In this document: in pieces, positions 1 to 64,000 of the stretch | Position numbering within the stretch: the stretch's first letter is position 1 | Layout: the number at the start of each line of letters is the position of its first letter | Assembly (NCBI GenBank): GCA_048939595.1 | Contig: JBHLPI010000002.1 | Coordinates: 13,058-77,057 of the forward strand | Origin: Promethearchaeota archaeon | GTDB taxonomy: Archaea; Asgardarchaeota; Hermodarchaeia; Hermodarchaeales; Hermodarchaeaceae | DNA length: 64,000 bases | Direction: 5' to 3' | Position numbers and translations under genes: made by a program | The notes under the pieces: generated by a model | The model's input: the letters and a program-made list of their open reading frames with translations, nothing else | What the model was told of the DNA's origin: nothing | Database searches by the model: none

Positions 1-100
1 TCTTCCTCCTCTTCCTCCTCTTCCTCCTCTTCCTCCTCTTCCTCCTCTTCCTCCTCTTCCTCCTCTTCCTCCTCTTCCTCCTCTTCTTCTTTAGCAAAGG
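1..100. repeat. Tandem 9-nt repeat (TCTTCCTCC)x about 11, in frame; on the minus strand it encodes a poly-Glu tail.
   Basis: Perfect 9-mer periodicity is visible from position 1 to about 90. The minus strand reads GAA/GAG codons only. Confidence 0.9.
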
Positions 101-821
101 GGGTGAGTTTGATGTCTCCTTTCTTGACCTTTAAAAGGTAGAGTTGAGGATTGAAGTCGATTCCCCGCATTTTCTCGATTTGACAGGCGATTTGCCAGCC
201 TTCCTCATTGTAGATTTTGTAGAGGGCAATCACTCCGTCAACGATGTGTTCGAGTCGTCGGAGGTCTTCTTCATCGTGGGCTTCCCTGGCGATGGTGTAC
301 AGAAGAACGTTCCCATGATTTTTCTGAGCACTCATCTGGTAGTGTATATAGCTCATCACTTCATCGGGTTCACGGGCGGCATGAATAATCGAAGTCAAAG
401 AATCTACCACGCCACGTAGATTATTATCTGGCTTCATTGTCACGACAGCTTTGCGAAGCATATCGTGGACTTGCCGTGAATTCCCGAGATCTTGCACTGA
501 AAAATCACTTTCAAGTTCATATTCTCCCCAACCGAAGGCATCCGTGAAAGCGTCGATTCCAATTAACTGTTGGTCTTTTAGTGCACGATCGACATCAATG
601 CCCCTTTTGCGCAGTTGCTCAAATGCAAAATGTAGTGGATATTCGGTGCTAAGGAGATAGGCTAGTTCGCCGTTGTTAAGCCCAGTTGCCAGAAAATTCG
701 AGATGAAGGCATCTGACCGTGTGCCAGTATCAAATTCTAGTAAAACAACGTAACCACGGGGAATGCCACCGCCGAGGGCGTCATCAAGAACTGGGATACC
801 GAGTGGTGTCTTATCCGTCAT
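1..821 (-). CDS. KaiC/RecA-superfamily ATPase-like protein with a degenerate Walker A and a C-terminal poly-Glu tail. The 3' end runs off the window.
   Basis: Manual minus-strand translation from ATG at 819-821 gives MTDKTPLGIPVLDDALGGGIPRGYVVLLEFDTGTRSDAF...KLTPFAKEEEEEE. This matches the KaiC-like fold signature (G.P.G..vl..G..GtGKT), but here it reads GTRSD. The frame is open to coordinate 1. It is absent from the ORF track because no stop lies inside the window. Confidence 0.6.
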   Translation of the reverse strand, partial: MTDKTPLGIPVLDDALGGGIPRGYVVLLEFDTGTRSDAFISNFLATGLNNGELAYLLSTEYPLHFAFEQLRKRGIDVDRALKDQQLIGIDAFTDAFGWGEYELESDFSVQDLGNSRQVHDMLRKAVVTMKPDNNLRGVVDSLTSIIHAAREPDEVMSYIHYQMSAQKNHGNVLLYTIAREAHDEEDLRRLEHIVDGVIALYKIYNEEGWQIACQIEKMRGIDFNPQLYLLKVKKGDIKLTPFAKEEEEEEEEEEEEEEEEEEEEEEEEEEEEE

Positions 822-963
822 GGTTTCCACTAAAATGCCCGAGACAATTCACTGTGAAAAACATTATGGTCTCATTCGTTTGACCCTCATAGAAGTAAGG
901 TTAATTAAGTTACTTTTGTAAGGTCAGAATGCAGTACCTGTCCTGACTGGAGGCTACAGAAAT

Positions 964-1140
964 ATGTCTAAACAGCAATTAACGTGTCCACTATGTGGAA
1001 ACACAATTTTCAGAAAAGAAGAAGGTCGTATGGATAGTAGATGGGGCTTTACTAGCCACAAGATTACCCTCATGATTTGTGAACAGTGCAGATTCGTCAT
1101 GCAGTTTTCGAAAGGTCGATCCATCTTCGACTTCGATTAA
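964..1140 (+). CDS. Small zinc-ribbon protein, 58 aa.
   Basis: The ORF reads MSKQQLTCPLCGNTIFRKEEGRMDSRWGFTSHKITLMICEQCRFVMQFSKGRSIFDFD, with CxxC...CxxC. It falls below the 60-aa cutoff of the ORF track. Confidence 0.45.
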   Translation: MSKQQLTCPLCGNTIFRKEEGRMDSRWGFTSHKITLMICEQCRFVMQFSKGRSIFDFD

Positions 1141-1592
1141 GAATAATCCCGGCTATAGTGCTCGGGATCCTCGACAATATTGTAGCGGTTTCCATCGAGG
1201 TCCTCGAATCCAGCCATCAGGCCACCCCAGGGCATCTCTTCGGGTAACATGAAGAATCGAACCCCCCGCTCTTTCATTTTTTTATAAAATCCATCTATAT
1301 CATGTGTTTCGAAGGTTATCCCCGTATTACGACCAATCTGGTTCAGTTGCCATTCATACATAATCGGATCTGCGTCGGGATTCGGTTCAATTAAAGCAAT
1401 TTTAGCTCGTTCATCATCTGGACCTATTTCCACCCAACCAAACCGTGGAGCATCTAAAATAACAGGAAGTTCCAAAACGTCACGGAAAAACGCTATCGCT
1501 TCTTCTTGGTTCGACACAAACACTCGAACCGTCCAGACTCGATGAATTGCTTTCTTAGATTCTTTGTACTTCGACATAATGACACACCTCAT
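1137..1592 (-). CDS. VOC (glyoxalase/bleomycin-resistance) family protein.
   Basis: The 151-aa ORF shows a typical VOC fold pattern (VRVFVSNQEEAIAFFRDVLELPV...GITFETHDIDGFYKKMKERGVRF...FEDLDGNRYNIVE). An alternative start is MSKYK at 1577. Confidence 0.7.
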   Translation of the reverse strand: MRCVIMSKYKESKKAIHRVWTVRVFVSNQEEAIAFFRDVLELPVILDAPRFGWVEIGPDDERAKIALIEPNPDADPIMYEWQLNQIGRNTGITFETHDIDGFYKKMKERGVRFFMLPEEMPWGGLMAGFEDLDGNRYNIVEDPEHYSRDYS

Positions 1593-1855
1593 ACGCTTCA
1601 GATATTAAGCGACATAACTGTTGCTATTTTGTTCCCCCCGATAAACTCCCTTTATTCCTCGATGATTCTACGCTTGAAGTTATTGAAGAAATTACTTACA
1701 TAGGTAGATAAAGGAAATTATCCTACTTGCCCTCAATAAAACTGATCTTGAAAGTCTTGAAGCTGAAGAAACAAAACTCAGGCAACCGTAAAGACTTTTA
1801 TAGACTAAAACAGGGAATGCGCTGTATACTTTATCTAATGAGGAGGACTAATAAA

Positions 1856-3085
1856 ATGGACTTTGAGTTTTCACAGGATGAACAACTTTTCCGAGATACT
1901 GTCCGGGACTTTGCCCAAAAAGAAATCCGTCCCTATACACGGGAAATGGATGAAACGGGCAAATTACCTAAAGGCCTCGTCAAGAAGATGGCGGATCTTG
2001 GCCTGCTGGGTATCACAATTCCAGAAAAATACGGTGGACCCGACGGGAACTTCATGTTAGCTTGTATTGCTGCTGAAGAACTCGCTCGAGCAGATCTAAG
2101 CATCGCGATTCCAGTATTTTATCTAGTTGAAGCTAGCTGGGCCTCAGTGTTTGCCCGTCACGGCACAGAAGAAGCCAAACAAGAAATTCTCCCGAAAGTT
2201 GCCAAAGGAGAGTACTTCTTCGGTATAGCCACCACTGAACCTGCTGGAGGAAGCGACATTGTGGGTGCAACTAAAACCACGATTGCTGAGAAAGAAGACA
2301 AGTACGTTGTTAACGGCGAAAAAGTCTATATCAGCGGTGTCCGCGAATCTACCACCGAAATGCAAGGGCGCTACTTCACGACAGCCTATCTCGACAAGCA
2401 GGCGTCTCCGAAGCACCGAGGTATCGCTGCATTCATCTTACCCGTCGAAAAAGACATTCCTGGTCTTACCCCAACCCTCTTTGAAGACTGGGGCCGCATG
2501 GGCATCAGCACTGGTGGCTTCGCCATGGACAATGTTGAGATTCCCAAGCATTGGCTTATCGGTGACCCTACTAAAGGTTTCGTATACTCCATGGAGGGCT
2601 TCTCTGCCGCCCGTGTTATCATTGGCGCTACCTGCATCGGCTGCGCCTTAGAAGGCTTGGAAATCGGCATGAACTATATTCGCCAACGCAAAGCCTTTGG
2701 CAAAGAACTCGGCAAATATGAAGGCATCAGCTTTCCCCTCGCCGAATGGTACAGCAAACTCATGGGCGACCGCCTTGTCATGTACAAAGCTGCATGGCTC
2801 ATGGATCAAGTTTACGGTGGCAACTCCAAATACAACCACTTCGACGTCGCCCTCTGGACTGCTATGGCCAAACTCCGCGCCCCCATCGACGCCTTCGCCA
2901 TCCTCAACGAAGTCGCTGATTGGCATGGTGCGTTTGCGTATACGAAGGAGAGCGAATTAGATCTGGGAATTCGCGGAGTCCGTAGCTACTCAATTGGCGC
3001 GGAAGGTGGCATGAACATTATGCGGCTCATAATTGGTCGTGAGCTGCTTGGGAAAGAGTTTGTGCCCTACGATCGTCAGAAATAA
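1856..3085 (+). CDS. Acyl-CoA dehydrogenase.
   Basis: The product starts MDFEFSQDEQLFRDTVRDFAQKEIRPY and continues with ACAD motifs (GGSD, YxxxxR). An AGGAGG Shine-Dalgarno-like sequence sits upstream of ATG 1856. The ORF track extends it to 1727. Confidence 0.85.
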   Translation: MDFEFSQDEQLFRDTVRDFAQKEIRPYTREMDETGKLPKGLVKKMADLGLLGITIPEKYGGPDGNFMLACIAAEELARADLSIAIPVFYLVEASWASVFARHGTEEAKQEILPKVAKGEYFFGIATTEPAGGSDIVGATKTTIAEKEDKYVVNGEKVYISGVRESTTEMQGRYFTTAYLDKQASPKHRGIAAFILPVEKDIPGLTPTLFEDWGRMGISTGGFAMDNVEIPKHWLIGDPTKGFVYSMEGFSAARVIIGATCIGCALEGLEIGMNYIRQRKAFGKELGKYEGISFPLAEWYSKLMGDRLVMYKAAWLMDQVYGGNSKYNHFDVALWTAMAKLRAPIDAFAILNEVADWHGAFAYTKESELDLGIRGVRSYSIGAEGGMNIMRLIIGRELLGKEFVPYDRQK

Positions 3086-3092
3086 GATTCGT

Positions 3093-3125
3093 TGAGTGCA
3101 GTTTCTGCACTCAGTTTCTTTTTTC
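3093..3125 (+). terminator. Hairpin plus T-run downstream of the acyl-CoA dehydrogenase gene.
   Basis: The sequence GAGTGCAGTTTCTGCACTC is followed by AGTTTCTTTTTTCC. Confidence 0.45.
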
Positions 3126-3352
3126 CTGTATGTGTTACGTTTGGGGCTATTCAGGTGTTTTTGAAAATAGCTTCAGGAGATAGTGTTAACAAATTTAGAA
3201 CCTGTTCTAAATGGCTGTTTTCCCTCTCAGTTTATATTTTTATGTGATAGAAACCCCTTAGAAAGTGGATTCGGAACCTTGAGACAGTAAATGGGTGGAA
3301 ATTTCAGGCGAGTATGAATCCTAGCTAGTCTCAGCTGAAGAAAGAACTCTGA

Positions 3353-4330
3353 GTGGTGGCGATGGACGAAGTAGATAAAAACATCATTTTCGAGTTATCA
3401 GTTAATTATAGGGCTTCATATCAGTATATAGCGAAAAAACTCGCTTTATCAGTGAATGCCATCAAGAAGCGAATTCAGAAGCTGAATAGTGATGGCGTAA
3501 TTCTTGGAGGCTGGTTGCACCCAACAAGTTCAATGCTCAACATGGAAGACTGGGTCGCAATCATCCGAACTGAAGATCCAATTCCGTCCGACACGTTCTT
3601 AGATGGATTAGGCGCCCATAAACTCGTTACTTCTGCCAGCATCTTGACTGATGGGAGTATTCTCTGTTTTGGGAGCTATCCTGGGGCAAAGGGGTTAGAG
3701 GAGATTGGTACATTTTTACGCCAGGTTCCAGGGGTTAAATCAGTGGAATTTCATACTATTCTTACTGAGCCAGGAAGACGTTGCGAGTTAACCAAATCTG
3801 ATTTGAAGGTCTTGAAGTGTTTACAGCAAGATCCCCGGATGTCAATTAGTGATTTATCAAAGCAGACGCACTTGACCCCACGAAGAATACGAAAAATAAT
3901 TGATAACCTAATTGGTGAAAATGGGTCTGAGCCAAGCATGTATATCAATTGGGAAGCTAGGGGTGGATGTCGTCCTAGCGAAATATGTTTTAGAATTGAT
4001 GTGCATTGGAATTTGAATGCCGGAGGGCATACAGCGTTTGTCATTATCATACGTCACGAAGAAGGAGTAGAAGCGCGGTCTAAAATTGTGAGTGTTTTAC
4101 AAGACCATTATCCGGTCAGATTTTGGTACGCATATGCATCAGCTTTTGAGCCTGTGATTTTTTGTGTATTTGTAGTAGAGCATATGCGAGAGGCGAGCGA
4201 AATTCTTGAAACGATTAGGCAGACGCCGGAAGCAAAGTCGGCAAATGCCATTTATGGTTATCCAACTCGTAAGTTTCGGAGTCCCATTGATGATTATTTC
4301 GAGGAACTTTTCAAACGTCTTGAGGATTGA
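3353..4330 (+). CDS. Double winged-helix (Lrp/AsnC-like HTH x2) putative transcription regulator, paralog A.
   Basis: An N-terminal HTH (DKNIIFELSVNYRASYQYIAKKLALSVNAIKKRIQKL) and a second HTH (LKVLKCLQQDPRMSISDLSKQTHLTPRRIRKIIDNL) are present. It is clearly paralogous to 5709-6686 (shared DGSIL.F..Y.GAKGL.E.G.FLRQ.PG...VE.HTI). Confidence 0.6.
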   Translation: MVAMDEVDKNIIFELSVNYRASYQYIAKKLALSVNAIKKRIQKLNSDGVILGGWLHPTSSMLNMEDWVAIIRTEDPIPSDTFLDGLGAHKLVTSASILTDGSILCFGSYPGAKGLEEIGTFLRQVPGVKSVEFHTILTEPGRRCELTKSDLKVLKCLQQDPRMSISDLSKQTHLTPRRIRKIIDNLIGENGSEPSMYINWEARGGCRPSEICFRIDVHWNLNAGGHTAFVIIIRHEEGVEARSKIVSVLQDHYPVRFWYAYASAFEPVIFCVFVVEHMREASEILETIRQTPEAKSANAIYGYPTRKFRSPIDDYFEELFKRLED

Positions 4331-4560
4331 AAACGGATTATAAATCCTAGTCATACTTTGTGAAGATGTAAGGAAAGCAAGCGTCGGGAGTGGGTTCCAG
4401 AGGAGGAGGAACAATGCGTTTGATCACTTGAACATCAGATTTGAATATCGCCATTAGCATATTGACCTTACCAAGGAGAAAACCATTAGCAAATTTTTCG
4501 TTCCGTTTTTAAGGGCTTTTTGGGATGGAATCAAACTCATGGTGGATATCATAAAATATC

Positions 4561-5397
4561 CTATTCTAACTTTGTATTAAAACGCCTAATGCGACAATGG
4601 CGAAGAACAAATACTACTCCTAAAAGAAAGGAGAGAACCACAAGTCCAATTCCTAACCAAATGAGCACCATGTTGGAAAAGTCTTCCATCGAGATGATAC
4701 CAAAAATTTGGAAGTTGCTGGCTGTGAGTTCACGAGTGATGCGATATGTGTAGATGGTATGTTGAGAGGCGAGGAGTTCATAGGTATATTTGAGGAGAAT
4801 CCCCTCGGAGTTATGGTAATACCAGTTTTCATTACACTGTTGATAATCGTCGTCAATTGAAATCCATACAATTGATTGAATTTGCCAGCAAGGAAAAGTT
4901 CCGAAGTCTAAGGAAACATGGCTTAAAGAAAGCGTGTAACTCCCAGTATACGTCGGGAGAGTAATGGTTTTCCCGAGTTGCCAAGTGGAAGTGTTGACCA
5001 ATAGAGGCGGTTGGAGAGGGCTTTCAAGCATAGTTCCATTAAGTAGTGTGAACTGCCAAGTTGATCTATTTAGAAGCATCGTGCCTTGTGGGAGATTGCC
5101 ATTGGTTGATGAGATGTCTAGGAGAAAAAATGATTCACCTTGTAATGGACTCACCTCATGTATTGTGAACTGTTCATCCCATTCACCCTGCAAGTCATCG
5201 GTCACATGATACTTGAGGACGAGCCCATCAGGAAATGATGAAAATGCCTTATAACAAGGGAAGAAAGGAACCACCAACATAACAATCATCACAAATATGA
5301 GTCGATTCGTCCCCAATATCCGCATCGTGAATCCTATTAATTTGTAAATTTTCCAGCCAAATAGGTTACTCTTAATAGAAAAATTCATTTTCCCCAA
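4561..5397 (-). CDS. Hypothetical extracellular protein with an N-terminal signal/TM and a C-terminal TM plus basic anchor.
   Basis: The N terminus has a hydrophobic segment (IFVMIVMLVVPFFP). The C terminus reads LIWLGIGLVVLSFLLGVVFVLRHCRIRRF. Confidence 0.45.
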   Translation of the reverse strand: MGKMNFSIKSNLFGWKIYKLIGFTMRILGTNRLIFVMIVMLVVPFFPCYKAFSSFPDGLVLKYHVTDDLQGEWDEQFTIHEVSPLQGESFFLLDISSTNGNLPQGTMLLNRSTWQFTLLNGTMLESPLQPPLLVNTSTWQLGKTITLPTYTGSYTLSLSHVSLDFGTFPCWQIQSIVWISIDDDYQQCNENWYYHNSEGILLKYTYELLASQHTIYTYRITRELTASNFQIFGIISMEDFSNMVLIWLGIGLVVLSFLLGVVFVLRHCRIRRFNTKLE

Positions 5398-5708
5398 GCA
5401 AGGCTTTTAGTTCAAAAATTGGAGTGGTTCGCATCCACCTTCTAGGTGTTTACTATGGCAAAGATGAACTCGTAAATACCTGGTATTGGCATGCTTCTTT
5501 TACCAATCTGTGCAATCATCATTGCGGATGTCTTTATCTTCGATTTCTGGTTCCTAAGCGATTACCAGATTGGCGTCGTCTTCCTTTTCATTGGTTGCAT
5601 CATGATGGCACCCCCAATCTTGTAAGGAAAAAAGTAGCCAGAGTCAAGTCTGTTTTCTTGAGTATAAGTTCACCTAGACTCTCTTCTTCTCTTTTTTAAA
5701 GAATAGAT

Positions 5709-6686
5709 TTAGATATTTGCGTTGGCAATCATTTCATCGATCATTGATTCGCGTAATCCAATATATTTACGGAGTGGATAGCTGACCCATATCTCAATTT
5801 TTGAGAGGTTGGGCGCTTTCCGTATTACGGGCAATATCTTCTCTGATTCACGAATGTGATTTATAATAAAAACGCAATAGATTATTGGCTCAGTCGCCGC
5901 TACAAAGGAAAACCAGAATTCGAGGGGGAAATGCTTCTTGAAATATTGTACAATTTCTTCTGGTGAACCTTTGCCTTCTGCCCAGTTTGTCCGAACTACA
6001 AAGGCATTGCCACCACCTGCGTTCAGATCCCAGTATATCCGAAAGTGGAGGGCGGCCTTTGACCGTTGGATGTCTGGTTTGTAGTCTTTATCAACAAGAG
6101 TTTCGATGGGTGTTCCCACTTTCCCGTGAAATTCTTGGATGATGTCTCGAACTTTGCGTGGGGATAATGCGCTCTGTTCTGAGATTTTAGAGATGGGCAT
6201 CCGAGCATCCTCTCGAAGGGATTTTAGGACCTTTAGGTGATTGATAGTCATCGGAATTTTTTGCCCACGATCCGCGATGATAGTGTGAATTTCTACGTTT
6301 GTTATGCCAGGTAATTGCCGAAGAAACCCACCTAGTTCAGAGAGCCCCTTTGCCCCGATATATTCGGCGAAAACGAGAATTGATCCATCAGAGAGATATC
6401 CAGCACTAAATACTGAGGGATGGGCACCAATATGGTCAAGATAATCAGGACTAAAATGGGAATCAGCTAGGGTTAATCGGGCAAGAAGCCATTCAGCGCC
6501 CATCATGGCCAAACTGAGATACACGTAATAACGTTGGATCACACCATCATCCTGCATCTTCAGAACTCGTTTCTTGACCGCGTTGACAGTCAGATTAAGG
6601 CGATTCGCTATAATTTGGTAAGTTACTCGGCAATTCGTTGCTAACTCAAGAAGGATGCTTTTATCAATAATATCCAAGGAAGACAC
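5709..6686 (-). CDS. Double winged-helix (Lrp/AsnC-like HTH x2) putative regulator, paralog B.
   Basis: The sequence MSSLDIIDKSILLELATNCRVTYQIIANRLNLTVNAVKKRVLKMQDDGVI is classic Lrp/AsnC N-terminal HTH. A second HTH is LKVLKSLREDARMPISKISEQSALSPRKVRDIIQEF. Confidence 0.6.
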   Translation of the reverse strand: MSSLDIIDKSILLELATNCRVTYQIIANRLNLTVNAVKKRVLKMQDDGVIQRYYVYLSLAMMGAEWLLARLTLADSHFSPDYLDHIGAHPSVFSAGYLSDGSILVFAEYIGAKGLSELGGFLRQLPGITNVEIHTIIADRGQKIPMTINHLKVLKSLREDARMPISKISEQSALSPRKVRDIIQEFHGKVGTPIETLVDKDYKPDIQRSKAALHFRIYWDLNAGGGNAFVVRTNWAEGKGSPEEIVQYFKKHFPLEFWFSFVAATEPIIYCVFIINHIRESEKILPVIRKAPNLSKIEIWVSYPLRKYIGLRESMIDEMIANANI

Positions 6687-6876
6687 CTTATTTTCTAGGC
6701 ACCTGAATTGAAATTGTTCGAATGCTTTAGCAAGTTGTATGACCGAGTGTTCCTAGGTAAGCCGATGTTCCTAATTCAGCCACGTATACTTCTTGCACAC
6801 TTAGGTTTAATCCTTTTGACCTCTAAGCACTTTCAGCATGTTATGGTGAAAAGAAAAATACAGGAAAAAAAATCAG

Positions 6877-6994
6877 CCGGGTCTTCAAGGTTTCCCCTCC
6901 ATTTCGGCACTTCCCGGTCCGGTTCGCATGGGTGGCAAAGGACCTTTAAGGACAACGGATTCGGAGTTTTCGTCCGGTCACCGTGAAGACCCGG
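6877..6994 (-). ncRNA. Stem-enclosed structured element of about 118 nt, followed on the minus strand by an oligo-T run at 6865-6872. It is either a structured 3' region or a ncRNA downstream of small ORF 1.
   Basis: CCGGGTCTTCA at 6877-6887 pairs with TGAAGACCCGG at 6984-6994, an 11-bp long-range helix. The element is GC-rich, and the T8 run follows immediately on the minus strand. Confidence 0.3.
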
Positions 6995-7060
6995 CTAAGG
7001 TCAGCGTCCAAGGCCTGAATCATCAGTGCGTCAGTGTCGATCCCTAGATAGTAAGTGTGA

Positions 7061-7186
7061 TTAGCGTCGTGAAGTAACGACGGCGAAATTGATTCGATCA
7101 CGGGGAGTGCCCTTTGGGTTTTTAGCGCCAGTCACAGCACGTTCTGCGACAGCCATTTTGGTGAGTTTGGATTTCTTATCGGTCAT
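7061..7186 (-). CDS. Small basic protein of 41 aa, copy 1 of a duplicated pair.
   Basis: Manual translation gives MTDKKSKLTKMAVAERAVTGAKNPKGTPRDRINFAVVTSRR. It aligns with copy 2 (KL..M...ERAV.G..NP......R...AV), and the indels between copies are multiples of 3. Confidence 0.4.
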   Translation of the reverse strand: MTDKKSKLTKMAVAERAVTGAKNPKGTPRDRINFAVVTSRR

Positions 7187-7364
7187 TTTCTATCACCGTC
7201 CTGACGATGCAGGACAATGATACCTAACCCCAAAATTGCATATTATTCGATGGGAGCTTCTGAGTGCAAAAATCCGACAAAATAACTGAGACTCTGCCAA
7301 CTTTTGCACTGAGTGGTGCAAAAATCAGGAATTAACTCCTAAAGAGAATAAGATGGGAATAATC

Positions 7365-7480
7365 GGGCCTACAGGAGCTCCTGACCACATGAGCCAGTGG
7401 ATTAAACAGCCCATTACTGAATCGCACCAGCACCAATCGCCCAGCAACGGGTAAAGTGGCGAGTGGAGTTTAGTAGGCCC
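7365..7480 (-). ncRNA. Second stem-enclosed element of about 116 nt, downstream of small ORF 2 on the minus strand.
   Basis: GGGCCTAC at 7366-7373 pairs with GTAGGCCC at 7473-7480. On the minus strand it is followed by CTGATTTTT and a hairpin (GTGCAAAA/TTTTGCAC) at 7271-7325. Confidence 0.25.
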
Positions 7481-7542
7481 AATTGATATGGCTGTAAGGG
7501 ATTTCTGGTGATCGTTTCTCCACCATGAAAATTCCTCACAGA

Positions 7543-7683
7543 CTAACGTCGACTGAGGACCAACATCACTGCATATCGAGTCCGGGGCTTAGCCACAGGA
7601 TGTGGGTTGCGGCAGCCTGCCACAGCACGCTCCGTTGCCGACATTTCTGCTAGTTTCTTTCGTTTGTGTTCGGATTTGGCCAT
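7543..7683 (-). CDS. Small basic protein of 46 aa, copy 2 of the duplicated pair.
   Basis: The product is MAKSEHKRKKLAEMSATERAVAGCRNPHPVAKPRTRYAVMLVLSRR. It shares the upstream motif AGCTCCCATCGA(A/T)T with copy 1, 60-90 nt 5' of the ATG on the minus strand. Confidence 0.4.
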   Translation of the reverse strand: MAKSEHKRKKLAEMSATERAVAGCRNPHPVAKPRTRYAVMLVLSRR

Positions 7684-7964
7684 TTAAAATCCCTCCAATT
7701 GTGTTTCGCCAGGATCCCTAATATGAATCCCAGAGCAAATGAAAATGGGAATCTGTGTGCTATGAATCGATGGGAGCTAAATAGTTCAAAAATAAGAAGA
7801 AATCAGATGATAAACTGGGAATTTTGAATACATGAATTCAAGATTAAGCAAAAAAATTTCTGTTTCTATTGAAAATTTAACCAATCACTACCAGTTTGTT
7901 ACAAAGTCTGTTGTGTTAAACCTTTTAAGCAGTTTGAAGCAATAGGTTAAGAAGAGGGATTTTC

Positions 7965-8099
7965 ATGTCAACGTGGACACCTTGGCAGCCACCCCCAGTT
8001 GCATGGACAAGTTGGGGTGAAATTTTCATCCTGGTAATGCTGATTATCATCCTAATATTTCTCATAATCACGTGGTTTAAACCACCAAAATCGACCTAG
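7965..8099 (+). CDS. Possible 44-aa single-TM small protein.
   Basis: The ORF reads MSTWTPWQPPPVAWTSWGEIFILVMLIIILIFLIITWFKPPKST and is preceded by GAGGG. It has low complexity. Confidence 0.2.
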   Translation: MSTWTPWQPPPVAWTSWGEIFILVMLIIILIFLIITWFKPPKST

Positions 8100-8264
8100 C
8101 AATTCCGAACTAAAAGATGACGCAAATCCTAAGGAGGGGTTTGCCAGACAAATGCCCTCCGACCCCTTATTTTTTAGAACCTATCTTCTATAATTCCTAT
8201 CTTGAGATGTCAACCACAGAGATATTTATAATTAGAGAAACAAGATACCAAAGGAGGGTTTTCG

Positions 8265-11200
8265 GTGATTGGTCGTCAAGAAAGAGGAGTAATCATCGTG
8301 GTTTGTTTTATAGTGATGATTCTATTACAAGTAGGTTTTTGCCCAAGAATTATTCCTTTGCCTTCTCAGGGTCCAATTGCCCTTCACAAACCTCAAATTT
8401 TAGAATTAAAACCAACTGAATCAGAGAATAGTAAGCAAGAGAAGTTACCCAGCAATAGCAGCTGGATTCCTCTCCTGAGTGGATTTGCTGCTGATTCTCC
8501 GCCGCAGGCATTTGTTACAATAGCCCAACCAGCAAAGCTTCAGATTAAGTCACTCATCCCAGGATTATGGGAATTCCCAGTCAATGTGGGAAAACCACCG
8601 CTACCATTTAACGAACTTCGGATCCCCTTTAGCGGGTTCTTAACTGAAATGGGAAACCCAGAGGTACCTATAATAACCCGTTTAATCGAGGTTCCACTTG
8701 GAGCCGATATTCAAATAACCAAGATTACTTCCGAAGAAGCCATTTATACTAACCTAGTTGTTAGACCCCACCAAGGACCGATATTTGACCATCCCAATTT
8801 CGTTAATCCTCCATTCCAACAAAATAGTACAACCTATTTCCCTGGGATAAGTCAATGGTTTCCTTCAAGGGTTGCCTATCTTTCAGGAAGCCACCATTCG
8901 AATCCGATAGTTATTCGTGGTCACCGTGTTGTAGCGCTTAATATCCTTCCTGTCCAATTCAATGGTGCTACCAATAGTTGTAGAATAATATCTCAAATTA
9001 ACATCGAACTTAGCTTTCAGAATACGCCATTAGCTCCAATAGATACCCGCCTAGTTTCACCCGACTTTGAATCTCTTTTGGAACACACATTATTGAATTA
9101 TCAAACAATCTCTATTCCGTCAGTTCCAACGCCTCTCCAAAAAAATGAACCTATGCAATCATCCAATAGTGCCGATTATCTCATAATCACAACAAACGCT
9201 TTCAAGAGTGCTGTTTTAGAATTAGCAGAGTGGAAACGACAAAAAGGATTCTTTACAAGAATCGTTACTGTTGAAGATGATATATACGAGCCTGCAAGTG
9301 ATACTTATCAAGAAAAGGTTGATGACCTAACTGAGTATATTAAATTCGCTTATGAAAATTGGAGTCCAGCACCAGCCTATGTGCTATTCGTAGGCGACTC
9401 TGATCACATTCCACCTCATTATGGAATGTGGCATGAGATGCATCTAGGAGGCATAGCAACAGATTTACCATACTTTACAGTTGATGGACCAGATTACATT
9501 CCTGATATTCATTATGGTCGTTTGTCTGTGGACACCGTCGCAGATGTCACCAATATAATGAGTAAAATTCAAGACTATGAAAAACAGCCACCTACTGATC
9601 CTAACTTCTATCGAACAATAACCTCACTTGCAGGGGATAGTTTTGAGCATGTTGATACGATGAATTATATCAACGAATATCTCGGCGATTTGGGTATTAC
9701 TCGAAATGAGTTCACTGATGATGACATTCCAGGTATAAAATCAAGTATTGCCGCAGGAAATACTCTAGTGTATTATTATGGTCATGGCGATGCCAATAAT
9801 TACTATGCCTTTCACGGTCCTCAACCTACATTTGACGGCTGGTGGAATCCCCCATTTTATAAAGAGCACTTTGAAGAATTTTCAGTGGGATACCATGAAT
9901 GGCCTCTCGTTCTTAGCTTAGCGTGTAACACTGGATGGTTTGATGGAGAAACTGATATTGAGTCAACCGAAGGTATATACCGAGATTACTATGATGATAC
10001 AAATCCTATTGGGAATGTAAATATCGATGGGTTCTGTGAATTAGCCACACGTTTGGGAAATGATAAGGGGGCTATTGCCGTTGTTGGTTCGACTCGCTGT
10101 TCAGAATTAAAGTCCAACAAATTCTTTCTGCTTGGAATGATTGATGCATTATGGGATGGGTTCAATCAGGAATATTCAGTGGGAAGACACTTGAACCTTG
10201 GTCAAATGATGTGGTACGGTAAGATGATGTGTTTCAGCGCCTTCAATCTGGAATCACCTCTCACACAGTTAGCCTTTGAATTGTACCATCTCTTTGGAGA
10301 TCCAGAATTAACTATCTATACTCAAAAGCCAGATGAGCTTTTGGTTTCATATAATCAACATATCGGTTTTGGTGGACCTCAGTCATTTTGGGTAACCGTT
10401 GCTTCCTCGCAGGATCCTGAGCTCATGGTTCAATCAGCTAAGGTCTGTGTGCATGGTGAAACCGTCCACGAGGTTTTCTATACTAATCGAGATGGAGTAG
10501 CTGAATGCAAGATTACTCCAACCCAAAGCGAGGTACTGACGATTACTGTCACTCACAAAGATTTCATCCCATATCAGAACGAAATAGCTGTGTGTTCACA
10601 AGAAGCATGGATAACAGTCACACCAAAGGATGGGGTGACAAACACACCTCTAATTGTGCATGGTGAGAATTTCAATCCACAAGAAGAAGTAAAAATTGAT
10701 TTCGGAGTGCTCAGAGAACTCTTTACATTCAGTATTCAGGGTTCATCTTTTGACGAGCAGATTTCTGTTCCTTCTGGTACCGCCCCTCAAGAAACTATCG
10801 TGGCCTACCAATCGGATCGGTGCGCCACATTTGCTTTTGGTCGATGGGATAATCGTCCAGATTTAGCGATTTATTCCCAATGGGATGAGTCAACCTGGTA
10901 TCTGAATCCTGTGGGTTCAGGGCAGGATACGAATCCGCGGTGGAATAATCCGTGTATCCGGTTGATGAATATTGGCTCTCCGATTCCTGTCGGTACTTAT
11001 GGAATGGTTCCTATAGGGCGGTATACGATAGAAGCCGATGTGTATAACATCTCTCCCGAAGATGCGCATGGCACGACGGTGCTTTTCGAGTGGAGTCAAT
11101 GGGGAATAGGGCAGACTGAATGGATAAAAATCACAGAATCAATCCCGCTTACAGTGCTTGGAAATGACAAAACGATGTTTTTTGCAGCCTTCACAATTTC

Positions 11201-11741
11201 CGAAGAGATGAATGTGTGCATTCGAGTAACAATTAACCACCCTAATGATTTGAATCCGAACAACAATATTGGAGTTGAGAATTATCAGACTTTGTTCATT
11301 GGACCACGCGCTCACAATACAGGCACAATTAATATCCCATTATACCAAGAAGTTCCTCGTTTGGATTTAAATTGGAGCACTAATCAAAATATTGATACTG
11401 AATGGATTGCTGACCTCTCTCGTCCAGGAGATTCTGAAGGCCCGTCTACTTTGGGAGAACACCCGACATTAGAATTCTTAACACCGGATGATGTTTCTAT
11501 CTCGAATTTCCAACGAACATATGTCATAACAGGTTTTGTTGGGAGAAATATAATTAGTGGCGTTGAGATTACTATATCTCGGGCGAGCCAAGCGCCATAT
11601 GACCCCTTGTATCACATAAGGAACCTTGTTTTATTAAATTGGCCAATTGTGTTACTCATTCTCCTAATACTTATCATTGTAATCCTTTACCTTTGGATTC
11701 GCCGCCGAAAAAAACGGCAGCAGAAGCACACCAAGGATTAG
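8265..11741 (+). CDS. Secreted peptidase C25 (gingipain-like) family protein with C-terminal Ig-like/beta domains and a C-terminal TM plus basic anchor.
   Basis: A GTG start follows a GGAGGG Shine-Dalgarno-like sequence, and an N-terminal signal peptide is present. C25 hallmarks are DYLIITTNAFKSAVLELAEWKRQKGF, YYYGHGDAN and LSLACNTGWFDGE (catalytic His/Cys context). The C terminus reads WPIVLLILLILIIVILYLWIRRRKKRQQK. Confidence 0.7.
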   Translation: MIGRQERGVIIVVCFIVMILLQVGFCPRIIPLPSQGPIALHKPQILELKPTESENSKQEKLPSNSSWIPLLSGFAADSPPQAFVTIAQPAKLQIKSLIPGLWEFPVNVGKPPLPFNELRIPFSGFLTEMGNPEVPIITRLIEVPLGADIQITKITSEEAIYTNLVVRPHQGPIFDHPNFVNPPFQQNSTTYFPGISQWFPSRVAYLSGSHHSNPIVIRGHRVVALNILPVQFNGATNSCRIISQINIELSFQNTPLAPIDTRLVSPDFESLLEHTLLNYQTISIPSVPTPLQKNEPMQSSNSADYLIITTNAFKSAVLELAEWKRQKGFFTRIVTVEDDIYEPASDTYQEKVDDLTEYIKFAYENWSPAPAYVLFVGDSDHIPPHYGMWHEMHLGGIATDLPYFTVDGPDYIPDIHYGRLSVDTVADVTNIMSKIQDYEKQPPTDPNFYRTITSLAGDSFEHVDTMNYINEYLGDLGITRNEFTDDDIPGIKSSIAAGNTLVYYYGHGDANNYYAFHGPQPTFDGWWNPPFYKEHFEEFSVGYHEWPLVLSLACNTGWFDGETDIESTEGIYRDYYDDTNPIGNVNIDGFCELATRLGNDKGAIAVVGSTRCSELKSNKFFLLGMIDALWDGFNQEYSVGRHLNLGQMMWYGKMMCFSAFNLESPLTQLAFELYHLFGDPELTIYTQKPDELLVSYNQHIGFGGPQSFWVTVASSQDPELMVQSAKVCVHGETVHEVFYTNRDGVAECKITPTQSEVLTITVTHKDFIPYQNEIAVCSQEAWITVTPKDGVTNTPLIVHGENFNPQEEVKIDFGVLRELFTFSIQGSSFDEQISVPSGTAPQETIVAYQSDRCATFAFGRWDNRPDLAIYSQWDESTWYLNPVGSGQDTNPRWNNPCIRLMNIGSPIPVGTYGMVPIGRYTIEADVYNISPEDAHGTTVLFEWSQWGIGQTEWIKITESIPLTVLGNDKTMFFAAFTISEEMNVCIRVTINHPNDLNPNNNIGVENYQTLFIGPRAHNTGTINIPLYQEVPRLDLNWSTNQNIDTEWIADLSRPGDSEGPSTLGEHPTLEFLTPDDVSISNFQRTYVITGFVGRNIISGVEITISRASQAPYDPLYHIRNLVLLNWPIVLLILLILIIVILYLWIRRRKKRQQKHTKD

Positions 11742-11844
11742 ACATTCCTTGCCAATATTCGCTAATTCGAAGCATGGTAGTGAAAGGGAAGCGCTTTTCT
11801 TACAAGTTCAACAGGTTGCGAATAAAAAAGGAGCTGGGTAGTAA

Positions 11845-12282
11845 TTGAATCCGCTAGAAGCATTCCCTTTCAAGAATATGCAGATTATCGTCGATTTAGT
11901 GGCAAAGGGGGAAGTGGGGATTTCGGAGATTCGGTCCGCTACGGGGATGTGTAGTTTTGATTCCACAGAGGTGTCAGACATACTTGCTTATTTGACAGGC
12001 TTTGGTCGCGTTGAAGCCAAGGAGGAGGGGTGGATGATTCATAGTCCAGAGACGAAAGTGGTGTATGAGCGATTTCGCAAAGCATTTCTCGAGGACGCTG
12101 TACTGATTCTCTCTAATTTATCAGATGAAACCAAATCTGTTGACAAATTGGCTCAGGAAACCGGTCTTAAACCCGAAAGGATTGATTTGTATTTACCTTT
12201 TCTTGCGGAGATTACTCGATTAGGTGTCATTAGTCGGTGTTCCACCGAGTACCCAATTATGTGGTGTATCCAGTCAGAATAA
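11845..12282 (+). CDS. Hypothetical protein, possibly tandem winged-helix.
   Basis: The 145-aa ORF lies immediately downstream of the C25 peptidase gene. I recognise no family for it. Confidence 0.35.
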
Positions 12283-12555
12283 CTGGTCGAGTTGGGGATT
12301 TCGGTTAAAAGCGTCCGGCGTAGCAAGCTCCATGGCATTGAATTGTTTCCATAGACCATCTTTTCCACGGAAGGTGGGGGTGTTCGATTCTTTGGAACAC
12401 AAAGACAATCCTGAAGAATAGAATAAAGGGAAAAAAGGTATTTCTTCAGTTCTTGCGTTTTCTCCATGACACTAATGTGAGGACTGAATACTCCCATATT
12501 ACATAATAATAAAGAATAGAAGAACTGATGAAGAAGATATTTGAAAATTTTCAAT

Positions 12556-12783
12556 CTATTCTCTCTCTAAGAGGACACCCCAACTAGTGATTCCCACAAC
12601 CTTCCAACCATATTTTGCCATCAGATTTGCTGCCTTAATGGGGTTAGCTGGTGCGACGCGCTTTTGACCTTCGGCATGAACAAAGACATACCGTGATTGA
12701 ATCTTATCAGGATCGATTTTTCCAGAGAGAATATCTCTATCATGAAACGTGACTTTTTCATCCATTTGAGTACCCCCTTCCAA
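12556..12783 (-). CDS. Hypothetical protein of 75 aa.
   Basis: This ORF appears in the ORF track. I recognise no family for it. Confidence 0.3.
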   Translation of the reverse strand: MEGGTQMDEKVTFHDRDILSGKIDPDKIQSRYVFVHAEGQKRVAPANPIKAANLMAKYGWKVVGITSWGVLLERE

Positions 12784-12968
12784 AAGTAACGAGGTTTCTA
12801 CTTATTAGACTTATTTAGGGATAATTAGGGATTTCGCGGAAGATTGGGAAATGAATAAAGTTCTATATAGCAGAGAAGGCATTTCGAATGACTAACAGAG
12901 CTCCGATTTATTAGTGCAATTTTTGGTTAACCACATTTAAGTTCGAACAATGCTTAACGCACGAACAA

Positions 12969-13118
12969 TTAATCGAACGAAAAGGACCGTACACATAATT
13001 TTTTTATATTCAAAAAATCAGAGAATTCTTGTTGTTCTTGGGATATCCCTGCTCCTGTTAGAGCAACAAGGTAGTTTGCCCTCTTAATAATATCTGCAGC
13101 CTTTTTGATGGAGTTCAT
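12969..13118 (-). pseudogene. Remnant of a Sir2 (sirtuin) N terminus: 26 aa of sirtuin-like sequence, then out of frame.
   Basis: Minus-strand translation gives MNSIKKAADIIKRANYLVALTGAGIS, the canonical sirtuin Rossmann start (VVLTGAGIS). It is followed by unrelated residues and a stop after 49 aa. Confidence 0.45.
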
Positions 13119-13248
13119 GGAAGGCTTAGCTCCGTCTTGTGAAATTTAAAGAGAAAAGTACTATTTAGCTTGTGCCAGCTTAAATCAAGGATAAGAGGAC
13201 AGCTTTTATAGGAGAACTGGGGGATGGCGGCAAGAGAGCTGATTCGTT

Positions 13249-13794
13249 ATGACGGAAGTTAGGTTACCATCTTGGCTTCGTTGGCTGAACTTCTTTATGG
13301 GCATCATCGCTTTCATCGTTGGTGTCTCAGTGATTTTGTATCCCGATATCTGGGTCGCATGGGGCATTGTAATCTTAGGGTTAATCTATCTGGTGAAAGT
13401 GAGTATCCGAATGTATGGAGGAGTCACATATGCCCAGTTCCCGTTATGGCAGCAGGCATTAAGCATCATCATTGGACTCGCACTGATCTTCCTTGGTCTT
13501 CCCGTGATTCTTGTTCCCGGCTTTGGTGATGCCTGGCTAAACATTCTGATCCTAACCGCACTTCTCTTGATTGGCGTTGACCAAATCATGACCGGCTTGT
13601 TCGTGAAGACAAACACATCTACTCGCCGAATCCTTCACATCGTCTTCGGGTTCATCTTGATTATCCTTGGCATAGTCAACTTCCTGTACTTTGGCCTGGG
13701 GATCTGGATTACCCTCTACATCATCGCCTTCGCCCTTGTCATCATTGGACTCGATTCCCTCATCCAAGGACTTACTGGATATCGTTCCGTGTAA
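13249..13794 (+). CDS. DUF308/HdeD-like polytopic membrane protein.
   Basis: The ORF has six predicted TM helices and repeated GxxxIxxG-type motifs. Confidence 0.55.
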   Translation: MTEVRLPSWLRWLNFFMGIIAFIVGVSVILYPDIWVAWGIVILGLIYLVKVSIRMYGGVTYAQFPLWQQALSIIIGLALIFLGLPVILVPGFGDAWLNILILTALLLIGVDQIMTGLFVKTNTSTRRILHIVFGFILIILGIVNFLYFGLGIWITLYIIAFALVIIGLDSLIQGLTGYRSV

Positions 13795-13950
13795 CAGCCA
13801 TAGATGGGATGGATACATGATGATTCTCAGTCGCTCCTTATGGGGTGGCTGACTTTCTCTCTTTCCTTTAGTCCTAGAATGGATTGAGCCTGTGTAATTC
13901 ACACAGTAGTTATAGCGGATATAGAGCAGGCACTGACTAAGGCTTTAAAT

Positions 13951-14340
13951 AATGTCTGAGTCGACTACAAAATCAATGTCCATCTGGTTCAAATGGACAA
14001 ACATCATCATCGGAATTATCGCGATAATCCTTGTATAGCAATCGTGTTCTTTCCTTTCGTGTTCCTCGAAACCTTTGTAGTATTTCTTGGTGTACTCCTG
14101 ATCTTTACTGGGCTTCTCAAGACGATTTACAGCTATTCACAAACGGCATATCCAAACTGACTCTGGTATACAACAGTGCTTTTTGTTGTTCTTATCCTCG
14201 TCCTTGGAACAGATCTTGATAAAGTTCTTCTTCAACTTGGCATTATTCCTGATAAATGGTCTCAAAATGGAACTTGCTCTTCTCGCCATTGTTATCAGAT
14301 TTTTTTTCTTCTTCCGGTCAAAGGAGAAGTTCGACTCATT
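13951..14340 (+). pseudogene. Second HdeD/DUF308-like gene broken by frameshifts.
   Basis: The sequence MSESTTKSMSIWFKWTNIIIGIIAIILV runs into a stop. The +1 frame continues AIVFFPFVFLETFVVFLGVLLIFTGLLK, and a third frame continues MLFVVLILVLGTDLDK. This is a paralog of 13249-13794 spread over three frames. Confidence 0.4.
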
Positions 14341-15934
14341 GTAGACGTCTTCGTCGAATGAAGATGCACATTAGTAATGCTATCAGGATTAAAGACCCGA
14401 GCAGGAGGACCATTGGGGCGAGCCAGGGATTAAAGAGAGTTGGCGGGATGAGTGATATTGTCACAGTGATAGTATTACTCCAAGGTCCCAGTAGGTTTGA
14501 GTTATCACGAGCACGAACGCGAAAATAGTAGGTGCCTATTGGAGGATTGGAGAGAAGTTGATTCGTGGCATTTTCATTCCATGTTCGGTCAGGGATATCA
14601 AAGAGGGGGGTTGTATCCATTTGGAGTTCATATCCATCGATTGTGCCATCCCCGTCGTAGGCTTGGGCCCATGAAATGATAAGTGTACCATATGGATTCA
14701 GGATTGTTGGGGGAAGTAATTCCACTGGTCCCGGACTGGTTTCACCATCAAACCCGAACTTGACTAGGAATCCATTCGTTGTGTCGCCCAGCCAACCCAT
14801 AGTTGTGCCGGCGAAATAGTGAGTGTTGACACCTGTGGTAAACCCGAAAGGTTGACAGGGACCAGCACCGCCCCATGCTCGCTCCCAATTGAACTCCCCG
14901 GTGCTGTTGAAGTTGAGTAGATTAGCTCGATATCCTGCGACAGAATCTTCATAATGAGCTCCAACAAAGACCGTGTCTTCAGTGGCAAAAAGACCAAGCC
15001 CTTCGTGGTTTAATCCTGTATTCCTGACCGTCTCCCAGAGCAGGGAATTGGTGCTATTGTATTTGCGCAGAAAAAGGGCACCAGTAGTAGTGGTGCTATA
15101 AGATAGGGAAGAACCGGTGACGTACACACTTTCATTGCATACAGTAACTGCACGTGCAAGGTCCTTTTGACCGGCACCCCAAGTTGTATTCCATACTTGA
15201 ATACCTGTGAATGAGTATTTGGCGAGGAAGGCGTTGTTGCTTGATCCATCCCAAAGACTACCATAATCGCCCACGAGATAAACACCATCGTCTCCCACAG
15301 CAATTCCGAAACTGCGATCAACATCTGCTAGATCCCATGCTTCGGACCAGAGCTCTGTTCCGTCAAAATTAAATTTGGCGATAAGCGCATCCGCATCGTT
15401 GGTACTTGATCGCTGCAAAATTCCCCCAACGTAGACTCCATCTAATCCGATTGCGACGCTGGTAAACCATTCAGAGGAGAAATTTCCAAAGGAGACATTC
15501 CATAATTCGTTCCCGTTGAAATCTAATTTTAGGAGAAGCCCATTTATTCCATAGGGACCTGTGGTGGTTTTTCCAGCTAAATATAGCGCATCATCTGAGG
15601 TGGCTAAGGCATAGGTGGCTTCATCAACTGGGGTATTCCAAGTTAGGTTCCAAAATTGTTCTCCCTCGGTCGAGTATTTTACAAGAAAAATATTCTCGTT
15701 CACAATATCAGCTAAATTGTGGCTAGTTCCCGCAACAAAGACTGCGCCAGTTGTGAATGCCGTAGCAGCAAAACCGTCATTTTGAGGGCGCGTCCAAAGT
15801 ACTCCCCAAGGCTCGCCAAGGGCCATTGTGCTTGCTTCTAAGAGAAGTGGTTGGTGGGCTGTGAACATTGTTGAAGTGATTAGACCTGTTAAAAGAACTG
15901 AAAGGATGAGGAAAGCCGTTCCGTGGGGTTTCAT
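14336..15934 (-). CDS. Secreted beta-propeller (PQQ/BamB-like repeat) protein with a fibronectin-III-like domain and a C-terminal TM plus RRRR anchor.
   Basis: A signal peptide is present. Repeated motifs include FLVKY..G...W, LIAKFNFDGTELW and FLAKYSFTGIQVW. The C terminus reads MVLLLGSLILIALLMCIFIRRRRLQ. Confidence 0.6.
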   Translation of the reverse strand: MKPHGTAFLILSVLLTGLITSTMFTAHQPLLLEASTMALGEPWGVLWTRPQNDGFAATAFTTGAVFVAGTSHNLADIVNENIFLVKYSTEGEQFWNLTWNTPVDEATYALATSDDALYLAGKTTTGPYGINGLLLKLDFNGNELWNVSFGNFSSEWFTSVAIGLDGVYVGGILQRSSTNDADALIAKFNFDGTELWSEAWDLADVDRSFGIAVGDDGVYLVGDYGSLWDGSSNNAFLAKYSFTGIQVWNTTWGAGQKDLARAVTVCNESVYVTGSSLSYSTTTTGALFLRKYNSTNSLLWETVRNTGLNHEGLGLFATEDTVFVGAHYEDSVAGYRANLLNFNSTGEFNWERAWGGAGPCQPFGFTTGVNTHYFAGTTMGWLGDTTNGFLVKFGFDGETSPGPVELLPPTILNPYGTLIISWAQAYDGDGTIDGYELQMDTTPLFDIPDRTWNENATNQLLSNPPIGTYYFRVRARDNSNLLGPWSNTITVTISLIPPTLFNPWLAPMVLLLGSLILIALLMCIFIRRRRLQ

Positions 15935-16015
15935 GGTTCATATGACCTCGGTTCGTCCTTTGGTTTATCCATCAGTTCAGGTATTTGAGGCTTCGTTTCA
16001 AGGCAGACGTTAGCT

Positions 16016-16459
16016 TTAAAGGCTTTTGAGGGCTTGGCGGATTTTCTCGGCTTGTTGTTGCATCTTCTCATCAGGTGGTGTCTTCCCATAATCGGGACCA
16101 ACTTGAAGTCGTAATCCATCACCCTCGAATCGTGGAATTACGTGGATATGAATATGGGGGACTTCTTGGAACGCAGCCTTTCCATCCGCAAGCCAGACAT
16201 TAATTCCCTCACACCGAAGCCCTGATTTCCGAAGAGCTGCTGCAATCTGTCCTGCAACTTGGAAGAGTCGCCCACCTAGTTGGGAGTCCAATTCCTTCAG
16301 ATTGGCAGTATGAGCCTTCGGAATGACGAGAGTATGGCCGGGATTGATAGGTCTGATGTCTAAGAAGGCAATGATTTCGCCGTCCTCATAGACCACATTT
16401 GCTGGAATTTCTTTTGCCACAATTTTACAGAAAATGCAATCGGCGGATGATTCACTCAT
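16016..16459 (-). CDS. HIT family (histidine triad) hydrolase.
   Basis: The HVHIHVIPR motif HxHxHxx is present, along with CIFCKI. Confidence 0.85.
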   Translation of the reverse strand: MSESSADCIFCKIVAKEIPANVVYEDGEIIAFLDIRPINPGHTLVIPKAHTANLKELDSQLGGRLFQVAGQIAAALRKSGLRCEGINVWLADGKAAFQEVPHIHIHVIPRFEGDGLRLQVGPDYGKTPPDEKMQQQAEKIRQALKSL

Positions 16460-16516
16460 AACTGTGACTAGGTGTTTCCCGTTGATAAATGCCTATGTTT
16501 GCTATGAGAGAATGAA

Positions 16517-19102
16517 CTACTTGTCAGAGCGCCCTTGATTTAGGATATTATAGATCTGTTCAGCATTTGTAATGCTTGCACCATCGACTTTGATCTCTTT
16601 GGGATGCACCAGAATTGCATGAGTTTGATTGCCTCCTACACCACCATGATTGCCAATTAGTTCTTCATAAGCCGCCACCGAGCCATCAGGGTATACAGGA
16701 CTGACAACTGTAAGGTCCCCTGCACTGGGGAACTCGGCGAGTCGTAAAAGCTGTTTCACACGGATTTCTTCTCGACCATAGGGAAGGAGGGGGTTTGTGC
16801 CATCAACTTCACCAGTTCGTAGTTCTACAGCACCTCCCTTTCCAAGAAGCACGGGACCGCGATTAGCATCGAGGACTATGACAAAGCCGACGCCTTCATG
16901 CGCAACAAGTTTCGATACAAAGCCAGGGACAGTCTTTTCGAAATCTTGTAAAGTAAGACGCGTGTTTTGTGTCTTGAAATAAATTTGGGCGAGGTTACCA
17001 GAGGCACAAACAATCACATCATCGTCTTTCAGATGCTCCCCAGTATCGACTTTGTCTTCCTGTGTCTTGTTCCGATAGAAGTGCCGTAGGGGATTTTTCG
17101 TTCCATTTCCTTCGATTTTCTCTTGCCCAGCATTAAGGTCATCGACCAGTCCACCCACATAGCCAACGTGGGCGTCAATGGCTTCGATTTCTCCGACGGA
17201 AAGTTTTCCTTCGAGGAGGTTAGCTATGAGCTCCTTAAGGGGCATATCATACCGCTGTTTGAAGGTCCAACCCGTGGATTGACCATGATCAGAGAGGATG
17301 AAGAGGTTGTATGGTCGTGGGGCGACATTCTCGATGGCATGCAGAACACGGCGAATTTGTTTATCAAGCCCCCGAAGGGATTTGAGGGCATCGGTGGTCA
17401 TTGGTCCCGAGTGATGAGCAATTTCGTCATACCCAAGGAAGGTCACATAGATCCCGGGAACACCCCGGGTGATATTAGTGATGACCATTGAGGCGGAAAT
17501 GTCGCGCATGAATATATTAGTAGCAGCCCGGACTCCAGGGTAGAATTTGTGCAATCTGTTCAAGCGAGGCTTTCGTCGCATGAGAGTTTGTTTGATGATT
17601 TGCCCAATTTCGACAAGGAGATCCCAAATGGTATAGATAATGCTGCGATTCATAGCCCACGGATTCACAAGGTAGTAGTAGAGGTCTTCACTGCGTCGTT
17701 TGGCTGCTTGAACATCTGGTTCGGAGAGGGTTGACATCGTGAAGAATGAGTAAGTAGCATCTCCGCTAACCAAATTACTCACGCTTGAACCTCCATTGCG
17801 AAGAATGCCTTTCCCATCTGATGCGCGTTTATCGATGAATTGGGCATCTGGTTGATGATTGGAGGTTAGCATGCGATCATCGGTCTTAATATACCAGCGA
17901 AATGCGGGGATATCATCGTTGTTCCCATGAAGGATTCCGGCTTGGCAAGAGGATGTCATAGAAGGAATTCCACAATCCCAGGTATCAAGTTGATGACTCC
18001 CTCGATCCAACAGGTACTGTATCGTAGGCATATACTCTCGTTTCAGGGCTTCCTGAAGGACTTCGATGCTGAGTCCATCGATTTCTAAAGCAACCATTCC
18101 GGGAGTTTGAGGAACGTCTTTAATGTCACCCACCCGTTGGATTTGTGTTGCAACGAATTGACTGAAGAAACTACTATCATCGTCAAGTCCCACGACATTA
18201 ACGATGACGGCATTAATGGCGGCAAAAATTAGTCCCGAAAGAATTGCCGCCCAGATATTGACAACTACAAATCCAGGCATGAAGGCACTTAGAATCCAAA
18301 GCAAGAAGCCGTTTAATATGAACATGAGGATAAAGGAAATAGCGAATCCTATCCACCATCGTGCAACCCATGAGACCATTTTGGTAAAAATGGGGCGGAT
18401 GAGGATATTTAGGAAAGCAATCACGGCAACAACGATGTAGGCGATACCTAGTCCACTCAGGAAATCACCTGTAAAGAGGCCTTGAATTGCGACACCGGGA
18501 TAAAGGGCTGCAGTAACAAGTAAGCTTAGGGCGTTCAGGTTCCAGATAAGGATGAGGCGTCCTATTCGAATAGTTGAATATGGTTGCTGTTCCATTTGCC
18601 AAATGAGGAAAGCCCCTACAAAAAAGACATTGATGGCTAGTACGCCAAAGAATAGACCAAGTGCAAGATCCAATATAATGAGAGGGCCACCCGGTGTGAA
18701 GGGATAAAAAAGTTTGAAGAAGTAGCTGACGACCCCACCGGTGATGGCAAGAATTGATACACCCACGCCCAGAGGAATCGCCCACGGCTTTTTGTAGGCT
18801 GTTCCCAGTGCAACGATCATACCAATGATGGATACAATGATGAGTGTGACTCCAAAAACGAAAAAGAAATTCACTAGTAAAGGCAAGTTGAGTCCAGCAT
18901 TAGCTATCTCGGTTAAGATTAGGTTGTAAAGGATGGGATCATAGACTGCCAGATAATTCAGTTGATCAATCAGATTGACAGGAAGGAGGCTGACAAGGGC
19001 TCCGATTATTGCAAAGGCAAACATGAGCACGAAATCGATGCCTGCAATAGTTCGGACAATGCGAGGAGCTAAGACGACCTCAGGGGTTGTTGATTTGCCC
19101 AT
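16517..19102 (-). CDS. Alkaline-phosphatase-superfamily phosphodiesterase / nucleotide pyrophosphatase domain fused to a large N-terminal polytopic membrane domain.
   Basis: About 330 aa of TM helices are followed by an NPP/type I PDE core (LEIDGLSIEVLQEAL...GIPSMTSSCQAGILHG...ILSDHGQ). Confidence 0.6.
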   Translation of the reverse strand: MGKSTTPEVVLAPRIVRTIAGIDFVLMFAFAIIGALVSLLPVNLIDQLNYLAVYDPILYNLILTEIANAGLNLPLLVNFFFVFGVTLIIVSIIGMIVALGTAYKKPWAIPLGVGVSILAITGGVVSYFFKLFYPFTPGGPLIILDLALGLFFGVLAINVFFVGAFLIWQMEQQPYSTIRIGRLILIWNLNALSLLVTAALYPGVAIQGLFTGDFLSGLGIAYIVVAVIAFLNILIRPIFTKMVSWVARWWIGFAISFILMFILNGFLLWILSAFMPGFVVVNIWAAILSGLIFAAINAVIVNVVGLDDDSSFFSQFVATQIQRVGDIKDVPQTPGMVALEIDGLSIEVLQEALKREYMPTIQYLLDRGSHQLDTWDCGIPSMTSSCQAGILHGNNDDIPAFRWYIKTDDRMLTSNHQPDAQFIDKRASDGKGILRNGGSSVSNLVSGDATYSFFTMSTLSEPDVQAAKRRSEDLYYYLVNPWAMNRSIIYTIWDLLVEIGQIIKQTLMRRKPRLNRLHKFYPGVRAATNIFMRDISASMVITNITRGVPGIYVTFLGYDEIAHHSGPMTTDALKSLRGLDKQIRRVLHAIENVAPRPYNLFILSDHGQSTGWTFKQRYDMPLKELIANLLEGKLSVGEIEAIDAHVGYVGGLVDDLNAGQEKIEGNGTKNPLRHFYRNKTQEDKVDTGEHLKDDDVIVCASGNLAQIYFKTQNTRLTLQDFEKTVPGFVSKLVAHEGVGFVIVLDANRGPVLLGKGGAVELRTGEVDGTNPLLPYGREEIRVKQLLRLAEFPSAGDLTVVSPVYPDGSVAAYEELIGNHGGVGGNQTHAILVHPKEIKVDGASITNAEQIYNILNQGRSDK

Positions 19103-19261
19103 AATATCGCACCTTTAGGGGTCAACAGGGGGTATCAAGAGTGTTGATGCCTATTATCTTATTGTTTTTCTGATTTTCAAATGATCTTGTGTGTGGCTGC
19201 GAAAGTTATTTGTGGCATCTCTCTAGACGGATTGCATAATTTTGCGTTTGGTGTGTTGACC

Positions 19262-21094
19262 ATGAAAGGTTGGACTGGACAGCTATTACGTGTAAATTTA
19301 ACGAATAAAGAAACTATGGTTGAAACAATTCCAAAAGATGTTGCCCTGCAGTTTGTGGGTGGTCGGGGATTTGCAGCGAAAATTCTTTGGGATGAGGTTC
19401 CTCGTGGGACCGAACCTTTGTCTCCAGGTAATAAATTCATTGCAGCCGTAGGACCGCTTTCAGGACTACCGATGCCAAATGTGGGGAAAACAGTTGTAGC
19501 GTCAAAAAGTCCATTGACAGGTATTTATGGTGATGGAAATTTGGGGTCTCATTTTGGTGCTCAACTACGTCGATCAGGTTACGATTTGGTTGTCATCGAA
19601 GGGAAAGCGGAGAAGCCTGTTTATATTCTCATTGAAGATGCTAATGTTCAAATTTTGGATGCAGATAAGTTATGGGGAAAAGGAGCTTTTGAGGCTGAAC
19701 AGAAACTAGAGGATTTACATGGCAAGAATATTGGCACCTTAATGATTGGGCAAGGCGGCGAGAACTTAGTAAAGTATGCTGTAGTTCGTTCTATGATGGG
19801 ACGAGCTGGGGGGCGACCTGGTATGGGTGCCGTTATGGGTTCTAAACACCTGAAGGCGTTAGTTGCCAAAGGAAGTAAGAGTCCAGAAATTGCTGACCCT
19901 GAAGCTTTTCGACAATTAGGTCGGGAAGGTTTCAAAGACATTCGCGAGAAGCCTAGTTATGATCACTGGATGACTCAAGGAACCATGCTAATTCACGCGT
20001 GGTGTCAAGAATATAGTGTCTTGCCCAGTTACAATTTCAAGGAGGGACAATTCGAACACGCGGAAGCATTGAATGGGGATACTATGGAGGCTATGAAAGA
20101 AAAGACCCATGGCTGTCCTAGTTGTACCATGCAATGCGGTCACTGCGTTAAGGACGCTGAAGGGAAATTGGCTGAACTTGATTACGAAAATGTTGCCCTC
20201 CTAGGTTCAAATATTGGGATGCGAGATCTCCGCGAAGTCGCAACATTGAATCGATTGGCTGATGAATATGGACTCGATACAATTTCTCTTGGGAATACAA
20301 TTGGGTTTGCCATGGAAGCATCGGAGAGAGGACTTCTCAAAGAGAAGCTCGATTGGGGAGACTATCAGGCTGTAAAGCAGCTCATTACTGATATTGCCTT
20401 CCGACGGGGAACCCTCGGGTCAGCGCTTGCAGAGGGAACCCGCAATTTTGCCCAAACACTCGGTAAGAATGCTTTGGATTTTGCTATGCAAATCAAAGGG
20501 CTTGAAATTTCTGGCTATGATTGTCATGCAGCCCCAGGCATGGCCCTAGCATTTGGTGTATGTTCAATTGGTGCACATCACAAGGAGAGCTGGATAATTA
20601 CCTATGAAGTGGACGTGGGTCGAGAATCCTATGATGAGAACAAAGTAGACAAGGTCATAGAACTCCAACGCATTCGAGGGGGTATGTTCGAACAACTCGT
20701 TGGCTGTAGATTTCCTTGGATCGAAGTGGGTTTTGGCCTTGAATGGTACCCCAAATACTTTGCCGCTGCAACCGGGTTAAAATGGACTTTGGATGACTTT
20801 TGGACTATTGCCGACCGAGTCTACTCGCTAGTTCGTTCCTATGGAGTTCGCGAGTTGAATGGTGAATGGGACCAAATGTTAGACCATCCCCCTGCTCGCT
20901 GGTTTAAAGAACCCTTGTCTTGCGGGCCACTGACAGGTGCAACGCTGGACAAGGCGGGTTATGAGCAGATGCTCTCCTGGTATTATCAAAAACGAGGATG
21001 GGATGACCGTGGAATCCCTACAAAGAAACGCCTTCGAGAGCAGGGTCTTGATTGGGTTATTCCTGGCCTTGAAGAAGTAACAAACCTAACTTAA
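19262..21094 (+). CDS. aor: Aldehyde:ferredoxin oxidoreductase (tungsten-containing AOR family).
   Basis: The N terminus MKGWTGQLLRVNLTNKETMVETIP...GGRGFAAKILWDEV is diagnostic for the AOR family. The ORF track starts 27 codons earlier. Confidence 0.85.
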   Translation: MKGWTGQLLRVNLTNKETMVETIPKDVALQFVGGRGFAAKILWDEVPRGTEPLSPGNKFIAAVGPLSGLPMPNVGKTVVASKSPLTGIYGDGNLGSHFGAQLRRSGYDLVVIEGKAEKPVYILIEDANVQILDADKLWGKGAFEAEQKLEDLHGKNIGTLMIGQGGENLVKYAVVRSMMGRAGGRPGMGAVMGSKHLKALVAKGSKSPEIADPEAFRQLGREGFKDIREKPSYDHWMTQGTMLIHAWCQEYSVLPSYNFKEGQFEHAEALNGDTMEAMKEKTHGCPSCTMQCGHCVKDAEGKLAELDYENVALLGSNIGMRDLREVATLNRLADEYGLDTISLGNTIGFAMEASERGLLKEKLDWGDYQAVKQLITDIAFRRGTLGSALAEGTRNFAQTLGKNALDFAMQIKGLEISGYDCHAAPGMALAFGVCSIGAHHKESWIITYEVDVGRESYDENKVDKVIELQRIRGGMFEQLVGCRFPWIEVGFGLEWYPKYFAAATGLKWTLDDFWTIADRVYSLVRSYGVRELNGEWDQMLDHPPARWFKEPLSCGPLTGATLDKAGYEQMLSWYYQKRGWDDRGIPTKKRLREQGLDWVIPGLEEVTNLT

Positions 21095-21116
21095 CCAGCG
21101 TTTCTCGGAAACGTTC

Positions 21117-21674
21117 CTAATCAGCTTTATCAGCGAAACTGATTCGAAAGACACAATGAGAGGCCCCTTGGAGGCGACTCTCAATTTGGGTAACACGAGC
21201 CACGTAGAGAACCTGAAGATTATCAATCCAATGCTGAAGAAGTCCCTCAAGCATTCCTGAGACAAGTTCGCAATATCGGAGATCCATTTCTGCTTCGAAG
21301 GTATCCTGAGAGCATATTGGGCAAGATTTGGTTCGAAGCAGAAGAGTTCGATCATCGGTAAACTCCATGGAATCCGGTGGAGCACCAGTGGCTAATTTCC
21401 AATTCCGTGCTAGATACTCATCAACACGGTTCAAAAAAAGGTCAGCAGAATTGGGATAGAAATCTTCTTGAGGTTCTCCATAACGAGCTACCAGCCCGAG
21501 TAAAAGAGGTGTTGTCACGGTTTTTCCTAGCGAATGAAGAGCGCGTTCGATTGCGGTAGGGTTACCTGCATGTTCAACAGAAAGAGCTTCGACTAATCGA
21601 AGATAAAAGATTGGCATTAGGGGGCCTGAGAATAGTGGTGGTCTTTCCTGTGTGATTTCATCCTCGGGTGTCAT
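21117..21674 (-). CDS. V4R-domain protein.
   Basis: The C-terminal motif LLLRTKSCPICSQ...EAEMDLRYCELVSGMLEGLL fits the V4R pattern Cp.C......C....G...G. Confidence 0.5.
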   Translation of the reverse strand: MTPEDEITQERPPLFSGPLMPIFYLRLVEALSVEHAGNPTAIERALHSLGKTVTTPLLLGLVARYGEPQEDFYPNSADLFLNRVDEYLARNWKLATGAPPDSMEFTDDRTLLLRTKSCPICSQDTFEAEMDLRYCELVSGMLEGLLQHWIDNLQVLYVARVTQIESRLQGASHCVFRISFADKAD

Positions 21675-21715
21675 TCTTGACCATTCTCCATCAGCTGAAC
21701 AAATTATTCCAGTTG

Positions 21716-22963
21716 TTAGTCATTGTTTTCAGAAGCATCATCTTTTTCTTCCGTAGCTTTTTCAGATTTTTCGGGGATTTTCGCCTTCGCCTTTTCCTTG
21801 CGGGGTGTTCTGGCAGGAGCACGCTCACGGAGTTGACGCTCTGCTTCCGCTAACGGACCAGTTGGAATTGTTGCAGGTAAGGTGGGAGCCTGTCCGGTTT
21901 TTTCAGCAATTTCTACAGACTTCTCAGCCCATAATACTTGTGCTGGGTGTACCCCAGCTACACGCCAGTAGAAGAAGCGGTCCCATAGTTTCTCTTCAAT
22001 AGATAATACGCCAGCTGATAGAGACACAAGGTTTAAGCCCAGTCGTTGAAAAGCCTTTGCTACGATTTTCCGGACTTCATCTCGAATTTCTGCTTCATCT
22101 CGTAAAGCGCTCATGAATTCGTGCTCAGAAAACTTATCTCGCATAACATTGTCGATTAGAGTCTTGAGATATTCTACTAGCTCCTGGGAATTCATCGGAA
22201 TACGCTGTTCATGGAGATTTGAAATGAGTTCTCGGGCATCATCGACGACAAAGGCGAAAAGAAGTCCATAAGGTTCCTGGAGCCGAACCGACCGTTGAAA
22301 GATGGTCTTGGCCTCTTTTCCTTCCCCAGTAGTTACTGGTATATCAAATTCTTCTCGGCGCCAGGACTTGCCAGTCCACGTGAGTCGAGCAAGGTCAGAG
22401 GTTTGAGTAACACCAGTATTTGCATAGACATGAACACGTCCAGTGTAGATATAGACAATATTAGTTTTGAACCCTTGTCCTCGCCAGCCTGTCTTAATCA
22501 GAGGTGATGGAAAGGTTTCGATGGTATAGGGAGTTTCGCTGGGTTCCCAAATCTCATATACTTTGAATTCGCGATTGCCGTTATTGAATTCTTCACCATA
22601 TGCACAGCAAAGCCAATCGGGGGGAACATAGATTTTTGCATCTTTTTCAAGGATTTCGATTTGCTCCATATCCCGCTCCAAATCTGGAGGGTGGTAGATA
22701 AAGAGAGGTAGCCGCGAATCTGATTCTTGGATTTCGGTCCCAGATGGGAGCTTGCGAGTTATTGTGTTGCCGGTAGAAAAGCCACCAAAGGCGGCAAGCC
22801 GAGTGAGTCGCCGAAAAGCGCGGATTGCTTGGGCGCCACGATCCTTGTGTGGGGCTTGGATCATTTGTGTCCAATACGTTTGTCCACCAAGGTCACCGAT
22901 AGGTATACTGGGGTTGGGACCAAGATGAGGATCTGGTGCCATTAAACAGATAGTTTTTGCCAC
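21716..22963 (-). CDS. Hypothetical protein of 415 aa with a K/E-rich disordered C-terminal tail.
   Basis: I recognise no family. The middle region is weakly SPFH-like, and the tail is charged (KEKAKAKIPEKSEKATEEKDD). Confidence 0.4.
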   Translation of the reverse strand: MAKTICLMAPDPHLGPNPSIPIGDLGGQTYWTQMIQAPHKDRGAQAIRAFRRLTRLAAFGGFSTGNTITRKLPSGTEIQESDSRLPLFIYHPPDLERDMEQIEILEKDAKIYVPPDWLCCAYGEEFNNGNREFKVYEIWEPSETPYTIETFPSPLIKTGWRGQGFKTNIVYIYTGRVHVYANTGVTQTSDLARLTWTGKSWRREEFDIPVTTGEGKEAKTIFQRSVRLQEPYGLLFAFVVDDARELISNLHEQRIPMNSQELVEYLKTLIDNVMRDKFSEHEFMSALRDEAEIRDEVRKIVAKAFQRLGLNLVSLSAGVLSIEEKLWDRFFYWRVAGVHPAQVLWAEKSVEIAEKTGQAPTLPATIPTGPLAEAERQLRERAPARTPRKEKAKAKIPEKSEKATEEKDDASENND

Positions 22964-23025
22964 AGTGAAAGCCTCCTTCGCATATTTGCGAATACGTCTA
23001 ACTTCAAATAACTATTGGTGAAAGG

Positions 23026-23874
23026 TCAAAATCCCGTGATTTCATACCGGTCTCCAAGTCGTTCTGCTTTTGATTCCTCCTTACTACGCCAATCTTCGAT
23101 GAATTGTTGGGTTTTGTGTTGAATAACCGAATTGGCGGATTGGGCAATCCAATCCATGGAGATATGCACATGATCTCCACGGAGTACAACAGTTCTTGCC
23201 ACCGCATCATAATACCCCCCTTGCCCCTTTTTCCCTAGGTAGGAGACAAAGGTCGTGAATAACTTTTGAGCCTTATTGTTATAACTTTGTAGCATACTCT
23301 CAGGAACTGCGGTCATTTGTCTAATAATGCGCTTTCCAATGAGGTCATAGATGGCGGTTTCTGTTGTAGATTCATGTTTGACTCCACTTTCTAACAGTGT
23401 GTAGAAGTCAATGGGTCCAGTGAAACAGCTCTTAAAGAAGTCATGGCTGGTTCGCTGAAAATCGAGCAACTCACCTGTTGCCTTAATGTAGATAACCTCT
23501 TGCACACCATCAGAGCGCTCCACAACGAGGCTGATATGTTTCTTCCATTTACTGTAACTTTCTGGATTTTCCTGGAGTTCGGAAAGAAACACCAGAGGTG
23601 CATTGAAGAAGACTTTGCTGTGTTTGAACGCTTTTTCTAATTCGCCCTTATATGCTTCAGTTGGTGGAAGACCTTGAACTTCTGCAACGAATGCAGCTCG
23701 AAAGCTTGTCAGGATGAAATGACCATCCTGACCCTTCACCATCAAAGATTCTCTCCCTGCTCGAACGCCTTTGGCAATTTTAGCTTTTGCAACGAGGAGT
23801 AACGTTTCATCAGCTTTGGGGAGAATGCTTTTTGCAATGGTCAGTTTTTCAGTTGGTTCCAGTTCCCAAGTCAA
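23026..23874 (-). CDS. Hypothetical protein of 282 aa, possibly containing PH-like (bPH/GRAM-type) domains.
   Basis: Two segments resemble the bacterial PH-domain pattern (G.FILTSFRAAFV and TVVLRGDHVHISMDW). The call is weak. Confidence 0.35.
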   Translation of the reverse strand: MTWELEPTEKLTIAKSILPKADETLLLVAKAKIAKGVRAGRESLMVKGQDGHFILTSFRAAFVAEVQGLPPTEAYKGELEKAFKHSKVFFNAPLVFLSELQENPESYSKWKKHISLVVERSDGVQEVIYIKATGELLDFQRTSHDFFKSCFTGPIDFYTLLESGVKHESTTETAIYDLIGKRIIRQMTAVPESMLQSYNNKAQKLFTTFVSYLGKKGQGGYYDAVARTVVLRGDHVHISMDWIAQSANSVIQHKTQQFIEDWRSKEESKAERLGDRYEITGF

Positions 23875-23919
23875 TGAGATTTACCTTCCTTTCTTTATTG
23901 TATAATTTGAGTTATTTCA

Positions 23920-26070
23920 TTATTGTCCTAGAAAACGAGCCGCAAACTGAGTGAATTGATCCAATGTTTCCGGGGTTATACTTGGTCCTGTGGATTCAAT
24001 AGCCTCATAGAAATGTGCCATATTGACTCGTGTCGCCTCTAAATTTGTTCGCAGCACGGCCAGAACGGCTTTGCGACAGATGTTTTGGATATCAGCCCCT
24101 GAGAAACCTTCTGTGGCTGAAGCGAGTTGTTCAGTTCTTACATCCTCAGCGAGAGGCATGTTTCGGGTGTGAACCTTAAAGATAGCCTGGCGTGCTGCTT
24201 GGTTGGGGGGTGGTGTGAAAATGAAAATATCGAACCGCCCTGGACGTAAAAGTGCAGTATCAATCATATCAGGACGATTAGTAGCTGCAAGCACGACAAC
24301 GCTTTCGAGTTGTTCCATTCCATCCATTTCTACAAGGAGCTGGTTGACAATACGTTCACTAACGCGACTATCGAATCCAGATCCACGACGTGGTGCTATG
24401 TTGTCTAGTTCATCAATGAAAAGAACCGAGGGAGCAGCCTGCCTGGCGCGGCGAAAGATTTCTGCAATAATTTTTTCCGATTCGCCAACCCATTTGCTCA
24501 TTACTTCAGCGCCTCGAATGCTGATGAAATTCGCTTGACTTTCAGTAGCCACTGCTTTTGCAAGAAGCGTCTTACCAGTTCCTGGGGGGCCAAAGAGCAA
24601 GACACCTTTTGGAGGAGTAATATTGAATCGTTGAAAAATATCAGGGCGATTGATGGGTAATTCTACGGCTTCTCGGAGAGCCTGTTTTGCAGATTCCATT
24701 CCACCTACATCCTCCCAGCGAACCATGGGAATCTCAATGGTAATTTCTCGAAGAGCTGAAGGTTCAACGAGTTGACGTGCATTTTTGAAATCTTCAGCAT
24801 TAACTACAATTTGGTTAATCATATCTGGGGGGACTTGCATATGCGATTCTTCAATTTTGGGTAGCATACGGCGGAGAGCACTTAGAGCAGCTTCCTTCAC
24901 CAGAAAGGCTAAATCGGAACCGACGAAGCCATGCGTTCCTTGGGCAATGCTGTGGAGATTAACGGAATCATCGAGAGGTACACCCCTTGTGTGAACTTTA
25001 AGAATATCATAGCGACCGTGTTGATCAGGAACGGAAATATGAATTTCCCGGTCAAAGCGTCCTGGGCGGCGCAGTGCTGGATCAACTGCGTCTAATCGGT
25101 TGGTAGCTGCAAGGACGAAAACCTGATCCCGATCTTGAAGTCCATCCATGAGAGTAAGTAGTTGGGCTACAATCCGACTTTCCATGCCTCCAGATTCCCG
25201 TCGAGAAGCAATGGCATCAATTTCATCAATGAAGATAATTGCAGGTTTATTTTTTTCAGCCTCTTGAAAGGCATCTCGAAGAAATTTCTCGGATTCCCCA
25301 TAATATTGACTCACTATTTCGGGACCATTGATAGCACGGAAGAATGCTTCGCTTTCAGTAGCCACCGTCTTAGCGAGAAGTGTTTTGCCACAACCCGGTG
25401 GTCCGTGGAGAAGTACCCCACGAGGAGCTTGGATTTTTAATCGAGCAAAGAGTTCGGGATGACGTATTGGGAGCTCGACAATTTCTCTAATACGAGAAAT
25501 TGCTTCATCAAGACCCCCCACATCATCATAGGTAACGGTTGCAATAGGAGTAACCTCTTCAGGAGCTTCTTTGTGCAGTTGTAGATCTGTATTTGTACTA
25601 ACGACTACATTTCCAGCAGGAACTGTTTTGGCAACATAGAACTTGGCTTCACCTAATGCGAACGCAGCTCGCCCTACGGCGATGATTATATCTTTCTTAA
25701 CTGGTTTATCAAGAAGGTTGGTTTTCAGTAGTGCTGTGGCTAGCTCTTGGCGGTAATTGATTTCTTCACCCTTAAGCGGGGTTAATATCACAGTGCGTGC
25801 AGGTTGAGCCTCAGTTTTTTGCACGGTTACGATATCTCCGATTCGAACGCCAGCATTCAGTCGAGTTAACCCGTCCATCTTTATGACGTTCTGGTTCTGG
25901 AGGGTGGCATCGCGGATTGCTTTTGCGCACACACTTTTTTTCCCGACTATCTCGAGGAGAGACTCATCTGCGAGTTGGAGTTGGTCTAACACATTAGGAT
26001 CTAATCGGACTGTGAATCGTCCCACATCAACAGCACTTGCTTCGGCAACTCGTACAGATGCTACACTCAT
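23920..26070 (-). CDS. cdc48: CDC48/VCP-like AAA+ ATPase with two AAA domains.
   Basis: A CDC48 N-domain is present (VRLDPNVLDQL). Two Walker A motifs are GPPGCGKTLLAKTVA and GPPGTGKTLLAKAVA, with second-region-of-homology motifs. The start is probably MSVASVRVAEA at 26070; the ORF track extends it to 26103. Confidence 0.9.
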   Translation of the reverse strand: MSVASVRVAEASAVDVGRFTVRLDPNVLDQLQLADESLLEIVGKKSVCAKAIRDATLQNQNVIKMDGLTRLNAGVRIGDIVTVQKTEAQPARTVILTPLKGEEINYRQELATALLKTNLLDKPVKKDIIIAVGRAAFALGEAKFYVAKTVPAGNVVVSTNTDLQLHKEAPEEVTPIATVTYDDVGGLDEAISRIREIVELPIRHPELFARLKIQAPRGVLLHGPPGCGKTLLAKTVATESEAFFRAINGPEIVSQYYGESEKFLRDAFQEAEKNKPAIIFIDEIDAIASRRESGGMESRIVAQLLTLMDGLQDRDQVFVLAATNRLDAVDPALRRPGRFDREIHISVPDQHGRYDILKVHTRGVPLDDSVNLHSIAQGTHGFVGSDLAFLVKEAALSALRRMLPKIEESHMQVPPDMINQIVVNAEDFKNARQLVEPSALREITIEIPMVRWEDVGGMESAKQALREAVELPINRPDIFQRFNITPPKGVLLFGPPGTGKTLLAKAVATESQANFISIRGAEVMSKWVGESEKIIAEIFRRARQAAPSVLFIDELDNIAPRRGSGFDSRVSERIVNQLLVEMDGMEQLESVVVLAATNRPDMIDTALLRPGRFDIFIFTPPPNQAARQAIFKVHTRNMPLAEDVRTEQLASATEGFSGADIQNICRKAVLAVLRTNLEATRVNMAHFYEAIESTGPSITPETLDQFTQFAARFLGQ

Positions 26071-26162
26071 TTTAGCCACACACCAATGAGACCATAGCTT
26101 CAAGGTTTCTTGGTATTACCCACGCGAGTAGCATATTTAACTCCGGCGCCTGATAGGGGAAT

Positions 26163-27053
26163 ATGGGTCGAAATACTATGTCTGCCACAAAACCGCCTGC
26201 AATCCTCTTTGATGTAGGTCATAATGAAGAATTGACCCTTGTAGAACCTGAATTAGCATTTTTAGCTCAGCTTTTGGAAGCGAATGGATTTGCCCTTTCC
26301 ACAGATACTACTTCTCTTTCAAGTGATGAGTTATCACAGTATCAGGTTGTTGTTGTGGGCAATCCGTTTAAATCCAAATTGAACTCAGATGAAATCTCAG
26401 CCTTACGCTCCTATGTTGAAGTAGGTCGGGGCTTGCTTTTGGTAAGTGGCGCGACGATTTTTGGAAAAGGAGGTGATATAGCACGAAGTACTAATCTCAA
26501 TGATCTGGCAAGATTGTTTGGATTTGAATTTTCAAATAAATCTCTTGAGCCGCCACCTGAGGGCGAAGGGGATTTTTTTCATGCGGTTCCAGCAGGGAAC
26601 CATCCCGTACTTGCAGGCGTTGGTTCTTTGATATTAAGTTCAGGGACCACTCTTGTTGCGGAGGACGCAGACACTCATCTCTTTCGAGTATCAAGCAGTC
26701 TAGGAGCTCCTACCATTGCTATTGCGACAAGTTTCAAAAAAGGACGGGTTGCTGCCTTTGGTGGAGGAACCTTCTTTTTCAATGACTACATTGCAGCAGG
26801 GGATCACGAAAAATTTATCGTGCAGCTTTTTCGGTGGCTTGCTGGTGAGCCGATTGATTTACCAGTTCAAAAAGTTACCAAAGCATCAGCTATAATGGAT
26901 GAAGTGACAGCGACTGAAGCAATCGAGGAATTACGAGAACAACTTGATAAAATCGAAGACGAGTTGTCTAGCTTGAAAGAGGTTATCCATTCGAGTATCA
27001 AAGAAATGGAAAAAATGGTCCGAGAATTACAAGATAAAGATAAGGAGACTTAA
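26163..27053 (+). CDS. DUF4350/GldG-N-like (class I GATase-like fold) protein with a C-terminal coiled coil.
   Basis: The stretch LFDVGHNE...VVVVGNPFKS...LLLVSGA resembles the ABC-type uncharacterized transport system domain. The C terminus is heptad-rich (EELREQLDKIEDELSSLKEVIHSSIKEMEKMVRELQ). Confidence 0.45.
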   Translation: MGRNTMSATKPPAILFDVGHNEELTLVEPELAFLAQLLEANGFALSTDTTSLSSDELSQYQVVVVGNPFKSKLNSDEISALRSYVEVGRGLLLVSGATIFGKGGDIARSTNLNDLARLFGFEFSNKSLEPPPEGEGDFFHAVPAGNHPVLAGVGSLILSSGTTLVAEDADTHLFRVSSSLGAPTIAIATSFKKGRVAAFGGGTFFFNDYIAAGDHEKFIVQLFRWLAGEPIDLPVQKVTKASAIMDEVTATEAIEELREQLDKIEDELSSLKEVIHSSIKEMEKMVRELQDKDKET

Positions 27054-27709
27054 GTTGGTGCAACAAGCTGTTCAATTCTTATTCGCCGTTCTAGTTCCAC
27101 GGCGCCATAGGTTTGAAGTCTGAAATAGTCAAGCACAACTTGGAACACAGGTTGATGTAATTTCTCTGCAAGGTCATTAATGGACTTTTGGCCATCAATA
27201 GCTTCTAAGAGTAGATGATACTTCTCGGGCACTTGGGATTTGGGAACTGTGTGTACACGTACAGGAACATAACGGTCAGCTATGGCAAATGGACGAAAGA
27301 GTAAATCTATCTGTGGTAGGATATGCCGAAAATGGCTTAAATCACCCAGCCAATTTTCTAAAAGCTTACCATGCTCTCGTTCCATAATCGAAATGAGGGC
27401 ACGCATGCGTTCACGAATTGCAGCTAGATCATGAGTGGAGAATACAGCGACATAGATGTTCTTTCCGTATTCTAAGAGGATTTTGACATCTTCACGGTCG
27501 ATGATGCGGAGTCGTCCATTCTCGCGTTCTAGGGTTCGTAATTGTTGTCTATTCTCTGAGATACGGCCAACTAGGTCAGAAAGAAACATACTTACAGCTG
27601 AAAGGAATCCAGTGACAAGATCGGGTTCCATATTTTCGATTTGAAAATCTTTTTGGAGAAGGGTTCGACCATCACGATATACGACATAGAGACTATAGAG
27701 CTGGGCCAT
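27050..27709 (-). CDS. Roadblock/LC7 (MglB-like) domain protein with a C-terminal probable winged helix.
   Basis: The sequence MAQLYSLYVVYRDGRTLLQKDF...LVTGFLSAVSMFLSDL fits the Roadblock pattern. It overlaps the convergent gene by 4 nt. Confidence 0.5.
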   Translation of the reverse strand: MAQLYSLYVVYRDGRTLLQKDFQIENMEPDLVTGFLSAVSMFLSDLVGRISENRQQLRTLERENGRLRIIDREDVKILLEYGKNIYVAVFSTHDLAAIRERMRALISIMEREHGKLLENWLGDLSHFRHILPQIDLLFRPFAIADRYVPVRVHTVPKSQVPEKYHLLLEAIDGQKSINDLAEKLHQPVFQVVLDYFRLQTYGAVELERRIRIEQLVAPT

Positions 27710-27771
27710 TCACATTCAACCTTTTGTGATAATTCTCTGATGGTTTGGGGGGAGAAAAGCTTTCCGAGACC

Positions 27772-30348
27772 TTACTGAACTCGTTGAGCAATTCGATGGA
27801 TTTCACTAATGATTTCAGTTGGGGAAGCGAATTCTGTTCCAAGATAGGTTCGGCCCCCTGTTATATAGGCCATGTAGAAGGCTAGGAAAGGGATGAGTTT
27901 ATCATCTCGAATTCCGATTTCAATGTAATTTGAAACGCTTAATTCCTGAGCGCGTTTTCGAGCCCAGTCCATAAAAACGTCATGATGTTTCTTCTGTTTC
28001 ACAGGGAAAAATTCGTGATGTAAATTGATGGTAACTAAAGGAATCCGATCATTGCCCAGAAGATGGCATTGATGGAGAACATCTGCAATAGCTTCAGGTA
28101 GCCCGATATCTGGTGTATCAGAGTTTCTCAGTTGAATATTAGGTAGAAAATCACTGAATACGATAACGATGGGGAGTGTGCCAGGATTTCGACGCCGTTC
28201 TCGTTTGATGGTTTCATGGGCCCGTTTTAGCCCTGCTGCTAATGGCGTATACCCAGATAGACGGAGTGTCATAAATTTCGCTACAAGGCGTGTCCAGTTG
28301 GTTGTTGGTGCTTGGACTTCTACTGCCCCCCAGTCCTTTAACGCAATGAGCCCTACTCGGTCGCGAGTGCCCTCCAAACAGGTCTTGAAGGCAATTAGGG
28401 AGAGTTGAAGCTTATCGATGCTTTTGAGCATTGAAATACTCAGATCAACGACAAAGATAATTGTCAGGGGTGTCCGGCTTTGAAATCGTTTTTCTCGTAC
28501 ATCAGTGGGATTGATGTGAACTCGAGGAACTTCGAGGATTGTCGGGTTAGAGTGAAGTGCTGCAGCCTTAATTGTAGCGGGTATGTGAATGTTGCGAGGA
28601 GAGCCTTGAGGGAGTCCGGATCCTAAGAGGACACCGCCTTCGGATTGCCGTGATTGTAATGAGCCTGCGCGTCGGCCAACTTGACGTATTGACCATTTAG
28701 GAGCTCGTTGGCGTCCGAAGTATTTAGGTTCAAGGAAGTCTTTGAAATCAAATAGTGGTTTTCCTTCTTTCATGCGAATGAGAGAGGATCCTGACACGGG
28801 CTTCCCTGAGACAGATGGTTGGGAAGAACTCTGAACGGCTTTGGGTGATGTGGTACTTGTTGCTGGAGGGGCTGTGGAATCTCCCCGGTGTTTTGCCCGT
28901 TTATACCGACCCTTGTCGTCGGGCGGTTGTTTACCTTGGGAGAGAGCAGGCATCACAGAGCCAGGTCGACGTTGATATCGGTAGATCCGTTCGAGTAGAA
29001 TTACCAATCCCGCTGCAATCAATCCACCTACAACAAAGTTGAAGGGAGGGGGAACGGGCATTATGAGTCCGAGTGCAGCTGCTATTACCATGAAAAAACA
29101 AACAAATCCGGTATAAGAACAACGACCAGCAGCGCCTTTTCTAGGCGGGGTTCCGAAAAAACGTTCGCCATCCTGACTGCTGTCCAAAGGATGGTATTGC
29201 TTGAATTTTCGTGTGAGTTTTTGGTGCTCATCCTTTGTAAAGGGGTCTTTATCCTTGGACTGGGGAGTCTGAGTCTTGACTTTCTTTTTAGCTTCCTTCA
29301 TGATATTTTGAATCTCTTCACCTGTTGGTGGTTCGAGAATTCCACGTTGACGGGTTCGATGGCTGAGAGCCAGAGGGGCTACTATTTCTACATCTTCAGG
29401 TGTAACACTAGTACGTCCATCAAAGGCGGCAAACGCCATAGCTGTTTTGGCGATTACGATATCGGGACGAGCACCATCAACTTGGAGCTGAGTGGTTAAC
29501 TGAGCAATGAGTTCCATTATCTCCTCAGATAGTTCTATTGTCTTCATTTGCTCTCGTGCAGCTGTAATTTCGCCCCTGAGCTTCTCCTCCTGCGATGCCC
29601 ATTTCTTTTGGAGGCTTTGAGGATCGCGTTCAAAATCGATATTCAACTGAATGATTTCAACTCGTTCCGCAATGGTGAACGGGCGTTGGATTGCCACATG
29701 AAGGGGAAACCGATCTAAGAGTTGGGGACGGAGTTCTCCTTCTTCCGGGTTCATGGAGCCAATAAATATGAACCGTGAGGGGTGGCTAACGGAGATGCCT
29801 TCCCTTTCGACGACATTTACTCCTGTTGCTGCAGCATCAAGGAGTGAATCAACAATATGATCGGGAAGTAGATTTACTTCATCGACATAAAGGATGTTTT
29901 GATTTGCATCAGCAAGAATTCCTGGTTTGAGCGCGGCTTCGCCTTCACGGATAGCCCGCTCAACATCTAGGCTGCCCACAACACGGTCTTCTGTGGCACT
30001 TAATGGAAGGTTGACGACACGCATTTTTTGTTTGATGGTTGTCAGTTTCTTATTTTTTTCAAGTTTCTCAGTACAAGACGAACAAAGACCAAAAACATCG
30101 TCAGGAGCACACCGAAATTGGCAGCCTTTGACAATGGGAATTTCGGGAAGGAGGGCCGCAAGTGATCGAACAACAGTAGTTTTCCCAGTCCCTTTGGGTC
30201 CAGTTATCAGAAGCCCGCCAATGCCGGGATTAATGGCATTGAGTAACAGTGCTAGCTTCAATTCATCATGATTGACAAAAGCTGTGAATGGGAGAACACT
30301 GCGTAGGCTAGTATTTACTTCCGGAACCAAGCGAGGAACCTCTACCAC
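27772..30348 (-). CDS. Fused ChlI/BchI-like AAA+ ATPase, two TM helices, and a ChlD/BchD-like vWA domain (Mg-chelatase-like architecture, membrane-inserted).
   Basis: The ATPase part has a Walker A ([20 protein letters not shown]), the ChlI-type Zn-ribbon insert (CQFRCAPDD...CSSC) and a sensor region. A Pro/Ser-rich linker follows. The hydrophobic segments are [18 protein letters not shown] and [15 protein letters not shown]. The vWA domain carries the MIDAS motif DLSISM (DxSxS). Confidence 0.75.
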
Positions 30349-30469
30349 TCCTGCCCGCCTTTCGCTTATAGAATTTTGGGAAGATGCACCAATAATATGA
30401 AAGACAATACAACCATTGATTTCGCGTTTTAGGCAAAAGCTTTAGCTTCCGAAGTTCCTTCTTGTAGCT

Positions 30470-30988
30470 ATGACCACCAAAACCCCTAAGGATTTGCGAA
30501 GCGGGCTAGCTGCAGCCTATGAAGCAGCTCGTGATCATCTTCGATATATCGTTTCTGATTTGACACCTGAACAGGCAGGGAAGGAACCAGCTCCTGAGTC
30601 ACGGACAATTATCTACTATTTGACGCATATTGCGAATTCGGAGTTGTACTGGCTATCTGCTTCAGGGCGCAAGGTGGTGGTATATGCAAAAACAGTCCCT
30701 CTTGCTATTGCTCTTGATCTGTTAGAAGATGTCCGGAAACGGATGCAGCGTGAGTTAAAGGAGTGCCCTGAAGAAGAATTAGTTTTTCAACCTCCCACCC
30801 AGAAAAAGAAACCCAGTTTAGGATGGGTCATTTCACATATTACCCTTCACACCCTCTATCATAGTGGAGAGATTATCTATGCACGGTATGCAGTTGGGGG
30901 ATCTGATTTGCCAAACGATGAACTTGAAGAATGTTGGGGTCGAATGATGGAAGCAATCGCCCAACTCATTTTCTTCGTCAAACAGTAG
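30470..30988 (+). CDS. DinB/YfiT-like (DinB_2) metal-dependent four-helix-bundle protein.
   Basis: The conserved histidines are LTHIANSELYWL and HITLHTLYHSGEI. Confidence 0.55.
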   Translation: MTTKTPKDLRSGLAAAYEAARDHLRYIVSDLTPEQAGKEPAPESRTIIYYLTHIANSELYWLSASGRKVVVYAKTVPLAIALDLLEDVRKRMQRELKECPEEELVFQPPTQKKKPSLGWVISHITLHTLYHSGEIIYARYAVGGSDLPNDELEECWGRMMEAIAQLIFFVKQ

Positions 30989-31025
30989 TAGTTCATCATT
31001 AAATACGAACTTTCAGTTTCGCTTT

Positions 31026-31580
31026 TCATGCTGCGACCAGTGAGGAAAAGGTTTCTTCAAAAATAGCATAAGAAGTAGGATCAAATAAGCAGAACACAAT
31101 ACGCCGAAGGCTAGAATCTAATTCCTGTACAAAAGCTAATGTGGTACTAAGAATAATCTCAGCAGCTTGCTCTTTGGGGAATCCAAAGATGCCTGTGCTA
31201 ATGGCAGGGAAGGCAATGCTACGTAGATGCTTTCCTATAGCAATCTTGAGCGCATTTCTCACAGCACTTGCAAGTTTATTAGCTTCATCTCCTTCTCCCC
31301 AACGAGGTCCGACAGCATGAATCACATAACGCGCTTTTAGGTTTCCTCCAGTTGTAAGAATTGCTGATCCAACTGGCGTTCCCCCGATATCATCACACTC
31401 GCGTTGTATAGCTGGTCCTCCGCGTCGGCGAATTGCACCTGCAACCCCGCCTCCCATTTGGAGTGACTCATTTGCTGCGTTAACAATCGCATCAGTCGCA
31501 AGTTCGGTGATATCGCCCTGTACAAGTTCGATTGTAACTTTGTTGACGACCCGCCGCATACTCCAACACCATTCGACCAA
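31026..31580 (-). CDS. Macro domain protein (ADP-ribose binding or O-acetyl-ADP-ribose deacetylase-like).
   Basis: The sequence IELVQGDITELATDAIVNAANESLQMGGGVAGAIRRRGG...AFPAISTGIFGFP carries canonical macro motifs. The likely start is MRRVV at 31559. Confidence 0.85.
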   Translation of the reverse strand: MVEWCWSMRRVVNKVTIELVQGDITELATDAIVNAANESLQMGGGVAGAIRRRGGPAIQRECDDIGGTPVGSAILTTGGNLKARYVIHAVGPRWGEGDEANKLASAVRNALKIAIGKHLRSIAFPAISTGIFGFPKEQAAEIILSTTLAFVQELDSSLRRIVFCLFDPTSYAIFEETFSSLVAA

Positions 31581-31658
31581 CCGCTACCTGCAAAAGTCCT
31601 ATTTCTAAGCTTAAAGGTTTCCCTTGACAGTGACTTGATATGAGGTAGATTGTATGTA

Positions 31659-32339
31659 TTAAAAGCTGGGAAAGAGGGGAAGCAAACCCCAACCTGTTAT
31701 TCCAGAGATGAGGATAAATATCCAGCAAAGAAGGATGAAAAGAGAACCTGTAATCAAGAATCCTTGTTTTGCTCGAGGATCAATTAAGCCTAGATGTTCA
31801 TCGAGGTATTCAGTTTTAAAAGTTAATCGAACATAGTAGATTGCTGCAATTGCCACTGGCACCCAGACGATATCCACAAAGGTGAAAATCACTCCAATAG
31901 CACCAGCAATTCCAAAGAGCCAGAAATCAGCAATAACAAACGCCACTGTTTCCCAAACCACACCTATCACCATTGCGAGATTTTCACGAAGTGGCCCTAT
32001 AGATTTGGTTCGACCGATATAACCGACGATGAAGGCTTCTGGACCACGAACTGCGACAATTCCGGGGATGAAAATCGCAGGCCAACCCACTGAGGAGATA
32101 AGGACACCTTTTCCGATTAGTTGCCCAATTGATGTAATAATGAGCCCTAAGGAAGGTCCATAAAGGATGGCAATTGCAAATATGAGGATGGATGAGGTAT
32201 CAATTGAACCGATTGGGGGAGGGAGAACTACCGCAAACATCGCCATGAAGGCCATTAGGGCGCTTAGAATGCCAATTGTAGCGACGTATAAGGATCGCGG
32301 AGCAGATTTTTCTGCCAGTAACTCATTCACGCATACCAA
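31659..32339 (-). CDS. Polytopic membrane protein, possibly an ECF-transporter S-component-like substrate-binding membrane protein.
   Basis: The ORF has about six TM helices. The family assignment is tentative. Confidence 0.4.
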   Translation of the reverse strand: MVCVNELLAEKSAPRSLYVATIGILSALMAFMAMFAVVLPPPIGSIDTSSILIFAIAILYGPSLGLIITSIGQLIGKGVLISSVGWPAIFIPGIVAVRGPEAFIVGYIGRTKSIGPLRENLAMVIGVVWETVAFVIADFWLFGIAGAIGVIFTFVDIVWVPVAIAAIYYVRLTFKTEYLDEHLGLIDPRAKQGFLITGSLFILLCWIFILISGITGWGLLPLFPSF

Positions 32340-32449
32340 CTCCCGAATGAAGGGGAGATTCTATACGGGTTGTATATAAGGGTTGTGTAAAATCTGTAGA
32401 CTCAAAAGGAAGAATTATCAAGAACATGAAAGGTTCAACTCATTGAGGG

Positions 32450-33001
32450 TTGGCGATGATCGACGATCCTGCAAAGTTGATTCAACAGCTAGAATCTGGC
32501 ATTAGTAAGCTTACTCAAACCCCTCACTTTGCCAGACTTGTGCCAGAAGTTGGAGGTAATTTTGTAGCCTGTCTATCTGGAGCTAAAGAACTTTCCCAGG
32601 TTGCAGGGTTGACTGGTCGGATTATCCTAGTTCGAGGGAAACCTGAAGCTATCGGTGAGGTTGATTTTGGCTGGGCACCTTACATGGGACGTGTAATCCT
32701 CAAAGCACACGCTTTGAATGAGTCAATTCATGCTGCTGTTTCGTTACGCCATTCAAATGAAATTGTCGAAGCCGCTCGACAAGCTAACTTGCAAGTTGTG
32801 GGATATCGGCTTGGAGAACGCACACCAATCCCTGAGTGCATGACGCTAGAGGGCTTAATGAAATATGGATTTGTTCCAGAAGTGCTGTTTGATTGGGGAG
32901 CCCATGGAGTTGAACCACTTGTGGTGGTCTTTGGACAAGCTCCCAAAGTGGTTACTCAAAGAGTGCATGCAATATTAGGAAGATTACTGGCTGATGAGTG
33001 A
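32450..33001 (+). CDS. Hypothetical protein of 183 aa, possibly related to ThiN-type thiamine-phosphate synthase.
   Basis: This rests on an unverified recollection of archaeal ThiN-domain features. A PurM-family gene lies adjacent. Confidence 0.3.
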   Translation: MAMIDDPAKLIQQLESGISKLTQTPHFARLVPEVGGNFVACLSGAKELSQVAGLTGRIILVRGKPEAIGEVDFGWAPYMGRVILKAHALNESIHAAVSLRHSNEIVEAARQANLQVVGYRLGERTPIPECMTLEGLMKYGFVPEVLFDWGAHGVEPLVVVFGQAPKVVTQRVHAILGRLLADE

Positions 33002-33773
33002 CAAAAACTTGGCACACACCAAATCGAAGAACATTGAACACAAACGTGCTGTGAGTCTAGCGTTTGGATCAATAGCATCCAGTTACGATTCTTGGTACCA
33101 GACAGCCATTGGCAAATATGTCTGGTTTGTGGAAACACAAGCACTTCAAGCCTTGTACCCGACTACCCCTTATCATGTAGCTTTGGAGATAGGGGTGGGC
33201 ACCGGTAAGGCGATCTCGCTGATTGGGGATACACACTCTCAACTCATAGGAATTGATATTGCCTGGCAGATGCTTGCAATTGCCTATGGCAAGTTTGCGA
33301 AATTTGATAATATACAGTTAGTGCTTGCAGATGGAACCAGCTTACCTTTTCGAAATGAATGCTGTGACATTACCTTGAGTATGACCGTGTTGGAATTTGT
33401 TAACAACAGAGATGGGTTTGTCCAAGAAATTTATCGGTGTTTAAGGACTGCAGGAGATTTGCTATTAGGAGTTCTTACTTCACTTAATTTGTGGGCCGTC
33501 GATCGACAAATTCGTAGCTGGATTCAACACGATGTGTTTGAACTCGCTAGCTTTCCAAATCCTTGGCAAGTTGTTCGGCGATTGTCTCGAAATGGTTTCA
33601 CCCAAATTCGATATCGGGGAGCAGTCTATGCTCCTTCATTTTTACCTGAAAAATGCTTCCCGTTTATTTCTAGGTTTGAGGCTAAACTGGGTAATCGGTG
33701 GCCGACTCGTGCAGTTGGTGCATTTACGGTGTTTAGTGCAAAACGGGGTGGACTTAAGTCAGACGATCTGTGA
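32994..33773 (+). CDS. Class I SAM-dependent methyltransferase.
   Basis: Motif I is LEIGVGTGK, followed by a post-I acidic residue, giving a Methyltransf_11-like layout. Confidence 0.75.
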   Translation: MSDKNLAHTKSKNIEHKRAVSLAFGSIASSYDSWYQTAIGKYVWFVETQALQALYPTTPYHVALEIGVGTGKAISLIGDTHSQLIGIDIAWQMLAIAYGKFAKFDNIQLVLADGTSLPFRNECCDITLSMTVLEFVNNRDGFVQEIYRCLRTAGDLLLGVLTSLNLWAVDRQIRSWIQHDVFELASFPNPWQVVRRLSRNGFTQIRYRGAVYAPSFLPEKCFPFISRFEAKLGNRWPTRAVGAFTVFSAKRGGLKSDDL

Positions 33774-34809
33774 AGCGTTTATAGGGATCTTCTCCGGGTT
33801 TAAGGCGCTGGGTTTTCCCTTCTGATGCAATCCGAATCTGTTTCTTCTTCGTGATTTTTCCAATTATTGCAGCTTTTCGTCCATGTTGACGAATGGTTTC
33901 GATTATCCCATTGGCCGACTCATTGTGTGTGACAATAAGGAAAGTTCCAAATGATGAGCAATAAAGCGGATTCCAGCCCAAGTAGTTAAAGAGCAAGCTA
34001 CTGGGTTCATCCCAAGGAATTTCACCACACTGTACAACCATTCCTAATCCAGTGGCTTGTTGAAGTTCAAATAGTGCAGTGGCTAATCCCCCTTCAGCGA
34101 TGTCGTGAAGTAAGACGATTTGCTCGCGGGGAAGAGATTGGACTATTGGGACCACACGGAAAGGGCTTAGGTCATTAGCTAAGGCTATACGCTGTGAGCG
34201 GGGGAAGACGGTATCCACAGTTGCGGGTTCGATGTTGGCCAGAAACCATATGGTTTCCCGACCGATAGGACCAACAGCTACTATGACATCTTCCGGTCTT
34301 ATGTTGGATTCATGGCCTGGTAAATCAGAGAGTATTCCAAAACAGGTTGTAGCAATAAGAGGGGCTTGGAGTCCATCGTATCCACCAGTATGTCCCCCGA
34401 TAACTTTGAGATTAAGTTCTTGAGCTTCATGTCCAAGCTGTTTCATGGTTGCAGTAAGCCATTTCTCACCAGTGTTGGGTGGATAATAGATACCCAAAGA
34501 AAGGTACTGGGGAGTAGCCCACGCCATTGCGACATCGGTGGCTGAGTAGTGAACTGCGAAGAACCCATAGAAGTGGAGTGGTATACCCAACACGGGATCT
34601 GAGGCAACAACCACATTTCCAGTAATAGGAGCAGCACCGTAATCTAGAAGCACAGAACGAGAATCAGTAACACGAGGAAGGTAGGGGAACACGAGGCGTT
34701 CTAGGTCGGATAGCTTAAGTTTGCCCTTAGGAAGAGTCACTATGGTTACCTCAGATGAAAGAACAACATAGCAGGTTATAATGGATACGGTTCTTAGTCC
34801 TGAATTCAT
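33754..34809 (-). CDS. PurM-superfamily protein (AIR-synthase-related; ThiL/HypE/marker-protein-2-like).
   Basis: The ORF shows a PurM N/C two-domain pattern (DYGAAPI...VVVASDPV...HF and GGHTGGYDG). The precise member cannot be assigned. Confidence 0.5.
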   Translation of the reverse strand: MNSGLRTVSIITCYVVLSSEVTIVTLPKGKLKLSDLERLVFPYLPRVTDSRSVLLDYGAAPITGNVVVASDPVLGIPLHFYGFFAVHYSATDVAMAWATPQYLSLGIYYPPNTGEKWLTATMKQLGHEAQELNLKVIGGHTGGYDGLQAPLIATTCFGILSDLPGHESNIRPEDVIVAVGPIGRETIWFLANIEPATVDTVFPRSQRIALANDLSPFRVVPIVQSLPREQIVLLHDIAEGGLATALFELQQATGLGMVVQCGEIPWDEPSSLLFNYLGWNPLYCSSFGTFLIVTHNESANGIIETIRQHGRKAAIIGKITKKKQIRIASEGKTQRLKPGEDPYKRFTDRLT

Positions 34810-35762
34810 TCTTCGTCAATTTGAGCTTCGGTTCTGTGAAACCTTGGTTCTAAGGCAATGAGAGCAGTTGCAAGAAAGATTAGGACGGCTCCAAGCCCTT
34901 GCCAAGGAGCGACAGGTTGACCAAGGAAGAAGAAGCCAAAAATAACAGCGCTAATGGGATCCAAGAGGAGAATGATGGAAGCCGCCGAGGCATCTATCTG
35001 TTTCACACCAATATTTGTTAGCAAATAGGGAATTGTGGTCGCGATTAGAGCAAATCCCAAAAGAAGTAACCAAGTGGGAGGAGGGAGGATTAATTGGATT
35101 CCAACGATTCGTGGGTCATTAATGAAGAGGCTAACGATGAGGATAATTGGAACCATCCAGAGCATGGCAAAGAAATATCCCCAAAAGGTGGCCACGGAAG
35201 GGCGGTATCCTTCATGTCCACTCCATTTTCGTCCTAACACCATATAGATTGCTGCGAACACGGCATTGGAGAGGGCTAAAATAATTCCAGCTAGGGGAGC
35301 TGCAACAACAAAAGGGAAGATTGGAAGTGAGACAACTATTGCCCCTACAATGGATAGAGGAACAGCAATGAGTCGAATGGGAGTCAGTGATTCTTGGAGC
35401 ATAATGCGTCCAAGGAGCAGCGTGATCGCGGGATAAAGATAGGTAAGCGAAACTGCAACCACAACCGGGGTACCAATCGCGATGGCAGTGATGTACACTA
35501 TAAGCCCAAGGGCGATCCCGATTAGCCCATAGATGATAAAATGCACGAGATGTCTGCGTTGAATGGTGATATTGCGGAATGAATAGCTAATCCCAAGTCC
35601 AATGAAGAGGTAAAGGACGGTAAATGATGTGCGAAACAAAGCTTGTTGAAGGGATGAGACGCCAAAGAAGGTCAGGTAGGATGAAAAGACTGGGATAGTA
35701 CCAAAACAGATAGCGGCGATGATTAAGCTGGCATAACTGGTTTTGTGTGAGATCATCGTCAT
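34806..35762 (-). CDS. EamA/DMT-family transporter.
   Basis: The ORF has ten TM helices in a two-fold EamA repeat pattern. Confidence 0.7.
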   Translation of the reverse strand: MTMISHKTSYASLIIAAICFGTIPVFSSYLTFFGVSSLQQALFRTSFTVLYLFIGLGISYSFRNITIQRRHLVHFIIYGLIGIALGLIVYITAIAIGTPVVVAVSLTYLYPAITLLLGRIMLQESLTPIRLIAVPLSIVGAIVVSLPIFPFVVAAPLAGIILALSNAVFAAIYMVLGRKWSGHEGYRPSVATFWGYFFAMLWMVPIILIVSLFINDPRIVGIQLILPPPTWLLLLGFALIATTIPYLLTNIGVKQIDASAASIILLLDPISAVIFGFFFLGQPVAPWQGLGAVLIFLATALIALEPRFHRTEAQIDEE

Positions 35763-35810
35763 CTTCCACTTGGACTTTCTATGGGGCTTTGATGATAGGC
35801 ATTCTTTTGT

Positions 35811-36386
35811 TTATGCCTTATGTTTTGTTACGGCTTTAGCTCCCTCGTGCAAGGCTGTAATGTTTTGTTTTTTGAAGCGTTTTAGCTTGTCATCTAGCGT
35901 GATTGTTTTTTCGAGGACCTTCATGTCAATGCGGTCATCAATTGCAGCAAGAGCGCCCAGAGAAGCAACGCCAATATATCTCACATGCCCGAGAGCATCA
36001 GCAAGTTTACGAATTCCAGCATGGTATATGGTAGTTCCATTTTCTTGGGGAAGATCGCGAAGTCCCAATTGCACAATCGGATCATTCAGAATTTCGGTTT
36101 CAATTAAGAGAAGCTCACTGCTCAGGTCGGGAGTGATTGAGCAGCATCTTTTGAATGCTGGTGTTGAAAGCACGATGAGAATATTAGGTTTTTCAAACCG
36201 CAATTCAAAAATGGGATCAGATGCTATTGTCAGATCTGCTGTACAAGCCCCACCTCGGGCAGCTGCACCATGGGATTCCGTTTGTAATACATGAAATCCT
36301 TTTTGAGTGAAGGCAAGTCCTAGAATTCGACTGGCTGTGACAACACCATAACCGCCATAGCCTGCAAATCGTATTGTAAGATACAT
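35811..36386 (-). CDS. 2-oxoacid:ferredoxin oxidoreductase gamma subunit.
   Basis: The sequence MYLTIRFAGYGGYGVVTASRILG is the Por/Kor gamma signature. The ORF track starts 31 codons upstream. Confidence 0.8.
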   Translation of the reverse strand: MYLTIRFAGYGGYGVVTASRILGLAFTQKGFHVLQTESHGAAARGGACTADLTIASDPIFELRFEKPNILIVLSTPAFKRCCSITPDLSSELLLIETEILNDPIVQLGLRDLPQENGTTIYHAGIRKLADALGHVRYIGVASLGALAAIDDRIDMKVLEKTITLDDKLKRFKKQNITALHEGAKAVTKHKA

Positions 36387-36405
36387 GACACCTTTCTCTC
36401 CCTTG

Positions 36406-37293
36406 CTAGCCCCAAAGTTCTTGGAGATGTTCGATAAGTGTGGGTCGCAATTCTCGCCGGAACAGGCCAAGCTCGACATCCTTGCCTTTGAATTTCAGTT
36501 GATATCGTGGGTGCCCTAGATGATCACCTGATTTCTTGCCTTTCAGAACTTTTAACATCCAGGCCCCAGGATGCCGTCGGTATTGGTCCAAGTCTTCCGG
36601 GGAGAGGGCAGCTTGATATTCTGAGAAAAACTGAGCCGCATAGGTTGGACATTGTGAAATGACTTCGATGAATGAAAAGCCCGGATGCATAAGCGCTTCT
36701 TTAATGGTAGTAATCAGTTCATTCACATAGTATGTGGTCCAACGGGCTACATAACTGGCCCCAGCGCCAAGGACTAATTGGGTGAGATCAAAGGGAGCTT
36801 CAGGATGTTGTGGATAAGTTGATGTTTGGACATGAAGCGGAGTTGTTGGAGCCGATTGTCCTCCTGTCATCCCGTAGTTGAGATTATTAACTAAAATGAC
36901 AGTCATTGGGATGTTACGGCGAGCAGCATGGATAAGGTGATTTCCTCCAATAGCAGCACCATCACCATCACCTGTAAATATGGCGATTTTGAGCTTCGGA
37001 TTCATCACTTTAGTCCCAGTGGCAAACGCAATGGCACGGCCATGAGTGGTATGTAAGGTATCACCTTTGAAATGGGGACTGGGAATCCAGGCAGAACAAC
37101 CAATACCCGAAACCCCTAGGAGGTCTCGATGCTGAAGTTGTTTGGTTATAATTAACTCGTCAACGGCACGGACAAATGCATTGAGTATTGTCCCATTACC
37201 ACAGCCAGCACAAAACGCACTAGGCAGATTTCGAAGATAATTCTCACGATAATATGCCTGAGGTTTACCGAGTGATTGGTCGGTCTTTGTCAT
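36406..37293 (-). CDS. 2-oxoacid:ferredoxin oxidoreductase beta subunit (TPP-binding).
   Basis: Motifs include CAGCGNGTI and GDGDGAAIGGNH. Confidence 0.85.
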   Translation of the reverse strand: MTKTDQSLGKPQAYYRENYLRNLPSAFCAGCGNGTILNAFVRAVDELIITKQLQHRDLLGVSGIGCSAWIPSPHFKGDTLHTTHGRAIAFATGTKVMNPKLKIAIFTGDGDGAAIGGNHLIHAARRNIPMTVILVNNLNYGMTGGQSAPTTPLHVQTSTYPQHPEAPFDLTQLVLGAGASYVARWTTYYVNELITTIKEALMHPGFSFIEVISQCPTYAAQFFSEYQAALSPEDLDQYRRHPGAWMLKVLKGKKSGDHLGHPRYQLKFKGKDVELGLFRRELRPTLIEHLQELWG

Positions 37294-38426
37294 GCAGCAT
37301 TCACCTCCCTTAGTTGATTGAGAATTTCATTTGACTGATGAACTTCTCCAGCTACCTTCGGGACACTGATGACCTTCGCATGACATGCAATACGGGCGAT
37401 TTCGTGGACCATCATACCCATGTTCATCTCCACAACGAAAACTCGGTGAACACCTTTGAGTAATTCAAGAAGGTGGGCTTCTGGTAATGGCCAGAGTGTT
37501 TTCAGACGGATGAAGCCCACATCCTGTCCTTTTTTCCTTGCTCTTTGAACCGCGTGGTAAGCCGGTCGAGCAGCCGCTCCAAAACTAAGTACTACAGTCG
37601 ATGCAGAGCTGAGATGTTTTATTTCTAAATCAAGCCCTTCTTTCTGGAGAGCAATTCCTGCTTGCCGATTCTTTTCAAACAGCCACTCAATTGTCGCACG
37701 ATGGAAACGTGGGGTATAGTCACGAATACCGGTCGGACGGTGTGCGGAGCCTGTGACAAGCAAATTCATCCCATCGCCAAACTGGGGCATCTCATACCGG
37801 AGAAAGATTTCATCTGGATTGGAATGCTTCGGAGTAAGTCTTTCCCGGTTGACAATTGGGATTTCTTCGAGTTTTGGAATTCTGAGGGGTTCACGCATAT
37901 AGCTGACTTCACCATCTGACATTACGAGTGCGGGCGAGCGAAAACGCTCAGCATAATTGAAAGCCTGGATGGTAAAATCGAACATTTCTTGGACTGACCA
38001 AGGAACGAAGGCGATTGGTGCAATATCTCCATGTGAACCATAACGAGCCTGCATGATATCTTGCTGCCCAGGCATCGTAGCTTGTCCTGTGCTAGGGCCT
38101 GACCGTTGGGCATCAACAACGACAATAGGCGTTTCAGTGAGATAGGCATAACCAAGGTTTTCTTGCATCAAGCTGAACCCGGGTCCGGAGGTGGCTGTCA
38201 TTGCTTTTCCGCCAGCCCAAGAAGCTCCGATGATCGCTGCAATTGAAGCGATTTCGTCTTCCATTTGTAGATAATAACCTTTAACTTCGGGAAGTCGTTG
38301 GGCCATCCACTCAACGATGCTTGTCGCGGGTGTAATGGGATATCCTGCAAAAAACCGGCAGCCCGCACTAATTGCGCCCTCTGCACAGGCTGTGCCACCA
38401 TCAACAAAGTACATACCGGCTTTCAT
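37290..38426 (-). CDS. 2-oxoacid:ferredoxin oxidoreductase alpha subunit.
   Basis: The sequence MKAGMYFVDGGTACAEGAISAGCRFFAGYPITPAT is the canonical alpha N terminus. It overlaps the beta gene by 4 nt. Confidence 0.85.
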   Translation of the reverse strand: MKAGMYFVDGGTACAEGAISAGCRFFAGYPITPATSIVEWMAQRLPEVKGYYLQMEDEIASIAAIIGASWAGGKAMTATSGPGFSLMQENLGYAYLTETPIVVVDAQRSGPSTGQATMPGQQDIMQARYGSHGDIAPIAFVPWSVQEMFDFTIQAFNYAERFRSPALVMSDGEVSYMREPLRIPKLEEIPIVNRERLTPKHSNPDEIFLRYEMPQFGDGMNLLVTGSAHRPTGIRDYTPRFHRATIEWLFEKNRQAGIALQKEGLDLEIKHLSSASTVVLSFGAAARPAYHAVQRARKKGQDVGFIRLKTLWPLPEAHLLELLKGVHRVFVVEMNMGMMVHEIARIACHAKVISVPKVAGEVHQSNEILNQLREVNAA

Positions 38427-38659
38427 TCTTCCTCAACCTCAATCATAATTGCCGCATCAGGACATCGTTTTTCACATAATCGACAAGCGACCCCCTCTTT
38501 ACCATGGACGAGCATACATTTGATTTCTCCGTTCTGTACGAGACGAGGGCTATGACCACCCCAAGCGGTAGGAGTATCTTCTTCTAAGATTTTCGTTGGG
38601 CAGAAAAGAATGCAAATGCCACAGCCTTTGCAAAGGTTTTTGTCTACTGTCAGTTTGAT
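38423..38659 (-). CDS. 2-oxoacid:ferredoxin oxidoreductase delta subunit (2x[4Fe-4S] ferredoxin). The start codon is uncertain.
   Basis: Manual translation gives ...IKLTVDKNLCKGCGICILFCPT...EGVACRLCEKRCPDAAIMIEVEEE. The TGA stop overlaps the alpha-subunit ATG (ATGA). There is no in-frame ATG, GTG or TTG between the upstream stop at 38690-38692 and the first Cys motif. Confidence 0.6.
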   Translation of the reverse strand: MKLTVDKNLCKGCGICILFCPTKILEEDTPTAWGGHSPRLVQNGEIKCMLVHGKEGVACRLCEKRCPDAAIMIEVEEE

Positions 38660-38774
38660 TCGTCGTGGGATTCTAGACGCCTCCCAGAATCATGTGAGTA
38701 TTTATCATCGTCGGTGAGTCTGTCTGATTACCTAAAGCTTTATGGATGGACAATTGCTCTATTTTTGGTTATAA

Positions 38775-38975
38775 TTATGTTTCTTCTGGTTTACGAAGAA
38801 GTTGGTCAATTCCCCAACCACATATAAACCCACCAGTAATAGCCGAAATAATTGCACATGTAAAAAGAAAAGGTTGCCCGAGGAATACAGCAAAAAAAGC
38901 AATGAAGATTGCGTTGACAAACATTGCACCAAACAGTATGGTCTCAAAAATAATTCGAACACGGCTTGATTTCAC
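38775..38975 (-). CDS. Small membrane protein of 66 aa with two TM helices.
   Basis: The product is MKSSRVRIIFETILFGAMFVNAIFIAFFAVFLGQPFLFTCAIISAITGGFICGWGI, lying upstream of the POR operon. Confidence 0.4.
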   Translation of the reverse strand: MKSSRVRIIFETILFGAMFVNAIFIAFFAVFLGQPFLFTCAIISAITGGFICGWGIDQLLRKPEET

Positions 38976-39131
38976 AAACTCACTCCCAAAGCTAAGAAAC
39001 CATTATGTATATTTTTGTTCAGTTCCTTATTATTGTAATTGTTGAATATTGAAAAAGAAGTTTTTTGACACAAAACAAACCCGACATATTTTGCAACACA
39101 TTTATGGAAAGACGAGTCTAACTGTTGCGTT

Positions 39132-40487
39132 ATGCCGCAACGAGTTAGTGGTCGATTTCCACGATGGCTGACGGCCATCTTCATGTTTGCCATTTCCTTG
39201 GTCCTTGTCATCTTGACATACTTTATTGATATTGTGGGTGCTCTTTACTATTTTATTAGCATCCTGATTGCCTTTCTGCTCTGGACTTACGTCGATAAAC
39301 AGCCTGTTGAGGGATTTGGTTTTAATCGCATCTCGCGATGGTGGCTTCAACTCATCTTGGGAATTATCCTGGCGAGTACAGTTCTTGGCTTGATTCTCTG
39401 GCTTGAAGTGCTTATTGGTTGGGTTGTTTTAAGCCCTGTCTTCCTTACTGTGCCGTTATGGGCGATTGTAGGGCTTCTTGCATATTATGCGATATGGCAG
39501 GCGCTGGTTGCGGCAGCTGAAGAGTTTGTTAGCCGAGGGTACATTCAGCAAAATCTCGCAACCCAATTACCCATTCCGCTGGCAATTCTAGCTGCCTCAA
39601 TTCTCTTTGCTGCATTACATATTCCAAGTATTGTGTTTCACTTGCTACCTGTACCTCTTGCAGTCATCATGTTCATGAATTTGATTCTTGGGGGAATCAT
39701 GTTGGGCTTGGCGTTTGCCCGAACTGGACATTTATGGTTGCCTATCGGATTGCATTTTGGCTGGAATTACATGCTTTATCATATTGCTGGCTTTGGTGGA
39801 AATGGAATCTTTGATGTGCAAAATCTGGGTCCATCCCTGTTCACTGGTGACCTGATGGGTCCTGAAGCAGGATTGTTTGGTACCCTTGCCTTCTTGTTTT
39901 TAATTACTATTGTCTGGTTAGGAACTCAACCAACTAATGGGCAGCTTATGCGAACTTTTGAACGTAAGCCCTTGCTGATGTTTGCTTTTGGATTCCTCAT
40001 GATGGCCATCCCTGTTGTATTGGGGATGGTCTTTGCGGGACTCTGGCTATTCCTCGTTATCTGGCTTCTTTACGCGATCTTTTTTCTGCAGATTTGGGAA
40101 AATCGAATGCTGTGTAGTCACTGCCCCCATTATGCTTCTGAAGGACGTATCTTACGGTGCCATGCGAATTATGGGCTCTATAAACTCTGGAAGTTTAATC
40201 CTGCGCCGATGAGCCGTTCTGAACAAGCTCAAATGGTAATCGGTGTTACCATTATGATTGGGTTTCCTTTTCCATTGTTGGTGTGGGCTCAGCAATGGTT
40301 CATGCTGAACATCGCCTTATTTGGAGCAATTATCCTCGGGGCTATCTTATTCGGTTGGCTGTGTCTCCGTTGTATCAACTTTTCGTGTCCCTTCAATCGT
40401 GTACCAAAAGCTGAGGTTGATGCGTTTCTGAAAGCACACCCAGAGATACGGAAAGCTTGGGAAGAAATGGGATATAACTTGGATTGA
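39132..40487 (+). CDS. CPBP (CAAX protease / Abi) family intramembrane metalloprotease.
   Basis: Motifs include EEFVSRGYIQ, FAALHIP and HFGWNYMLY. Confidence 0.7.
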   Translation: MPQRVSGRFPRWLTAIFMFAISLVLVILTYFIDIVGALYYFISILIAFLLWTYVDKQPVEGFGFNRISRWWLQLILGIILASTVLGLILWLEVLIGWVVLSPVFLTVPLWAIVGLLAYYAIWQALVAAAEEFVSRGYIQQNLATQLPIPLAILAASILFAALHIPSIVFHLLPVPLAVIMFMNLILGGIMLGLAFARTGHLWLPIGLHFGWNYMLYHIAGFGGNGIFDVQNLGPSLFTGDLMGPEAGLFGTLAFLFLITIVWLGTQPTNGQLMRTFERKPLLMFAFGFLMMAIPVVLGMVFAGLWLFLVIWLLYAIFFLQIWENRMLCSHCPHYASEGRILRCHANYGLYKLWKFNPAPMSRSEQAQMVIGVTIMIGFPFPLLVWAQQWFMLNIALFGAIILGAILFGWLCLRCINFSCPFNRVPKAEVDAFLKAHPEIRKAWEEMGYNLD

Positions 40488-40496
40488 TTCCCCGTT

Positions 40497-41132
40497 TTAA
40501 CTATGGTGAAATGCCTTTGCAAGCGTAGCGACGCGTTCACCGACAAGTTGACTATTTCGAATGGCAATTTGGTCCTTAGGAGTCCCTCGCCAAGAAAAAC
40601 CCTCAGTTTGGAGTGCAGTCATCCCCGCCCAAGCTTCTTTCACCGGATCACCGACCCCGCCAACGACAATCATTCCTTGTCCGAGTGCATAATTGATGAG
40701 GGTTCCAGCTGTTGTTTCCTGTCCGCCGTGCCTAAGTCCTGCTGCAACGATGATTCCAACGATTTTATCACGGAGTCGATGGTCAAGCATTTTTCGAGTT
40801 CGTGACCGATCAATGAGGTTTTTGAGAAGCCCTGGCACGGTTGCAAAATAACAGGGGCTGGCAAAAATGATGGCATGAGCTGCCTCCATTTTATCTAACA
40901 CTTTTGGAACATCATCTTTCGCATCCTCTGGGCAGAGTTTTTGCCGGACGCAGTTGTCACAGCCAGTACAGGGAAGAATAGTGTAATCAGCGAGGCGGAG
41001 AAGCTCGGTTTCGACTATATCAACTGACTTTGCAGCGGCAAGCGCTTGCGCCAAGAGGAATTCCGAACTTGATTTGTCTTTTTTGGGGGATCCGCAGAGA
41101 CCTAACACCTTGATTGCCATGGAAACACACAT
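40497..41132 (-). CDS. Iron-sulfur flavoprotein (Isf) / NADPH-dependent FMN reductase family protein.
   Basis: It has a flavodoxin-like fold (IKVLGLCGSPKK) and the Isf Cys cluster CTGCDNCVRQKLC. An alternative start lies at 41120. Confidence 0.65.
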   Translation of the reverse strand: MCVSMAIKVLGLCGSPKKDKSSSEFLLAQALAAAKSVDIVETELLRLADYTILPCTGCDNCVRQKLCPEDAKDDVPKVLDKMEAAHAIIFASPCYFATVPGLLKNLIDRSRTRKMLDHRLRDKIVGIIVAAGLRHGGQETTAGTLINYALGQGMIVVGGVGDPVKEAWAGMTALQTEGFSWRGTPKDQIAIRNSQLVGERVATLAKAFHHS

Positions 41133-41215
41133 CTGCCGAGTCCTATGACGGGCTTCCCCAATAGGGTTCCGGTGTCAGTCCTAAGCTAGCTGCGGACAAG
41201 CCTTTTTCGTAGAAA

Positions 41216-41857
41216 TTAGCGAGGAGGTTGGTGGCGAAGAGCGTTTTCGATACGTCGGAGGTCAGCTGGTGTATTGACATTGGTAAACGTGAGTAGTTTC
41301 TTGTCGAACCGTTCGAGAGCAGTTGTTGATAGATAAATAACCCGACCGATTCTTTTGATTAAACATTGCATGCGGTATTCCTTTGCTTCTAAGCATTGAG
41401 TTGCAATATCGCGAGCAATATCGGTTGCATATACAGAGTGAAGCGGTTCAACCCAACCGTTTGGCCAGCGTGGAACTGCAGCATGATGGTTCTCGACCAT
41501 GTTCCATAAGATTTCAAAAAACATGTTATGAATTAGTGGTGAATCGCAGGGAAGGAGTTGAGTATAGGGAGATTTAGCATGCTGAAATGCAGTAAACGCT
41601 CCAACCAATGGACACCGCATTTCATTGTTTTCATCGGTAAGAATTTGATCTTTTGAGATGTATTTGGAAAATAGGTCTTGATCAGCCTTTGAATGGACAA
41701 TAATTATGACTTCGCTGGCATGGGCTTCACAAGCATCTACTACATGGAGAAATAAGGGCTTGCCAGCGATTTGGATAAGAGCCTTAGATGGTTTGAAGCG
41801 ATCACTTCGTCCCCCGGCTAAAATTGCGACAGTAACAGATTCCATCACTTGCGTCAC
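41216..41857 (-). CDS. mobA: Molybdenum cofactor guanylyltransferase (MobA-like NTP transferase).
   Basis: The sequence VAILAGGRSDRFKPSKALIQIAGKPL matches the MobA N-terminal motif. Confidence 0.7.
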   Translation of the reverse strand: MTQVMESVTVAILAGGRSDRFKPSKALIQIAGKPLFLHVVDACEAHASEVIIIVHSKADQDLFSKYISKDQILTDENNEMRCPLVGAFTAFQHAKSPYTQLLPCDSPLIHNMFFEILWNMVENHHAAVPRWPNGWVEPLHSVYATDIARDIATQCLEAKEYRMQCLIKRIGRVIYLSTTALERFDKKLLTFTNVNTPADLRRIENALRHQPPR

Positions 41858-42271
41858 TCTTTGAATCTATCATTCTCTACGCCGCAAAAGCTAGCATTTG
41901 GACTAAAAAGTTATTGATACAGTAAATCAAGAAGAAAAACGTGATTTGCTTTTCGCTAGCTTTGGAGGGTGGTCTCCCCTCCAACAACATCATAATATTC
42001 ACCTATACCCCTATAAAGCGAAGAAAGAGCCCATCATCATCGTTAGATTTCTTTTTAATCGCAAAATTAATAATATTTTGAGAATAAAATTCTAAATAAC
42101 CCATTAAATATCAAAAAGAGCCCAATAAGCCGTTTAAAATGGATTTCATACTGAATTGATTAGAAAATAGAACAATAAAATAGGACTTTGTAACATAAAA
42201 CTCTCCTGAAAATCGCTTTGAGGAACAATCGACATATGCCGATACAGCTTTCGCATTGTTGAGGGTCGTAA

Positions 42272-43669
42272 ATGCCTGTTATCTCCGATGAATCTCTTAA
42301 TGCCCTATCAAACCGAATCCTTTCTCGTTTGGATCCGGAAGATCGAAGTTATGCATTGAGTTTGATACAGAATATTATAATCTTCATTAAACGAATTCAA
42401 GGCCAAAAGATAAGTGAAGAAGAGGAACATTATCCAAGACATCCTCTTTTTTCACATTCTGCCCAAAAAGGAGGACAAGACACCGCCAAAACTCTTCTCT
42501 ACCGGTTACGTCTTGTTGACCAATATCATCTAGACAGAATACAATGCATAATCGATGTAGTTATCAGAAATATCCCATTTGGAGGTAAGAAACCCCTTTC
42601 ATCACGCAAAGCCCAGATACTTTGGCAACTATATCAAAACCCCATGGCCCCCAAATATAAATTAGCTAAGCAAATTGGCACAACACCGCGGACCCTTTCA
42701 AAAGATATTGCCGAATTAGAAAGAGACTATGCATTTCGAATTTTTACTTCAGTTGATTCCCATAAATTCCATCTAATTCAGAAAATCATCGTTTTTGAAA
42801 CAAAATCAATAGCACACACAAGGAAGCTAGCGGATTATGCTACCAATCACCGAGGCTTTCTTCGATCATTTCGACTTGACCAGGATATGCGTAGAGGTAC
42901 ACTGATTTATCGATACCCAAATCAAAAGGAAGGCAACCAATTGTTCGAAGCGCGAGTTGACACGCTTTTAGATGAACTGTTTATTGACGTTAATATCACT
43001 CAGGTGTTTGGAATACATCAATTCATTTCTTTTGAAATGTATAATCCTTTAACTTACGATTTTTCAATTGAGCCAGAAATTGTTTCACAAGTTCCCTTTG
43101 ATTACAGTAAAAGCCATTTGGATACCCTTCCACAGCCCCGTGGGCTTACCTTCACCAAACCTTTTTGGTTTGATCAGGCTGATTTCCTTTTAGCCGATAC
43201 GCTATATTCGTCTGGAACGCTTGCTGACCTCCAATATAAACAACGGCTTCTACGCAGATATGGAATTGAATATTCTACAAAAACGATTTGGAAGAAACAA
43301 CAGCGTCTCCGGAAAGAAAACGTCGGTTTTCCTACTATTGAATTACAGATTCCAGGTTTCGATGAAGATTTGGTTCTAGTTGTATTTTGTACACCAAAAG
43401 CCGCTTCATCAATTCGAGCAATTTCTGTTTTTCTTCCATATGTGATGATAATTACAACGGATTCTGGTTGTTTGCTACGAATTCAGCGACCAGTCCACAC
43501 TGCAACACTAACGGGACAACTTATTCGAAAAATACACAACCAAAGAGGCGTGAGGGATGTGAAACTCCTTCGATATCAAGGCAGACTTCAAACACCCCTA
43601 TTGCCAGATATTGTACATCGATGGAATACAGACAAACAAAAATGGATGGTACAAGAAGAAGACATCTGA
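42272..43669 (+). CDS. Member 1 of an expanded family of about 470-aa proteins with two predicted winged-helix/HTH segments. Function unknown.
   Basis: It is paralogous to 43688-45118 and 48811-50232 (shared EE.YP.H..FSH....G....L.YRL.L.D.Y.I and C-terminal W...KQ.W). The HTHs are LYQNPMAPKYKLAKQIGTTPRTLSKDIAELER and GIEYSTKTIWKKQQRL. Confidence 0.5.
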   Translation: MPVISDESLNALSNRILSRLDPEDRSYALSLIQNIIIFIKRIQGQKISEEEEHYPRHPLFSHSAQKGGQDTAKTLLYRLRLVDQYHLDRIQCIIDVVIRNIPFGGKKPLSSRKAQILWQLYQNPMAPKYKLAKQIGTTPRTLSKDIAELERDYAFRIFTSVDSHKFHLIQKIIVFETKSIAHTRKLADYATNHRGFLRSFRLDQDMRRGTLIYRYPNQKEGNQLFEARVDTLLDELFIDVNITQVFGIHQFISFEMYNPLTYDFSIEPEIVSQVPFDYSKSHLDTLPQPRGLTFTKPFWFDQADFLLADTLYSSGTLADLQYKQRLLRRYGIEYSTKTIWKKQQRLRKENVGFPTIELQIPGFDEDLVLVVFCTPKAASSIRAISVFLPYVMIITTDSGCLLRIQRPVHTATLTGQLIRKIHNQRGVRDVKLLRYQGRLQTPLLPDIVHRWNTDKQKWMVQEEDI

Positions 43670-43687
43670 TAAGAGGAAAAAGAAACG

Positions 43688-45118
43688 ATGACAAGGATAC
43701 AAAACCCTTCTCATTCAGCCAATCTAGAACCTGTCATTGACAAGCAATTCATTGAGAAGCTCATTCATCGATCTGAACCACAAGAAGATCATGAAGATTT
43801 GCGCCTTTTTCTCACAAATGTGCTACTTTTTGTAAAACGTGTTGATGGAGTCGATTTAACGGATGAGGAGAAGGAATATCCATCTCATTCCCAATTTTCT
43901 CATTTGACTTTTCGCAAAGGGCAAAGTACAGCTGAGGGATTGAAATATCGTTTAGACCTCATTGACCGATATAACATCACCAACGCGCAACGCATAATTA
44001 ATATCATAGCCTCAACCGCCGTCTCAACTCCTAAGGAGAAACTAAATTCTCGTCAAATTCGCATAATCGAAGAACTACACAAGAATCCAACCATAGCCCG
44101 ATATGAACTCGCTAAGAAGCTATCAACAACAGCGCAAATTATCCGTAAAGAACTAATGCATCTCCGCCAACAATTTTCATTGGCTGTCATCTACAATTTG
44201 GATTACAGTAAACTCCGATTAGGTTTATTTGAGATTGATTTTCGGACAAAATCACTGGATGCATCTGAGCAACTTGAAAGATTCTACCGGAGAACTCCTC
44301 CTATCTTCTTGCGCCGAATAAATTTTGATCACAACTATCGAGATGGTTTCTTTCACTATCTTGTCCCGGATCAACCGGCGGGTCATCGAATGTTTGCTGA
44401 ACGCCTAAAGTGGTTAGATTCAAATTTTCTCGAAGAATCATCAACATTCAAAATCGAGAGTCTTCGCATTGATATTTCATTTGAGAATTATAATTTAGTA
44501 ACTGGCACGTGGATGCTGGATTCTGACTCGTATTCCGTAGGAGTCTTGGAATTTCTTACAGCTCAGGACAGAGATAGGCTGCCCGCGCGAGAGATGATAT
44601 TTGGGAGACCGATACGATTTGATCGCACGGATTACATTATAGCTTCTACGCCCTACATTTTTGGGGAAAAGCAGCATATCGGGGTCTGCCAAAAGGTGTT
44701 AGAACAACATGGATATTCATTATCTAAAAAGACAATTTGGAATCGCGTAAAGAAGTTGCAACAAGAGGATGTTATGTATCCGTCTGTTTGGTATGATAGT
44801 CCTGAGCTTGAAGAACTTGTCAAGTTTAGTATTACGTGCACTCCTGCAGCCTTTGAACCTATTTATCGACTTCTTTCAATTCTTCCTTATGTCTATTCTG
44901 TCCGAACAGACATTGGATTGACCTTTACATTTCACCGACCGAGTCGATGTGCCCCAATAACAGGTCTATTAGCTGACACCTTTGATAGAATAGATAGTGT
45001 TTCGGATATCAAGATTTTTCGGTACGAGCCTACCTTTAGTCCACAGTTGTTTACGAAGACCGCGGATCGTTGGGATGAAAGCCGACAACGTTGGCTTCTG
45101 AAAAAAGGTGATATCTAA
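43688..45118 (+). CDS. Member 2 of the same double-HTH paralog family.
   Basis: It sits in tandem, 18 nt after member 1, with the same domain layout (LHKNPTIARYELAKKLSTTAQIIRKELMHL and GYSLSKKTIWNRVKKLQ). Confidence 0.5.
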   Translation: MTRIQNPSHSANLEPVIDKQFIEKLIHRSEPQEDHEDLRLFLTNVLLFVKRVDGVDLTDEEKEYPSHSQFSHLTFRKGQSTAEGLKYRLDLIDRYNITNAQRIINIIASTAVSTPKEKLNSRQIRIIEELHKNPTIARYELAKKLSTTAQIIRKELMHLRQQFSLAVIYNLDYSKLRLGLFEIDFRTKSLDASEQLERFYRRTPPIFLRRINFDHNYRDGFFHYLVPDQPAGHRMFAERLKWLDSNFLEESSTFKIESLRIDISFENYNLVTGTWMLDSDSYSVGVLEFLTAQDRDRLPAREMIFGRPIRFDRTDYIIASTPYIFGEKQHIGVCQKVLEQHGYSLSKKTIWNRVKKLQQEDVMYPSVWYDSPELEELVKFSITCTPAAFEPIYRLLSILPYVYSVRTDIGLTFTFHRPSRCAPITGLLADTFDRIDSVSDIKIFRYEPTFSPQLFTKTADRWDESRQRWLLKKGDI

Positions 45119-45128
45119 TCGAAGTGGT

Positions 45129-46037
45129 TCAGGATGATTCCTGCATAATTGAGAAGAAGTGGTCTACCAATTCTTTGGCAATATTGGTATCTATGACTTG
45201 TTGTAAGCCTTGCCATCCACTGCTACTATTGACCTCAGTGACTATCAGTCCTTTTTCAGTTTCTAAAATATCGACACCGGTATATTCGAGTCCAATTGTC
45301 TTAGCACATTTCACTGCAAGTTCTTCTAATTCTTGAGTTAGAGGACAAGGTTGTGGTTTAGCGCCTTGCCGCAGTGCACTTTTCCATGAATCTCCAATAC
45401 GGGTCATAGCCCCAATGGCTCTATTTCCAATTACGAATACACGGATATCCTGATTTCCATGTTCGAGATATTCTTGAATGTACATAACATAACGGTTCGC
45501 TTCTAATGACCGAAAGACACGACGAGCTATTTCATGATCGCTTACCCTAGTCATTCCCACACCACCAGAGCCAAAGAGCGGTTTGACAACAACATCCTTG
45601 TATTGTCGAAAAGCACGAAGTGCATCACGCGTGTATTGCGTTACGGTGGTTCTGGGAACTGGAAGTCCAGCAAATTCAAGCAATCGTAATGTATAGTATT
45701 TGTCCACAGCCTTCTCAATGGCATGGGGACGATTCATAAAAGGAATCCCAAGCCTTTCAAGACAGTGCAGTGTGTCCATTCGTAGAATCACTTGCTCCAA
45801 TGAGCCCCCTGGTACGGCACGTGTGAATACGCCTTGTAGAGTTGTCAGGTCTTCTTTTTTGTACTGAACTCGAGGATGCTTCCCCCCCACACGGACGATC
45901 GTTTCGGTAACATCAAATAGAACACATTCAGTGCCCTTGTGCTGAATCTCGTTTACAACGCGGCTAGTCTCCCATCCTTCTGGTTCGGCTGAAGCAACTC
46001 CCACACGCTGAATCTGTTTAACCATGATTTCACTCAC
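45129..46037 (-). CDS. RimK-type ATP-grasp glutamate ligase (CofF/MptN-like).
   Basis: ATP-grasp motifs include VVKPLFGSGGVGM and EYTGVDILE. It overlaps cofE-like by 4 nt. Confidence 0.65.
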   Translation of the reverse strand: MSEIMVKQIQRVGVASAEPEGWETSRVVNEIQHKGTECVLFDVTETIVRVGGKHPRVQYKKEDLTTLQGVFTRAVPGGSLEQVILRMDTLHCLERLGIPFMNRPHAIEKAVDKYYTLRLLEFAGLPVPRTTVTQYTRDALRAFRQYKDVVVKPLFGSGGVGMTRVSDHEIARRVFRSLEANRYVMYIQEYLEHGNQDIRVFVIGNRAIGAMTRIGDSWKSALRQGAKPQPCPLTQELEELAVKCAKTIGLEYTGVDILETEKGLIVTEVNSSSGWQGLQQVIDTNIAKELVDHFFSIMQESS

Positions 46038-46813
46038 CGTCGAAAGAGATCCCGATCAGGTTCTCGAACTAGCATCTGAGCTGAACCTAGCCCCTTTTCA
46101 AAGTCATATCCACGAATCACAATCACTGCGTTTCCTTCATTGGCTTCGCCCATAAGTAATTCCGCGGCGGAAGCCAGCTCATCAGCCACTGCAACCTTAG
46201 TCGATCGAAGCTCATATCCAAACAAATCTGTGAGTCCTATGTAACTTTTCACAGGAAGAAATCCCGCAACTCCAATGGCGATATTGATGGATCCTTCGCG
46301 GAAAGGTCGCCCATGCGTATCAGAAATGATAATGGCGACCTCAATGTCTAATTGGTTTCTTATGGTCTGGCGAATACGCTCAGCTGAAGCATCGGGATTT
46401 TCTGGGAGAAGGGTTACACAATCAGAGTCGGGTACGTTGGACGAATCGACCCCTGCATTAGCACATACATATCCATGAGTGGTTTCCACAATAAGATGCC
46501 CTTGTTCAGCACGGATGACTCGAGTAGCCTCCTGTAAAATCACTTCAACGAGTTCAGGCCGTTTATCCAGCTTATCCGCTAGCGCCAGGGCTTCTGCAGA
46601 AGGCTTAACATGAGAAAGGTTAACAGTCCGTCCCTCTGCTCGTGAGATGATAGTCTGTGCAATGACTAAGATATCGCCGGAATATAATGCGAAGCCACTG
46701 TCCGTACTAGCTTGACAAATGCGATTACCAACATCATCACTATGATGAATGAGCCCTAACTTAGGTAGAACATGAACGGAATATGACGAGGGAAGAGTTG
46801 TGGGTGAAGGCAT
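46034..46813 (-). CDS. cofE: F420-0:gamma-glutamyl ligase (CofE) family protein.
   Basis: The CofE pattern is GDILVIAQTIISRAEG...GYVCANAGVDSSN...ISDTHGRPFREGSINIAIG. Confidence 0.65.
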   Translation of the reverse strand: MPSPTTLPSSYSVHVLPKLGLIHHSDDVGNRICQASTDSGFALYSGDILVIAQTIISRAEGRTVNLSHVKPSAEALALADKLDKRPELVEVILQEATRVIRAEQGHLIVETTHGYVCANAGVDSSNVPDSDCVTLLPENPDASAERIRQTIRNQLDIEVAIIISDTHGRPFREGSINIAIGVAGFLPVKSYIGLTDLFGYELRSTKVAVADELASAAELLMGEANEGNAVIVIRGYDFEKGLGSAQMLVREPDRDLFRR

Positions 46814-46954
46814 ATTCAGGTCATTCGGGAATTCAGTGTCACCCGCTTAAGAGTGTGCCGACAGCGAAGAAGGAAAGTTATAAAGACGAGAACTACAGCT
46901 GCAATCTTATCAATCGACCAACTTAGTCGGTCAAGCACTTCGAGCGTGGAAGAA

Positions 46955-47563
46955 ATGCCTGAGAAATTCATTAAATACCATATTCAAAAGGACCAACTTG
47001 TCCGCGTCCCTCAAAATTACCTAAACGAGTTCGGAACAGGTGACGTATACCTAGTTGACACCGGACCCATCATTTACTCATGGATTGGGAACAAGTCCAC
47101 ACCTGATGAACAATTCATTGGAGCGGTTACCGCGGTATGGAAAGACCAAGATCGAAAGGGAACCGCAAAACTTGTTACGGTTCATGAAGGAGAAGAACCC
47201 AGAGCGTTTTTAGAATTATTCAGTGATAAGATTGTAGTAACCGAGCAAGATACTGAGGGGATTCTGAAACGTGTCGCACTCAAACAACACGAGTTCAAAC
47301 TTTTCCGTGTACACATCGAAGATGAATTGAAAATGTTTTACGAAGTTGAACGCGATAAAGACTCTCTTGATACAGGTGATGTCTTTCTTTTAGATACATA
47401 CAATAAAATCTACATTTGGCGAGGAAAAGGATCCACCGCCTTCGAACGCTGGGAAGGCATGCGAATAGCTGAAGGATATGATGGCCAACGAGCAGGACAT
47501 CAAGAAGTCATTATCGTTGAAGAGGGAGAAGAACCCAAAGAATTCATCAAACTCCTCAAGTAA
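46955..47563 (+). CDS. Two-domain gelsolin/cofilin-superfamily protein (Asgard 2DGel-like actin regulator).
   Basis: Two gelsolin repeats are present: DVYLVDTGPIIYSWIGNKSTPDEQF and DVFLLDTYNKIYIWRGKGSTAFERWEG. The start is chosen at MPEKF; the ORF track extends 34 codons upstream. Confidence 0.7.
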   Translation: MPEKFIKYHIQKDQLVRVPQNYLNEFGTGDVYLVDTGPIIYSWIGNKSTPDEQFIGAVTAVWKDQDRKGTAKLVTVHEGEEPRAFLELFSDKIVVTEQDTEGILKRVALKQHEFKLFRVHIEDELKMFYEVERDKDSLDTGDVFLLDTYNKIYIWRGKGSTAFERWEGMRIAEGYDGQRAGHQEVIIVEEGEEPKEFIKLLK

Positions 47564-47711
47564 CAATCACACCAAAAACTAGAGAGGTAACCAAGAAGGG
47601 GGAAGAAACCCCAAGTTCGATAATAATACAGTAGGCCCCAGAGCCCCTCTTGGTCAATTTGCCGCTGGACCTTTTTTTCTCAATCCCGAGGAAAGCCAGT
47701 TTAAACCAGTC

Positions 47712-47753
47712 GAACTCTGTCCCAGTGCAGGCGAGAAACACTGGGACAGAGCC
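47712..47753. terminator. Perfect 13-bp hairpin between convergent genes.
   Basis: The hairpin is CTCTGTCCCAGTG-caggcgagaaa-CACTGGGACAGAG. A T7 run at about 47673 precedes it on the plus strand. Confidence 0.4.
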
Positions 47754-47763
47754 CTATGACTGG

Positions 47764-48222
47764 TTAGGTGGCATCATCGAGGACTAAGCTAACGAATTTA
47801 CCCAATCGACCTGTGTGCTGGATGGCATTCTTGAGCCGGGCCTCGTGCGATTCCTTTTTGACGAGAAGATGATTCTCTCGCACGACGACGAGTTCGGTGA
47901 GAAGATCATAGAGCCGACGTAATTCCATTCGATCGACTTGCTGAGAAAGGCGTTCCAGGAGGCGGAACACGTCGTTCATCTCAACCTTCTCAAGCTGGTC
48001 AATAGAGTCCGTGACATTTTGCGACCGCAAAAAGGACCGGGCTAGGCGTAAAACTGGGTCGCTATTGTCATCTGTCCCTGTGGTCACGGCAATTCCCCTC
48101 AGTGTCGCCATACTAAGCACCCCCAATGCTAGCGACGCTTGAGACTTCATGACCAGCCGGCTCAACGCGGACACGCACTCCTGCTGGAGTAGCTTCCACG
48201 GTGATCCGACCACTAAGACCAC
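47764..48222 (-). CDS. Hypothetical protein with a helical C-terminal domain.
   Basis: This 152-aa ORF overlaps the next ORF by 110 nt in another frame. Confidence 0.35.
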   Translation of the reverse strand: MVLVVGSPWKLLQQECVSALSRLVMKSQASLALGVLSMATLRGIAVTTGTDDNSDPVLRLARSFLRSQNVTDSIDQLEKVEMNDVFRLLERLSQQVDRMELRRLYDLLTELVVVRENHLLVKKESHEARLKNAIQHTGRLGKFVSLVLDDAT

Positions 48223-48415
48223 AGGTATCCTTGACTAATTCTAGTAACAAGCTACCAATCGCTCCGATTTCACGAAGGTCTTCACTTCCCGTCTTTGGGG
48301 TAATGTCGATATCGATTGGGTGGGCGTCAATGACGCTTACAATTCGCTGGGTTCCTTCCATTATTTCTGTAGCCACTTTTTTCTCCACCTTTCTAAACAC
48401 AAGTGGGAAAAACAT
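48113..48415 (-). CDS. Hypothetical protein, possibly the N-terminal part of one gene with 47764-48222.
   Basis: This 100-aa ORF ends inside the downstream ORF. A frameshift or overlapping genes would both explain it. Confidence 0.3.
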   Translation of the reverse strand: MFFPLVFRKVEKKVATEIMEGTQRIVSVIDAHPIDIDITPKTGSEDLREIGAIGSLLLELVKDTCGLSGRITVEATPAGVRVRVEPAGHEVSSVASIGGA

Positions 48416-48810
48416 CAGAATGTGAGCCCAATACCGTGTTGATTAATGATCGACTGAGCAAGCCATCTCAGTCAGTCTTTAGTACGGAAACGGATTCGTT
48501 GCGTGCGGTTCCATTGTTCGGTTTTCACATCCGGTGGGTTTTTCCCTTGCGAGTGTGTTTGCTGGAATCTAATACAATCAATGTGCAGCAGCCTTTATAT
48601 GGGGGTTCATGGAGCGGGTAACGGAGCTGACAAAAAAGCCGAATCGGCGAACAGAGAACGGGTAATCGCATGTTGTCACTTAAACTCTGTTGGGTTCACG
48701 TTTTTGTCTAACAGAGAATTAAGTCCGCTTCTAAATTTGTGCTTTTTCGTCAAAAGGAAACTTTTTATGCCATAATCTTTCTTTCTGACGATGGTGTGGC
48801 GCGCGTGGCA

Positions 48811-50232
48811 ATGGCAGCGGATGCATGGGATTTGCTCAACACTCTGAAGGGCAATATTCAGTCCTCGATGCGCCCAAGCGAGGAACTTCTTGAAGTAACA
48901 CAATTACTCGATAATCTCCGAGTATATTCTAAGCGAGTTAAGGGTATACCCCTAACTCATGAAGACTATGAGCTGGTTCCCCACAGATATTTTGACGGAT
49001 TATCAACAGCACCACGCGAGCGGATTTACAATTCTCTTGTCCGTCGTCTAAAAGTAATCTTGCGGTTCAATATCACATCATATGAAAAGGTTTCCCGTGA
49101 TTTACTTCGTGGCTTAGTAACTGATGAAACAGAGAGACTAAATGGAAGAGAGCTTCGACTACTTAGTATACTTTATCAGCGTCCAAAAACTCCTCAGGCA
49201 CAGGTGGCAAAGGAACTCAAAATTAGTATGCCAACTATGAGAAAAGATCTCAAAGTTTTAGAAGAAAAAATTGGGTTACGCTTCGCCAATCTTGTGGATT
49301 GGGGCAGATTCAAGCTAAGACATTATGGTATCTTCTTTGTTACAAAGGGGGTTGATCTTTCTAAACGGGTTCAAGCCATCTTCAACAATGAGATGTCGAC
49401 CTATCTGACTACAGCTGTTTTCGATACTACCTTTCGGCGAGGGTTTGTTGGTTTTCGAATTCCAGATCAAGGAAAACCAGTTCAACTATTCCTTGACCAG
49501 ATACAATTTTTGGATGACGAGTTCTTCGAAATATGTCAGATTCATGAGATTCAGAAGTATTATCAAGCGATATGCTTCGACCATTTTGATTATGAGTCCA
49601 GTACCTGGTTAATTGAAGGCGATGTGTCTTCTATGGGACTACTCAATTTCGTCCGGGAAAATTGGGCTGTTCTACCGAAGCCACGGGGATTATCCAATAC
49701 ATTAGCACGTTCCTTTGATCAGTTGGACTATTATCTTGCTTGTTTTCTCATTGGTGATGGTCGGGCCAATATGAAGAAAATACTTCAACGATTAAGTGCT
49801 AGAGGAATAGAAGCTCCGCGAACAACAGTTTCAACGCGGAAAACTCGCTTAAGTAAGGAAAAGACATTAGAACCATATTTTATTTTTTCAACACCACAAT
49901 TACCTTTCTTTATCACGTTTGCTATTCGGTGTGAACCTCACATCGCTGAGCAGATTGTTGTTGCTGTTGCCCAGATGCCATTGGCTTTTGCTACAATCTC
50001 GAATATCGGGTGCGTTGTGAATGTCCAAGTGCCTTCTCGAAGCTTGGGTCAGATTCTAAATCTTCTTTCATTGACACACCAGGAAGATGATGTTCATGAG
50101 GTTTGGCAGATGCAGCAGTATAAGAACGTTGGATCTGTAGACCCAGCTAATATTGCTCCGAAGTGGAATGGTTCGTATTGGAATTGGTCCGAAGAAGAAT
50201 TCACCATTCCCTCATTTGGGCGCGAATATTAG
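48811..50232 (+). CDS. Member 3 of the double-HTH paralog family.
   Basis: The alignable start is MAADAWDLLNTLKG. Shared motifs are Y.LVPHRYFDGLS and RLK.ILRFNIT. The HTH is LYQRPKTPQAQVAKELKISMPTMRKDLKVLEE. The ORF track begins at 48739. Confidence 0.5.
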   Translation: MAADAWDLLNTLKGNIQSSMRPSEELLEVTQLLDNLRVYSKRVKGIPLTHEDYELVPHRYFDGLSTAPRERIYNSLVRRLKVILRFNITSYEKVSRDLLRGLVTDETERLNGRELRLLSILYQRPKTPQAQVAKELKISMPTMRKDLKVLEEKIGLRFANLVDWGRFKLRHYGIFFVTKGVDLSKRVQAIFNNEMSTYLTTAVFDTTFRRGFVGFRIPDQGKPVQLFLDQIQFLDDEFFEICQIHEIQKYYQAICFDHFDYESSTWLIEGDVSSMGLLNFVRENWAVLPKPRGLSNTLARSFDQLDYYLACFLIGDGRANMKKILQRLSARGIEAPRTTVSTRKTRLSKEKTLEPYFIFSTPQLPFFITFAIRCEPHIAEQIVVAVAQMPLAFATISNIGCVVNVQVPSRSLGQILNLLSLTHQEDDVHEVWQMQQYKNVGSVDPANIAPKWNGSYWNWSEEEFTIPSFGREY

Positions 50233-50289
50233 ACCACCTTTGCGAAAGGATTTTGTTTCATTGAACCTATTCTATGAGTCCTTTCCTAA

Positions 50290-51333
50290 TTGGTGGTGTC
50301 AATAATAAATACACAATTAGCTGTCCGAGAAGGAGATTTCGTTGAAACGACCGAAGGGTTGATTTTTGATGTGAAAGGATTGGTGCATCCTCCAAATAGA
50401 GTGATTGCGTTTTTACGATATTATCCTTCGGCTAAGGGGAAACGAGAACGGGATGGTCAGCGGTATGACAAGGTCTACCATTTGGCAGAGCGATTTGATT
50501 TTCTCAAACAGCACTATTCTCATTATCTATATGATGACCCAGTATTTGGTCGGGAGTTGCAAGGAATTCCAATTGAATCGATTAAGAAAGTCTACCAACC
50601 CAAAGCAAGTCTTGTGAGATTAAAGGAAATTGAAACGCGGGATGCATTGCAGCAAGATGTGGTGACGTTCACAGAGATGATTCAAGAACAGGCTAAGATA
50701 TCAGTAGAAGCTCTTGGGATATCCGGAAGCATCCAAGTCAATTTGCATGGTCCCACCTCTGATATTGATCTTATCGTCTATGGTCGACGAGAAGCTCGAA
50801 CATTGCAACTAGCCCTTAGACGAGCGCATATGGTTCCCGACGAGGGGATTTCAGCATATCAATTGGATACCTATGCTGCTGTGTATAATCTTCGCTGGTG
50901 TGGGACCAGTATTCCGATTGAAACGATGTTGTTGGTTGATGGGCTTAAATCAATGCATGGAATTTTTGGTGGTCACCATTATTTCATCCGAGCAGTTTTA
51001 GATTGGGATGAGGTTCAAGAGCGGTATGGGGATTGCAAGTACCGTCAGGTAGGCCATGCCCGGGCACGGTGTCGAGTGACAGATGATCGCGATGGACTGT
51101 TTACACCTTGCCGATATGAGGTTGATGACGTGACGATTGTGAAAGGAACCAAATCAAAGGATGTTCGTGAGATTGTGAGTTTTCGTGGACGTTTTGCTGA
51201 GCATGTACGACAAGATGAAGAAGTTATTGTTCAGGGTGCTCTCGAATCTGTTCAGAAAGGTAATGAGAAATGGACCCGATTTCTACTTGGAGATACACCG
51301 ACAGATATCTTATTACCCAGTAATTTGCTTTGA
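50290..51333 (+). CDS. Pol-beta-superfamily nucleotidyltransferase, paralog 1.
   Basis: The GS-x9-DxD motif is GISGSIQVNLHGPTSDIDLIVYG. An N-terminal domain of about 150 aa precedes it. Confidence 0.55.
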   Translation: MVVSIINTQLAVREGDFVETTEGLIFDVKGLVHPPNRVIAFLRYYPSAKGKRERDGQRYDKVYHLAERFDFLKQHYSHYLYDDPVFGRELQGIPIESIKKVYQPKASLVRLKEIETRDALQQDVVTFTEMIQEQAKISVEALGISGSIQVNLHGPTSDIDLIVYGRREARTLQLALRRAHMVPDEGISAYQLDTYAAVYNLRWCGTSIPIETMLLVDGLKSMHGIFGGHHYFIRAVLDWDEVQERYGDCKYRQVGHARARCRVTDDRDGLFTPCRYEVDDVTIVKGTKSKDVREIVSFRGRFAEHVRQDEEVIVQGALESVQKGNEKWTRFLLGDTPTDILLPSNLL

Positions 51334-51355
51334 GTAATGTATTGGTGGTTTTTGG

Positions 51356-52402
51356 GTGGCGCGTCTTCCAAAAGATAAGGATTTTGTAGAAACCAAAGAG
51401 GGACTATTTTTCACAATTGTCGGGTATTTGCACCCTCCTGATGCGTACACGGCGTATTTGAAATATCGTCCAGACCCTAAAGGAAAATGGGAACGAGGAG
51501 ACGTGCGTTACGAACGGATGATGCAAGTCTATAGTGCTGCGGAAGTGCAATCGAGTAGTAATTGGCTATTAGAGAATCACCCGAAGTATATTCAACTCGA
51601 CCCAGTTAGAGGATTTAAACTACCCTTGGTACCGTGGAAGAGTACGGTCGCATACTATTTGCCGGAGGTTCGAATGGCAGAAATCATCCGTAATCCACAA
51701 GATCCATTGGAATCGAAGGCGAAAGCCTTAGTGACTTTGCTTTCTGAGACTAGCGAGGTTGAACCCTCCCATTTTGGAGTTTCAGGTTCAATCTTGTTGG
51801 AAATTCACAATCCCATGTTCTCTGATATTGATTTACTCGTTTATGGTCAAGAAAACGTGCACCGAGTTCGGGATGTGATGGATGAGTTATTTGGCGAAAA
51901 TAAGGTAAAGCCATACTCAGGTGAAGAGATTCAAGCCTGGCAGCTTCGACAAGTCCGAACCCTAGGAATTCCTGCACGATATGCAGAGCAAATAGCATGG
52001 TCACATTGGCAACGAGGGCGGTTTGGAAAAACCTCGTTTTCGATTAATCCCATCCGGATGGACGGAGAAATAATGAACCAATATGGAACAGAAACCTATT
52101 CTCCGGTAGAAACAGTTGAATTCACAGCCACAATCATAGAAGATGAATCGAATTTATTCGTTCCAGCGCGATACTTTGTTGGTGACATTTCAATAGAGGA
52201 AGGAAACACTGAATTGCCTGCACTGACTGAAGTCGTCTCGTTTGAGGGAGTATTTTCTGCGGTTTTTAACAAAGGTGATCGCGTGCGAATTCGTGGCATG
52301 GTTGAAGCAATTCGTGATCAACAAGGAAACATCTTACGAAACCAAGTTATTGTTGGAGCACTATCTGCACAGGGTTGGATTATCCGTCTACCATCATCCT
52401 AG
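51356..52402 (+). CDS. Pol-beta-superfamily nucleotidyltransferase, paralog 2.
   Basis: The motif is GVSGSILLEIHNPMFSDIDLLVYG. It is collinear with paralog 1 (DFVET.EGL.F...G..HPP). Confidence 0.55.
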   Translation: MARLPKDKDFVETKEGLFFTIVGYLHPPDAYTAYLKYRPDPKGKWERGDVRYERMMQVYSAAEVQSSSNWLLENHPKYIQLDPVRGFKLPLVPWKSTVAYYLPEVRMAEIIRNPQDPLESKAKALVTLLSETSEVEPSHFGVSGSILLEIHNPMFSDIDLLVYGQENVHRVRDVMDELFGENKVKPYSGEEIQAWQLRQVRTLGIPARYAEQIAWSHWQRGRFGKTSFSINPIRMDGEIMNQYGTETYSPVETVEFTATIIEDESNLFVPARYFVGDISIEEGNTELPALTEVVSFEGVFSAVFNKGDRVRIRGMVEAIRDQQGNILRNQVIVGALSAQGWIIRLPSS

Positions 52403-52498
52403 TCGACTTGCAAACGAGCTCCAGTTTCGGATTTCAGCAAGAGATTTATTAGGGGTCATCAGTTATCGATTGCAATTAGCAGTGGAGTGTGAAACATC

Positions 52499-52897
52499 AT
52501 GTCCAGCTTGGAAGTCGTGTTACTGACTGGTCGAACCCGTCGACAGGGTGTCGGATTAGAGGCGGGGAAACTCAGCGAGATTTACCATGAAGCCACCACT
52601 CAGATTCGACTTGATCCCATTGATTTAGAGAAACTCAAAATTGAATCCGGTGATACTGTGGAAGTCAGTACTGAACATGGCAGTGTCGTGCTTCGAGCAG
52701 AAGCGGCACCCCGAGCTAGCGAAGGCATGGGATTCATTCCGTATGGTCCATGGGCGAATTGTGTCATTAGCGGCGATACAGATAGTACGGGCATGCCGAC
52801 GATGAAAGGATTGAAAGCAAAGGTAACACCTGCCCCCGATAAGCAAGTCCTTACTCTTCAAGAATTACTAGCTGAGATGCGTAACACACCCACCTAG
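52499..52897 (+). CDS. fwdD: Formylmethanofuran dehydrogenase subunit D-like (molybdopterin dinucleotide-binding domain).
   Basis: The sequence LLTGRTRRQG...GDTVEVSTEHGSVVLRA...FIPYGPWANCVISGDTDSTGMPTMKGLKAKV matches the FwdD/FmdD pattern. Confidence 0.65.
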   Translation: MSSLEVVLLTGRTRRQGVGLEAGKLSEIYHEATTQIRLDPIDLEKLKIESGDTVEVSTEHGSVVLRAEAAPRASEGMGFIPYGPWANCVISGDTDSTGMPTMKGLKAKVTPAPDKQVLTLQELLAEMRNTPT

Positions 52898-52898
52898 T

Positions 52899-55112
52899 TT
52901 GACTACATTCCAGTACTGGGGGAATTTCATGATCACATATATTATACTGGGTATTGCAATCTTCATCGGATTATTAGCTATTCTCGTGGCGTTGGTTTTC
53001 TATCGACTTGTTATGCGAGCAGATGAAGGAAATGAACGGATGCGCGAAGTAAGTAACCTCATTGAAGAGGGGGCATATTCATTTCTACGTGTTCAGTATC
53101 GGATTCTTGCTGTCTTTGCTATTCTAATGGCGATAGTCATTGCTTTTGCTGAGTTTTTCTTTGGAGCTTCAAATATCGCAGCCAAAGCCTTAGCCCTTGC
53201 CATCTCCTTCATCATTGGCTCATTTGCAAGCATGGTAGCTGGCTATATTGGAATGATGGTCGGAACACGAGCTAACCGTCGGACGGCTGCAGCGGCGGCA
53301 ATGGGTGGAATGAATCCAGCATTTCGAGTCGCCTTTCGAGCTGGATCGGTCATGGGGCTTGTAATTAGTGGACTCGCCTTGGTCGGAATTGCCTCCCTGT
53401 ATTTGATTTGGAACTTTGTTTTTGCTCCCCTTGGTATCACAGGAGGTGTTGCCCTTTGGGAAATCATCGTGGGTTTTTCCTTTGGAGCAAGTAGTGTCGC
53501 ACTCTTCGCGAGAGCCGGTGGAGGAATTTACACCAAAACTGCAGATATCGCTGCAGATATTGTTGGCAAAGTTGAATTTGAAATCCCTGAAGATGATCCA
53601 AGAAACCCTGCGGCAGTCGCTGATGCGGTCGGGGACAATGTCGGTGATATCGCTGGTACGGGGGCAGATATTTTTGACAGTAATATCGCTGCCATTCTAG
53701 CGGCAGCGATTTTAGGCGCAACAATCGATGTAGCCTTGACTGGGAACGGGATCTTTGTTCTTATTCCCTATGGAATGATCCCATTGATTATTGCCACACT
53801 GGGAGGAATTTCAGCTATTGTTGGTGTTTTTACTGTTCGGACGAGCGATTCATGTGAGCCTAATTGCTCTCTTAATCATGGGACGTACTATTCGACCATA
53901 TTATTCGGAGTCCTTGTTGTTTTGGTCCTATTCTTACTCCAGATTCCCATTGTTCTCGCGATTGCTGGAATACTTGGGCTTTTAGCTGGTGTACTCATTG
54001 GATTTGTCTCTAACATTTTTACCAACGATTATGGTTTCAGACGGTTCCAACCTGTACAGAGCATGATTAGGTCAGCGGAAACTAGCACTGGCACCTTAGC
54101 TTTATCAGGAATTTCATATGGGCTTCTAAGCGTTGTTCCCTCCGTGATTGGCATCGTTGTTGCGTTAGTAGCTGCATTCGCCTTGGGCACACTAATCCCA
54201 ATCCCAGGACCAATTGGAGTCTGGCAGGCTGGTGTCTTTTCTATTTCCATCGCTGCTGTCGGATTATTGGCAACGAATGGCCTTGTAGTTAGTGCTGATG
54301 CTTATGGTCCAATTGTTGATAATGCTCGAGGGATCATTGAACAAGCGGGAGCTTCGAAGGAAGCGATCGAGGAATGTGACAAACTCGATGCAATTGGGAA
54401 TACAACGAAGGCAATCACCAAGGGTTTTGCAATTGGTGCTACAGCTTTGACTGTTTTTGCGCTTTTTGCTGCTTATATTCAACTTGCAACTCTACTTACT
54501 GGAGCCCCTGTCTTCATTGATATTCTGAACCCAGTTGTTCTTGCGGGTGCTTTGATAGGGGGTATGCTCCCCGTTGCCTTTTCAGCCATTCTGATTCTTA
54601 GTGTTCAAAAGAATGCAGACAAGCTGATTCATGAAATCCGCCGACAGTTCCGTGAGGATTCCGGGATTCTTGCGGGCATATCAAAGCCCGATTATGATCG
54701 AGGAATTAAGATAGCAACGCAAGGAGCACTACGAGAATTGCTACCACCAACAATTACCGCAATAGTTGTTACTATAATCACCGGTATTATTTTGGGATTA
54801 GAAGCCTTGGCAGCCTATCTTGCAGGCGCAGTAATTGTTGGACTCATTTTCGCCCTATTCATGGATAATGCTGGTGGTGCTTGGGACAACGCCAAGAAAT
54901 TCATTGAATCGACCACTTACGATCATAGCAAACCAAATTACCACGAAATTCACGCGGCATCTGTCGTAGGCGACACTATTGGGGATCCTTTCAAAGATAC
55001 TGCAGGTCCTTCACTTAATACATTACTTGCACTGACTTCTCTTACAGCAACCATATTCTTGCCACTCATCTGGACTGGACATCTATGGCTACTATTCCTA
55101 GTCTTCCCTTAG
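52899..55112 (+). CDS. hppA: Membrane-bound ion-translocating pyrophosphatase (V-PPase).
   Basis: Motifs include GGIYTKTADIAADIVGKVE, DNVGDIAGTGADIFDS and DNAGGAWDNAKK. The ORF has about 16 TM helices. Confidence 0.9.
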   Translation: MTTFQYWGNFMITYIILGIAIFIGLLAILVALVFYRLVMRADEGNERMREVSNLIEEGAYSFLRVQYRILAVFAILMAIVIAFAEFFFGASNIAAKALALAISFIIGSFASMVAGYIGMMVGTRANRRTAAAAAMGGMNPAFRVAFRAGSVMGLVISGLALVGIASLYLIWNFVFAPLGITGGVALWEIIVGFSFGASSVALFARAGGGIYTKTADIAADIVGKVEFEIPEDDPRNPAAVADAVGDNVGDIAGTGADIFDSNIAAILAAAILGATIDVALTGNGIFVLIPYGMIPLIIATLGGISAIVGVFTVRTSDSCEPNCSLNHGTYYSTILFGVLVVLVLFLLQIPIVLAIAGILGLLAGVLIGFVSNIFTNDYGFRRFQPVQSMIRSAETSTGTLALSGISYGLLSVVPSVIGIVVALVAAFALGTLIPIPGPIGVWQAGVFSISIAAVGLLATNGLVVSADAYGPIVDNARGIIEQAGASKEAIEECDKLDAIGNTTKAITKGFAIGATALTVFALFAAYIQLATLLTGAPVFIDILNPVVLAGALIGGMLPVAFSAILILSVQKNADKLIHEIRRQFREDSGILAGISKPDYDRGIKIATQGALRELLPPTITAIVVTIITGIILGLEALAAYLAGAVIVGLIFALFMDNAGGAWDNAKKFIESTTYDHSKPNYHEIHAASVVGDTIGDPFKDTAGPSLNTLLALTSLTATIFLPLIWTGHLWLLFLVFP

Positions 55113-55278
55113 GCTAAAGAAAGAGATATTTTCTAGTATCGTATGTAAATTCCGAACTAAGTAGTTCATATTCTCATCATTTTTCTTCAACAGACGCTTA
55201 AATTCTAACTGTCCGGATTCCATGAATTCAAAAGCCTCATCTTCGCAGTTGAGGCAGTTCAAATCCCTTAATTAGGGT

Positions 55279-56148
55279 ATGATTGCAATGTCAGAGAAAG
55301 ATTCGATTCGAAAACCATTGATGCCTCCTGTTCTCTTGGCAATTTTATTTTTTATTATTGCCATGGTATTTCGCATCATTGACATCTTTGTGTTACAATT
55401 ACATTTGACGAATTGGAGTATTATAACTTCGAAAGTCATCCCTCTGGTGATACTCCTTCTCTACGTGGGTATTGTCTATCGTACCTTCTCAGTACTTGGT
55501 ATTCATACAAAATATTTGATTATCAATATCATTCTAGGTGTACTAATCTATCTAGCCTACTTCGTTTTACCCTATGCACTTCAGCGTTTCATCGAACTTG
55601 TACTTGGACTAGGACCTAGCCTAAACCTCACCATTGTCCCTGCATTCTTTGTTGCCTATTATATCATCTTTTACATCATTAATTCGTTCACGGAAGAAGG
55701 AATTTTTCGTGGCCTGATGATGCGTTGTTTCATGACCAAGACGAACGGGAATGTTGCCAATATCATTCAAGCCATCTTTTTTGGCTTCTGGCATATCGTG
55801 TGGCCCATCAATGCCTTGCTGAACGGGATGGATACAGTTAGCGCAACCTGGTATGCAACATATTATGTTGCCTCGTCATTTGTCTTCGGAATTGTGACCG
55901 GATACATGTTCCAGAAAACCAGTAGTTTATGGGGCCCAATCGTATTACACACCCTCTGGAATTTCACCCTCTTCATAGTCACTCTGACTTATGTTATTCC
56001 TCCATCGGGTTTCCTCGACTTGCTAGTTTACATAACAACTTTCGGCACTGAAGTGGTCGGCGCCTTGATAGCCATCTTTATCATCCGTTTCATTAGTCAT
56101 TACCAACAACTCCCTGAACTAACGGCATGGAATGCCCCACTTCCCTGA
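55279..56148 (+). CDS. CPBP (CAAX/Abi) intramembrane metalloprotease.
   Basis: Motifs include EEGIFRGLMM, FGFWHIVW and HTLWNF. Confidence 0.7.
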   Translation: MIAMSEKDSIRKPLMPPVLLAILFFIIAMVFRIIDIFVLQLHLTNWSIITSKVIPLVILLLYVGIVYRTFSVLGIHTKYLIINIILGVLIYLAYFVLPYALQRFIELVLGLGPSLNLTIVPAFFVAYYIIFYIINSFTEEGIFRGLMMRCFMTKTNGNVANIIQAIFFGFWHIVWPINALLNGMDTVSATWYATYYVASSFVFGIVTGYMFQKTSSLWGPIVLHTLWNFTLFIVTLTYVIPPSGFLDLLVYITTFGTEVVGALIAIFIIRFISHYQQLPELTAWNAPLP

Positions 56149-56260
56149 TCCCCAATTTCATATACACTCCCTATGAATCGTAGTTTGGGCGAACCGCTTA
56201 AATGACAGAACTGCCCTTTAGACCTACACTCTATGCTAAATGCTATATGAGGCTCATACC

Positions 56261-57658
56261 ATGACAACCAAAGATACTGATGCAATCCTCGCAACTCCTC
56301 GGTCGCGGATTACCAAACATGTCATCTGCCCATTTTGCGGCTGTCTTTGCGATGACATTGAGGTAGCTGTAACCCTAACGGGTCCGTTACCCCGGGTTCC
56401 CGAGGGAACGATTGTGGAGGCGTTAAATGCCTGCCGGATAGGACACACCAAATTCCTTAAGGTCCGAGATGAGTACCGAATTTACAAACCAGAACTCCGT
56501 TCAGGCCCTAACAAATCTGAAGTGAAACAGGTATCTTTGGAAGAAGCAGTGAAAGCGGCCGCAAAAATTCTTGTGGAAGCGAAACGCCCAGTAATTTACG
56601 GATTAGCCAGTACTTCAAATGAAGCTAACGCCAAGGCATTAGAACTCGCGGAGGTAACCGGAGCCATTGTGGATAATACTTCTTCAGTGTGTCATGGTCC
56701 AGGTATTGAAGCAGTTCAACGAGTTGGGATCGGCACCTGCACTTTAGGTAAAATCAAGAACTACTCGGACCTTATTATCTACTGGGGCTGTAACCCAGTT
56801 GCAGCACATCCACGGCATACTCGACGGTACTCTCAATTCATTGAAGGCCTCTTTCAACAAGTCGAAGATCGAAAAGTTTATCATATCGATGTTCGCCCCA
56901 CACGTTTCACGGATCAAGTGACCAATTCACTTATTATAGAACCCAATAAGGACTATGAGCTAATTCAAGCAGTCCGAGCGCTTTTACGAGGCCGTGAATT
57001 ACAGGCCGCGGAGGTCGCTGGGATTCCAATGCGTCAAATCAGGGAATTTGCGAATGACTTGAAGAATGCGAAATTCACCACAATTTTCTTCGGTTTAGGT
57101 CTCACGCAAACTCATGGAAAGGACCACAATGTTTCAGCGGCGATTGATTTGACAGCAGATTTGAATCACCATACGAAGGCAGTAATCATGCCGCTTCGAG
57201 GTCACTTCAACGTGACTGGTTCCAATCATGTCTCCACATGGACATATGGTTATCCATTTTCGGTCAGCTTAGAACAAGGTGCACCGTATTACATGCCTGG
57301 GGAAACCAGTGCGGTAGATGTGCTGGTTCGAGGGGAAGCTGATGCGTTCTTTGCTATTGCAGCTGATCCCGCGGCATCATTTCCTATGCCAGCTGTAAAG
57401 GCTATGATGAATATTCCAGTCATTATCTTGGATCCCAAGCGCTGTGCAACTACTGAAATTTCCGATGTTGTCTTACCTTCTGCATATGTGGGAATTGAAG
57501 CAGATGGAGTCCAAACAGCCTATCGAATGGACGGCATTCCCTTACAGCTTGACAAAATTGTTGATGCCCCCGCTGGTGTGAAGAGTGATACCCAGATTCT
57601 CGATATGTTAGTACGGGAAGTCTGTAAGCTAAAAAAGATCAAACGATACCATCAATAA
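56261..57658 (+). CDS. fwdB: Formylmethanofuran dehydrogenase subunit B-like molybdopterin/tungstopterin oxidoreductase.
   Basis: The N-terminal motif HVICPFCGCLCDDIEV is the FwdB-type Cys cluster. The rest has the molybdopterin oxidoreductase fold. The ORF track starts at 56240. Confidence 0.65.
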   Translation: MTTKDTDAILATPRSRITKHVICPFCGCLCDDIEVAVTLTGPLPRVPEGTIVEALNACRIGHTKFLKVRDEYRIYKPELRSGPNKSEVKQVSLEEAVKAAAKILVEAKRPVIYGLASTSNEANAKALELAEVTGAIVDNTSSVCHGPGIEAVQRVGIGTCTLGKIKNYSDLIIYWGCNPVAAHPRHTRRYSQFIEGLFQQVEDRKVYHIDVRPTRFTDQVTNSLIIEPNKDYELIQAVRALLRGRELQAAEVAGIPMRQIREFANDLKNAKFTTIFFGLGLTQTHGKDHNVSAAIDLTADLNHHTKAVIMPLRGHFNVTGSNHVSTWTYGYPFSVSLEQGAPYYMPGETSAVDVLVRGEADAFFAIAADPAASFPMPAVKAMMNIPVIILDPKRCATTEISDVVLPSAYVGIEADGVQTAYRMDGIPLQLDKIVDAPAGVKSDTQILDMLVREVCKLKKIKRYHQ

Positions 57659-57659
57659 C

Positions 57660-58352
57660 TCAATCTTTGAGTGGTATCCCCAATTGTTCACTGATAGAGA
57701 GAATAGTGTGTCCTTCAAAGTTGGAGATAATCAGGTCTGCATGGTTTAGATCCATGGCAGGGTTTGTGGTGGTCAAAGCGACACAAATCATGTGGGCGGA
57801 TTTTGCGGCGGTTACTCCGATAGGTGAATCTTCAAAAACAAGACAGTATTCGGGATTAATGCCAAGGGTCTTGGCTCCAAGGAGATATGCTTCTGGATCT
57901 GGTTTTACCCGAGATACTTGTGTCCCATCAATTACAGGGTGTTTTCCAAAGAGTCCAAGGTGTTTTAGGGCGGCGTCTAAACTAACGGGATGGCCGGTAC
58001 TTACAAATGCCACGGGCAGGTTTGCTTTTTGAGTTGATTCGTAGAAAGCATGAAAGCCACAAACGGGAAGAAGATCACCATTTTCTACGTGCTGTTGGTA
58101 GAGAAGTCGTCTTTCAGAAATTAAAGGAGTGGGATCCTCTAAAATCTTATTTTCTTCAAAGAGAGTTGTCATAATTGTAACTGACCCAGCGCCAAGGAAT
58201 CGTGTCTTCCATTCACGCTCAGAGATCAGAATGCCATATGGTTCAAGGATTTCGTTAAAAGTTTGGAGGTGGAGGAGTTCACTTTCTACTGCCACTCCAT
58301 CGACATCGAACAAGACTGCTTCAATTCGCTTTGAGGAAGACAAGAAAGTCAC
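57660..58352 (-). CDS. HAD-superfamily hydrolase (beta-phosphoglucomutase-like subfamily IA).
   Basis: Motif I is AVLFDVDGV, with a C-terminal GD..D motif. Confidence 0.7.
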   Translation of the reverse strand: MTFLSSSKRIEAVLFDVDGVAVESELLHLQTFNEILEPYGILISEREWKTRFLGAGSVTIMTTLFEENKILEDPTPLISERRLLYQQHVENGDLLPVCGFHAFYESTQKANLPVAFVSTGHPVSLDAALKHLGLFGKHPVIDGTQVSRVKPDPEAYLLGAKTLGINPEYCLVFEDSPIGVTAAKSAHMICVALTTTNPAMDLNHADLIISNFEGHTILSISEQLGIPLKD

Positions 58353-59143
58353 TCACCCAAGGTTTCCTTGTTCAAAAGAAATTTTTCAAGATCCTGTAAA
58401 GTTCCTGAGCCATCAATTCGATACTGGGACCCTTCTAGACCATTCTTTGCTGAATTTCCTATTTCTTTAGAGAAAACGCCTAATCGCCCTTTTTCTTGAT
58501 CCAAATCTACAAGGAATGTTTGAAGTCCTAAGTTTGAGGCAGCCATATCGCTAACCGGGTCATTTCCCGCCATCACACAATCCTGGGGTTCTTGTTGAAT
58601 CAGCTCAAGAATTGCATGATAATATTCTGGATGTGGTTTACAGTAAGACATGTTTTCTGCATGCGTTATTAGTGTAATATCCAAATCAAGTATCCCAGCC
58701 CAGCCAACACGAATTCTGGTTGCGATTTCGGGGAAAATGGGATTTGTAGCTATGACAACTTGGATCCCTTTTCTTATGACCTTTTCAAGGAGGGTGCGCC
58801 CGTAGGGAACGATAGTGACAATAGAACCAAGTTGTTCAAAGGATTCTTCATAAAACTGGTGAAATCTTTTGATACATTCCTCAAAGCTGAGTGTGAATGT
58901 GTCAGCAATAAAGTGGTTTGTAAACGCTTCAACGTTCGTCTGGCTTCCATCATTGTGTATCATGTGAAGTGTTGATTGGAGGAGTTTCTGGAAAAATGTG
59001 GATTCATCATAAAGGTCTTGATAGTAAGGATAGGCTAGTTTGGCATAGGAGACAAGAAACTGGTCTTCATTGAAGAGGACCAAAGTGTTATCAAAATCAA
59101 TGAGTAATGCTTTAATCGTCACGGCGTCTGCCTCCGTTGCCAA
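58349..59143 (-). CDS. HAD-superfamily hydrolase.
   Basis: Motif I is ALLIDFDNTLV. It overlaps the downstream HAD gene by 4 nt. Confidence 0.65.
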   Translation of the reverse strand: MATEADAVTIKALLIDFDNTLVLFNEDQFLVSYAKLAYPYYQDLYDESTFFQKLLQSTLHMIHNDGSQTNVEAFTNHFIADTFTLSFEECIKRFHQFYEESFEQLGSIVTIVPYGRTLLEKVIRKGIQVVIATNPIFPEIATRIRVGWAGILDLDITLITHAENMSYCKPHPEYYHAILELIQQEPQDCVMAGNDPVSDMAASNLGLQTFLVDLDQEKGRLGVFSKEIGNSAKNGLEGSQYRIDGSGTLQDLEKFLLNKETLGE

Positions 59144-59178
59144 CCTTCCATCGCAAGAAAGGCGGAGACCTATTGGAT

Positions 59179-59679
59179 TTATTCTTCGATGCCTCGAACT
59201 TCGATTTTGAGCTTCGATGCAATGTTCGCTATAAAATAGGAGACGGCATAAGGGAGAGCATTGTACTCTTCTTGAAATCCTTCAAAGTTGAGTGAAGCGA
59301 TTCCCTCATGACCAATGACACCCACAGCACCTTGATCAGTGATGAAATATTTAATTTCAGCAAGTTGTCCATTCGCTTCGAGAAGACTTTGATAGAGTTT
59401 TGACTTTTCGACGTTCTTTAGGGCATCAGCTTCCACGATAATAATGAAAAACCGGACCCATTTATCACTGCGATCAATAATAAGCAGAAATCGGCGGTCA
59501 TCGATATTGTATGGAAGGATTATGCGATCTTCGGCGGGAATGACCTTGTAGGTGAGGTTCATTTGCTTTAGGTAACTTTCAATGGTTTCCATTGTTGTTG
59601 TCATGCTATTGACCTCTGTTGATTGCATCCATTCAATGGGAGGATTTAGAAAAAGCTTCTTCTTCCTCTGGTTTTGCAA
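59179..59679 (-). CDS. YbjN-like (T3SS-chaperone-like fold) protein, paralog 1.
   Basis: This 166-aa ORF is paralogous to 59684-60148 (RF..I...AD.....K...LYQ.LL.ANG.LAE.KYF.T..G.VG..GHEG). The family call is tentative. Confidence 0.35.
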   Translation of the reverse strand: MQNQRKKKLFLNPPIEWMQSTEVNSMTTTMETIESYLKQMNLTYKVIPAEDRIILPYNIDDRRFLLIIDRSDKWVRFFIIIVEADALKNVEKSKLYQSLLEANGQLAEIKYFITDQGAVGVIGHEGIASLNFEGFQEEYNALPYAVSYFIANIASKLKIEVRGIEE

Positions 59680-59683
59680 CGAA

Positions 59684-60148
59684 TTAGGAATAGAAGGCGA
59701 GTTCCGCCTCTGTCGGAAGGGTAAGGGTGAGATTCAGTTTCTTAGTGATAACAGTTAGAAAATAGATGATTCCAAAGGGAATTGCCCTGAATTCTTCACG
59801 AAAACTATCGACTGTAAGAACCTTCACTCCTTCATGTCCGACGATTCCCACATCACCTTTTTTCGTGAGGAAATATTTGACCTCTGCGAGTTCACCATTC
59901 GCTAACAAGAGTGCCTGATATAGTTCTTCACGTTTCTTTTCATTTGGTACTCGATCGGCTAACATGATAAGGACCCAAAACCGGACGAACTGACCGGATA
60001 CATCAATGATGACATTAAACTTCAGCTTCTTTTCTGGGGCAGCATAAGGAACAACAATACGGTGGACTTCGCCTTCAACTGGTTTTATTTCATAGGTGAG
60101 GTTCATCGTTTTCAGGTATGTAATCACCCGATCAAGGATTTCTTCCAT
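59684..60148 (-). CDS. YbjN-like protein, paralog 2.
   Basis: It sits in tandem, 4 nt upstream of paralog 1, with the same motifs. Confidence 0.35.
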   Translation of the reverse strand: MEEILDRVITYLKTMNLTYEIKPVEGEVHRIVVPYAAPEKKLKFNVIIDVSGQFVRFWVLIMLADRVPNEKKREELYQALLLANGELAEVKYFLTKKGDVGIVGHEGVKVLTVDSFREEFRAIPFGIIYFLTVITKKLNLTLTLPTEAELAFYS

Positions 60149-60271
60149 ATACGCTTCTCCGAATATACCAAGTGTCTCAACTGACCCTAAGCCATTAGAT
60201 AAAACTATCTCCTTCTAGCTGATGAGATAAAAAAGAAGAAGAGAGATGCAATGAGCACCTCGATGATAGAA

Positions 60272-61576
60272 TTATGCTTTTTCGGACATTTCTGCTTCCT
60301 CACCTGCTTCGCCACGTCGAACAAAAAACATGGTAACAAGTGCTATGATGAGAAATACAATTGAAAAAGGCCAAAGAAGGAGCCATTTTGTAGCAAGGGT
60401 AAAACCAAAGAACAAAACTAGAACATCAGCGAGTAGACCAAAGGCGATGGGACCAATGGCGGCAGCGAATTGGCTTGAAACGTAGTAGATACCGGTGTAG
60501 GCACCTTGTTTCTTCCGGCTGATTTCCCACAACATTACGATGCTGTTAACGTTGACAAAGGCCCAGAAGAAGCCGGCTAATCCTAGACTGAAAAGGACTG
60601 TAATGAAATCTCGCATAAAAGAGACGATAACCAGAGTGATGATCATCCCGATAAGACCCACCATGATCGTACGGCGACGCCCAAATTTCACTGCAATCAG
60701 TCCACCTGGAATGGCAAAGATCACAAAGACTAGAGCAAACAAGGTCATGGCAAGGGATGCGATATTTGCTGGCCATAACAGTGTGAACACACCATATGAA
60801 GTAAACCATGTTTCTAATGTATTGAAGGCAACAAACCATGCAAAGATTGCGATTAGTATACTGATTATAGAGCGGTCGCTGATGGCTTCACGAAATGCTT
60901 GTCGAAGCGGTTGGTCAACCTTTTCCATTTCTAAGGGAATTTCAGGCTCACGAATCATAAAGACCAGCACAACTAGTGCAAGAATCATGATGAGTGCTGT
61001 GACACCGAATGCAAGAAGTGGATTTATCCCGTAGAGAATTGAGCCTACTACGAACGCAAATATTGATCCAATACCTCCCATCAGGTTAATGACACCGTTG
61101 GCAGGGCTTCGCTTTTCAGAAGGAGTAAAATCAGGCATCATCGCCACGGTTGGAGCACGGTAAATAGCCATGGAGATATCGAAGCCTAGAATGAGAACAA
61201 TAAGTGACACAAGACCTAGCATCTCGGGAACACTAGCGGCTATTGGTAGCCCAATGAAGAACCCAGCGGCGAGCGGAATACCGATAATAAGATACGGCAT
61301 ACGCCGCCCAAATCGATTCCAGGTCTTATCTGACCTTCCACCCATGATTGGATTCATGATGATTGCTACGAGATTATCAATCCCCATGAAAAACCCAGCT
61401 AGGGCAGCCACGAAAGGGAACGTCGGAAGAGCGCTCATAATTGAGCCTTGAAGAAAGATTGGAACATACGAATTGAAGAGAGACCAGCTAATTGCAGTCG
61501 TAAAAAACCCGAGACCTATGAGAAAAATCGTAACCCAACGAAACTTCCTTTTTTCTGCACTCATAGAATTACACAC
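60272..61576 (-). CDS. MFS transporter.
   Basis: The ORF has twelve TM helices and a G..DK.GRR-like loop (GGRSDKTWNRFGRR). Confidence 0.75.
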   Translation of the reverse strand: MCNSMSAEKRKFRWVTIFLIGLGFFTTAISWSLFNSYVPIFLQGSIMSALPTFPFVAALAGFFMGIDNLVAIIMNPIMGGRSDKTWNRFGRRMPYLIIGIPLAAGFFIGLPIAASVPEMLGLVSLIVLILGFDISMAIYRAPTVAMMPDFTPSEKRSPANGVINLMGGIGSIFAFVVGSILYGINPLLAFGVTALIMILALVVLVFMIREPEIPLEMEKVDQPLRQAFREAISDRSIISILIAIFAWFVAFNTLETWFTSYGVFTLLWPANIASLAMTLFALVFVIFAIPGGLIAVKFGRRRTIMVGLIGMIITLVIVSFMRDFITVLFSLGLAGFFWAFVNVNSIVMLWEISRKKQGAYTGIYYVSSQFAAAIGPIAFGLLADVLVLFFGFTLATKWLLLWPFSIVFLIIALVTMFFVRRGEAGEEAEMSEKA

Positions 61577-61744
61577 CTAATCAAAGACTCATGATCGGAG
61601 TGAATGCGAAGACAGGTACAGTGGTTTTAGCACTTAAGTGCGACAGGTTGACGGAAAGAAAAAGCGAAACTCTCTTGGAGAGGAAGTGGGAGAGGATGCC
61701 TGCAATTCGGACAGCGGGGAGTTACTTGCGTAAGAACCGGGCTA

Positions 61745-61924
61745 TTAGGGATGAAATGATCGACCGCAGTGACGGCAACGTGCCTGTTTTTCTTTGGATA
61801 AAAGCCAATAGTAGTGTTTACTTTTGATAAGGTTGAGTTGTCCACAGGCTGGACAGGTGATAGCTTTGGTTGTCGAGCGGCTTACGGTGGTGACCGTTCT
61901 GGACTCCGCAGCTGTCGTTTTCAT
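61745..61924 (-). CDS. Small C4 zinc-ribbon protein of 59 aa, possibly Elf1-like.
   Basis: The product is MKTTAAESRTVTTVSRSTTKAITCPACGQLNLIKSKHYYWLLSKEKQARCRHCGRSFHP. The pattern CxxC-x22-CxxCG.SF resembles the Elf1 zinc ribbon (C.ICGQSFQ). Confidence 0.4.
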   Translation of the reverse strand: MKTTAAESRTVTTVSRSTTKAITCPACGQLNLIKSKHYYWLLSKEKQARCRHCGRSFHP

Positions 61925-62234
61925 CACGTCCTGGTGCTATCCTCATTTTACTCGCCCCAAAGAAGCTATTTAAACCCTTGGATTTGGGAAAGGAGCGTTG
62001 ATTTTCGCTAAATTGTCCAAAATGACAAATAGGAGCTTTCTTGATTGTTCTCTGGCGTTAAAGCCGATTTATAGGATTTTTAGGGGAATAAGGGCGGCTA
62101 AATGCTTATTTATATTGTGGGTAATACGCTCAACCTATTTTCAGACCTATTAGTGGTTGACAACCGACGGGCTCTTATACAGCCTAACTAGGAATATCGG
62201 CTGTAAACAGTGGTGATTGGTAGAGGAGTTAATA

Positions 62235-62636
62235 ATGACGGTGAGTGATGACCAACTCATTCAAAAAGCTCGGAGCGCCCAGGGTCACGCGTATGCACCC
62301 TATTCTCAGTTCGCCGTTGGGGCAGCCCTGCTGACAGAAGATGGCCAGGTGTTCACTGGGTGTAATGTGGAAAACTCGACGTTTGGGGCAACAGTGTGTG
62401 CTGAACGCACGGCTGTTGTTTCTGCAGTGTGTAATGGGGCTCGACAGTTTGTCAAGATGGCTATTGTGTCTGATAATAAGGAGCCTGTGATGCCGTGTGG
62501 TATTTGTCGTAGCGTGCTCTTTGAATTTGCACCGAATCTGGAAATCATTTCAGTTGGATCATCGGGGACCATTGAAAGATTATCATTGTCTCAATTGTAT
62601 CCGAAAGGATTTCGTTTTGAAGCTGAGACCGAGTAA
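62235..62636 (+). CDS. cdd: Cytidine deaminase.
   Basis: The sequence CAERTAV...PCGICRS gives the zinc-binding C/H-A-E and PCxxC motifs. A GAGGAG sits upstream of ATG 62235. Confidence 0.85.
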   Translation: MTVSDDQLIQKARSAQGHAYAPYSQFAVGAALLTEDGQVFTGCNVENSTFGATVCAERTAVVSAVCNGARQFVKMAIVSDNKEPVMPCGICRSVLFEFAPNLEIISVGSSGTIERLSLSQLYPKGFRFEAETE

Positions 62637-62651
62637 TGAGCCTTTGAGGAG

Positions 62652-63011
62652 TTAGGCATTTCGAGTCATGATTTGTCGGATATATTTGAAAACAAGGACA
62701 AGGAGTTCATAATCCATGACTGGACCGAAGGCGATGCGTTGGTTGTCATTAGGTTCAGCATAAAGAAAAACGTTGGAGTTCTTTTTCACTATGACGCTCG
62801 CTTGGTTAGCTTCAGCGTAGACATCCATGCCTTGGAAAAATTGTTTGATGTATTCGATATCGAGAGGGCGGCTAATTTGGACATTGGCGTACCCAGATTC
62901 AGTGCAGTGGATTTTCATTTTGCCGAGAAAAAGGGCATCGTCAGTGACAGCGGGTTCCGCTTCTTGTAGAAGTGAGAGGAGAGTCTGCTTTACTAGGTCT
63001 TTCCTCGTCAT
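62652..63011 (-). CDS. Hypothetical protein of 119 aa.
   Basis: This ORF appears in the ORF track. I recognise no family for it. Confidence 0.3.
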   Translation of the reverse strand: MTRKDLVKQTLLSLLQEAEPAVTDDALFLGKMKIHCTESGYANVQISRPLDIEYIKQFFQGMDVYAEANQASVIVKKNSNVFLYAEPNDNQRIAFGPVMDYELLVLVFKYIRQIMTRNA

Positions 63012-63181
63012 TATCCATCCCGCCAGCTTTTGTTTTATTTCAGTTGTATTAGTATGCGTGGTGTTGCGACCAATTAAGTGTTCTCGTAGCTCATCAGTCG
63101 ACTTTTTAATACACCAGGTTTACGGTGAGTTTCTCCGTATAGATTTGCGTATTTAAGTCTTCAAGGTTTGGTGATAAAACT

Positions 63182-63523
63182 ATGATTGTAGGCCGATTTG
63201 ATGACCGTCCTGAAGAGAGAGTGACTCAATATGGTTCAATTGGCACAACTATTCGTTGGTTGATTAATCGGGATAATGGGGCTCGGACCTTCGCGATGCG
63301 CCGATTTGAAGTCCAGCCTGGTGGAGAAATTCCGCTTCATAGCCATAAAGCGGATCATGAAATCTACATCCTCTCTGGACAGGGAATAGCATTTACTCCC
63401 CATCAGAAGGTTCCAATTAAAGCAGACATGTTCCTGTATGTTCCACCCAATGAAGAACATGGATACCGAAATACCGGTGAAATAGCCTTGGTCTTTATTT
63501 GTGTTATTCCACTTTTTGACTAA
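63182..63523 (+). CDS. Cupin-domain protein.
   Basis: The sequence G.EIPLHSHKADHEIYILSGQG matches the cupin_2 motif. Confidence 0.7.
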   Translation: MIVGRFDDRPEERVTQYGSIGTTIRWLINRDNGARTFAMRRFEVQPGGEIPLHSHKADHEIYILSGQGIAFTPHQKVPIKADMFLYVPPNEEHGYRNTGEIALVFICVIPLFD

Positions 63524-63540
63524 GTCCAAGGAAATAATAG

Positions 63541-64000
63541 TTATCCCACTTTTTTGCGAAATTTATTTCCTGTTGGTGTGTTCGCGAGGCCTCCAAGTGC
63601 AGTTTCTCGAAGACTTTCAGGAAGAGCTTCACCAACTTCGCCCATCGCTCCAATCACTTCATCAACAGGAATCCGACTTATTATGCCTGCAAGAGCTAAC
63701 TCTGCAGCTAGGAAGGCTTGCATTAACCCTCCGGCATTACGAAGAACACAGGGTACTTCAACTAAACCAGCCACCGGATCGCATACAAGTCCGAGCATGT
63801 TGCTCAAACAGAGAGCAACAGCGTGCCCTATCATAGTAGGGCTGCCCCCTGCTAATTCAGTAAGTGCGCCTGCAGCCATTGCCGCAGCAACTCCACACTC
63901 TGCTTGGCAACCTCCTTCAGCACCTGAAATTGAAGCGTTAATGGAACATACGATTCCGATCCCTGCAGCAGTAAATAGCGCCGTGATGATAGCTTCTTCA
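63541..64000 (-). CDS. sdaAA: L-serine dehydratase (Fe-S dependent) alpha chain. The 5' end lies beyond the window.
   Basis: The sequence GLVCDPVAGLVEVPCVLRNAGGLMQAFLAAELALAG...GGLANTP matches the SdaA alpha signature. The frame stays open to the window end. Confidence 0.7.
   Translation of the reverse strand, partial: EEAIITALFTAAGIGIVCSINASISGAEGGCQAECGVAAAMAAGALTELAGGSPTMIGHAVALCLSNMLGLVCDPVAGLVEVPCVLRNAGGLMQAFLAAELALAGIISRIPVDEVIGAMGEVGEALPESLRETALGGLANTPTGNKFRKKVG

Follow-up and report, generated by a model that had tools for sequence, protein, structure and literature searches.

The locus described here raises the question of what an apparently membrane-anchored relative of the chelatase motor subunits does in an Asgard archaeon, and whether the genes beside it belong to the same machine. 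A sequence-only reading of this part of a Promethearchaeota contig (JBHLPI010000002.1:13058-77057, the 64,000-nucleotide stretch that we call the window) had joined an AAA+/vWA fusion, a DUF4350-like coiled-coil protein, and a Roadblock/LC7 protein into one membrane-associated machine. The three open reading frames (ORFs) on which it rested were confirmed, at 296 aa (plus strand), 219 aa (minus strand), and 858 aa (minus strand), the first two converging with a 4-nt overlap. The longest (27772..30348, minus strand) has a GTG start, with a TATA-like TTCTATAA approximately 25 nt upstream of it. Its product, a predicted membrane-anchored ChlI-ChlD fusion, is called ChlID-TM below.

The N-terminal part of ChlID-TM (residues 14 to 352; 29293..30309, minus strand) is an AAA+ module with its lid; alignments of this module with Synechocystis ChlI (PDB 6l8d; E = 2e-93, 317 bits) and with 8osf both span its full length. 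Pfam Mg_chelatase (PF01078) scored 40.7, over its cutoff of 20.3, and the best NCBIfam model was TIGR02442, "putative cobaltochelatase," with 547.5 bits, under its cutoff of 779.45. TIGR02030 (393.9 bits; curated cutoff, 466.95), the ChlD/BchD model TIGR02031 (284.5; cutoff, 499.55), and bpMoxR (24.5 bits; cutoff, 27) also fell short, and the Pfam scan gave no match to AAA_3 of the MoxR lineage. Across 53 aligned archaeal homologues, Walker A (G50 to T57), Walker B (D156 and E157), N200, R207, R213, and R294 are invariant; by the motif positions of ChlI/BchI, N200 would be sensor 1, R207 the arginine finger, and R294 sensor 2. Judged by these matches, the AAA+ module is clearly of the ChlI/BchI type, not MoxR, and by alignment it keeps all catalytic motifs.

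The C-terminal domain (residues 628 to 858; 27775..28467, minus strand) is of the ChlD vWA type by HMM, alignment, and AF2, and the residues of its complete MIDAS (D635, S637, S639, T701, and D733) are invariant in the same 53 homologues. The fused order of AAA+ module, linker, AAPxQ-like motif, and MIDAS vWA domain is that of ChlD and ChlID proteins; the pre-vWA motif at the end of the linker is degenerate (AAALHS), and matches to PF26791 (AAPxQ) are only weak or faint in clade members P0016 and P0021. The fusion with an intact MIDAS had thus been read correctly. A Cys-rich insert, previously called characteristic of ChlI, is present as C76-x3-C80-x8-C89-x2-C92 (30073..30123, minus strand), and none of its four cysteines varies among the 53 archaeal ChlID fusions aligned. 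It is not characteristic of classical ChlI, because it is absent from the aligned cyanobacterial ChlI. By this alignment the insert is specific to archaeal ChlIDs, where it is a possible Zn or Fe-S site.

Between the two domains lie the two strongly hydrophobic segments seen earlier, at residues 412 to 431 and 437 to 453 (28990..29115 for the whole hairpin, minus strand). Their Kyte-Doolittle means are 2.47 and 2.0, and on the Hessa scale they sum to -1.2 and +3.1 kcal/mol, the second segment by itself being marginally hydrophobic. They are joined by VPPPF (a Pro-rich PVPPP turn of five uncharged residues) and flanked by 4 and 5 Lys/Arg residues. AF2 places isolated helices at residues 406 to 429 and 436 to 458 (pLDDT of ~70), flanked by disordered stretches with values below 50. 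The hairpin is kept in 28 of the 28 closest homologues (39 to 92% identity; Promethearchaeota and Hermodarchaeota MAGs), with residue-level conservation that follows GER..R(C/L)SYTGFVCF...P..P.NF..GG..A.G....LER...PGSVMPAL, and is absent from approximately 90 soluble archaeal ChlID fusions of ~800 aa; membrane anchoring of ChlID-TM by this predicted hairpin is therefore well supported, as the sequence-only reading had it. By its distribution, the hairpin is a clade-specific insertion in a normally soluble inter-domain linker. A second lineage (P0218, 858 aa) has a sequence-unrelated hairpin in the equivalent position. The positive flanks on both sides and the uncharged turn point to an anchor that would leave both globular domains in the cytoplasm, whether it takes the form of a tight transmembrane hairpin or of a monotopic, "proline-knot"-like wedge.

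The hairpin is followed by a Ser/Pro/Arg/Lys-rich linker (residues 459 to 625; 28474..28974, minus strand), predicted from composition, alignment, and AF2 to be disordered. Its Pro/Ser/basic part (residues 471 to 625), also recognized before, holds 28 Lys plus Arg against 11 Asp plus Glu. ChlD and BchD are soluble and have an acidic/Pro-rich linker, whereas that of ChlID-TM is basic and bears a hydrophobic hairpin. With the Mg-chelatase subunits ChlI/BchI and ChlD/BchD, ChlID-TM has in common the full-length AAA+ alignment and the ChlD-type vWA/MIDAS domain, but it fuses I and D, is predicted to be membrane anchored, has no ChlH nearby, and belongs to a host that is not photosynthetic. The soluble "orphan" archaeal ChlIDs of ~800 aa (Bathyarchaeia and others; PF26791, AAPxQ) are ~41% identical to ChlID-TM over ~89% of the length and share its invariant four-Cys insert, catalytic motifs, and MIDAS. 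In place of the hairpin, they have a short basic, possibly amphipathic segment that shares the hairpin's GG motif.

Neither CobN/ChlH nor B12 genes were found in the window or in approximately 12 distinct related neighbourhoods (loci L001 to L023, soluble relatives included); the two soluble loci inspected, L011 and L012, likewise have no neighbouring CobN. The scan of the window for CobN/ChlH took in its sole ORF of more than 1000 aa, which is a C25 peptidase. Within these regions, ChlID-TM is thus not placed with a chelatase large subunit, in agreement with the original proposal.

The Mg/Co-chelatase I/D motor, NorQ/NorD, and CbbQ/CbbO combine MIDAS binding with ATP-driven remodelling of a client. 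ChlID-TM would work similarly: its AAA+ modules would assemble, as those of ChlI/BchI do, into a ring on the inner side of the membrane, its MIDAS domain would bind a client protein at an acidic residue, and ATP hydrolysis would then remodel that client. MoxR-type/vWA pairs (NorQ/NorD, CbbQ/CbbO, CoxD/CoxE, and RavA/ViaA) share this logic, in that an AAA+ ring works with a MIDAS adaptor on a client that is often a membrane complex; in ChlID-TM, by contrast, the AAA+ module is of the ChlI lineage and the ATPase is fused to the vWA domain. Since the motor appears to be membrane bound and CobN/ChlH is not nearby, we expect its client most probably to be a protein or complex that is associated with the membrane and encoded at another locus, in preference to an H subunit loaded with a tetrapyrrole. 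We favor, with moderate confidence, a membrane-tethered AAA+/MIDAS remodeller of the archaeal ChlID family whose client would be encoded elsewhere and from which the neighbouring genes are separate.

Another possibility is that ChlID-TM is a conventional class I chelatase motor, with the small and medium subunit roles fused and a CobN/ChlH-type large subunit encoded elsewhere. Such a motor would help to load a tetrapyrrole with Co, Ni, or Mg, cobalamin salvage being one example, and the hairpin would do no more than place it at the membrane, near a metal or corrinoid transporter. The 317-bit ChlI alignment and the "putative cobaltochelatase" match both fit a conserved chelatase role, and in the TIGR02442-type ChlID fusions, such as Haloferax HVO_B0050, a single chain likewise runs from a catalytically intact ChlI-type AAA+ module through a long linker and an AAPxQ-type motif to a MIDAS vWA domain; in Haloferax, chlID adjoins cobN (PMC8305020). 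ChlID-TM departs from these fusions in its linker hairpin, degenerate AAPxQ motif, basic Ser/Pro-rich linker, subcutoff TIGR02442 score, and lack of cobN or B12 genes nearby. Part of the basis for TIGR02442 is that its members lie close to cobN or to cobalt/B12 genes in the genome, and known I/D subunits are soluble. Most Asgard lineages are reported to lack de novo B12 synthesis, which has been found so far only in Tyrarchaeota among them (preprint 10.1101/2021.04.02.438162), and in archaeal genomes whose only B12 pathway is the anaerobic one, chlD genes without a clear function are on record (PMC9227772). We consider a conventional chelatase role somewhat unlikely.

The genes beside ChlID-TM bear on the second part of the question. 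The 219-aa protein (27050..27709, minus strand) does have the winged helix ascribed to it, at its C terminus, but its other domain is longin-like, with a bb-a-bbb-a-a fold and longin structures as top matches. A Roadblock/LC7 identity was rejected; we found neither a Robl_LC7 HMM match nor an a-bb-a-bbb fold as top structural match. A conserved A/T box lies ~45 to 50 nt upstream of the longin gene's ATG, downstream of the ChlID stop codon. The convergent 296-aa protein (26163..27053, plus strand) is indeed DUF4350-like (PF14258; 31.4 bits against a cutoff of 30.4), though IFT52_GIFT (PF23355) scores higher (43.9 bits; cutoff, 27.2). Its family profile finds IFT52 structures (6e-11 to 2e-9), the last ~55 residues give matches to coiled-coil proteins, and no segment of the protein is hydrophobic (maximum Kyte-Doolittle value, 1.54). 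By these profiles, it is a cytosolic GIFT-domain protein with IFT52 as its best match. Met6 (nt 26178) is nearly invariant and is also NCBI's start; the protein probably begins there, giving 291 aa.

These two genes open a six-gene cassette, continued on the minus strand by genes for a 727-aa Cdc48/p97 paralogue with CDC48_N and two AAA domains (23920..26103), a 282-aa protein for which HMM and profile searches detected no family (23026..23874), a 415-aa SPFH-like protein (21716..22963), and a 185-aa TRAPPC3/V4R-like protein (21117..21674). The SPFH-like protein has a partial SPFH/Band_7 match (residues 235 to 316) and no TM segment by hydropathy, and its gene is the most conserved of the cassette (71 to 93% identity). 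The 185-aa protein scored 0.017 with Pfam TRAPP and 0.02 with V4R, both short of cutoffs, and its profile matched Thor-TRAPPC3 (7yh3) across the full length at E = 4.3e-5, with yeast Bet3 next at E of ~1; C118, C121, C135, and C174 are invariant. The longin-like protein and the 185-aa protein, with its resemblance to Thorarchaeota TRAPPC3 and its four conserved Cys, recall the Asgard longin and TRAPPC3/V4R proteins (Tran et al. 2024, PMC10933270); here, in contrast, longin is fused to a winged helix and clustered with a TRAPPC3-like gene. According to Tran et al. 2024 (PMC10933270), Asgard longin, TRAPPC3, and Roadblock genes as a rule do not share operons with genes for small GTPases; within the cassette, no small GTPase gene was identified.

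One may ask whether ChlID-TM and the cassette belong to a single system for membrane remodelling or for something like trafficking. In that case the membrane-anchored ATPase/adaptor would be ChlID-TM, its vWA/MIDAS domain would bring in the GIFT-coiled-coil protein together with a longin/TRAPPC3-like platform, and Cdc48 and the SPFH-like protein would act at the same membrane site; the whole would be the Asgard equivalent of the arCOG01314 (DUF4350)-MoxR-vWA systems. The gene order from ChlID through longin-winged helix and the opposed GIFT gene to Cdc48, the 282-aa protein, the SPFH-like protein, and the TRAPPC3-like protein is identical at 13 loci, across which ChlID identity is 61 to 92%; the ChlID and longin genes are co-directional and 62 to 123 nt apart. 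Members of the 219-aa and GIFT families adjoin ChlID-TM in every neighbourhood inspected, which leaves room for a functional link. However, the cassette-bearing loci also keep unrelated flanking genes (POR, EamA, ThiN, Macro, DinB, and AFOR), so that the conserved neighbourhood reflects general synteny. The six genes are present or absent together, having been lost or gained jointly while ChlID-TM stayed in at least three lineages (the sister lineages L003/L004, L020, and L021), and distant TM-bearing ChlIDs (L005/L006 and L022/L023) are also without them; in a neighbour-joining tree, the cassette-less lineages are not monophyletic. The A/T box of its own upstream of the longin gene likewise argues against a single system.

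In favor of the one-machine proposal, an association of DUF4350, AAA+, and vWA is published for archaea, in arCOG01314 systems, where the DUF4350 protein carries a signal peptide and is anchored by a C-terminal TM segment, the ATPase is MoxR, and the vWA protein is a secreted Ig-vWA protein (PMC5898192). What the two have in common is no more than that the three domain types occur together: here a cytosolic GIFT protein bears a coiled coil in place of the defining signal peptide and anchor, the ATPase is ChlI-type, and the vWA domain is fused and predicted to be cytoplasmic. Taken together, a functional cluster of ChlID and its neighbours is weakly supported, and we regard the one-system reading as unlikely. 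More improbable still is its fullest form, a seven-gene, Asgard-specific endomembrane-like module in which the MIDAS/vWA domain of the membrane-anchored ATPase would recruit the IFT52-like GIFT-coiled-coil protein and a longin/TRAPPC3-like "proto-TRAPP" platform, with its own Cdc48 and an SPFH-like scaffold to serve it. Close to refuted is the earlier hint of a role in NTP-dependent conflict or defence, through a system of MoxR-vWA/VMAP type; such systems do include AAA+/vWA pairs and the weak bpMoxR match could speak for one, but that match is under cutoff, PADLOC gave generic AAA+ matches only (E of at least 1e-4), effector, nuclease, protease, and beta-propeller partners are absent, and the region is stable, syntenic, and housekeeping, without repeats, integrase, tRNA, or composition shift.

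From these distributions, we infer that the cassette is separate from, and not an obligatory partner of, the membrane-tethered remodeller that we favor for ChlID-TM. In part of this Asgard clade, it would have been inserted into, or kept in, the interval that separates ChlID from the aldehyde:ferredoxin oxidoreductase gene. The cassette itself may be a more interesting object than ChlID-TM, and if the seven-gene module were true, it would represent genomically linked trafficking-type folds in a prokaryote.

Motors of the ChlI/ChlD type are considered soluble components of chelatases that act on tetrapyrroles. The window encodes a fusion of this type, here ChlID-TM, with a hydrophobic hairpin between its two domains. 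The sequence-only reading had described three ORFs in this region, and we recovered all of them with the same boundaries: ChlID-TM (858 aa, GTG start; 27772-30348, -), a 219-aa protein (27050-27709, -) and a 296-aa protein (26163-27053, +), the latter two convergent with a 4-nt overlap. Window proteins are identical to NCBI entries ACFFCH_00635 and ACFFCH_00640, and the same locus occurs in species representatives labelled Promethearchaeota or Hermodarchaeota, so the Asgard assignment is sound. Composition is ordinary throughout (GC 38-48% in 2-kb bins), and no tRNA was found in the window.

Residues 14-352 of ChlID-TM form a ChlI/BchI-type AAA+ module with its lid. This protein scored 394 bits against TIGR02030 and 547 bits against TIGR02442 ("putative cobaltochelatase"), both under the equivalog cutoffs, and its AAA+ module matched PDB ChlI 6l8d at E=2e-93. 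Across 53 aligned archaeal homologues, no substitution is seen in Walker A, Walker B (D156 E157), N200, R207, R213 or R294; from the motif positions of ChlI/BchI, we take N200 to be sensor 1, R294 to be sensor 2 and R207 to be the arginine finger. Judged by these motifs, the ATPase is competent. Residues 628-858 form a vWA domain in which the MIDAS residues (D635-x-S637-x-S639, T701 and D733) are likewise invariant in all 53 sequences, and the proposed union of a complete AAA+ module with an intact MIDAS in one ORF therefore stands. A MoxR-type ATPase was considered and rejected (bpMoxR 24.5 bits, below cutoff; no AAA_3 match).

The Cys-rich insert of the AAA+ module had been taken as characteristic of ChlI/BchI, which proved incorrect. 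The motif C-x3-C-x8-C-x2-C (C76, C80, C89 and C92; window 30073-30123, -) is invariant in 53/53 archaeal ChlID fusions of the alignment, with or without the membrane anchor, and absent from aligned cyanobacterial ChlI, which has no Cys at these positions. By alignment, the insert marks the archaeal ChlID fusion family and not classical ChlI, and its four cysteines may form a Zn or Fe-S site.

Two stretches between the domains, at residues 412-431 and 437-453, show strong hydrophobicity (19-residue Kyte-Doolittle means up to 2.47 and 2.0). The segments are joined by VPPPF, and their flanks carry 4 and 5 K/R residues. Position-independent Hessa sums were -1.2 and +3.1 kcal/mol, both approximate. 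An AF2 model built on the 53-sequence alignment placed helices at 406-429 and 436-458 (pLDDT ~70) between stretches below 50 pLDDT (361-405, 459-522 and 543-623); the two globular domains are of good model quality. The helices sit in the linker, outside any domain core.

Among the 120 best homologues of ChlID-TM, a hydrophobic segment occupies approximately residues 400-455 in 28/28 of the closest (39-92% identity; one is a fragment). No such segment is present there in the next ~90, which are ChlID fusions of ~800 aa and ~41% identity found in Bathyarchaeia-type MAGs; these soluble fusions have PF26791 "AAPxQ" on record. Within the clade of at least 58% identity, the hairpin is conserved residue by residue, beyond mere hydrophobicity. 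When the linker and hairpin were searched against 1.84 billion representatives, only one aligned across the hairpin, so the module is clade-restricted at the sequence level. Conservation in the clade, a position in the linker and absence from the soluble homologues together bear out the proposed pair of membrane-associated helices, against the buried, non-transmembrane helices that the sequence-only reading had named as the alternative.

The one search with linker and hairpin also surfaced P0218, an 858-aa ChlID whose hairpin occupies the same place in the linker but is unrelated in sequence (KD 2.81); its loci (L022/L023) have a different context beside a Bmp/ABC transporter. A more distant homologue, P0028 (39% identity), has yet another version. 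Since these hairpins differ in sequence, membrane anchoring of ChlID has arisen or diverged in several archaeal lineages. Two shorter entries, P0214 and P0215 (604 and 477 aa), have a TM segment ~100 residues upstream of the vWA domain; one retains just the AAA lid and the other lacks the AAA+ module. Three soluble homologues (P0030, P0038 and P0107) have, opposite residues ~405-460, a short basic/hydrophobic segment, e.g., YFLKLNRLFGGVVFGSGKRL, that includes the GG motif of the hairpin. This segment may be an amphipathic membrane-binding helix and a precursor of the hairpin. A Snf7 (ESCRT-III) gene lies ~3 kb upstream of P0028 (L005, 4124-4783), probably by coincidence.

Downstream of ChlID-TM is a cassette of six genes (21117-27709), which begins with the 219-aa and 296-aa ORFs. 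The 219-aa protein had been read as Roadblock/LC7 plus winged helix. Its C-terminal winged helix is confident in AF2; no Roadblock match was obtained even at E<=10, and the Roadblock assignment was dropped. Profile searches of Pfam, NCBIfam and PDB with the N-terminal domain gave no match. AF2 modelled this domain with low confidence (pLDDT 39-58) in the element order bb-a-bbb-a-a, and we call it longin-like, subject to the quality of that model. The 296-aa protein had been described as DUF4350-like with a coiled-coil tail. The tail holds up, as its final ~55 residues match coiled-coil proteins, and a DUF4350 match exists (31.4 bits) but is outscored by IFT52_GIFT (43.9 bits). Its family profile was significant against PDB only for eukaryotic IFT52 structures (6e-11 to 2e-9), and the protein has no hydrophobic segment. 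On these grounds it is a cytosolic GIFT-coiled-coil protein, probably starting at Met6 (nt 26178). Both families are small and clade-restricted (51 clusters for the 219-aa protein and 41 for GIFT), and a literature search pairing IFT52 with Asgard found nothing.

In the spacer between ChlID-TM and the longin gene (window 27754-27763, -) and in orthologous spacers we noted an A/T-rich box (AAAGCTTTTC, AAAGCTTATC, AAAGCTTAATC; AAAGCTT(T/A)(T/A)TC-like). It follows the ChlID stop codon, precedes the longin ATG by ~45-50 nt, and is kept where the spacer is otherwise unalignable. The ChlID/DinB spacer contains a similar AAAGCTTTTG. The box may be a separate promoter of the longin gene, for which it is weak evidence because AAAGCTTWWH is not enriched across the window (2 matches observed versus 2.9 expected); the same count led us to reject it as a general promoter motif.

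The strand of the longin gene continues with a Cdc48 paralogue and genes for proteins of 282, 415 and 185 aa. The 185-aa protein (21117-21674, -) matched Thorarchaeota TRAPPC3 (7yh3) over its full length at E=4.3e-5, with yeast Bet3 next. Its family has four invariant cysteines (C118, C121, C135 and C174) that resemble the Zn site described for Thor-TRAPPC3; a Zn-binding Cys4 TRAPPC3/V4R fold has been reported in Asgard (Tran et al. 2024, PMC10933270), where longin/TRAPPC3-type genes are reported to lie generally outside operons with small GTPase genes (PMC10933270). The 415-aa protein has a partial SPFH match, and its N-terminal half matched nothing in Pfam, NCBIfam or PDB profile searches. 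The same searches assigned no family to the 282-aa protein (23026-23874, -). To our eye, its N-terminal GQDGHFILTSFRAAFV resembles the G-x-L-x-LT-x-x-R-L-x-F of GRAM/GLUE/bacterial PH domains.

One possibility, proposed in the sequence-only reading, is that ChlID-TM and its neighbours form a single membrane machine. Consistent with this, 13 fetched loci (ChlID identity 61-92%) share an identical order: ChlID, longin-wHTH, GIFT, Cdc48, 282 aa, SPFH-like, TRAPPC3-like and AFOR (aldehyde:ferredoxin oxidoreductase). These loci equally keep unrelated flanking genes (POR, EamA, AIRS, methyltransferase, ThiN, ECF, Macro and DinB), so the conserved neighbourhood reflects general synteny. Moreover, all six cassette genes are absent from L003/L004 (P0016, 64%), L020 (P0015, 65%) and L021 (P0021, 62%), which keep ChlID-TM, Macro and AFOR, as well as DinB except in L021; in L021, ChlID and AFOR are immediate neighbours. 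The distant TM-ChlID loci (L005/6 and L022/23) have unrelated contexts, and the soluble-relative loci L011 and L012 contain neither the cassette nor CobN. A single machine is possible and is not the reading we favour.

Between ChlID and AFOR, the cassette behaves as one module, from which ChlID-TM can be separated. The lineages that lack the cassette do not form a single clade in a neighbour-joining tree in which the cassette status of several tips was assigned indirectly, so, with that caveat, the six genes were lost or gained together more than once. Status was likewise assigned indirectly for P0026, the earliest-branching member of the clade of at least 58% identity; a metagenome scan with P0026 returned only an irrelevant bacterial bchI-bchD locus (L024). 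A mobile island was rejected: the flanks of the cassette showed no repeats, no tRNA or other RNA family, and no change in GC.

Several other genes near these loci deserve mention. An 861-aa protein (16517-19102, -) joins a 4-TM "Phage_holin_4_2" domain to a type I phosphodiesterase/nucleotide pyrophosphatase domain; its gene adjoins AFOR, as it does in L003 and L020, and the L021 copy is truncated. Five genes from ChlID-TM in the window clade is an uncharacterised gene of the PurM superfamily (HypE/ThiL-like; 33754-34809, -), and another lies immediately downstream of TM-ChlID in the otherwise unrelated L005 (10798-11841). Soluble ChlID in L011 adjoins a purE-purC-purP-purM-purF cluster. A link between ChlID and AIR-synthase-family genes is not firm, as identity between the copies of the window and L005 is only 26%, and L011 has a true PurM.

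We propose that ChlID-TM is a membrane-anchored remodelling motor, by analogy with chelatase I/D motors, NorQ/NorD and CbbQ/CbbO, in which the MIDAS grips an acidic residue of the client and ATP hydrolysis remodels it. The positive flanks and tiny uncharged turn of the hairpin would place both domains in the cytoplasm, and the AAA+ modules would assemble into a ring at the inner face of the membrane. An acidic residue of a client would be bound by the MIDAS domain, and the client remodelled through ATP hydrolysis.

A classical chelatase motor, which the close match to ChlI and, as a precedent, the chlID that adjoins cobN in Haloferax (PMC8305020) would suggest, is a less favoured but live identity for ChlID-TM. 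No chelatase large subunit (CobN/ChlH) lies beside ChlID in any neighbourhood inspected, those of soluble relatives included, and the score falls below the TIGR02442 cutoff. CobN was also sought in the window, where the sole ORF above 1000 aa (8265-11741, +) codes for a gingipain-type peptidase of 1158 aa (Peptidase_C25 domain plus propeptide). Furthermore, most Asgard lineages are described as lacking de novo B12 synthesis (10.1101/2021.04.02.438162), and archaeal chlD genes of unclear function are on record for genomes whose sole B12 pathway is the anaerobic one (PMC9227772). The hint of a conflict system gained nothing from PADLOC, which gave just generic AAA+ matches and no specific system, and a defence role was rejected.

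The structural description given in the sequence-only reading is for the most part correct. ChlID-TM has the architecture of the ChlID fusion family and differs by its membrane hairpin, a basic linker, degeneration of the AAPxQ motif and the absence of cobN from its context. Systems of arCOG01314 (DUF4350 + MoxR + vWA; PMC5898192) share the domain triad of this locus but differ in every defining detail. Our literature searches found no description of a membrane-hairpin ChlID variant, and nothing on AAPxQ or an Asgard chelatase with vWA.

Taken together, these data point to an extensive family of "orphan" ChlID fusions in archaea, with no neighbouring large subunit in the loci inspected. This, with membrane hairpins acquired independently in at least two lineages, suggests that the ChlID motor has been turned to a different function, probably a membrane one. 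It is also a caution against taking "Mg-chelatase" annotations of Asgard or Bathyarchaeia genomes as evidence of chlorophyll or B12 chemistry. The cassette, for its part, combines a longin gene with a TRAPPC3-like gene and, with an IFT52-like GIFT gene gained and lost alongside them, offers a concrete gene set for interaction tests relevant to eukaryogenesis.

Follow-up and report, generated by a model that had tools for sequence, protein, structure and literature searches.

Introduction

Proteins of the Lrp/AsnC family (FFRPs), such as P. furiosus LrpA (1i1g), Pyrococcus FL11 (1ri7/2e1c) and E. coli Lrp/AsnC (2gqq, 2cg4), are classically built of a single module of about 150 amino acids and associate as symmetric homodimers. 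Two Lrp-like modules, fused or heterodimeric, form one RAM-RAM barrel in siroheme decarboxylase, an enzyme that acts in the synthesis of haem and haem d1 and is represented by NirDL of Hydrogenobacter thermophilus (4ch7/4czc) and by AhbA/AhbB (4czd/4un1); the 2014 paper on the NirDL structure is said to describe two essential His residues. The PRD-containing proteins Mga, AtxA and MafR (3sqn, 23vj), of about 480 amino acids, start with two HTHs, after which come PRD and EIIB-like domains. To our knowledge, the regulation of transcription in Asgard archaea is almost unstudied.

We have analyzed a stretch of 64,000 nucleotides from a Promethearchaeota archaeon (hereafter the window). An earlier note on this DNA had described three open reading frames of about 470 codons, together with two encoding 325 amino acids, as an expanded family of double-HTH proteins.

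Results

Three full-length homologs and a second pair

The ORFs of all five genes were present, and no further copies were recovered when every window ORF of at least 70 amino acids was screened by tblastn and with module HMMs.

42272-43669, forward strand: paralog A, 465 aa, Lrp/AsnC-like protein with both modules in one chain, leading gene of the A-B tandem (ORF)
43688-45118, forward strand: paralog B, 476 aa, the member that was modelled
48805-50232, forward strand: paralog C, 475 aa from GTG 48805 (473 aa from ATG 48811)
3353-4330, forward strand: paralog D, 325 aa, double Lrp/AsnC protein in a single chain, belonging to a second family
5709-6686, reverse strand: paralog E, 325 aa, 41% identical to D

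The homology claimed for the three longer proteins was borne out by BLASTP alignments running end to end, with 30% identity over 466 aa for A/B (E 9e-75), 26% for B/C (E 3e-50) and 25% for A/C (E 3e-44); overall identity ranged from 24 to 30%, C being the most divergent of the trio. A and B do lie in tandem, on the same strand and 18 bp apart. B matches exactly a hypothetical protein of 'Promethearchaeota archaeon'. The ATG of A is preceded by a GAGG Shine-Dalgarno sequence. The start of C is most likely GTG 48805, which precedes ATG 48811 by two codons, as judged from an alignment of 10 orthologous upstream regions and from the sequence itself: a GGTG Shine-Dalgarno sequence lies 9 nt upstream of this GTG, the start codon is kept at this position across loci (TTG in related locus L001), and related locus L011 contains no ATG at all for C. 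D probably starts at ATG 3362, giving 322 aa, since this is the length of the database protein.

The motifs proposed as common to the trio were retained only in part. A and B match EE.YP.H..FSH exactly, and C has a degenerate form (EDYELVPHRYFDG). RL.LID.Y.I is matched without change by B alone (RLDLIDRYNI; RLRLVDQYHL in A, RLKVILRFNI in C). The C-terminal W..(K/R)Q.W takes the forms RWNTDKQKW (A), RWDESRQRW (B) and KWNGSYWNW (C). A deep-family alignment of 86 sequences retained only the two Trp (98-99%) and R88/L89, the YP.H motif being restricted to the A/B subfamily, and the residues conserved at this depth are mainly L, P, G, F and W. The two-Trp tail motif alone was sufficient to retrieve 17 related loci. 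In an alignment of 36 sequences the sole His kept at 90% or more was H67, in the N-domain, and no His was conserved in either RAM domain, in agreement with the deep alignment, where no His reached 75%.

Each A/B/C chain fuses two Lrp/AsnC modules

The AF2 model of B (pLDDT 86, pTM 0.78) displayed a clear secondary structure in the order HTH, RAM, HTH, RAM.

43688-44023, forward strand: N-terminal helical domain of B, aa 1-112 (secondary structure and pLDDT of the model)
44024-44482, forward strand: module 1 of B, wHTH1 aa 113-172 and RAM1 aa 173-265, beta-alpha-beta-beta-alpha-beta (model)
44618-45043, forward strand: module 2 of B, wHTH2 aa 311-369 and RAM2 aa 370-452 (model)
45044-45115, forward strand: C-terminal tail of B, hallmark R-W-D-x-S-x-Q-R-W with W462 and W469

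The two winged-helix segments announced for each protein were thus seen as wHTH1 and wHTH2. The layout given for them (HTH, spacer, HTH, alpha/beta domain) had to be corrected, since the supposed spacer is a RAM domain and a helical domain of about 110 aa lies ahead of HTH1, so that the order is N-domain, HTH, RAM, HTH, RAM. The suggestion that the C-terminal domain might be a RAM-like, ligand-binding one agreed with the RAM fold of the model, ligand binding itself being a prediction. The winged HTH and the RAM fold can be superposed on the solved Lrp/AsnC members, and the duplication of the module in B is visible in the fold only, hhalign giving no sequence signal between the two modules. The analysis shows each A/B/C chain to be a covalently fused 'pseudo-dimer' of two Lrp/AsnC modules (winged HTH then RAM), with a family-specific helical domain before the modules and a two-tryptophan tail after them.

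Both HTHs are basic across the family (mean net charge +3.3 for HTH1 and +3.4 for HTH2), and RAM2 and the linker are acidic. The wHTH2 of B contains an insertion between helices 1 and 2, and its recognition helix SKKTIWNRVKKL, as read from the sequence, fits the AsnC-type pattern of the Pfam consensus, S-x-x-T-(V/I)-x-x-R-(V/I)-x-x-L. The N-terminal domain of B includes the subfamily motif EEKEYPSHSQFSH within a low-confidence loop; its HMM matched only A, B and C within the window, and relatives outside the A/B/C family were found neither in Pfam nor by hhalign against all other modules.

Comparison with characterised families

A, B and C were unclaimed by any Pfam or NCBIfam family, in line with the earlier note, which could not assign them to a characterised one. 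Matches to the AsnC-type HTH (PF13404/PF13412) were below gathering score, the best Pfam scores being 19.8-19.9 bits for HTH_24 (cut-off 21.9), 14.8 for HTH_AsnC-type (27) and 24.9 for HTH_11 (25). Weak HTH_11, HTH_24 and AsnC-type matches fall in module 1 of B, and a weak Lrp HTH match covers aa 302-356 of C. D and E passed the AsnC-type HTH gathering score (73.6 and 62.5 bits, two stretches each). The RAM family PF01037 (AsnC_trans_reg) gave no match at E ≤ 1 in any of the five proteins. That the HTH matches of A/B/C lie just below the Pfam gathering scores is an observation that counts against a regulator.

Compared with the classical Lrp/AsnC proteins, A to E fuse two diverged modules in one chain, which makes the pseudo-dimer obligatorily asymmetric, and A/B/C (465-476 aa) also carry the extra N-domain and the conserved Trp tail. 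The top structural match of both models, of B and of the 325-aa type, was fused NirDL, over 227-259 residues, and Foldseek gave the same ranking. The predicted fold shares with siroheme decarboxylase the two Lrp-like modules of one RAM-RAM barrel, and NirDL is devoid of the N-terminal helical domain and Trp tail of A/B/C. No match was obtained between A/B/C and the NCBIfam AhbA/AhbB models or Pfam NirdL-like_HTH (PF22451); E reached 14.8 bits with AhbB (cut-off 125), and D/E 11.9-13.3 bits with PF22451 (cut-off 27). The substrate-binding His of siroheme decarboxylase sits on a RAM beta-strand (PMC4835899), and, judged by conservation, A/B/C have no conserved RAM His. No ahb or nir haem-synthesis gene was detected among the genes scanned around the five paralogs or in the gene calls listed for the related loci. 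The best structural match being an enzyme, it also counts against the regulator reading.

Despite a similar overall length, resemblance to Mga/AtxA/MafR, the best PDB sequence match of the A/B/C profile, is confined to HTH1 (positions 121-179, E 2e-4), the remainder of A/B/C being Lrp-like in the model; NCBIfam Mga-type models gave 16-19 bits (cut-offs 130-450). Membership in the MarR, TrmB or Mga families was rejected because Pfam, NCBIfam and PDB searches gave sub-threshold HTH matches only (MarR, HTH_11, Mga and AsnC types).

D and E form a second family

D and E are 41% identical over their full length (BLASTP, E 1e-89), and their orthologs are directly in tandem in another genome. The earlier note had regarded the 325-aa proteins as related to the trio. 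The architecture is indeed echoed, NirDL being the top structural match on both sides, but they are not close paralogs: BLASTP between A/B/C and D/E gave no significant match, with HTH-level similarity only (E 0.11), and whole-profile hhalign aligned 47 HTH columns only. A weak link was seen solely after the alignments had been cut into modules, where module 1 of B matched module 2 of D (E 8e-9) and module 1 of D (E 1e-5); the module-level profile matches reached into the RAM region (89 and 127 columns), and HMM cross-matches also linked module 1 of B to the Lrp modules of D. The first module of D matched Lrp proteins of the PDB (E 6e-15), and for D only the profile aligned over aa 1-130 of full-length Lrp chains, RAM included. 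Judged from these profiles, A/B/C and D/E are two different families of one superfamily, and D/E are a second, independently fused double-Lrp family whose first module is a conventional Lrp/AsnC one. Identity with a standard Lrp of known ligand was not found for A/B/C; for D/E it holds only by half, module 1 being conventional by sequence.

Ancient paralogs in a conserved gene block

The order MobA-like gene, A, B, RimK, CofE, gelsolin, two small genes, C, two NTase-like genes and FwdD-like gene recurs in about 17 Hermodarchaeota-type genomes. The neighbours named in the earlier note were confirmed: the gelsolin-repeat protein matches Pfam Gelsolin over two stretches, the ligases are CofE and a RimK/MptN-like enzyme, and the nucleotidyltransferase pair is NTP_transf_2-like. 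Across related genomes, A, B, C and a fourth type fall into separate orthogroups, with 45-76% identity between orthologs and 22-36% between paralogs, and every Hermod-type locus that is long enough contains A, B and C together. In the same genome pairs, identity is 45-55% for A/B/C and 70-80% for the neighbouring enzymes, indicating a faster evolution of the former. At least five paralog types of the family exist per genome, and paralogs have come to lie side by side repeatedly and independently (A-B, D-E and, in locus L025, proteins of 370 aa and 474 aa). The distant members of the family are in unrelated gene contexts; the idea that the family works in an operon with RimK, CofE or gelsolin was given less weight because these members lack such neighbours.

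A profile search recovered 189 representatives of the A/B/C family among 1.84 billion sequences, and no description of this family was found in the literature. In both families the labels are Asgard wherever a label exists, and for A/B/C this distribution rests on the labelled subset, which includes one partial protein labelled Bathyarchaeota, most of the 189 matches being without organism label. The idea of a lineage-specific expansion fits these labels but not the age of the copies, since the gene order shared by about 17 genomes and the separate orthogroups speak against a recent local expansion. The three genes are old paralogs within an unnamed family that has so far been met in Asgard archaea only.

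Invariant elements upstream of A and C

41971-41982, forward strand: invariant 12-mer GGTCTCCCCTCC in the 414-bp divergent intergenic region between the MobA-like gene and A (alignment)
42010-42017, 42074-42088, 42161-42183 and 42194-42205: further conserved blocks of the same intergenic region (alignment)
48747-48791, forward strand: inverted repeat TCGTCAAAAGGAAA-N17-TTTCTTTCTGACGA, flanking a TATA-like box TTTTTATG, directly upstream of the Shine-Dalgarno sequence and start of C

The 12-mer is exact in 17 loci and unique within the window. The repeat upstream of C (arms of 14 nt, 86% complementary) showed its exact pattern in 15 loci, the 17-nt spacer varying in sequence and not in length. 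It is a candidate operator or a promoter/leader element, and could simply consist of BRE, TATA, initiator and Shine-Dalgarno elements, or of an RNA leader. Single-sequence folding of the repeat gave a hairpin no more stable than shuffled sequence (z = 0.11), and RNAalifold upstream of C found a 13-bp hairpin with essentially no covariation. Neither Rfam (gathering thresholds for the whole window, E-value thresholds for 48350-48860) nor ARAGORN on the whole window reported anything in the conserved intergenic regions. The half-site TCGTCAAAAGGAAA was not enriched in the window (16 matches for 10.6 expected). No conserved motif common to the regions upstream of A and C was found, so that a single operator serving both genes is unsupported. 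Both observations count against the repeat as operator.

Discussion

A, B and C are most likely DNA-binding transcription regulators, possibly heteromeric, rather than an enzyme. This preference is drawn from the basic HTHs, the lack of a conserved RAM His and the fast evolution, from the AsnC-type recognition-helix pattern kept in HTH2 and the unrelated contexts of distant members, and from the number of paralog types per genome, which is typical of transcription-factor families. As a whole, we find the following explanation reasonably probable. The two RAM domains would pack together in the manner of an Lrp dimer or of NirDL. The two HTHs, which are basic, AsnC-type and not identical to each other, would then lie on the same face, and a single chain could recognise an asymmetric operator of about 14 bp. 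Adjacent sites would be occupied by two or more chains, assembled either from one paralog or from a mixture of A, B and C, and the RAM-RAM unit may sense a small ligand. The heteromeric option is suggested by the co-occurrence of A, B and C in the long Hermod-type loci and by the independent recurrence of adjacent paralog pairs. The best candidate target would be the promoter of C itself, where the two invariant inverted arms of the predicted operator, 31 bp apart centre to centre, bracket the TATA-like box, a geometry that would suit a repressor keeping TBP/TFB or RNA polymerase off the promoter. The operator is proposed because 15 loci show the inverted repeat unchanged, with a spacer constant in length in spite of a variable sequence.

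A far more elaborate version appears doubtful to us. A, B, C and the fourth type would be obligate partners in an Asgard-specific, hetero-oligomeric ring of asymmetric single-chain Lrp pseudo-dimers, sensing a C1 or cofactor metabolite (F420, H4MPT or pterin related) and controlling the surrounding block, gelsolin included, through the 48747-48791 repeat and the 12-mer. The N-domain and the Trp tail would then be heteromerisation or ligand-gating elements that have no counterpart in known Lrp proteins.

It is unlikely that A/B/C are instead subunits of an enzyme or cofactor-handling complex comparable to siroheme decarboxylase (NirDL/NirGH, AhbA/AhbB), in which several Lrp-fold paralogs from adjacent genes would hold a tetrapyrrole or other cofactor in the RAM-RAM barrel cavity and the HTHs would be relics. 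The structural resemblance to NirDL is accompanied neither by AhbA/B NCBIfam or NirDL-like HTH Pfam matches nor by a conserved His in either RAM domain, and no ahb or nir haem gene was detected in the window among the genes scanned around the paralogs. The HTHs have stayed basic, A/B/C evolve faster than the flanking enzymes, and the neighbours of distant family members are quite different.

Lrp-type proteins form octamers or hexadecamers that wrap DNA, and A/B/C could be architectural, nucleoid-associated proteins whose rings or filaments wrap DNA with low specificity, as in some members of the Lrp family, instead of gene-specific regulators. This is quite improbable in our opinion: the Lrp fold speaks for it, as do several co-conserved paralogs that might assemble into a heteromeric ring, but fast divergence and the many paralog types are more in keeping with specific regulators than with core chromatin proteins, and a family of 189 representatives is small. 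Finally, it is hardly conceivable that the five-gene similarity is a superficial, generic HTH one and the family a composition artefact, as the HTH-level similarity across families (BLASTP, 47 profile columns) could suggest, since full-length, overwhelmingly significant alignments within A/B/C and within D/E refute this for the within-family relationships, both models independently match the same fused two-module structure, and the module-level profiles extend into the RAM domain.

With A/B/C taken as regulators, two unnamed putative regulator families are defined in Asgard archaea. No major picture is changed, and the result is a solid gain in annotation rather than a surprise. It adds two more cases of a NirDL-type fused Lrp architecture arising outside haem synthesis. 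The trio belongs to a gene block of kept order that contains an Asgard gelsolin gene, and invariant non-coding elements adjoin the paralogs. In both families the symmetric Lrp dimer has been turned into a single asymmetric chain, which should allow the recognition of non-palindromic sites and the formation of mixed oligomers.

Gene calls and paralogy

Five ORFs, three of about 470 aa (A, B and C) and two of 325 aa (D and E), had been singled out in an earlier note, and all five were recovered by ORF calling.

42272-43669, A, 465 aa
43688-45118, B, 476 aa
48811-50232, C, 473 aa from ATG 48811
3353-4330, D
5709-6686, minus strand, E

The homology claimed for A, B and C was confirmed by end-to-end alignments, with 30% identity for A/B (E 9e-75), 26% for B/C (E 3e-50) and 25% for A/C (E 3e-44), and the motifs described as shared are seen in the three-way alignment, most sharply in A and B. 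Across the 86 sequences aligned for the deep family, two C-terminal tryptophans are kept at 98-99%, beyond which conservation amounts to a handful of residues, mostly structural. D and E are 41% identical (E 1e-89). No sixth relative was found in the window by tblastn or by comparing HMMs of the module (winged HTH plus RAM, the beta-alpha-beta-beta-alpha-beta domain of Lrp/AsnC proteins) with all ORFs of 70 aa or more. A and B are separated by 18 bp, with a GAGG Shine-Dalgarno sequence 5' of B. Translation of C probably starts at GTG 48805, two codons upstream of the ATG: among orthologous C loci this codon is invariant, apart from a TTG in one locus, the ATG is wholly absent in one ortholog, and a GGTG lies 9 nt upstream of the GTG.

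A fused double Lrp/AsnC architecture

A, B and C were not placed by Pfam or NCBIfam, which gave one weak HTH (around aa 110-160) just below gathering scores, and the family profile matched PDB sequences through this HTH only (Mga-type, E 2e-4). An AlphaFold2 model of B, computed from a 36-sequence family alignment, was confident (pLDDT 86, pTM 0.78) and showed the following layout.

aa 19-108, helical N-terminal domain
aa 121-171, first winged HTH
aa 178-263, first beta-alpha-beta-beta-alpha-beta domain, followed by a linker
aa 313-368, second HTH, with an insertion
aa 374-450, second beta-alpha-beta-beta-alpha-beta domain
short tail bearing RWDxSxQRW

Foldseek with this model retrieved the fused siroheme decarboxylase NirDL (E 1.3e-7) and Lrp/AsnC proteins (probability 1.00); the structure searches were mutually consistent, with Foldseek ranking the matches in the same order. 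The core of A, B and C is thus predicted, with high confidence in the fold, to consist of two Lrp/AsnC modules within a single chain. The earlier interpretation is thus supported in part: its double-HTH architecture and RAM-like domains stand, and the supposed "spacer" between the HTHs is, in the model of B and the concordant searches, a RAM domain.

The link proposed between the two groups did not hold up at the level of close paralogy. BLASTP found nothing between A/B/C and D/E, and whole-profile hhalign of the two families aligned 47 HTH columns and no more. Module-level profiles did connect them (B module 1 with D module 2, E 8e-9; with D module 1, E 1e-5 across 89 columns), and HMM cross-hits within the window are consistent with this link. 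A/B/C and D/E are therefore separate families within the Lrp/AsnC superfamily that have the fused architecture in common. In fold and module order all five proteins resemble both Lrp/AsnC dimers and NirDL. D and E can be classed as a fused variant within Lrp/AsnC. Judged by sequence, A, B and C fall outside that family, and they fall outside the siroheme decarboxylases on every non-structural count.

Distribution and genomic context

The database entry identical to B comes from a "Promethearchaeota archaeon" MAG. The 37 labelled, word-indexed homologs are Asgard (Hermod-, Thor- and Hodarchaeota), except one partial sequence labelled Bathyarchaeota. An exhaustive family profile search of 1.84 billion representatives recovered only 189 proteins at E <= 1e-3, 38 of them at E <= 1e-30; in the distant clades the labelled proteins belong to Odinarchaeota, Asgardarchaeia or Thorarchaeota, two such clades bear the JGI name "DNA-binding Lrp family transcriptional regulator", and the weakest matches are 320-376-aa proteins carrying AsnC-type HTHs.

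Gene order around the paralogs is kept in about 17 Hermodarchaeota-type loci, even where B orthologs are only 36-38% identical: MobA-like (minus), A, B, RimK/MptN-like (minus), CofE (minus), gelsolin, two small genes (minus), C, two NTase-like paralogs, FwdD-like and H+-PPase. This conserved block is rich in C1 and cofactor genes, and the neighbours in the window are as follows.

41216-41857, 45129-46813, 52499-52897 and 56240-57658, genes for a MobA-like guanylyltransferase, an MptN-like RimK ligase, CofE (above the TIGR01916 cut-off), an FwdD-like double-psi barrel protein and a molybdopterin oxidoreductase
46853-47563, gelsolin-repeat gene (Pfam Gelsolin, two matched stretches), embedded among them
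47764-48222 and 48113-48415, both minus strand, small genes between gelsolin and C
50290-51333 and 51356-52402, both plus strand, tandem paralogs of about 347 aa directly 3' of C
39132-40487 and 55279-56148, Rce1-like CAAX-protease family genes (451 and 289 aa), less than 16 kb apart, flanking the conserved block

The two small genes have no Pfam or NCBIfam match and are 74-91% identical across Hermod-type genomes, which exceeds the conservation of A, B and C; judging by gene calls at related loci, they are probably about 115 and 87 aa long, and the overlap of the longest ORFs here is then artificial. The 347-aa pair adjoins C in every related locus (47-95% identity); its first member has a weak NTP_transf_2 match (22 bits), its second no Pfam match, and neither an NCBIfam match.

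Identity between genomes is 45-76% for the orthologs of each of A, B and C, against 22-36% for paralogs, and in a neighbour-joining tree A, B, C, a fourth type and the deeper clades branch separately. The fourth type is 471 aa long, shares 33-35% identity with B and carries the RWDxSxQRW tail. Its gene adjoins that of the H+-PPase, in convergent orientation, in two relatives (L018, contig JAEOTO010000033.1, 7959-9374; L024, contig JABXGY010000126.1, 7315-8685); the window has the 289-aa Rce1-like gene at this position instead. One genome holds both a B ortholog and a deeper-clade member, and in a more divergent one a single gene occupies the A-B position. In another genome the D/E orthologs stand in direct tandem and are flanked, as here, by genes for acyl-CoA dehydrogenase and C25-peptidase. 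The "lineage-specific expansion" put forward earlier from five regulators in 50 kb is therefore real at phylum level but old, and is no local burst.

Evidence for a probable regulatory function

We consider A, B and C, with moderate confidence, most likely to be DNA-binding regulators. Both HTHs are basic across the family (net charge +3.3 for HTH1 and +3.4 for HTH2), RAM2 and the linker being acidic, and the HTH2 recognition helix reads SKKTIWNRVKKL in B and TTVSTRKTRL in C, which we take to be the AsnC-type pattern from the sequence and the Pfam consensus. Enzyme neighbours evolve more slowly than A, B and C, and distant members lie in gene contexts unrelated to this block. Hydrophobic residues, Pro, Gly and Trp make up nearly all conserved positions, and family alignments contain no conserved histidine in either RAM, which also favours regulators. 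Siroheme decarboxylase, in contrast, holds its substrate in the RAM-RAM barrel by a beta-strand histidine (PMC4835899).

Neighbouring paralog pairs occur independently in several places (A-B, D-E and a pair in L025, a distantly related metagenomic contig). In L025 the gene for a 370-aa protein (8856-9968) immediately precedes that for a family member of 474 aa; the shorter protein has no N-terminal domain but matches 264 columns of the family core by hhalign (E 1e-4), giving another double-Lrp gene pair, in an unrelated context. Such pairing fits heteromeric assemblies, which are known for Lrp-type proteins, NirDL/NirGH and AhbA/B and which these paralogs may form. Asymmetric sites would be the expected targets of a fused pseudo-dimer whose two HTHs have diverged.

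Conserved intergenic regions

Beyond what the earlier note described, the long intergenic regions upstream of A and C are conserved in length (about 400-490 bp) and hold invariant blocks in genomes whose flanking proteins are 45-75% identical. The divergent MobA-like/A region (41858-42271) spans 392-490 bp across genomes (alignment A4), and the 395 bp between the small minus-strand gene and C (48416-48810) show 69% per-column identity in 10 genomes (alignment A5).

41971-41982, invariant 12-mer GGTCTCCCCTCC, exact in 17 loci, unique in the window
42010-42017, 42074-42088, 42161-42183 and 42194-42205, TATA-like and A/T-rich conserved blocks (A4)
48453-48471, hairpin-like element CTGAGCAAGCCA..CTCAG, invariant (A5)
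within 48539-48571, block GCGAGTGTGTTTGCTGGAATC, invariant (A5)
48590-48597, TATA-like block AGCCTTTA, invariant (A5)
48620-48640, block GGAGCnGACAAAAAAGCC, invariant (A5)
48747-48791, inverted repeat with 14-nt arms, TCGTCAAAAGGAAA-N17-TTTCTTTCTGACGA, invariant

The inverted repeat encloses a TATA-like box and is followed by the Shine-Dalgarno sequence and GTG start of C; it is exact in 15 loci, where the spacer varies in sequence at a fixed length. It is a plausible auto-operator of C, because classical Lrp operators (~13-15 bp) are about as long as each arm, and three helical turns separate the two arms. A core promoter or a leader sequence is an equally good reading; its potential RNA hairpin is unexceptional (z = 0.11) and shows no covariation, and the rest of the window is not enriched for its half-site. 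The whole region 48416-48810 could harbour long 5' leaders, operator arrays or an undescribed small RNA. The two intergenic regions have no motif in common, and Rfam and ARAGORN returned nothing on either.

A, B and C are best regarded as a new branch of the Lrp/AsnC superfamily, fused in architecture and without a name, among labelled members Asgard-only so far. To specialists, a definition of fused Lrp/AsnC families will be unsurprising; the result is a clean definition of regulator families, so far known from Asgard archaea only, with testable candidate operators.

Follow-up and report, generated by a model that had tools for sequence, protein, structure and literature searches.

The analysed window, a stretch of 64 kb that was studied at its full length, encodes a two-domain gelsolin of the 2DGel type on the forward strand (46955..47563, stop included). 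The coding sequence was recognised by its open reading frame, two matches to the Pfam family PF00626 and matches to the crystallised proteins 7c2h_G and 7c2g_G. The stop codon is located at 47561-47563, and the protein of 202 aa reads MPEKFIKYH...FIKLLK. The mechanical open reading frame is longer: it begins with a GTG, covers 46853..47563 (+) and encodes 236 aa, with the first internal ATG at 46955. The distance between both starts, (46955-46853)/3, equals 34 codons. All syntenic orthologues (14/14) start with the ATG equivalent to position 46955. In 11 of the 14 loci, an in-frame stop codon is situated 4-12 codons upstream of this ATG; the remaining three have it at 19 or 33 codons (L012, L010) and at exactly 12 codons (L004). 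Owing to these upstream stops, the 34-codon extension of the window is not conserved. The genuine start codon of the gelsolin gene is the ATG at 46955. The original prediction had given precisely this span and had recognised the over-extension by 34 codons; the length of 202 aa was confirmed, and the start is borne out by the orthologue starts together with the upstream stop codons. Nearly all full-length database homologues have 197-207 aa. The frame is intact in all orthologues, and dN/dS ratios of 0.04-0.10, calculated against orthologues with unsaturated dS, reveal strong purifying selection on the gene.

A Shine-Dalgarno-like GAGCGTG is located 6 nt before the ATG (46942..46948, +), at the same place in orthologous loci. 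Most orthologues have GAG[CT]GTG or a close variant at this distance. The sequence resembles the Shine-Dalgarno sequence GAGGTG and presumably serves as ribosome-binding site. Further upstream, a TATA-box-like TTATAAAG (46878..46885, +) precedes the ATG by 77 nt. It is conserved in orthologous loci, and the alignment of the orthologue upstream regions revealed a conserved block enclosing it, GGAAAGTTATAAAGACGAGAAC (46872-46893, +). In all 15 loci of clade A, the clade of the window protein, a TATA-like box precedes the ATG by 65-99 nt, with TTATTTAG as one variant. This box is the likely archaeal promoter of a monocistronic gelsolin gene, which would give a 5' leader of about 45 nt. The divergent spacer between cofE and the gelsolin gene also contains an 18-nt element, GCTTAAGAGTGTGCCGAC (46845..46862, without strand assignment), which was detected in an alignment of 15 upstream regions. 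It is nearly invariant in 14 of the 15 orthologous loci, and the spacer around it varies. The spurious GTG start at 46853 sits within this element, a candidate for the promoter of cofE or for a site used by a regulator. On the other side of the gene, 109 nt past the stop codon, a run of seven T (47672..47678, +) is a candidate archaeal oligo-T terminator. T-runs of at least five at +105 to +121 are present in 8/15 orthologous loci, a faint hint at such a function.

The gelsolin gene is part of a conserved block of about 15 kb. A tblastn search of the window neighbours against the loci showed the same gene order in all clade-A loci that are long enough. Neighbours were identified with Pfam. The 5' part encodes an FMN reductase, a MobA-like transferase, two HTH proteins, a RimK-type ATP-grasp protein and a cofE-like F420 ligase. 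The gelsolin gene is followed by genes for a 128-aa and a 100-aa protein, an HTH protein, an NTP-transferase-like protein and its paralogue, a molybdopterin-binding protein and a H+-pyrophosphatase. It is divergent from cofE, with a 141-bp spacer, and convergent with the small gene pair. It stands alone, as a probably monocistronic gene with its own putative promoter. The surroundings are cofactor and metabolism genes, none of them cytoskeletal. Paralogous HTH proteins and a convergent pair of unknown genes had been predicted as flanks. The convergent pair is indeed located downstream and the HTH paralogues are nearby, but the immediate upstream neighbour is the divergent cofE-like ligase, followed by the RimK-type ATP-grasp gene. 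Two of the HTH paralogues (42272-43669 and 43688-45118, +) lie beyond cofE and RimK, and the third (48739-50232, +) lies beyond the downstream pair.

Both small genes are encoded on the reverse strand (47764..48150 for 128 aa, 48113..48415 for 100 aa) and overlap by 38 nt. The pair adjoins the gelsolin gene in all Hermodarchaeota loci, the deep lineage included (39-49% identity). Single-sequence and profile searches of Pfam, NCBIfam and PDB yielded no match for either protein. A single-sequence AlphaFold model of the 128-aa protein was all-helical, with a pLDDT of 49. In pairwise BLASTP, the three HTH paralogues (465-497 aa) align along nearly their entire length, with 26-30% identity and E-values of 4e-50 to 9e-75. 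Weak matches to Lrp/AsnC-type HTH domains are located near residues 110-180. This HTH family is conserved in Hermodarchaeota loci, with a fourth copy in L009. The third HTH gene is followed in all Hermodarchaeota loci by tandem paralogues of about 347 aa, here at 50290-51333 and 51356-52402 (+). These are 28-33% identical, and one has a marginal match to the nucleotidyltransferase family PF01909. In another part of the window, Pfam detected a 296-aa protein with an IFT52 GIFT domain (43.9 bits, cut-off 27.2) and DUF4350 (26163-27053, +) and a MoxR-type AAA+ protein with a VWA domain (27772-30348, -). About 0.7 kb with one gene of 219 aa separates both genes, which probably constitute an ordinary MoxR-VWA cluster. 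Pfam also identified a large gingipain-like C25 cysteine peptidase of 1158 aa with its propeptide domain (8265-11741, +). Scans of the 64-kb window for tRNAs and Rfam families found nothing.

PF00626 was matched in two stretches of the gelsolin with an E-value of 7.1e-29 and 99.9 bits, compared to a gathering cut-off of 21. The best stretch comprises residues 130-198. With such profile E-values, the observation of a gelsolin is far beyond chance. The halves of the protein match each other with 43% identity over 63 residues (E 1e-9). In a phmmer search against all PDB chains, the top match was Thorarchaeota 2DGel3 (7c2h_G, E 2.9e-55), followed by Thorarchaeota 2DGel (7c2g_G, E 1.5e-54). The alignments span residues 7-199 of 202 and nearly the whole 200-residue targets, with about 48% identity. 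Both targets were crystallised with rabbit actin (PMC7444086). Lower-ranked PDB matches were gelsolin G1-G2, villin, CapG, Loki 2DGel (9e-27), adseverin and Heimdall 2DGel (5e-17). Horse and human gelsolin G1-G2 aligned with residues 8-201, with an E-value of about 1e-45 for the whole protein and 1.6e-15 for the best domain. The single-domain ProGel (7c2f) was a weak match (E 0.003). No NCBIfam family matched the gelsolin, and a search with the family HMM against all six-frame open reading frames of at least 40 aa found no second gelsolin domain elsewhere in the window.

An AlphaFold2 model built from 12 homologues (mean pLDDT 78.9) has two alpha/beta gelsolin-type domains (D1 and D2) with a linker helix between them (residues 100-111). 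The long helices comprise residues 50-65 in D1 and 162-178 in D2. A Foldseek search of the PDB with this model ranked 7c2h_G first (E 1.6e-22) and 7c2g_G next (E 3.8e-22), with 47-48% identity. The whole-chain TM-score between the model and the actin-bound crystal form is 0.47, and the domain arrangement fails to superpose. This is expected when a free two-domain protein is compared with an actin-bound conformation, and the model lends no support to the bound geometry. The C-terminus carries neither a tail nor a linker or Zn domain; the 202 aa end four residues past the last helix of D2. The homologues, too, are all about 200 aa long and tail-less.

The gene encodes a Thor-type, extension-less 2DGel of Asgard archaea, a member of a known family and in this respect not surprising. 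A two-domain gelsolin of the Asgard 2DGel type had been predicted from motifs. The double PF00626 match shows that profile methods back the motif likeness, and the published Thor 2DGels are the best matches of the whole PDB over the full length, in agreement with the fold search. Membership in the eukaryotic gelsolin/villin family proper was rejected: gelsolin, villin, CapG and adseverin have three or six domains, whereas the window protein has two, shares about 25-30% identity with them and lacks the G3-G6 domains, the latch helix and the headpiece. Cofilin/ADF and the Asgard ProGel were rejected as well, as these have a single domain without the gelsolin calcium sites, and here two domains are present, both with signatures.

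D1 (residues ~5-96; 46967..47242, +) was defined by the AlphaFold secondary structure and the alignment to gelsolin G1, and D2 (residues ~114-202; 47294..47560, +) by Pfam, the alignment to gelsolin G2 and AlphaFold. D1 has the calcium signatures G29-D30 and E52 (type II) and D64 and G69 (type I). In D2, these are D142 and E164 (type II) and D176 and G181 (type I). D30/E52 and D64/G69 align with the type II residues D66/E97 and the type I residues D109/G114 in gelsolin G1 (human numbering), and D142/E164 with D187/E209 in G2. W-x-G motifs are located at W43-x-G45 in D1 and W155-x-G157 in D2. The motif DxxxLDxGxxIYxWxGxxS, which had been assigned to each repeat, is present in both, though with eight and not nine of its nine fixed positions. 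Repeat 1 reads DVYLVDTGPIIYSWIGNKS at residue 30, with a valine in place of leucine at residue 34, and repeat 2 reads DVFLLDTYNKIYIWRGKGS at residue 142, with a tyrosine in place of glycine at residue 149. The D1-D2 linker helix contains the WH2-like motif L104-K105-R106-V107 (47264..47275, +), assigned by the published definition (PMC9433394, PMC7444086) and by alignment. This LKRV aligns with LKKV/LRRV of 7c2h/7c2g and FKHV of gelsolin, and is directly preceded by an invariant D99-T-E-G-I-L. The literature defines 2DGels by two gelsolin domains, both with type I and II calcium-site signatures, and by a linker with a WH2-like L-basic-basic-V/T; the Thor type is without C-terminal extension (PMC7444086, PMC9433394).

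To assess conservation, 81 sequences from genome loci of Hermodarchaeota and Thorarchaeota were aligned. The calcium signatures, both W-x-G motifs and L104-[KR]-[KR]-V are invariant or nearly so; E52, for instance, has a single change to D among the 81 relatives. The second basic residue of the WH2-like motif is always R in clade A and mostly K in the second Hermodarchaeota clade, B2, and in Thor. Judged by the signature residues, calcium is predicted to occupy both type II sites and the type I site of D1. The D1 helix 50-65 corresponds to the helix that binds actin in gelsolin G1.

An identical protein is present at NCBI as MFX1564498.1, annotated only as "hypothetical protein" and encoded on a contig of 83 kb, and is also found on JABXGX010000259.1 of GCA_016550405.1. 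Among GTDB species, each represented by one genome, a scan revealed 14 syntenic orthologous loci with 72-91% identity at the protein level. Where their names give a lineage, it is in most cases Candidatus Hermodarchaeota, as for Ca. Hermodarchaeum yapensis and H03M_Hermod_104. The proteins from SMTZ1-45 (L078) and AB_25 (L076), the source genomes of the published Thor proteins, form a separate clade with 45-53% identity. As the named syntenic loci are mostly Hermod and the Thor source genomes are in a separate clade, the contig belongs to Hermodarchaeota and not to Thorarchaeota. The original prediction was right on the Asgard origin, given the identical protein in Asgard MAG records and the syntenic orthologues in 14 Asgard MAGs; the assignment to Hermodarchaeota refines it. 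Record titles are inconsistent: L007, titled Odinarchaeota, and L015, titled Thorarchaeota, carry the full Hermodarchaeota-type block, and L060, titled Hermodarchaeota, carries a Thor-type gelsolin.

Hits with 56-58% identity fall in two groups, deeper syntenic orthologues versus a second paralogue. The loci L017, L023, L026 and L029 keep the order RimK-cofE-gelsolin-small gene pair and are orthologues in a deeper Hermod lineage. The second copy, clade B2, was found in the same genomes as clade A at ten loci (L016, L018-L022, L024, L025, L027, L028). It is also listed at L082 and L083. Between clades B2 and A, the identity is 51-61% (mean 57%), and within the clades it averages 77% for A and 86% for B2. 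The B2 gene is always located just downstream of an aminotransferase, in the context cupin, methyltransferase, ADH, methyltransferase, aminotransferase. The paralogue (for example P0041, P0044, P0049) has the same length, architecture and signature residues. It differs by GDC in D1 and LKKV in the linker from the window protein, which has GDV and LKRV.

A neighbour-joining tree of 42 sequences with 50 bootstraps supported each group with 100%, clade A together with its syntenic orthologues with 76%, and all Hermod copies together versus Thor with 54%. The window protein, about 48% identical to the Thor proteins that have been characterised, is in a separate Hermodarchaeota clade (bootstrap 100%). 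Hermodarchaeota keep two 2DGel paralogues, as both copies occur in the same genomes and in separate groups of the tree. The duplication was probably lineage-specific, its timing being weakly resolved in the tree. A search for an ancestral locus common with Thor 2DGel found none for either Hermod paralogue.

Thor 2DGel, 2DGel2 and 2DGel3 share with the window protein the arrangement of D1, WH2-like linker and D2, the length of about 200 aa, the lack of a C-terminal tail, the calcium-site signatures and the W-x-G motifs. The WH2-like motif is basic in all of them, with LKRV here versus LRRV and LKKV in Thor. Before D1, the window protein has a two-residue insertion (VPQNYLNEFG) compared to MKDPGAFG in Thor. 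Loki2DGel/MKD1-2DGel and Heim2DGel (7whg, 7whf; PMC9433394) likewise have two domains with type I and II signatures. These, however, carry C-terminal extensions, either a linker and Zn domain or a charged tail, which the window protein lacks, and the linker motif of Loki 2DGel is an unusual LVDV. Their matches are weaker than those of the Thor proteins, with 38% identity to the Loki-type P0056. Calcium-controlled actin regulation has been observed for the Loki and Heim 2DGels, whereas for the window protein it would follow by homology.

Actin and profilin genes were sought in the window. Pfam detected neither among 47 open reading frames of at least 120 aa and the 100-aa frame, a range in which very divergent profilins below 120 aa could escape. 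A tblastn search of the 64 kb with rabbit actin detected no actin. Neither actin nor profilin was present within 10 kb of the gelsolin gene in any Hermodarchaeota locus examined. In contrast, several Thor loci have an actin gene close by. In 9 of 52 Thorarchaeota loci (L032, L034, L037, L039, L040, L043, L044, L068, L071), it is encoded on the opposite strand, at a distance of 0.5-10 kb from the 2DGel gene. In L068, the gelsolin gene is at 9693-10286 and the actin gene at 10818-11915. According to tblastn, these linked actins are 59-64% identical to rabbit actin.

Severing of rabbit actin by Thor 2DGel, 2DGel2 and 2DGel3 requires calcium, and the affinities of these proteins for rabbit actin are weak, with Kd values of 54-135 uM (PMC7444086). 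By homology, the Hermodarchaeota 2DGel is predicted to regulate the cell's own lokiactin once calcium has activated it, very probably by severing, capping and sequestering monomers. Calcium bound at the type II site of each domain and at the D1 type I site would switch the protein on. The long helix of D1 would insert into the cleft that separates actin subdomains 1 and 3, where the type I calcium would form a bridge to Glu167 of actin. The linker with LKRV may follow the actin surface in the manner of a WH2 motif, and D2 may contact a second actin site. In this way, the protein would sever filaments, cap barbed ends and sequester lokiactin monomers. The precise activity is not transferable at about 48% identity, as even the three Thor orthologues, which are 76-89% identical among themselves, differ in bundling, severing and nucleation (PMC7444086).

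This variability among close orthologues also bears on a narrower role. The window copy, a true 2DGel, could have diverged after the duplication into a capper, bundler or sequesterer only, with severing left to the other paralogue. The coexistence of clade A and B2 copies in ten genomes, in different conserved contexts, is in line with such a specialisation, as is the R/K difference in the WH2-like motif. The calcium and actin motifs are, however, intact in both paralogues, both clades are strongly conserved, and the sequence gives no sign of a lost activity. Such a divergence is unlikely. A division of activities between the two copies, for example severing and capping versus bundling and nucleation, has a somewhat better chance and may be put forward as a tentative idea.

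A partner other than actin could be suspected from the metabolic neighbours (cofE, RimK, MobA, FMN reductase, H+-PPase) and the lack of a nearby cytoskeletal gene. Against this, the protein matches actin-bound 2DGels and gelsolin G1-G2 best, and not Sec23/24, and both the WH2-like linker motif and the signature of the actin-dependent type I calcium site are conserved, which makes such a partner highly improbable. Contamination with eukaryotic DNA, recent acquisition of the gene from a eukaryote or its decay into a pseudogene might come to mind for an otherwise eukaryotic signature protein, of which one JGI record calls a homologue 'advillin', but the synteny of the block in the Asgard MAGs and the four deeper orthologous loci with archaeal neighbours, the uniform GC content (0.38-0.48), nearest relatives that are all Asgard, and the low dN/dS with an intact frame leave practically no room for it, and contamination and decay are ruled out by synteny, composition and dN/dS.

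The calcium-activated regulation of lokiactin proposed for the window gelsolin leaves the view of how such proteins work unchanged. The gains are the assignment to Hermodarchaeota, the conserved locus, the second paralogue, the start codon, candidate regulatory elements and an annotation that is absent from NCBI. The gelsolin marks the contig as Asgard, and the correctly started sequence is available for expression. If the two Hermodarchaeota copies did divide their activities, this would be a subfunctionalisation of archaeal actin regulators that arose independently of the expansion of the eukaryotic family. The gene extends the 2DGel family, so far characterised in Thor, Loki and Heimdall, to a well-conserved Hermodarchaeota lineage. 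Asgard gelsolins are part of the evidence for a calcium-regulated actin cytoskeleton that predates eukaryotes.
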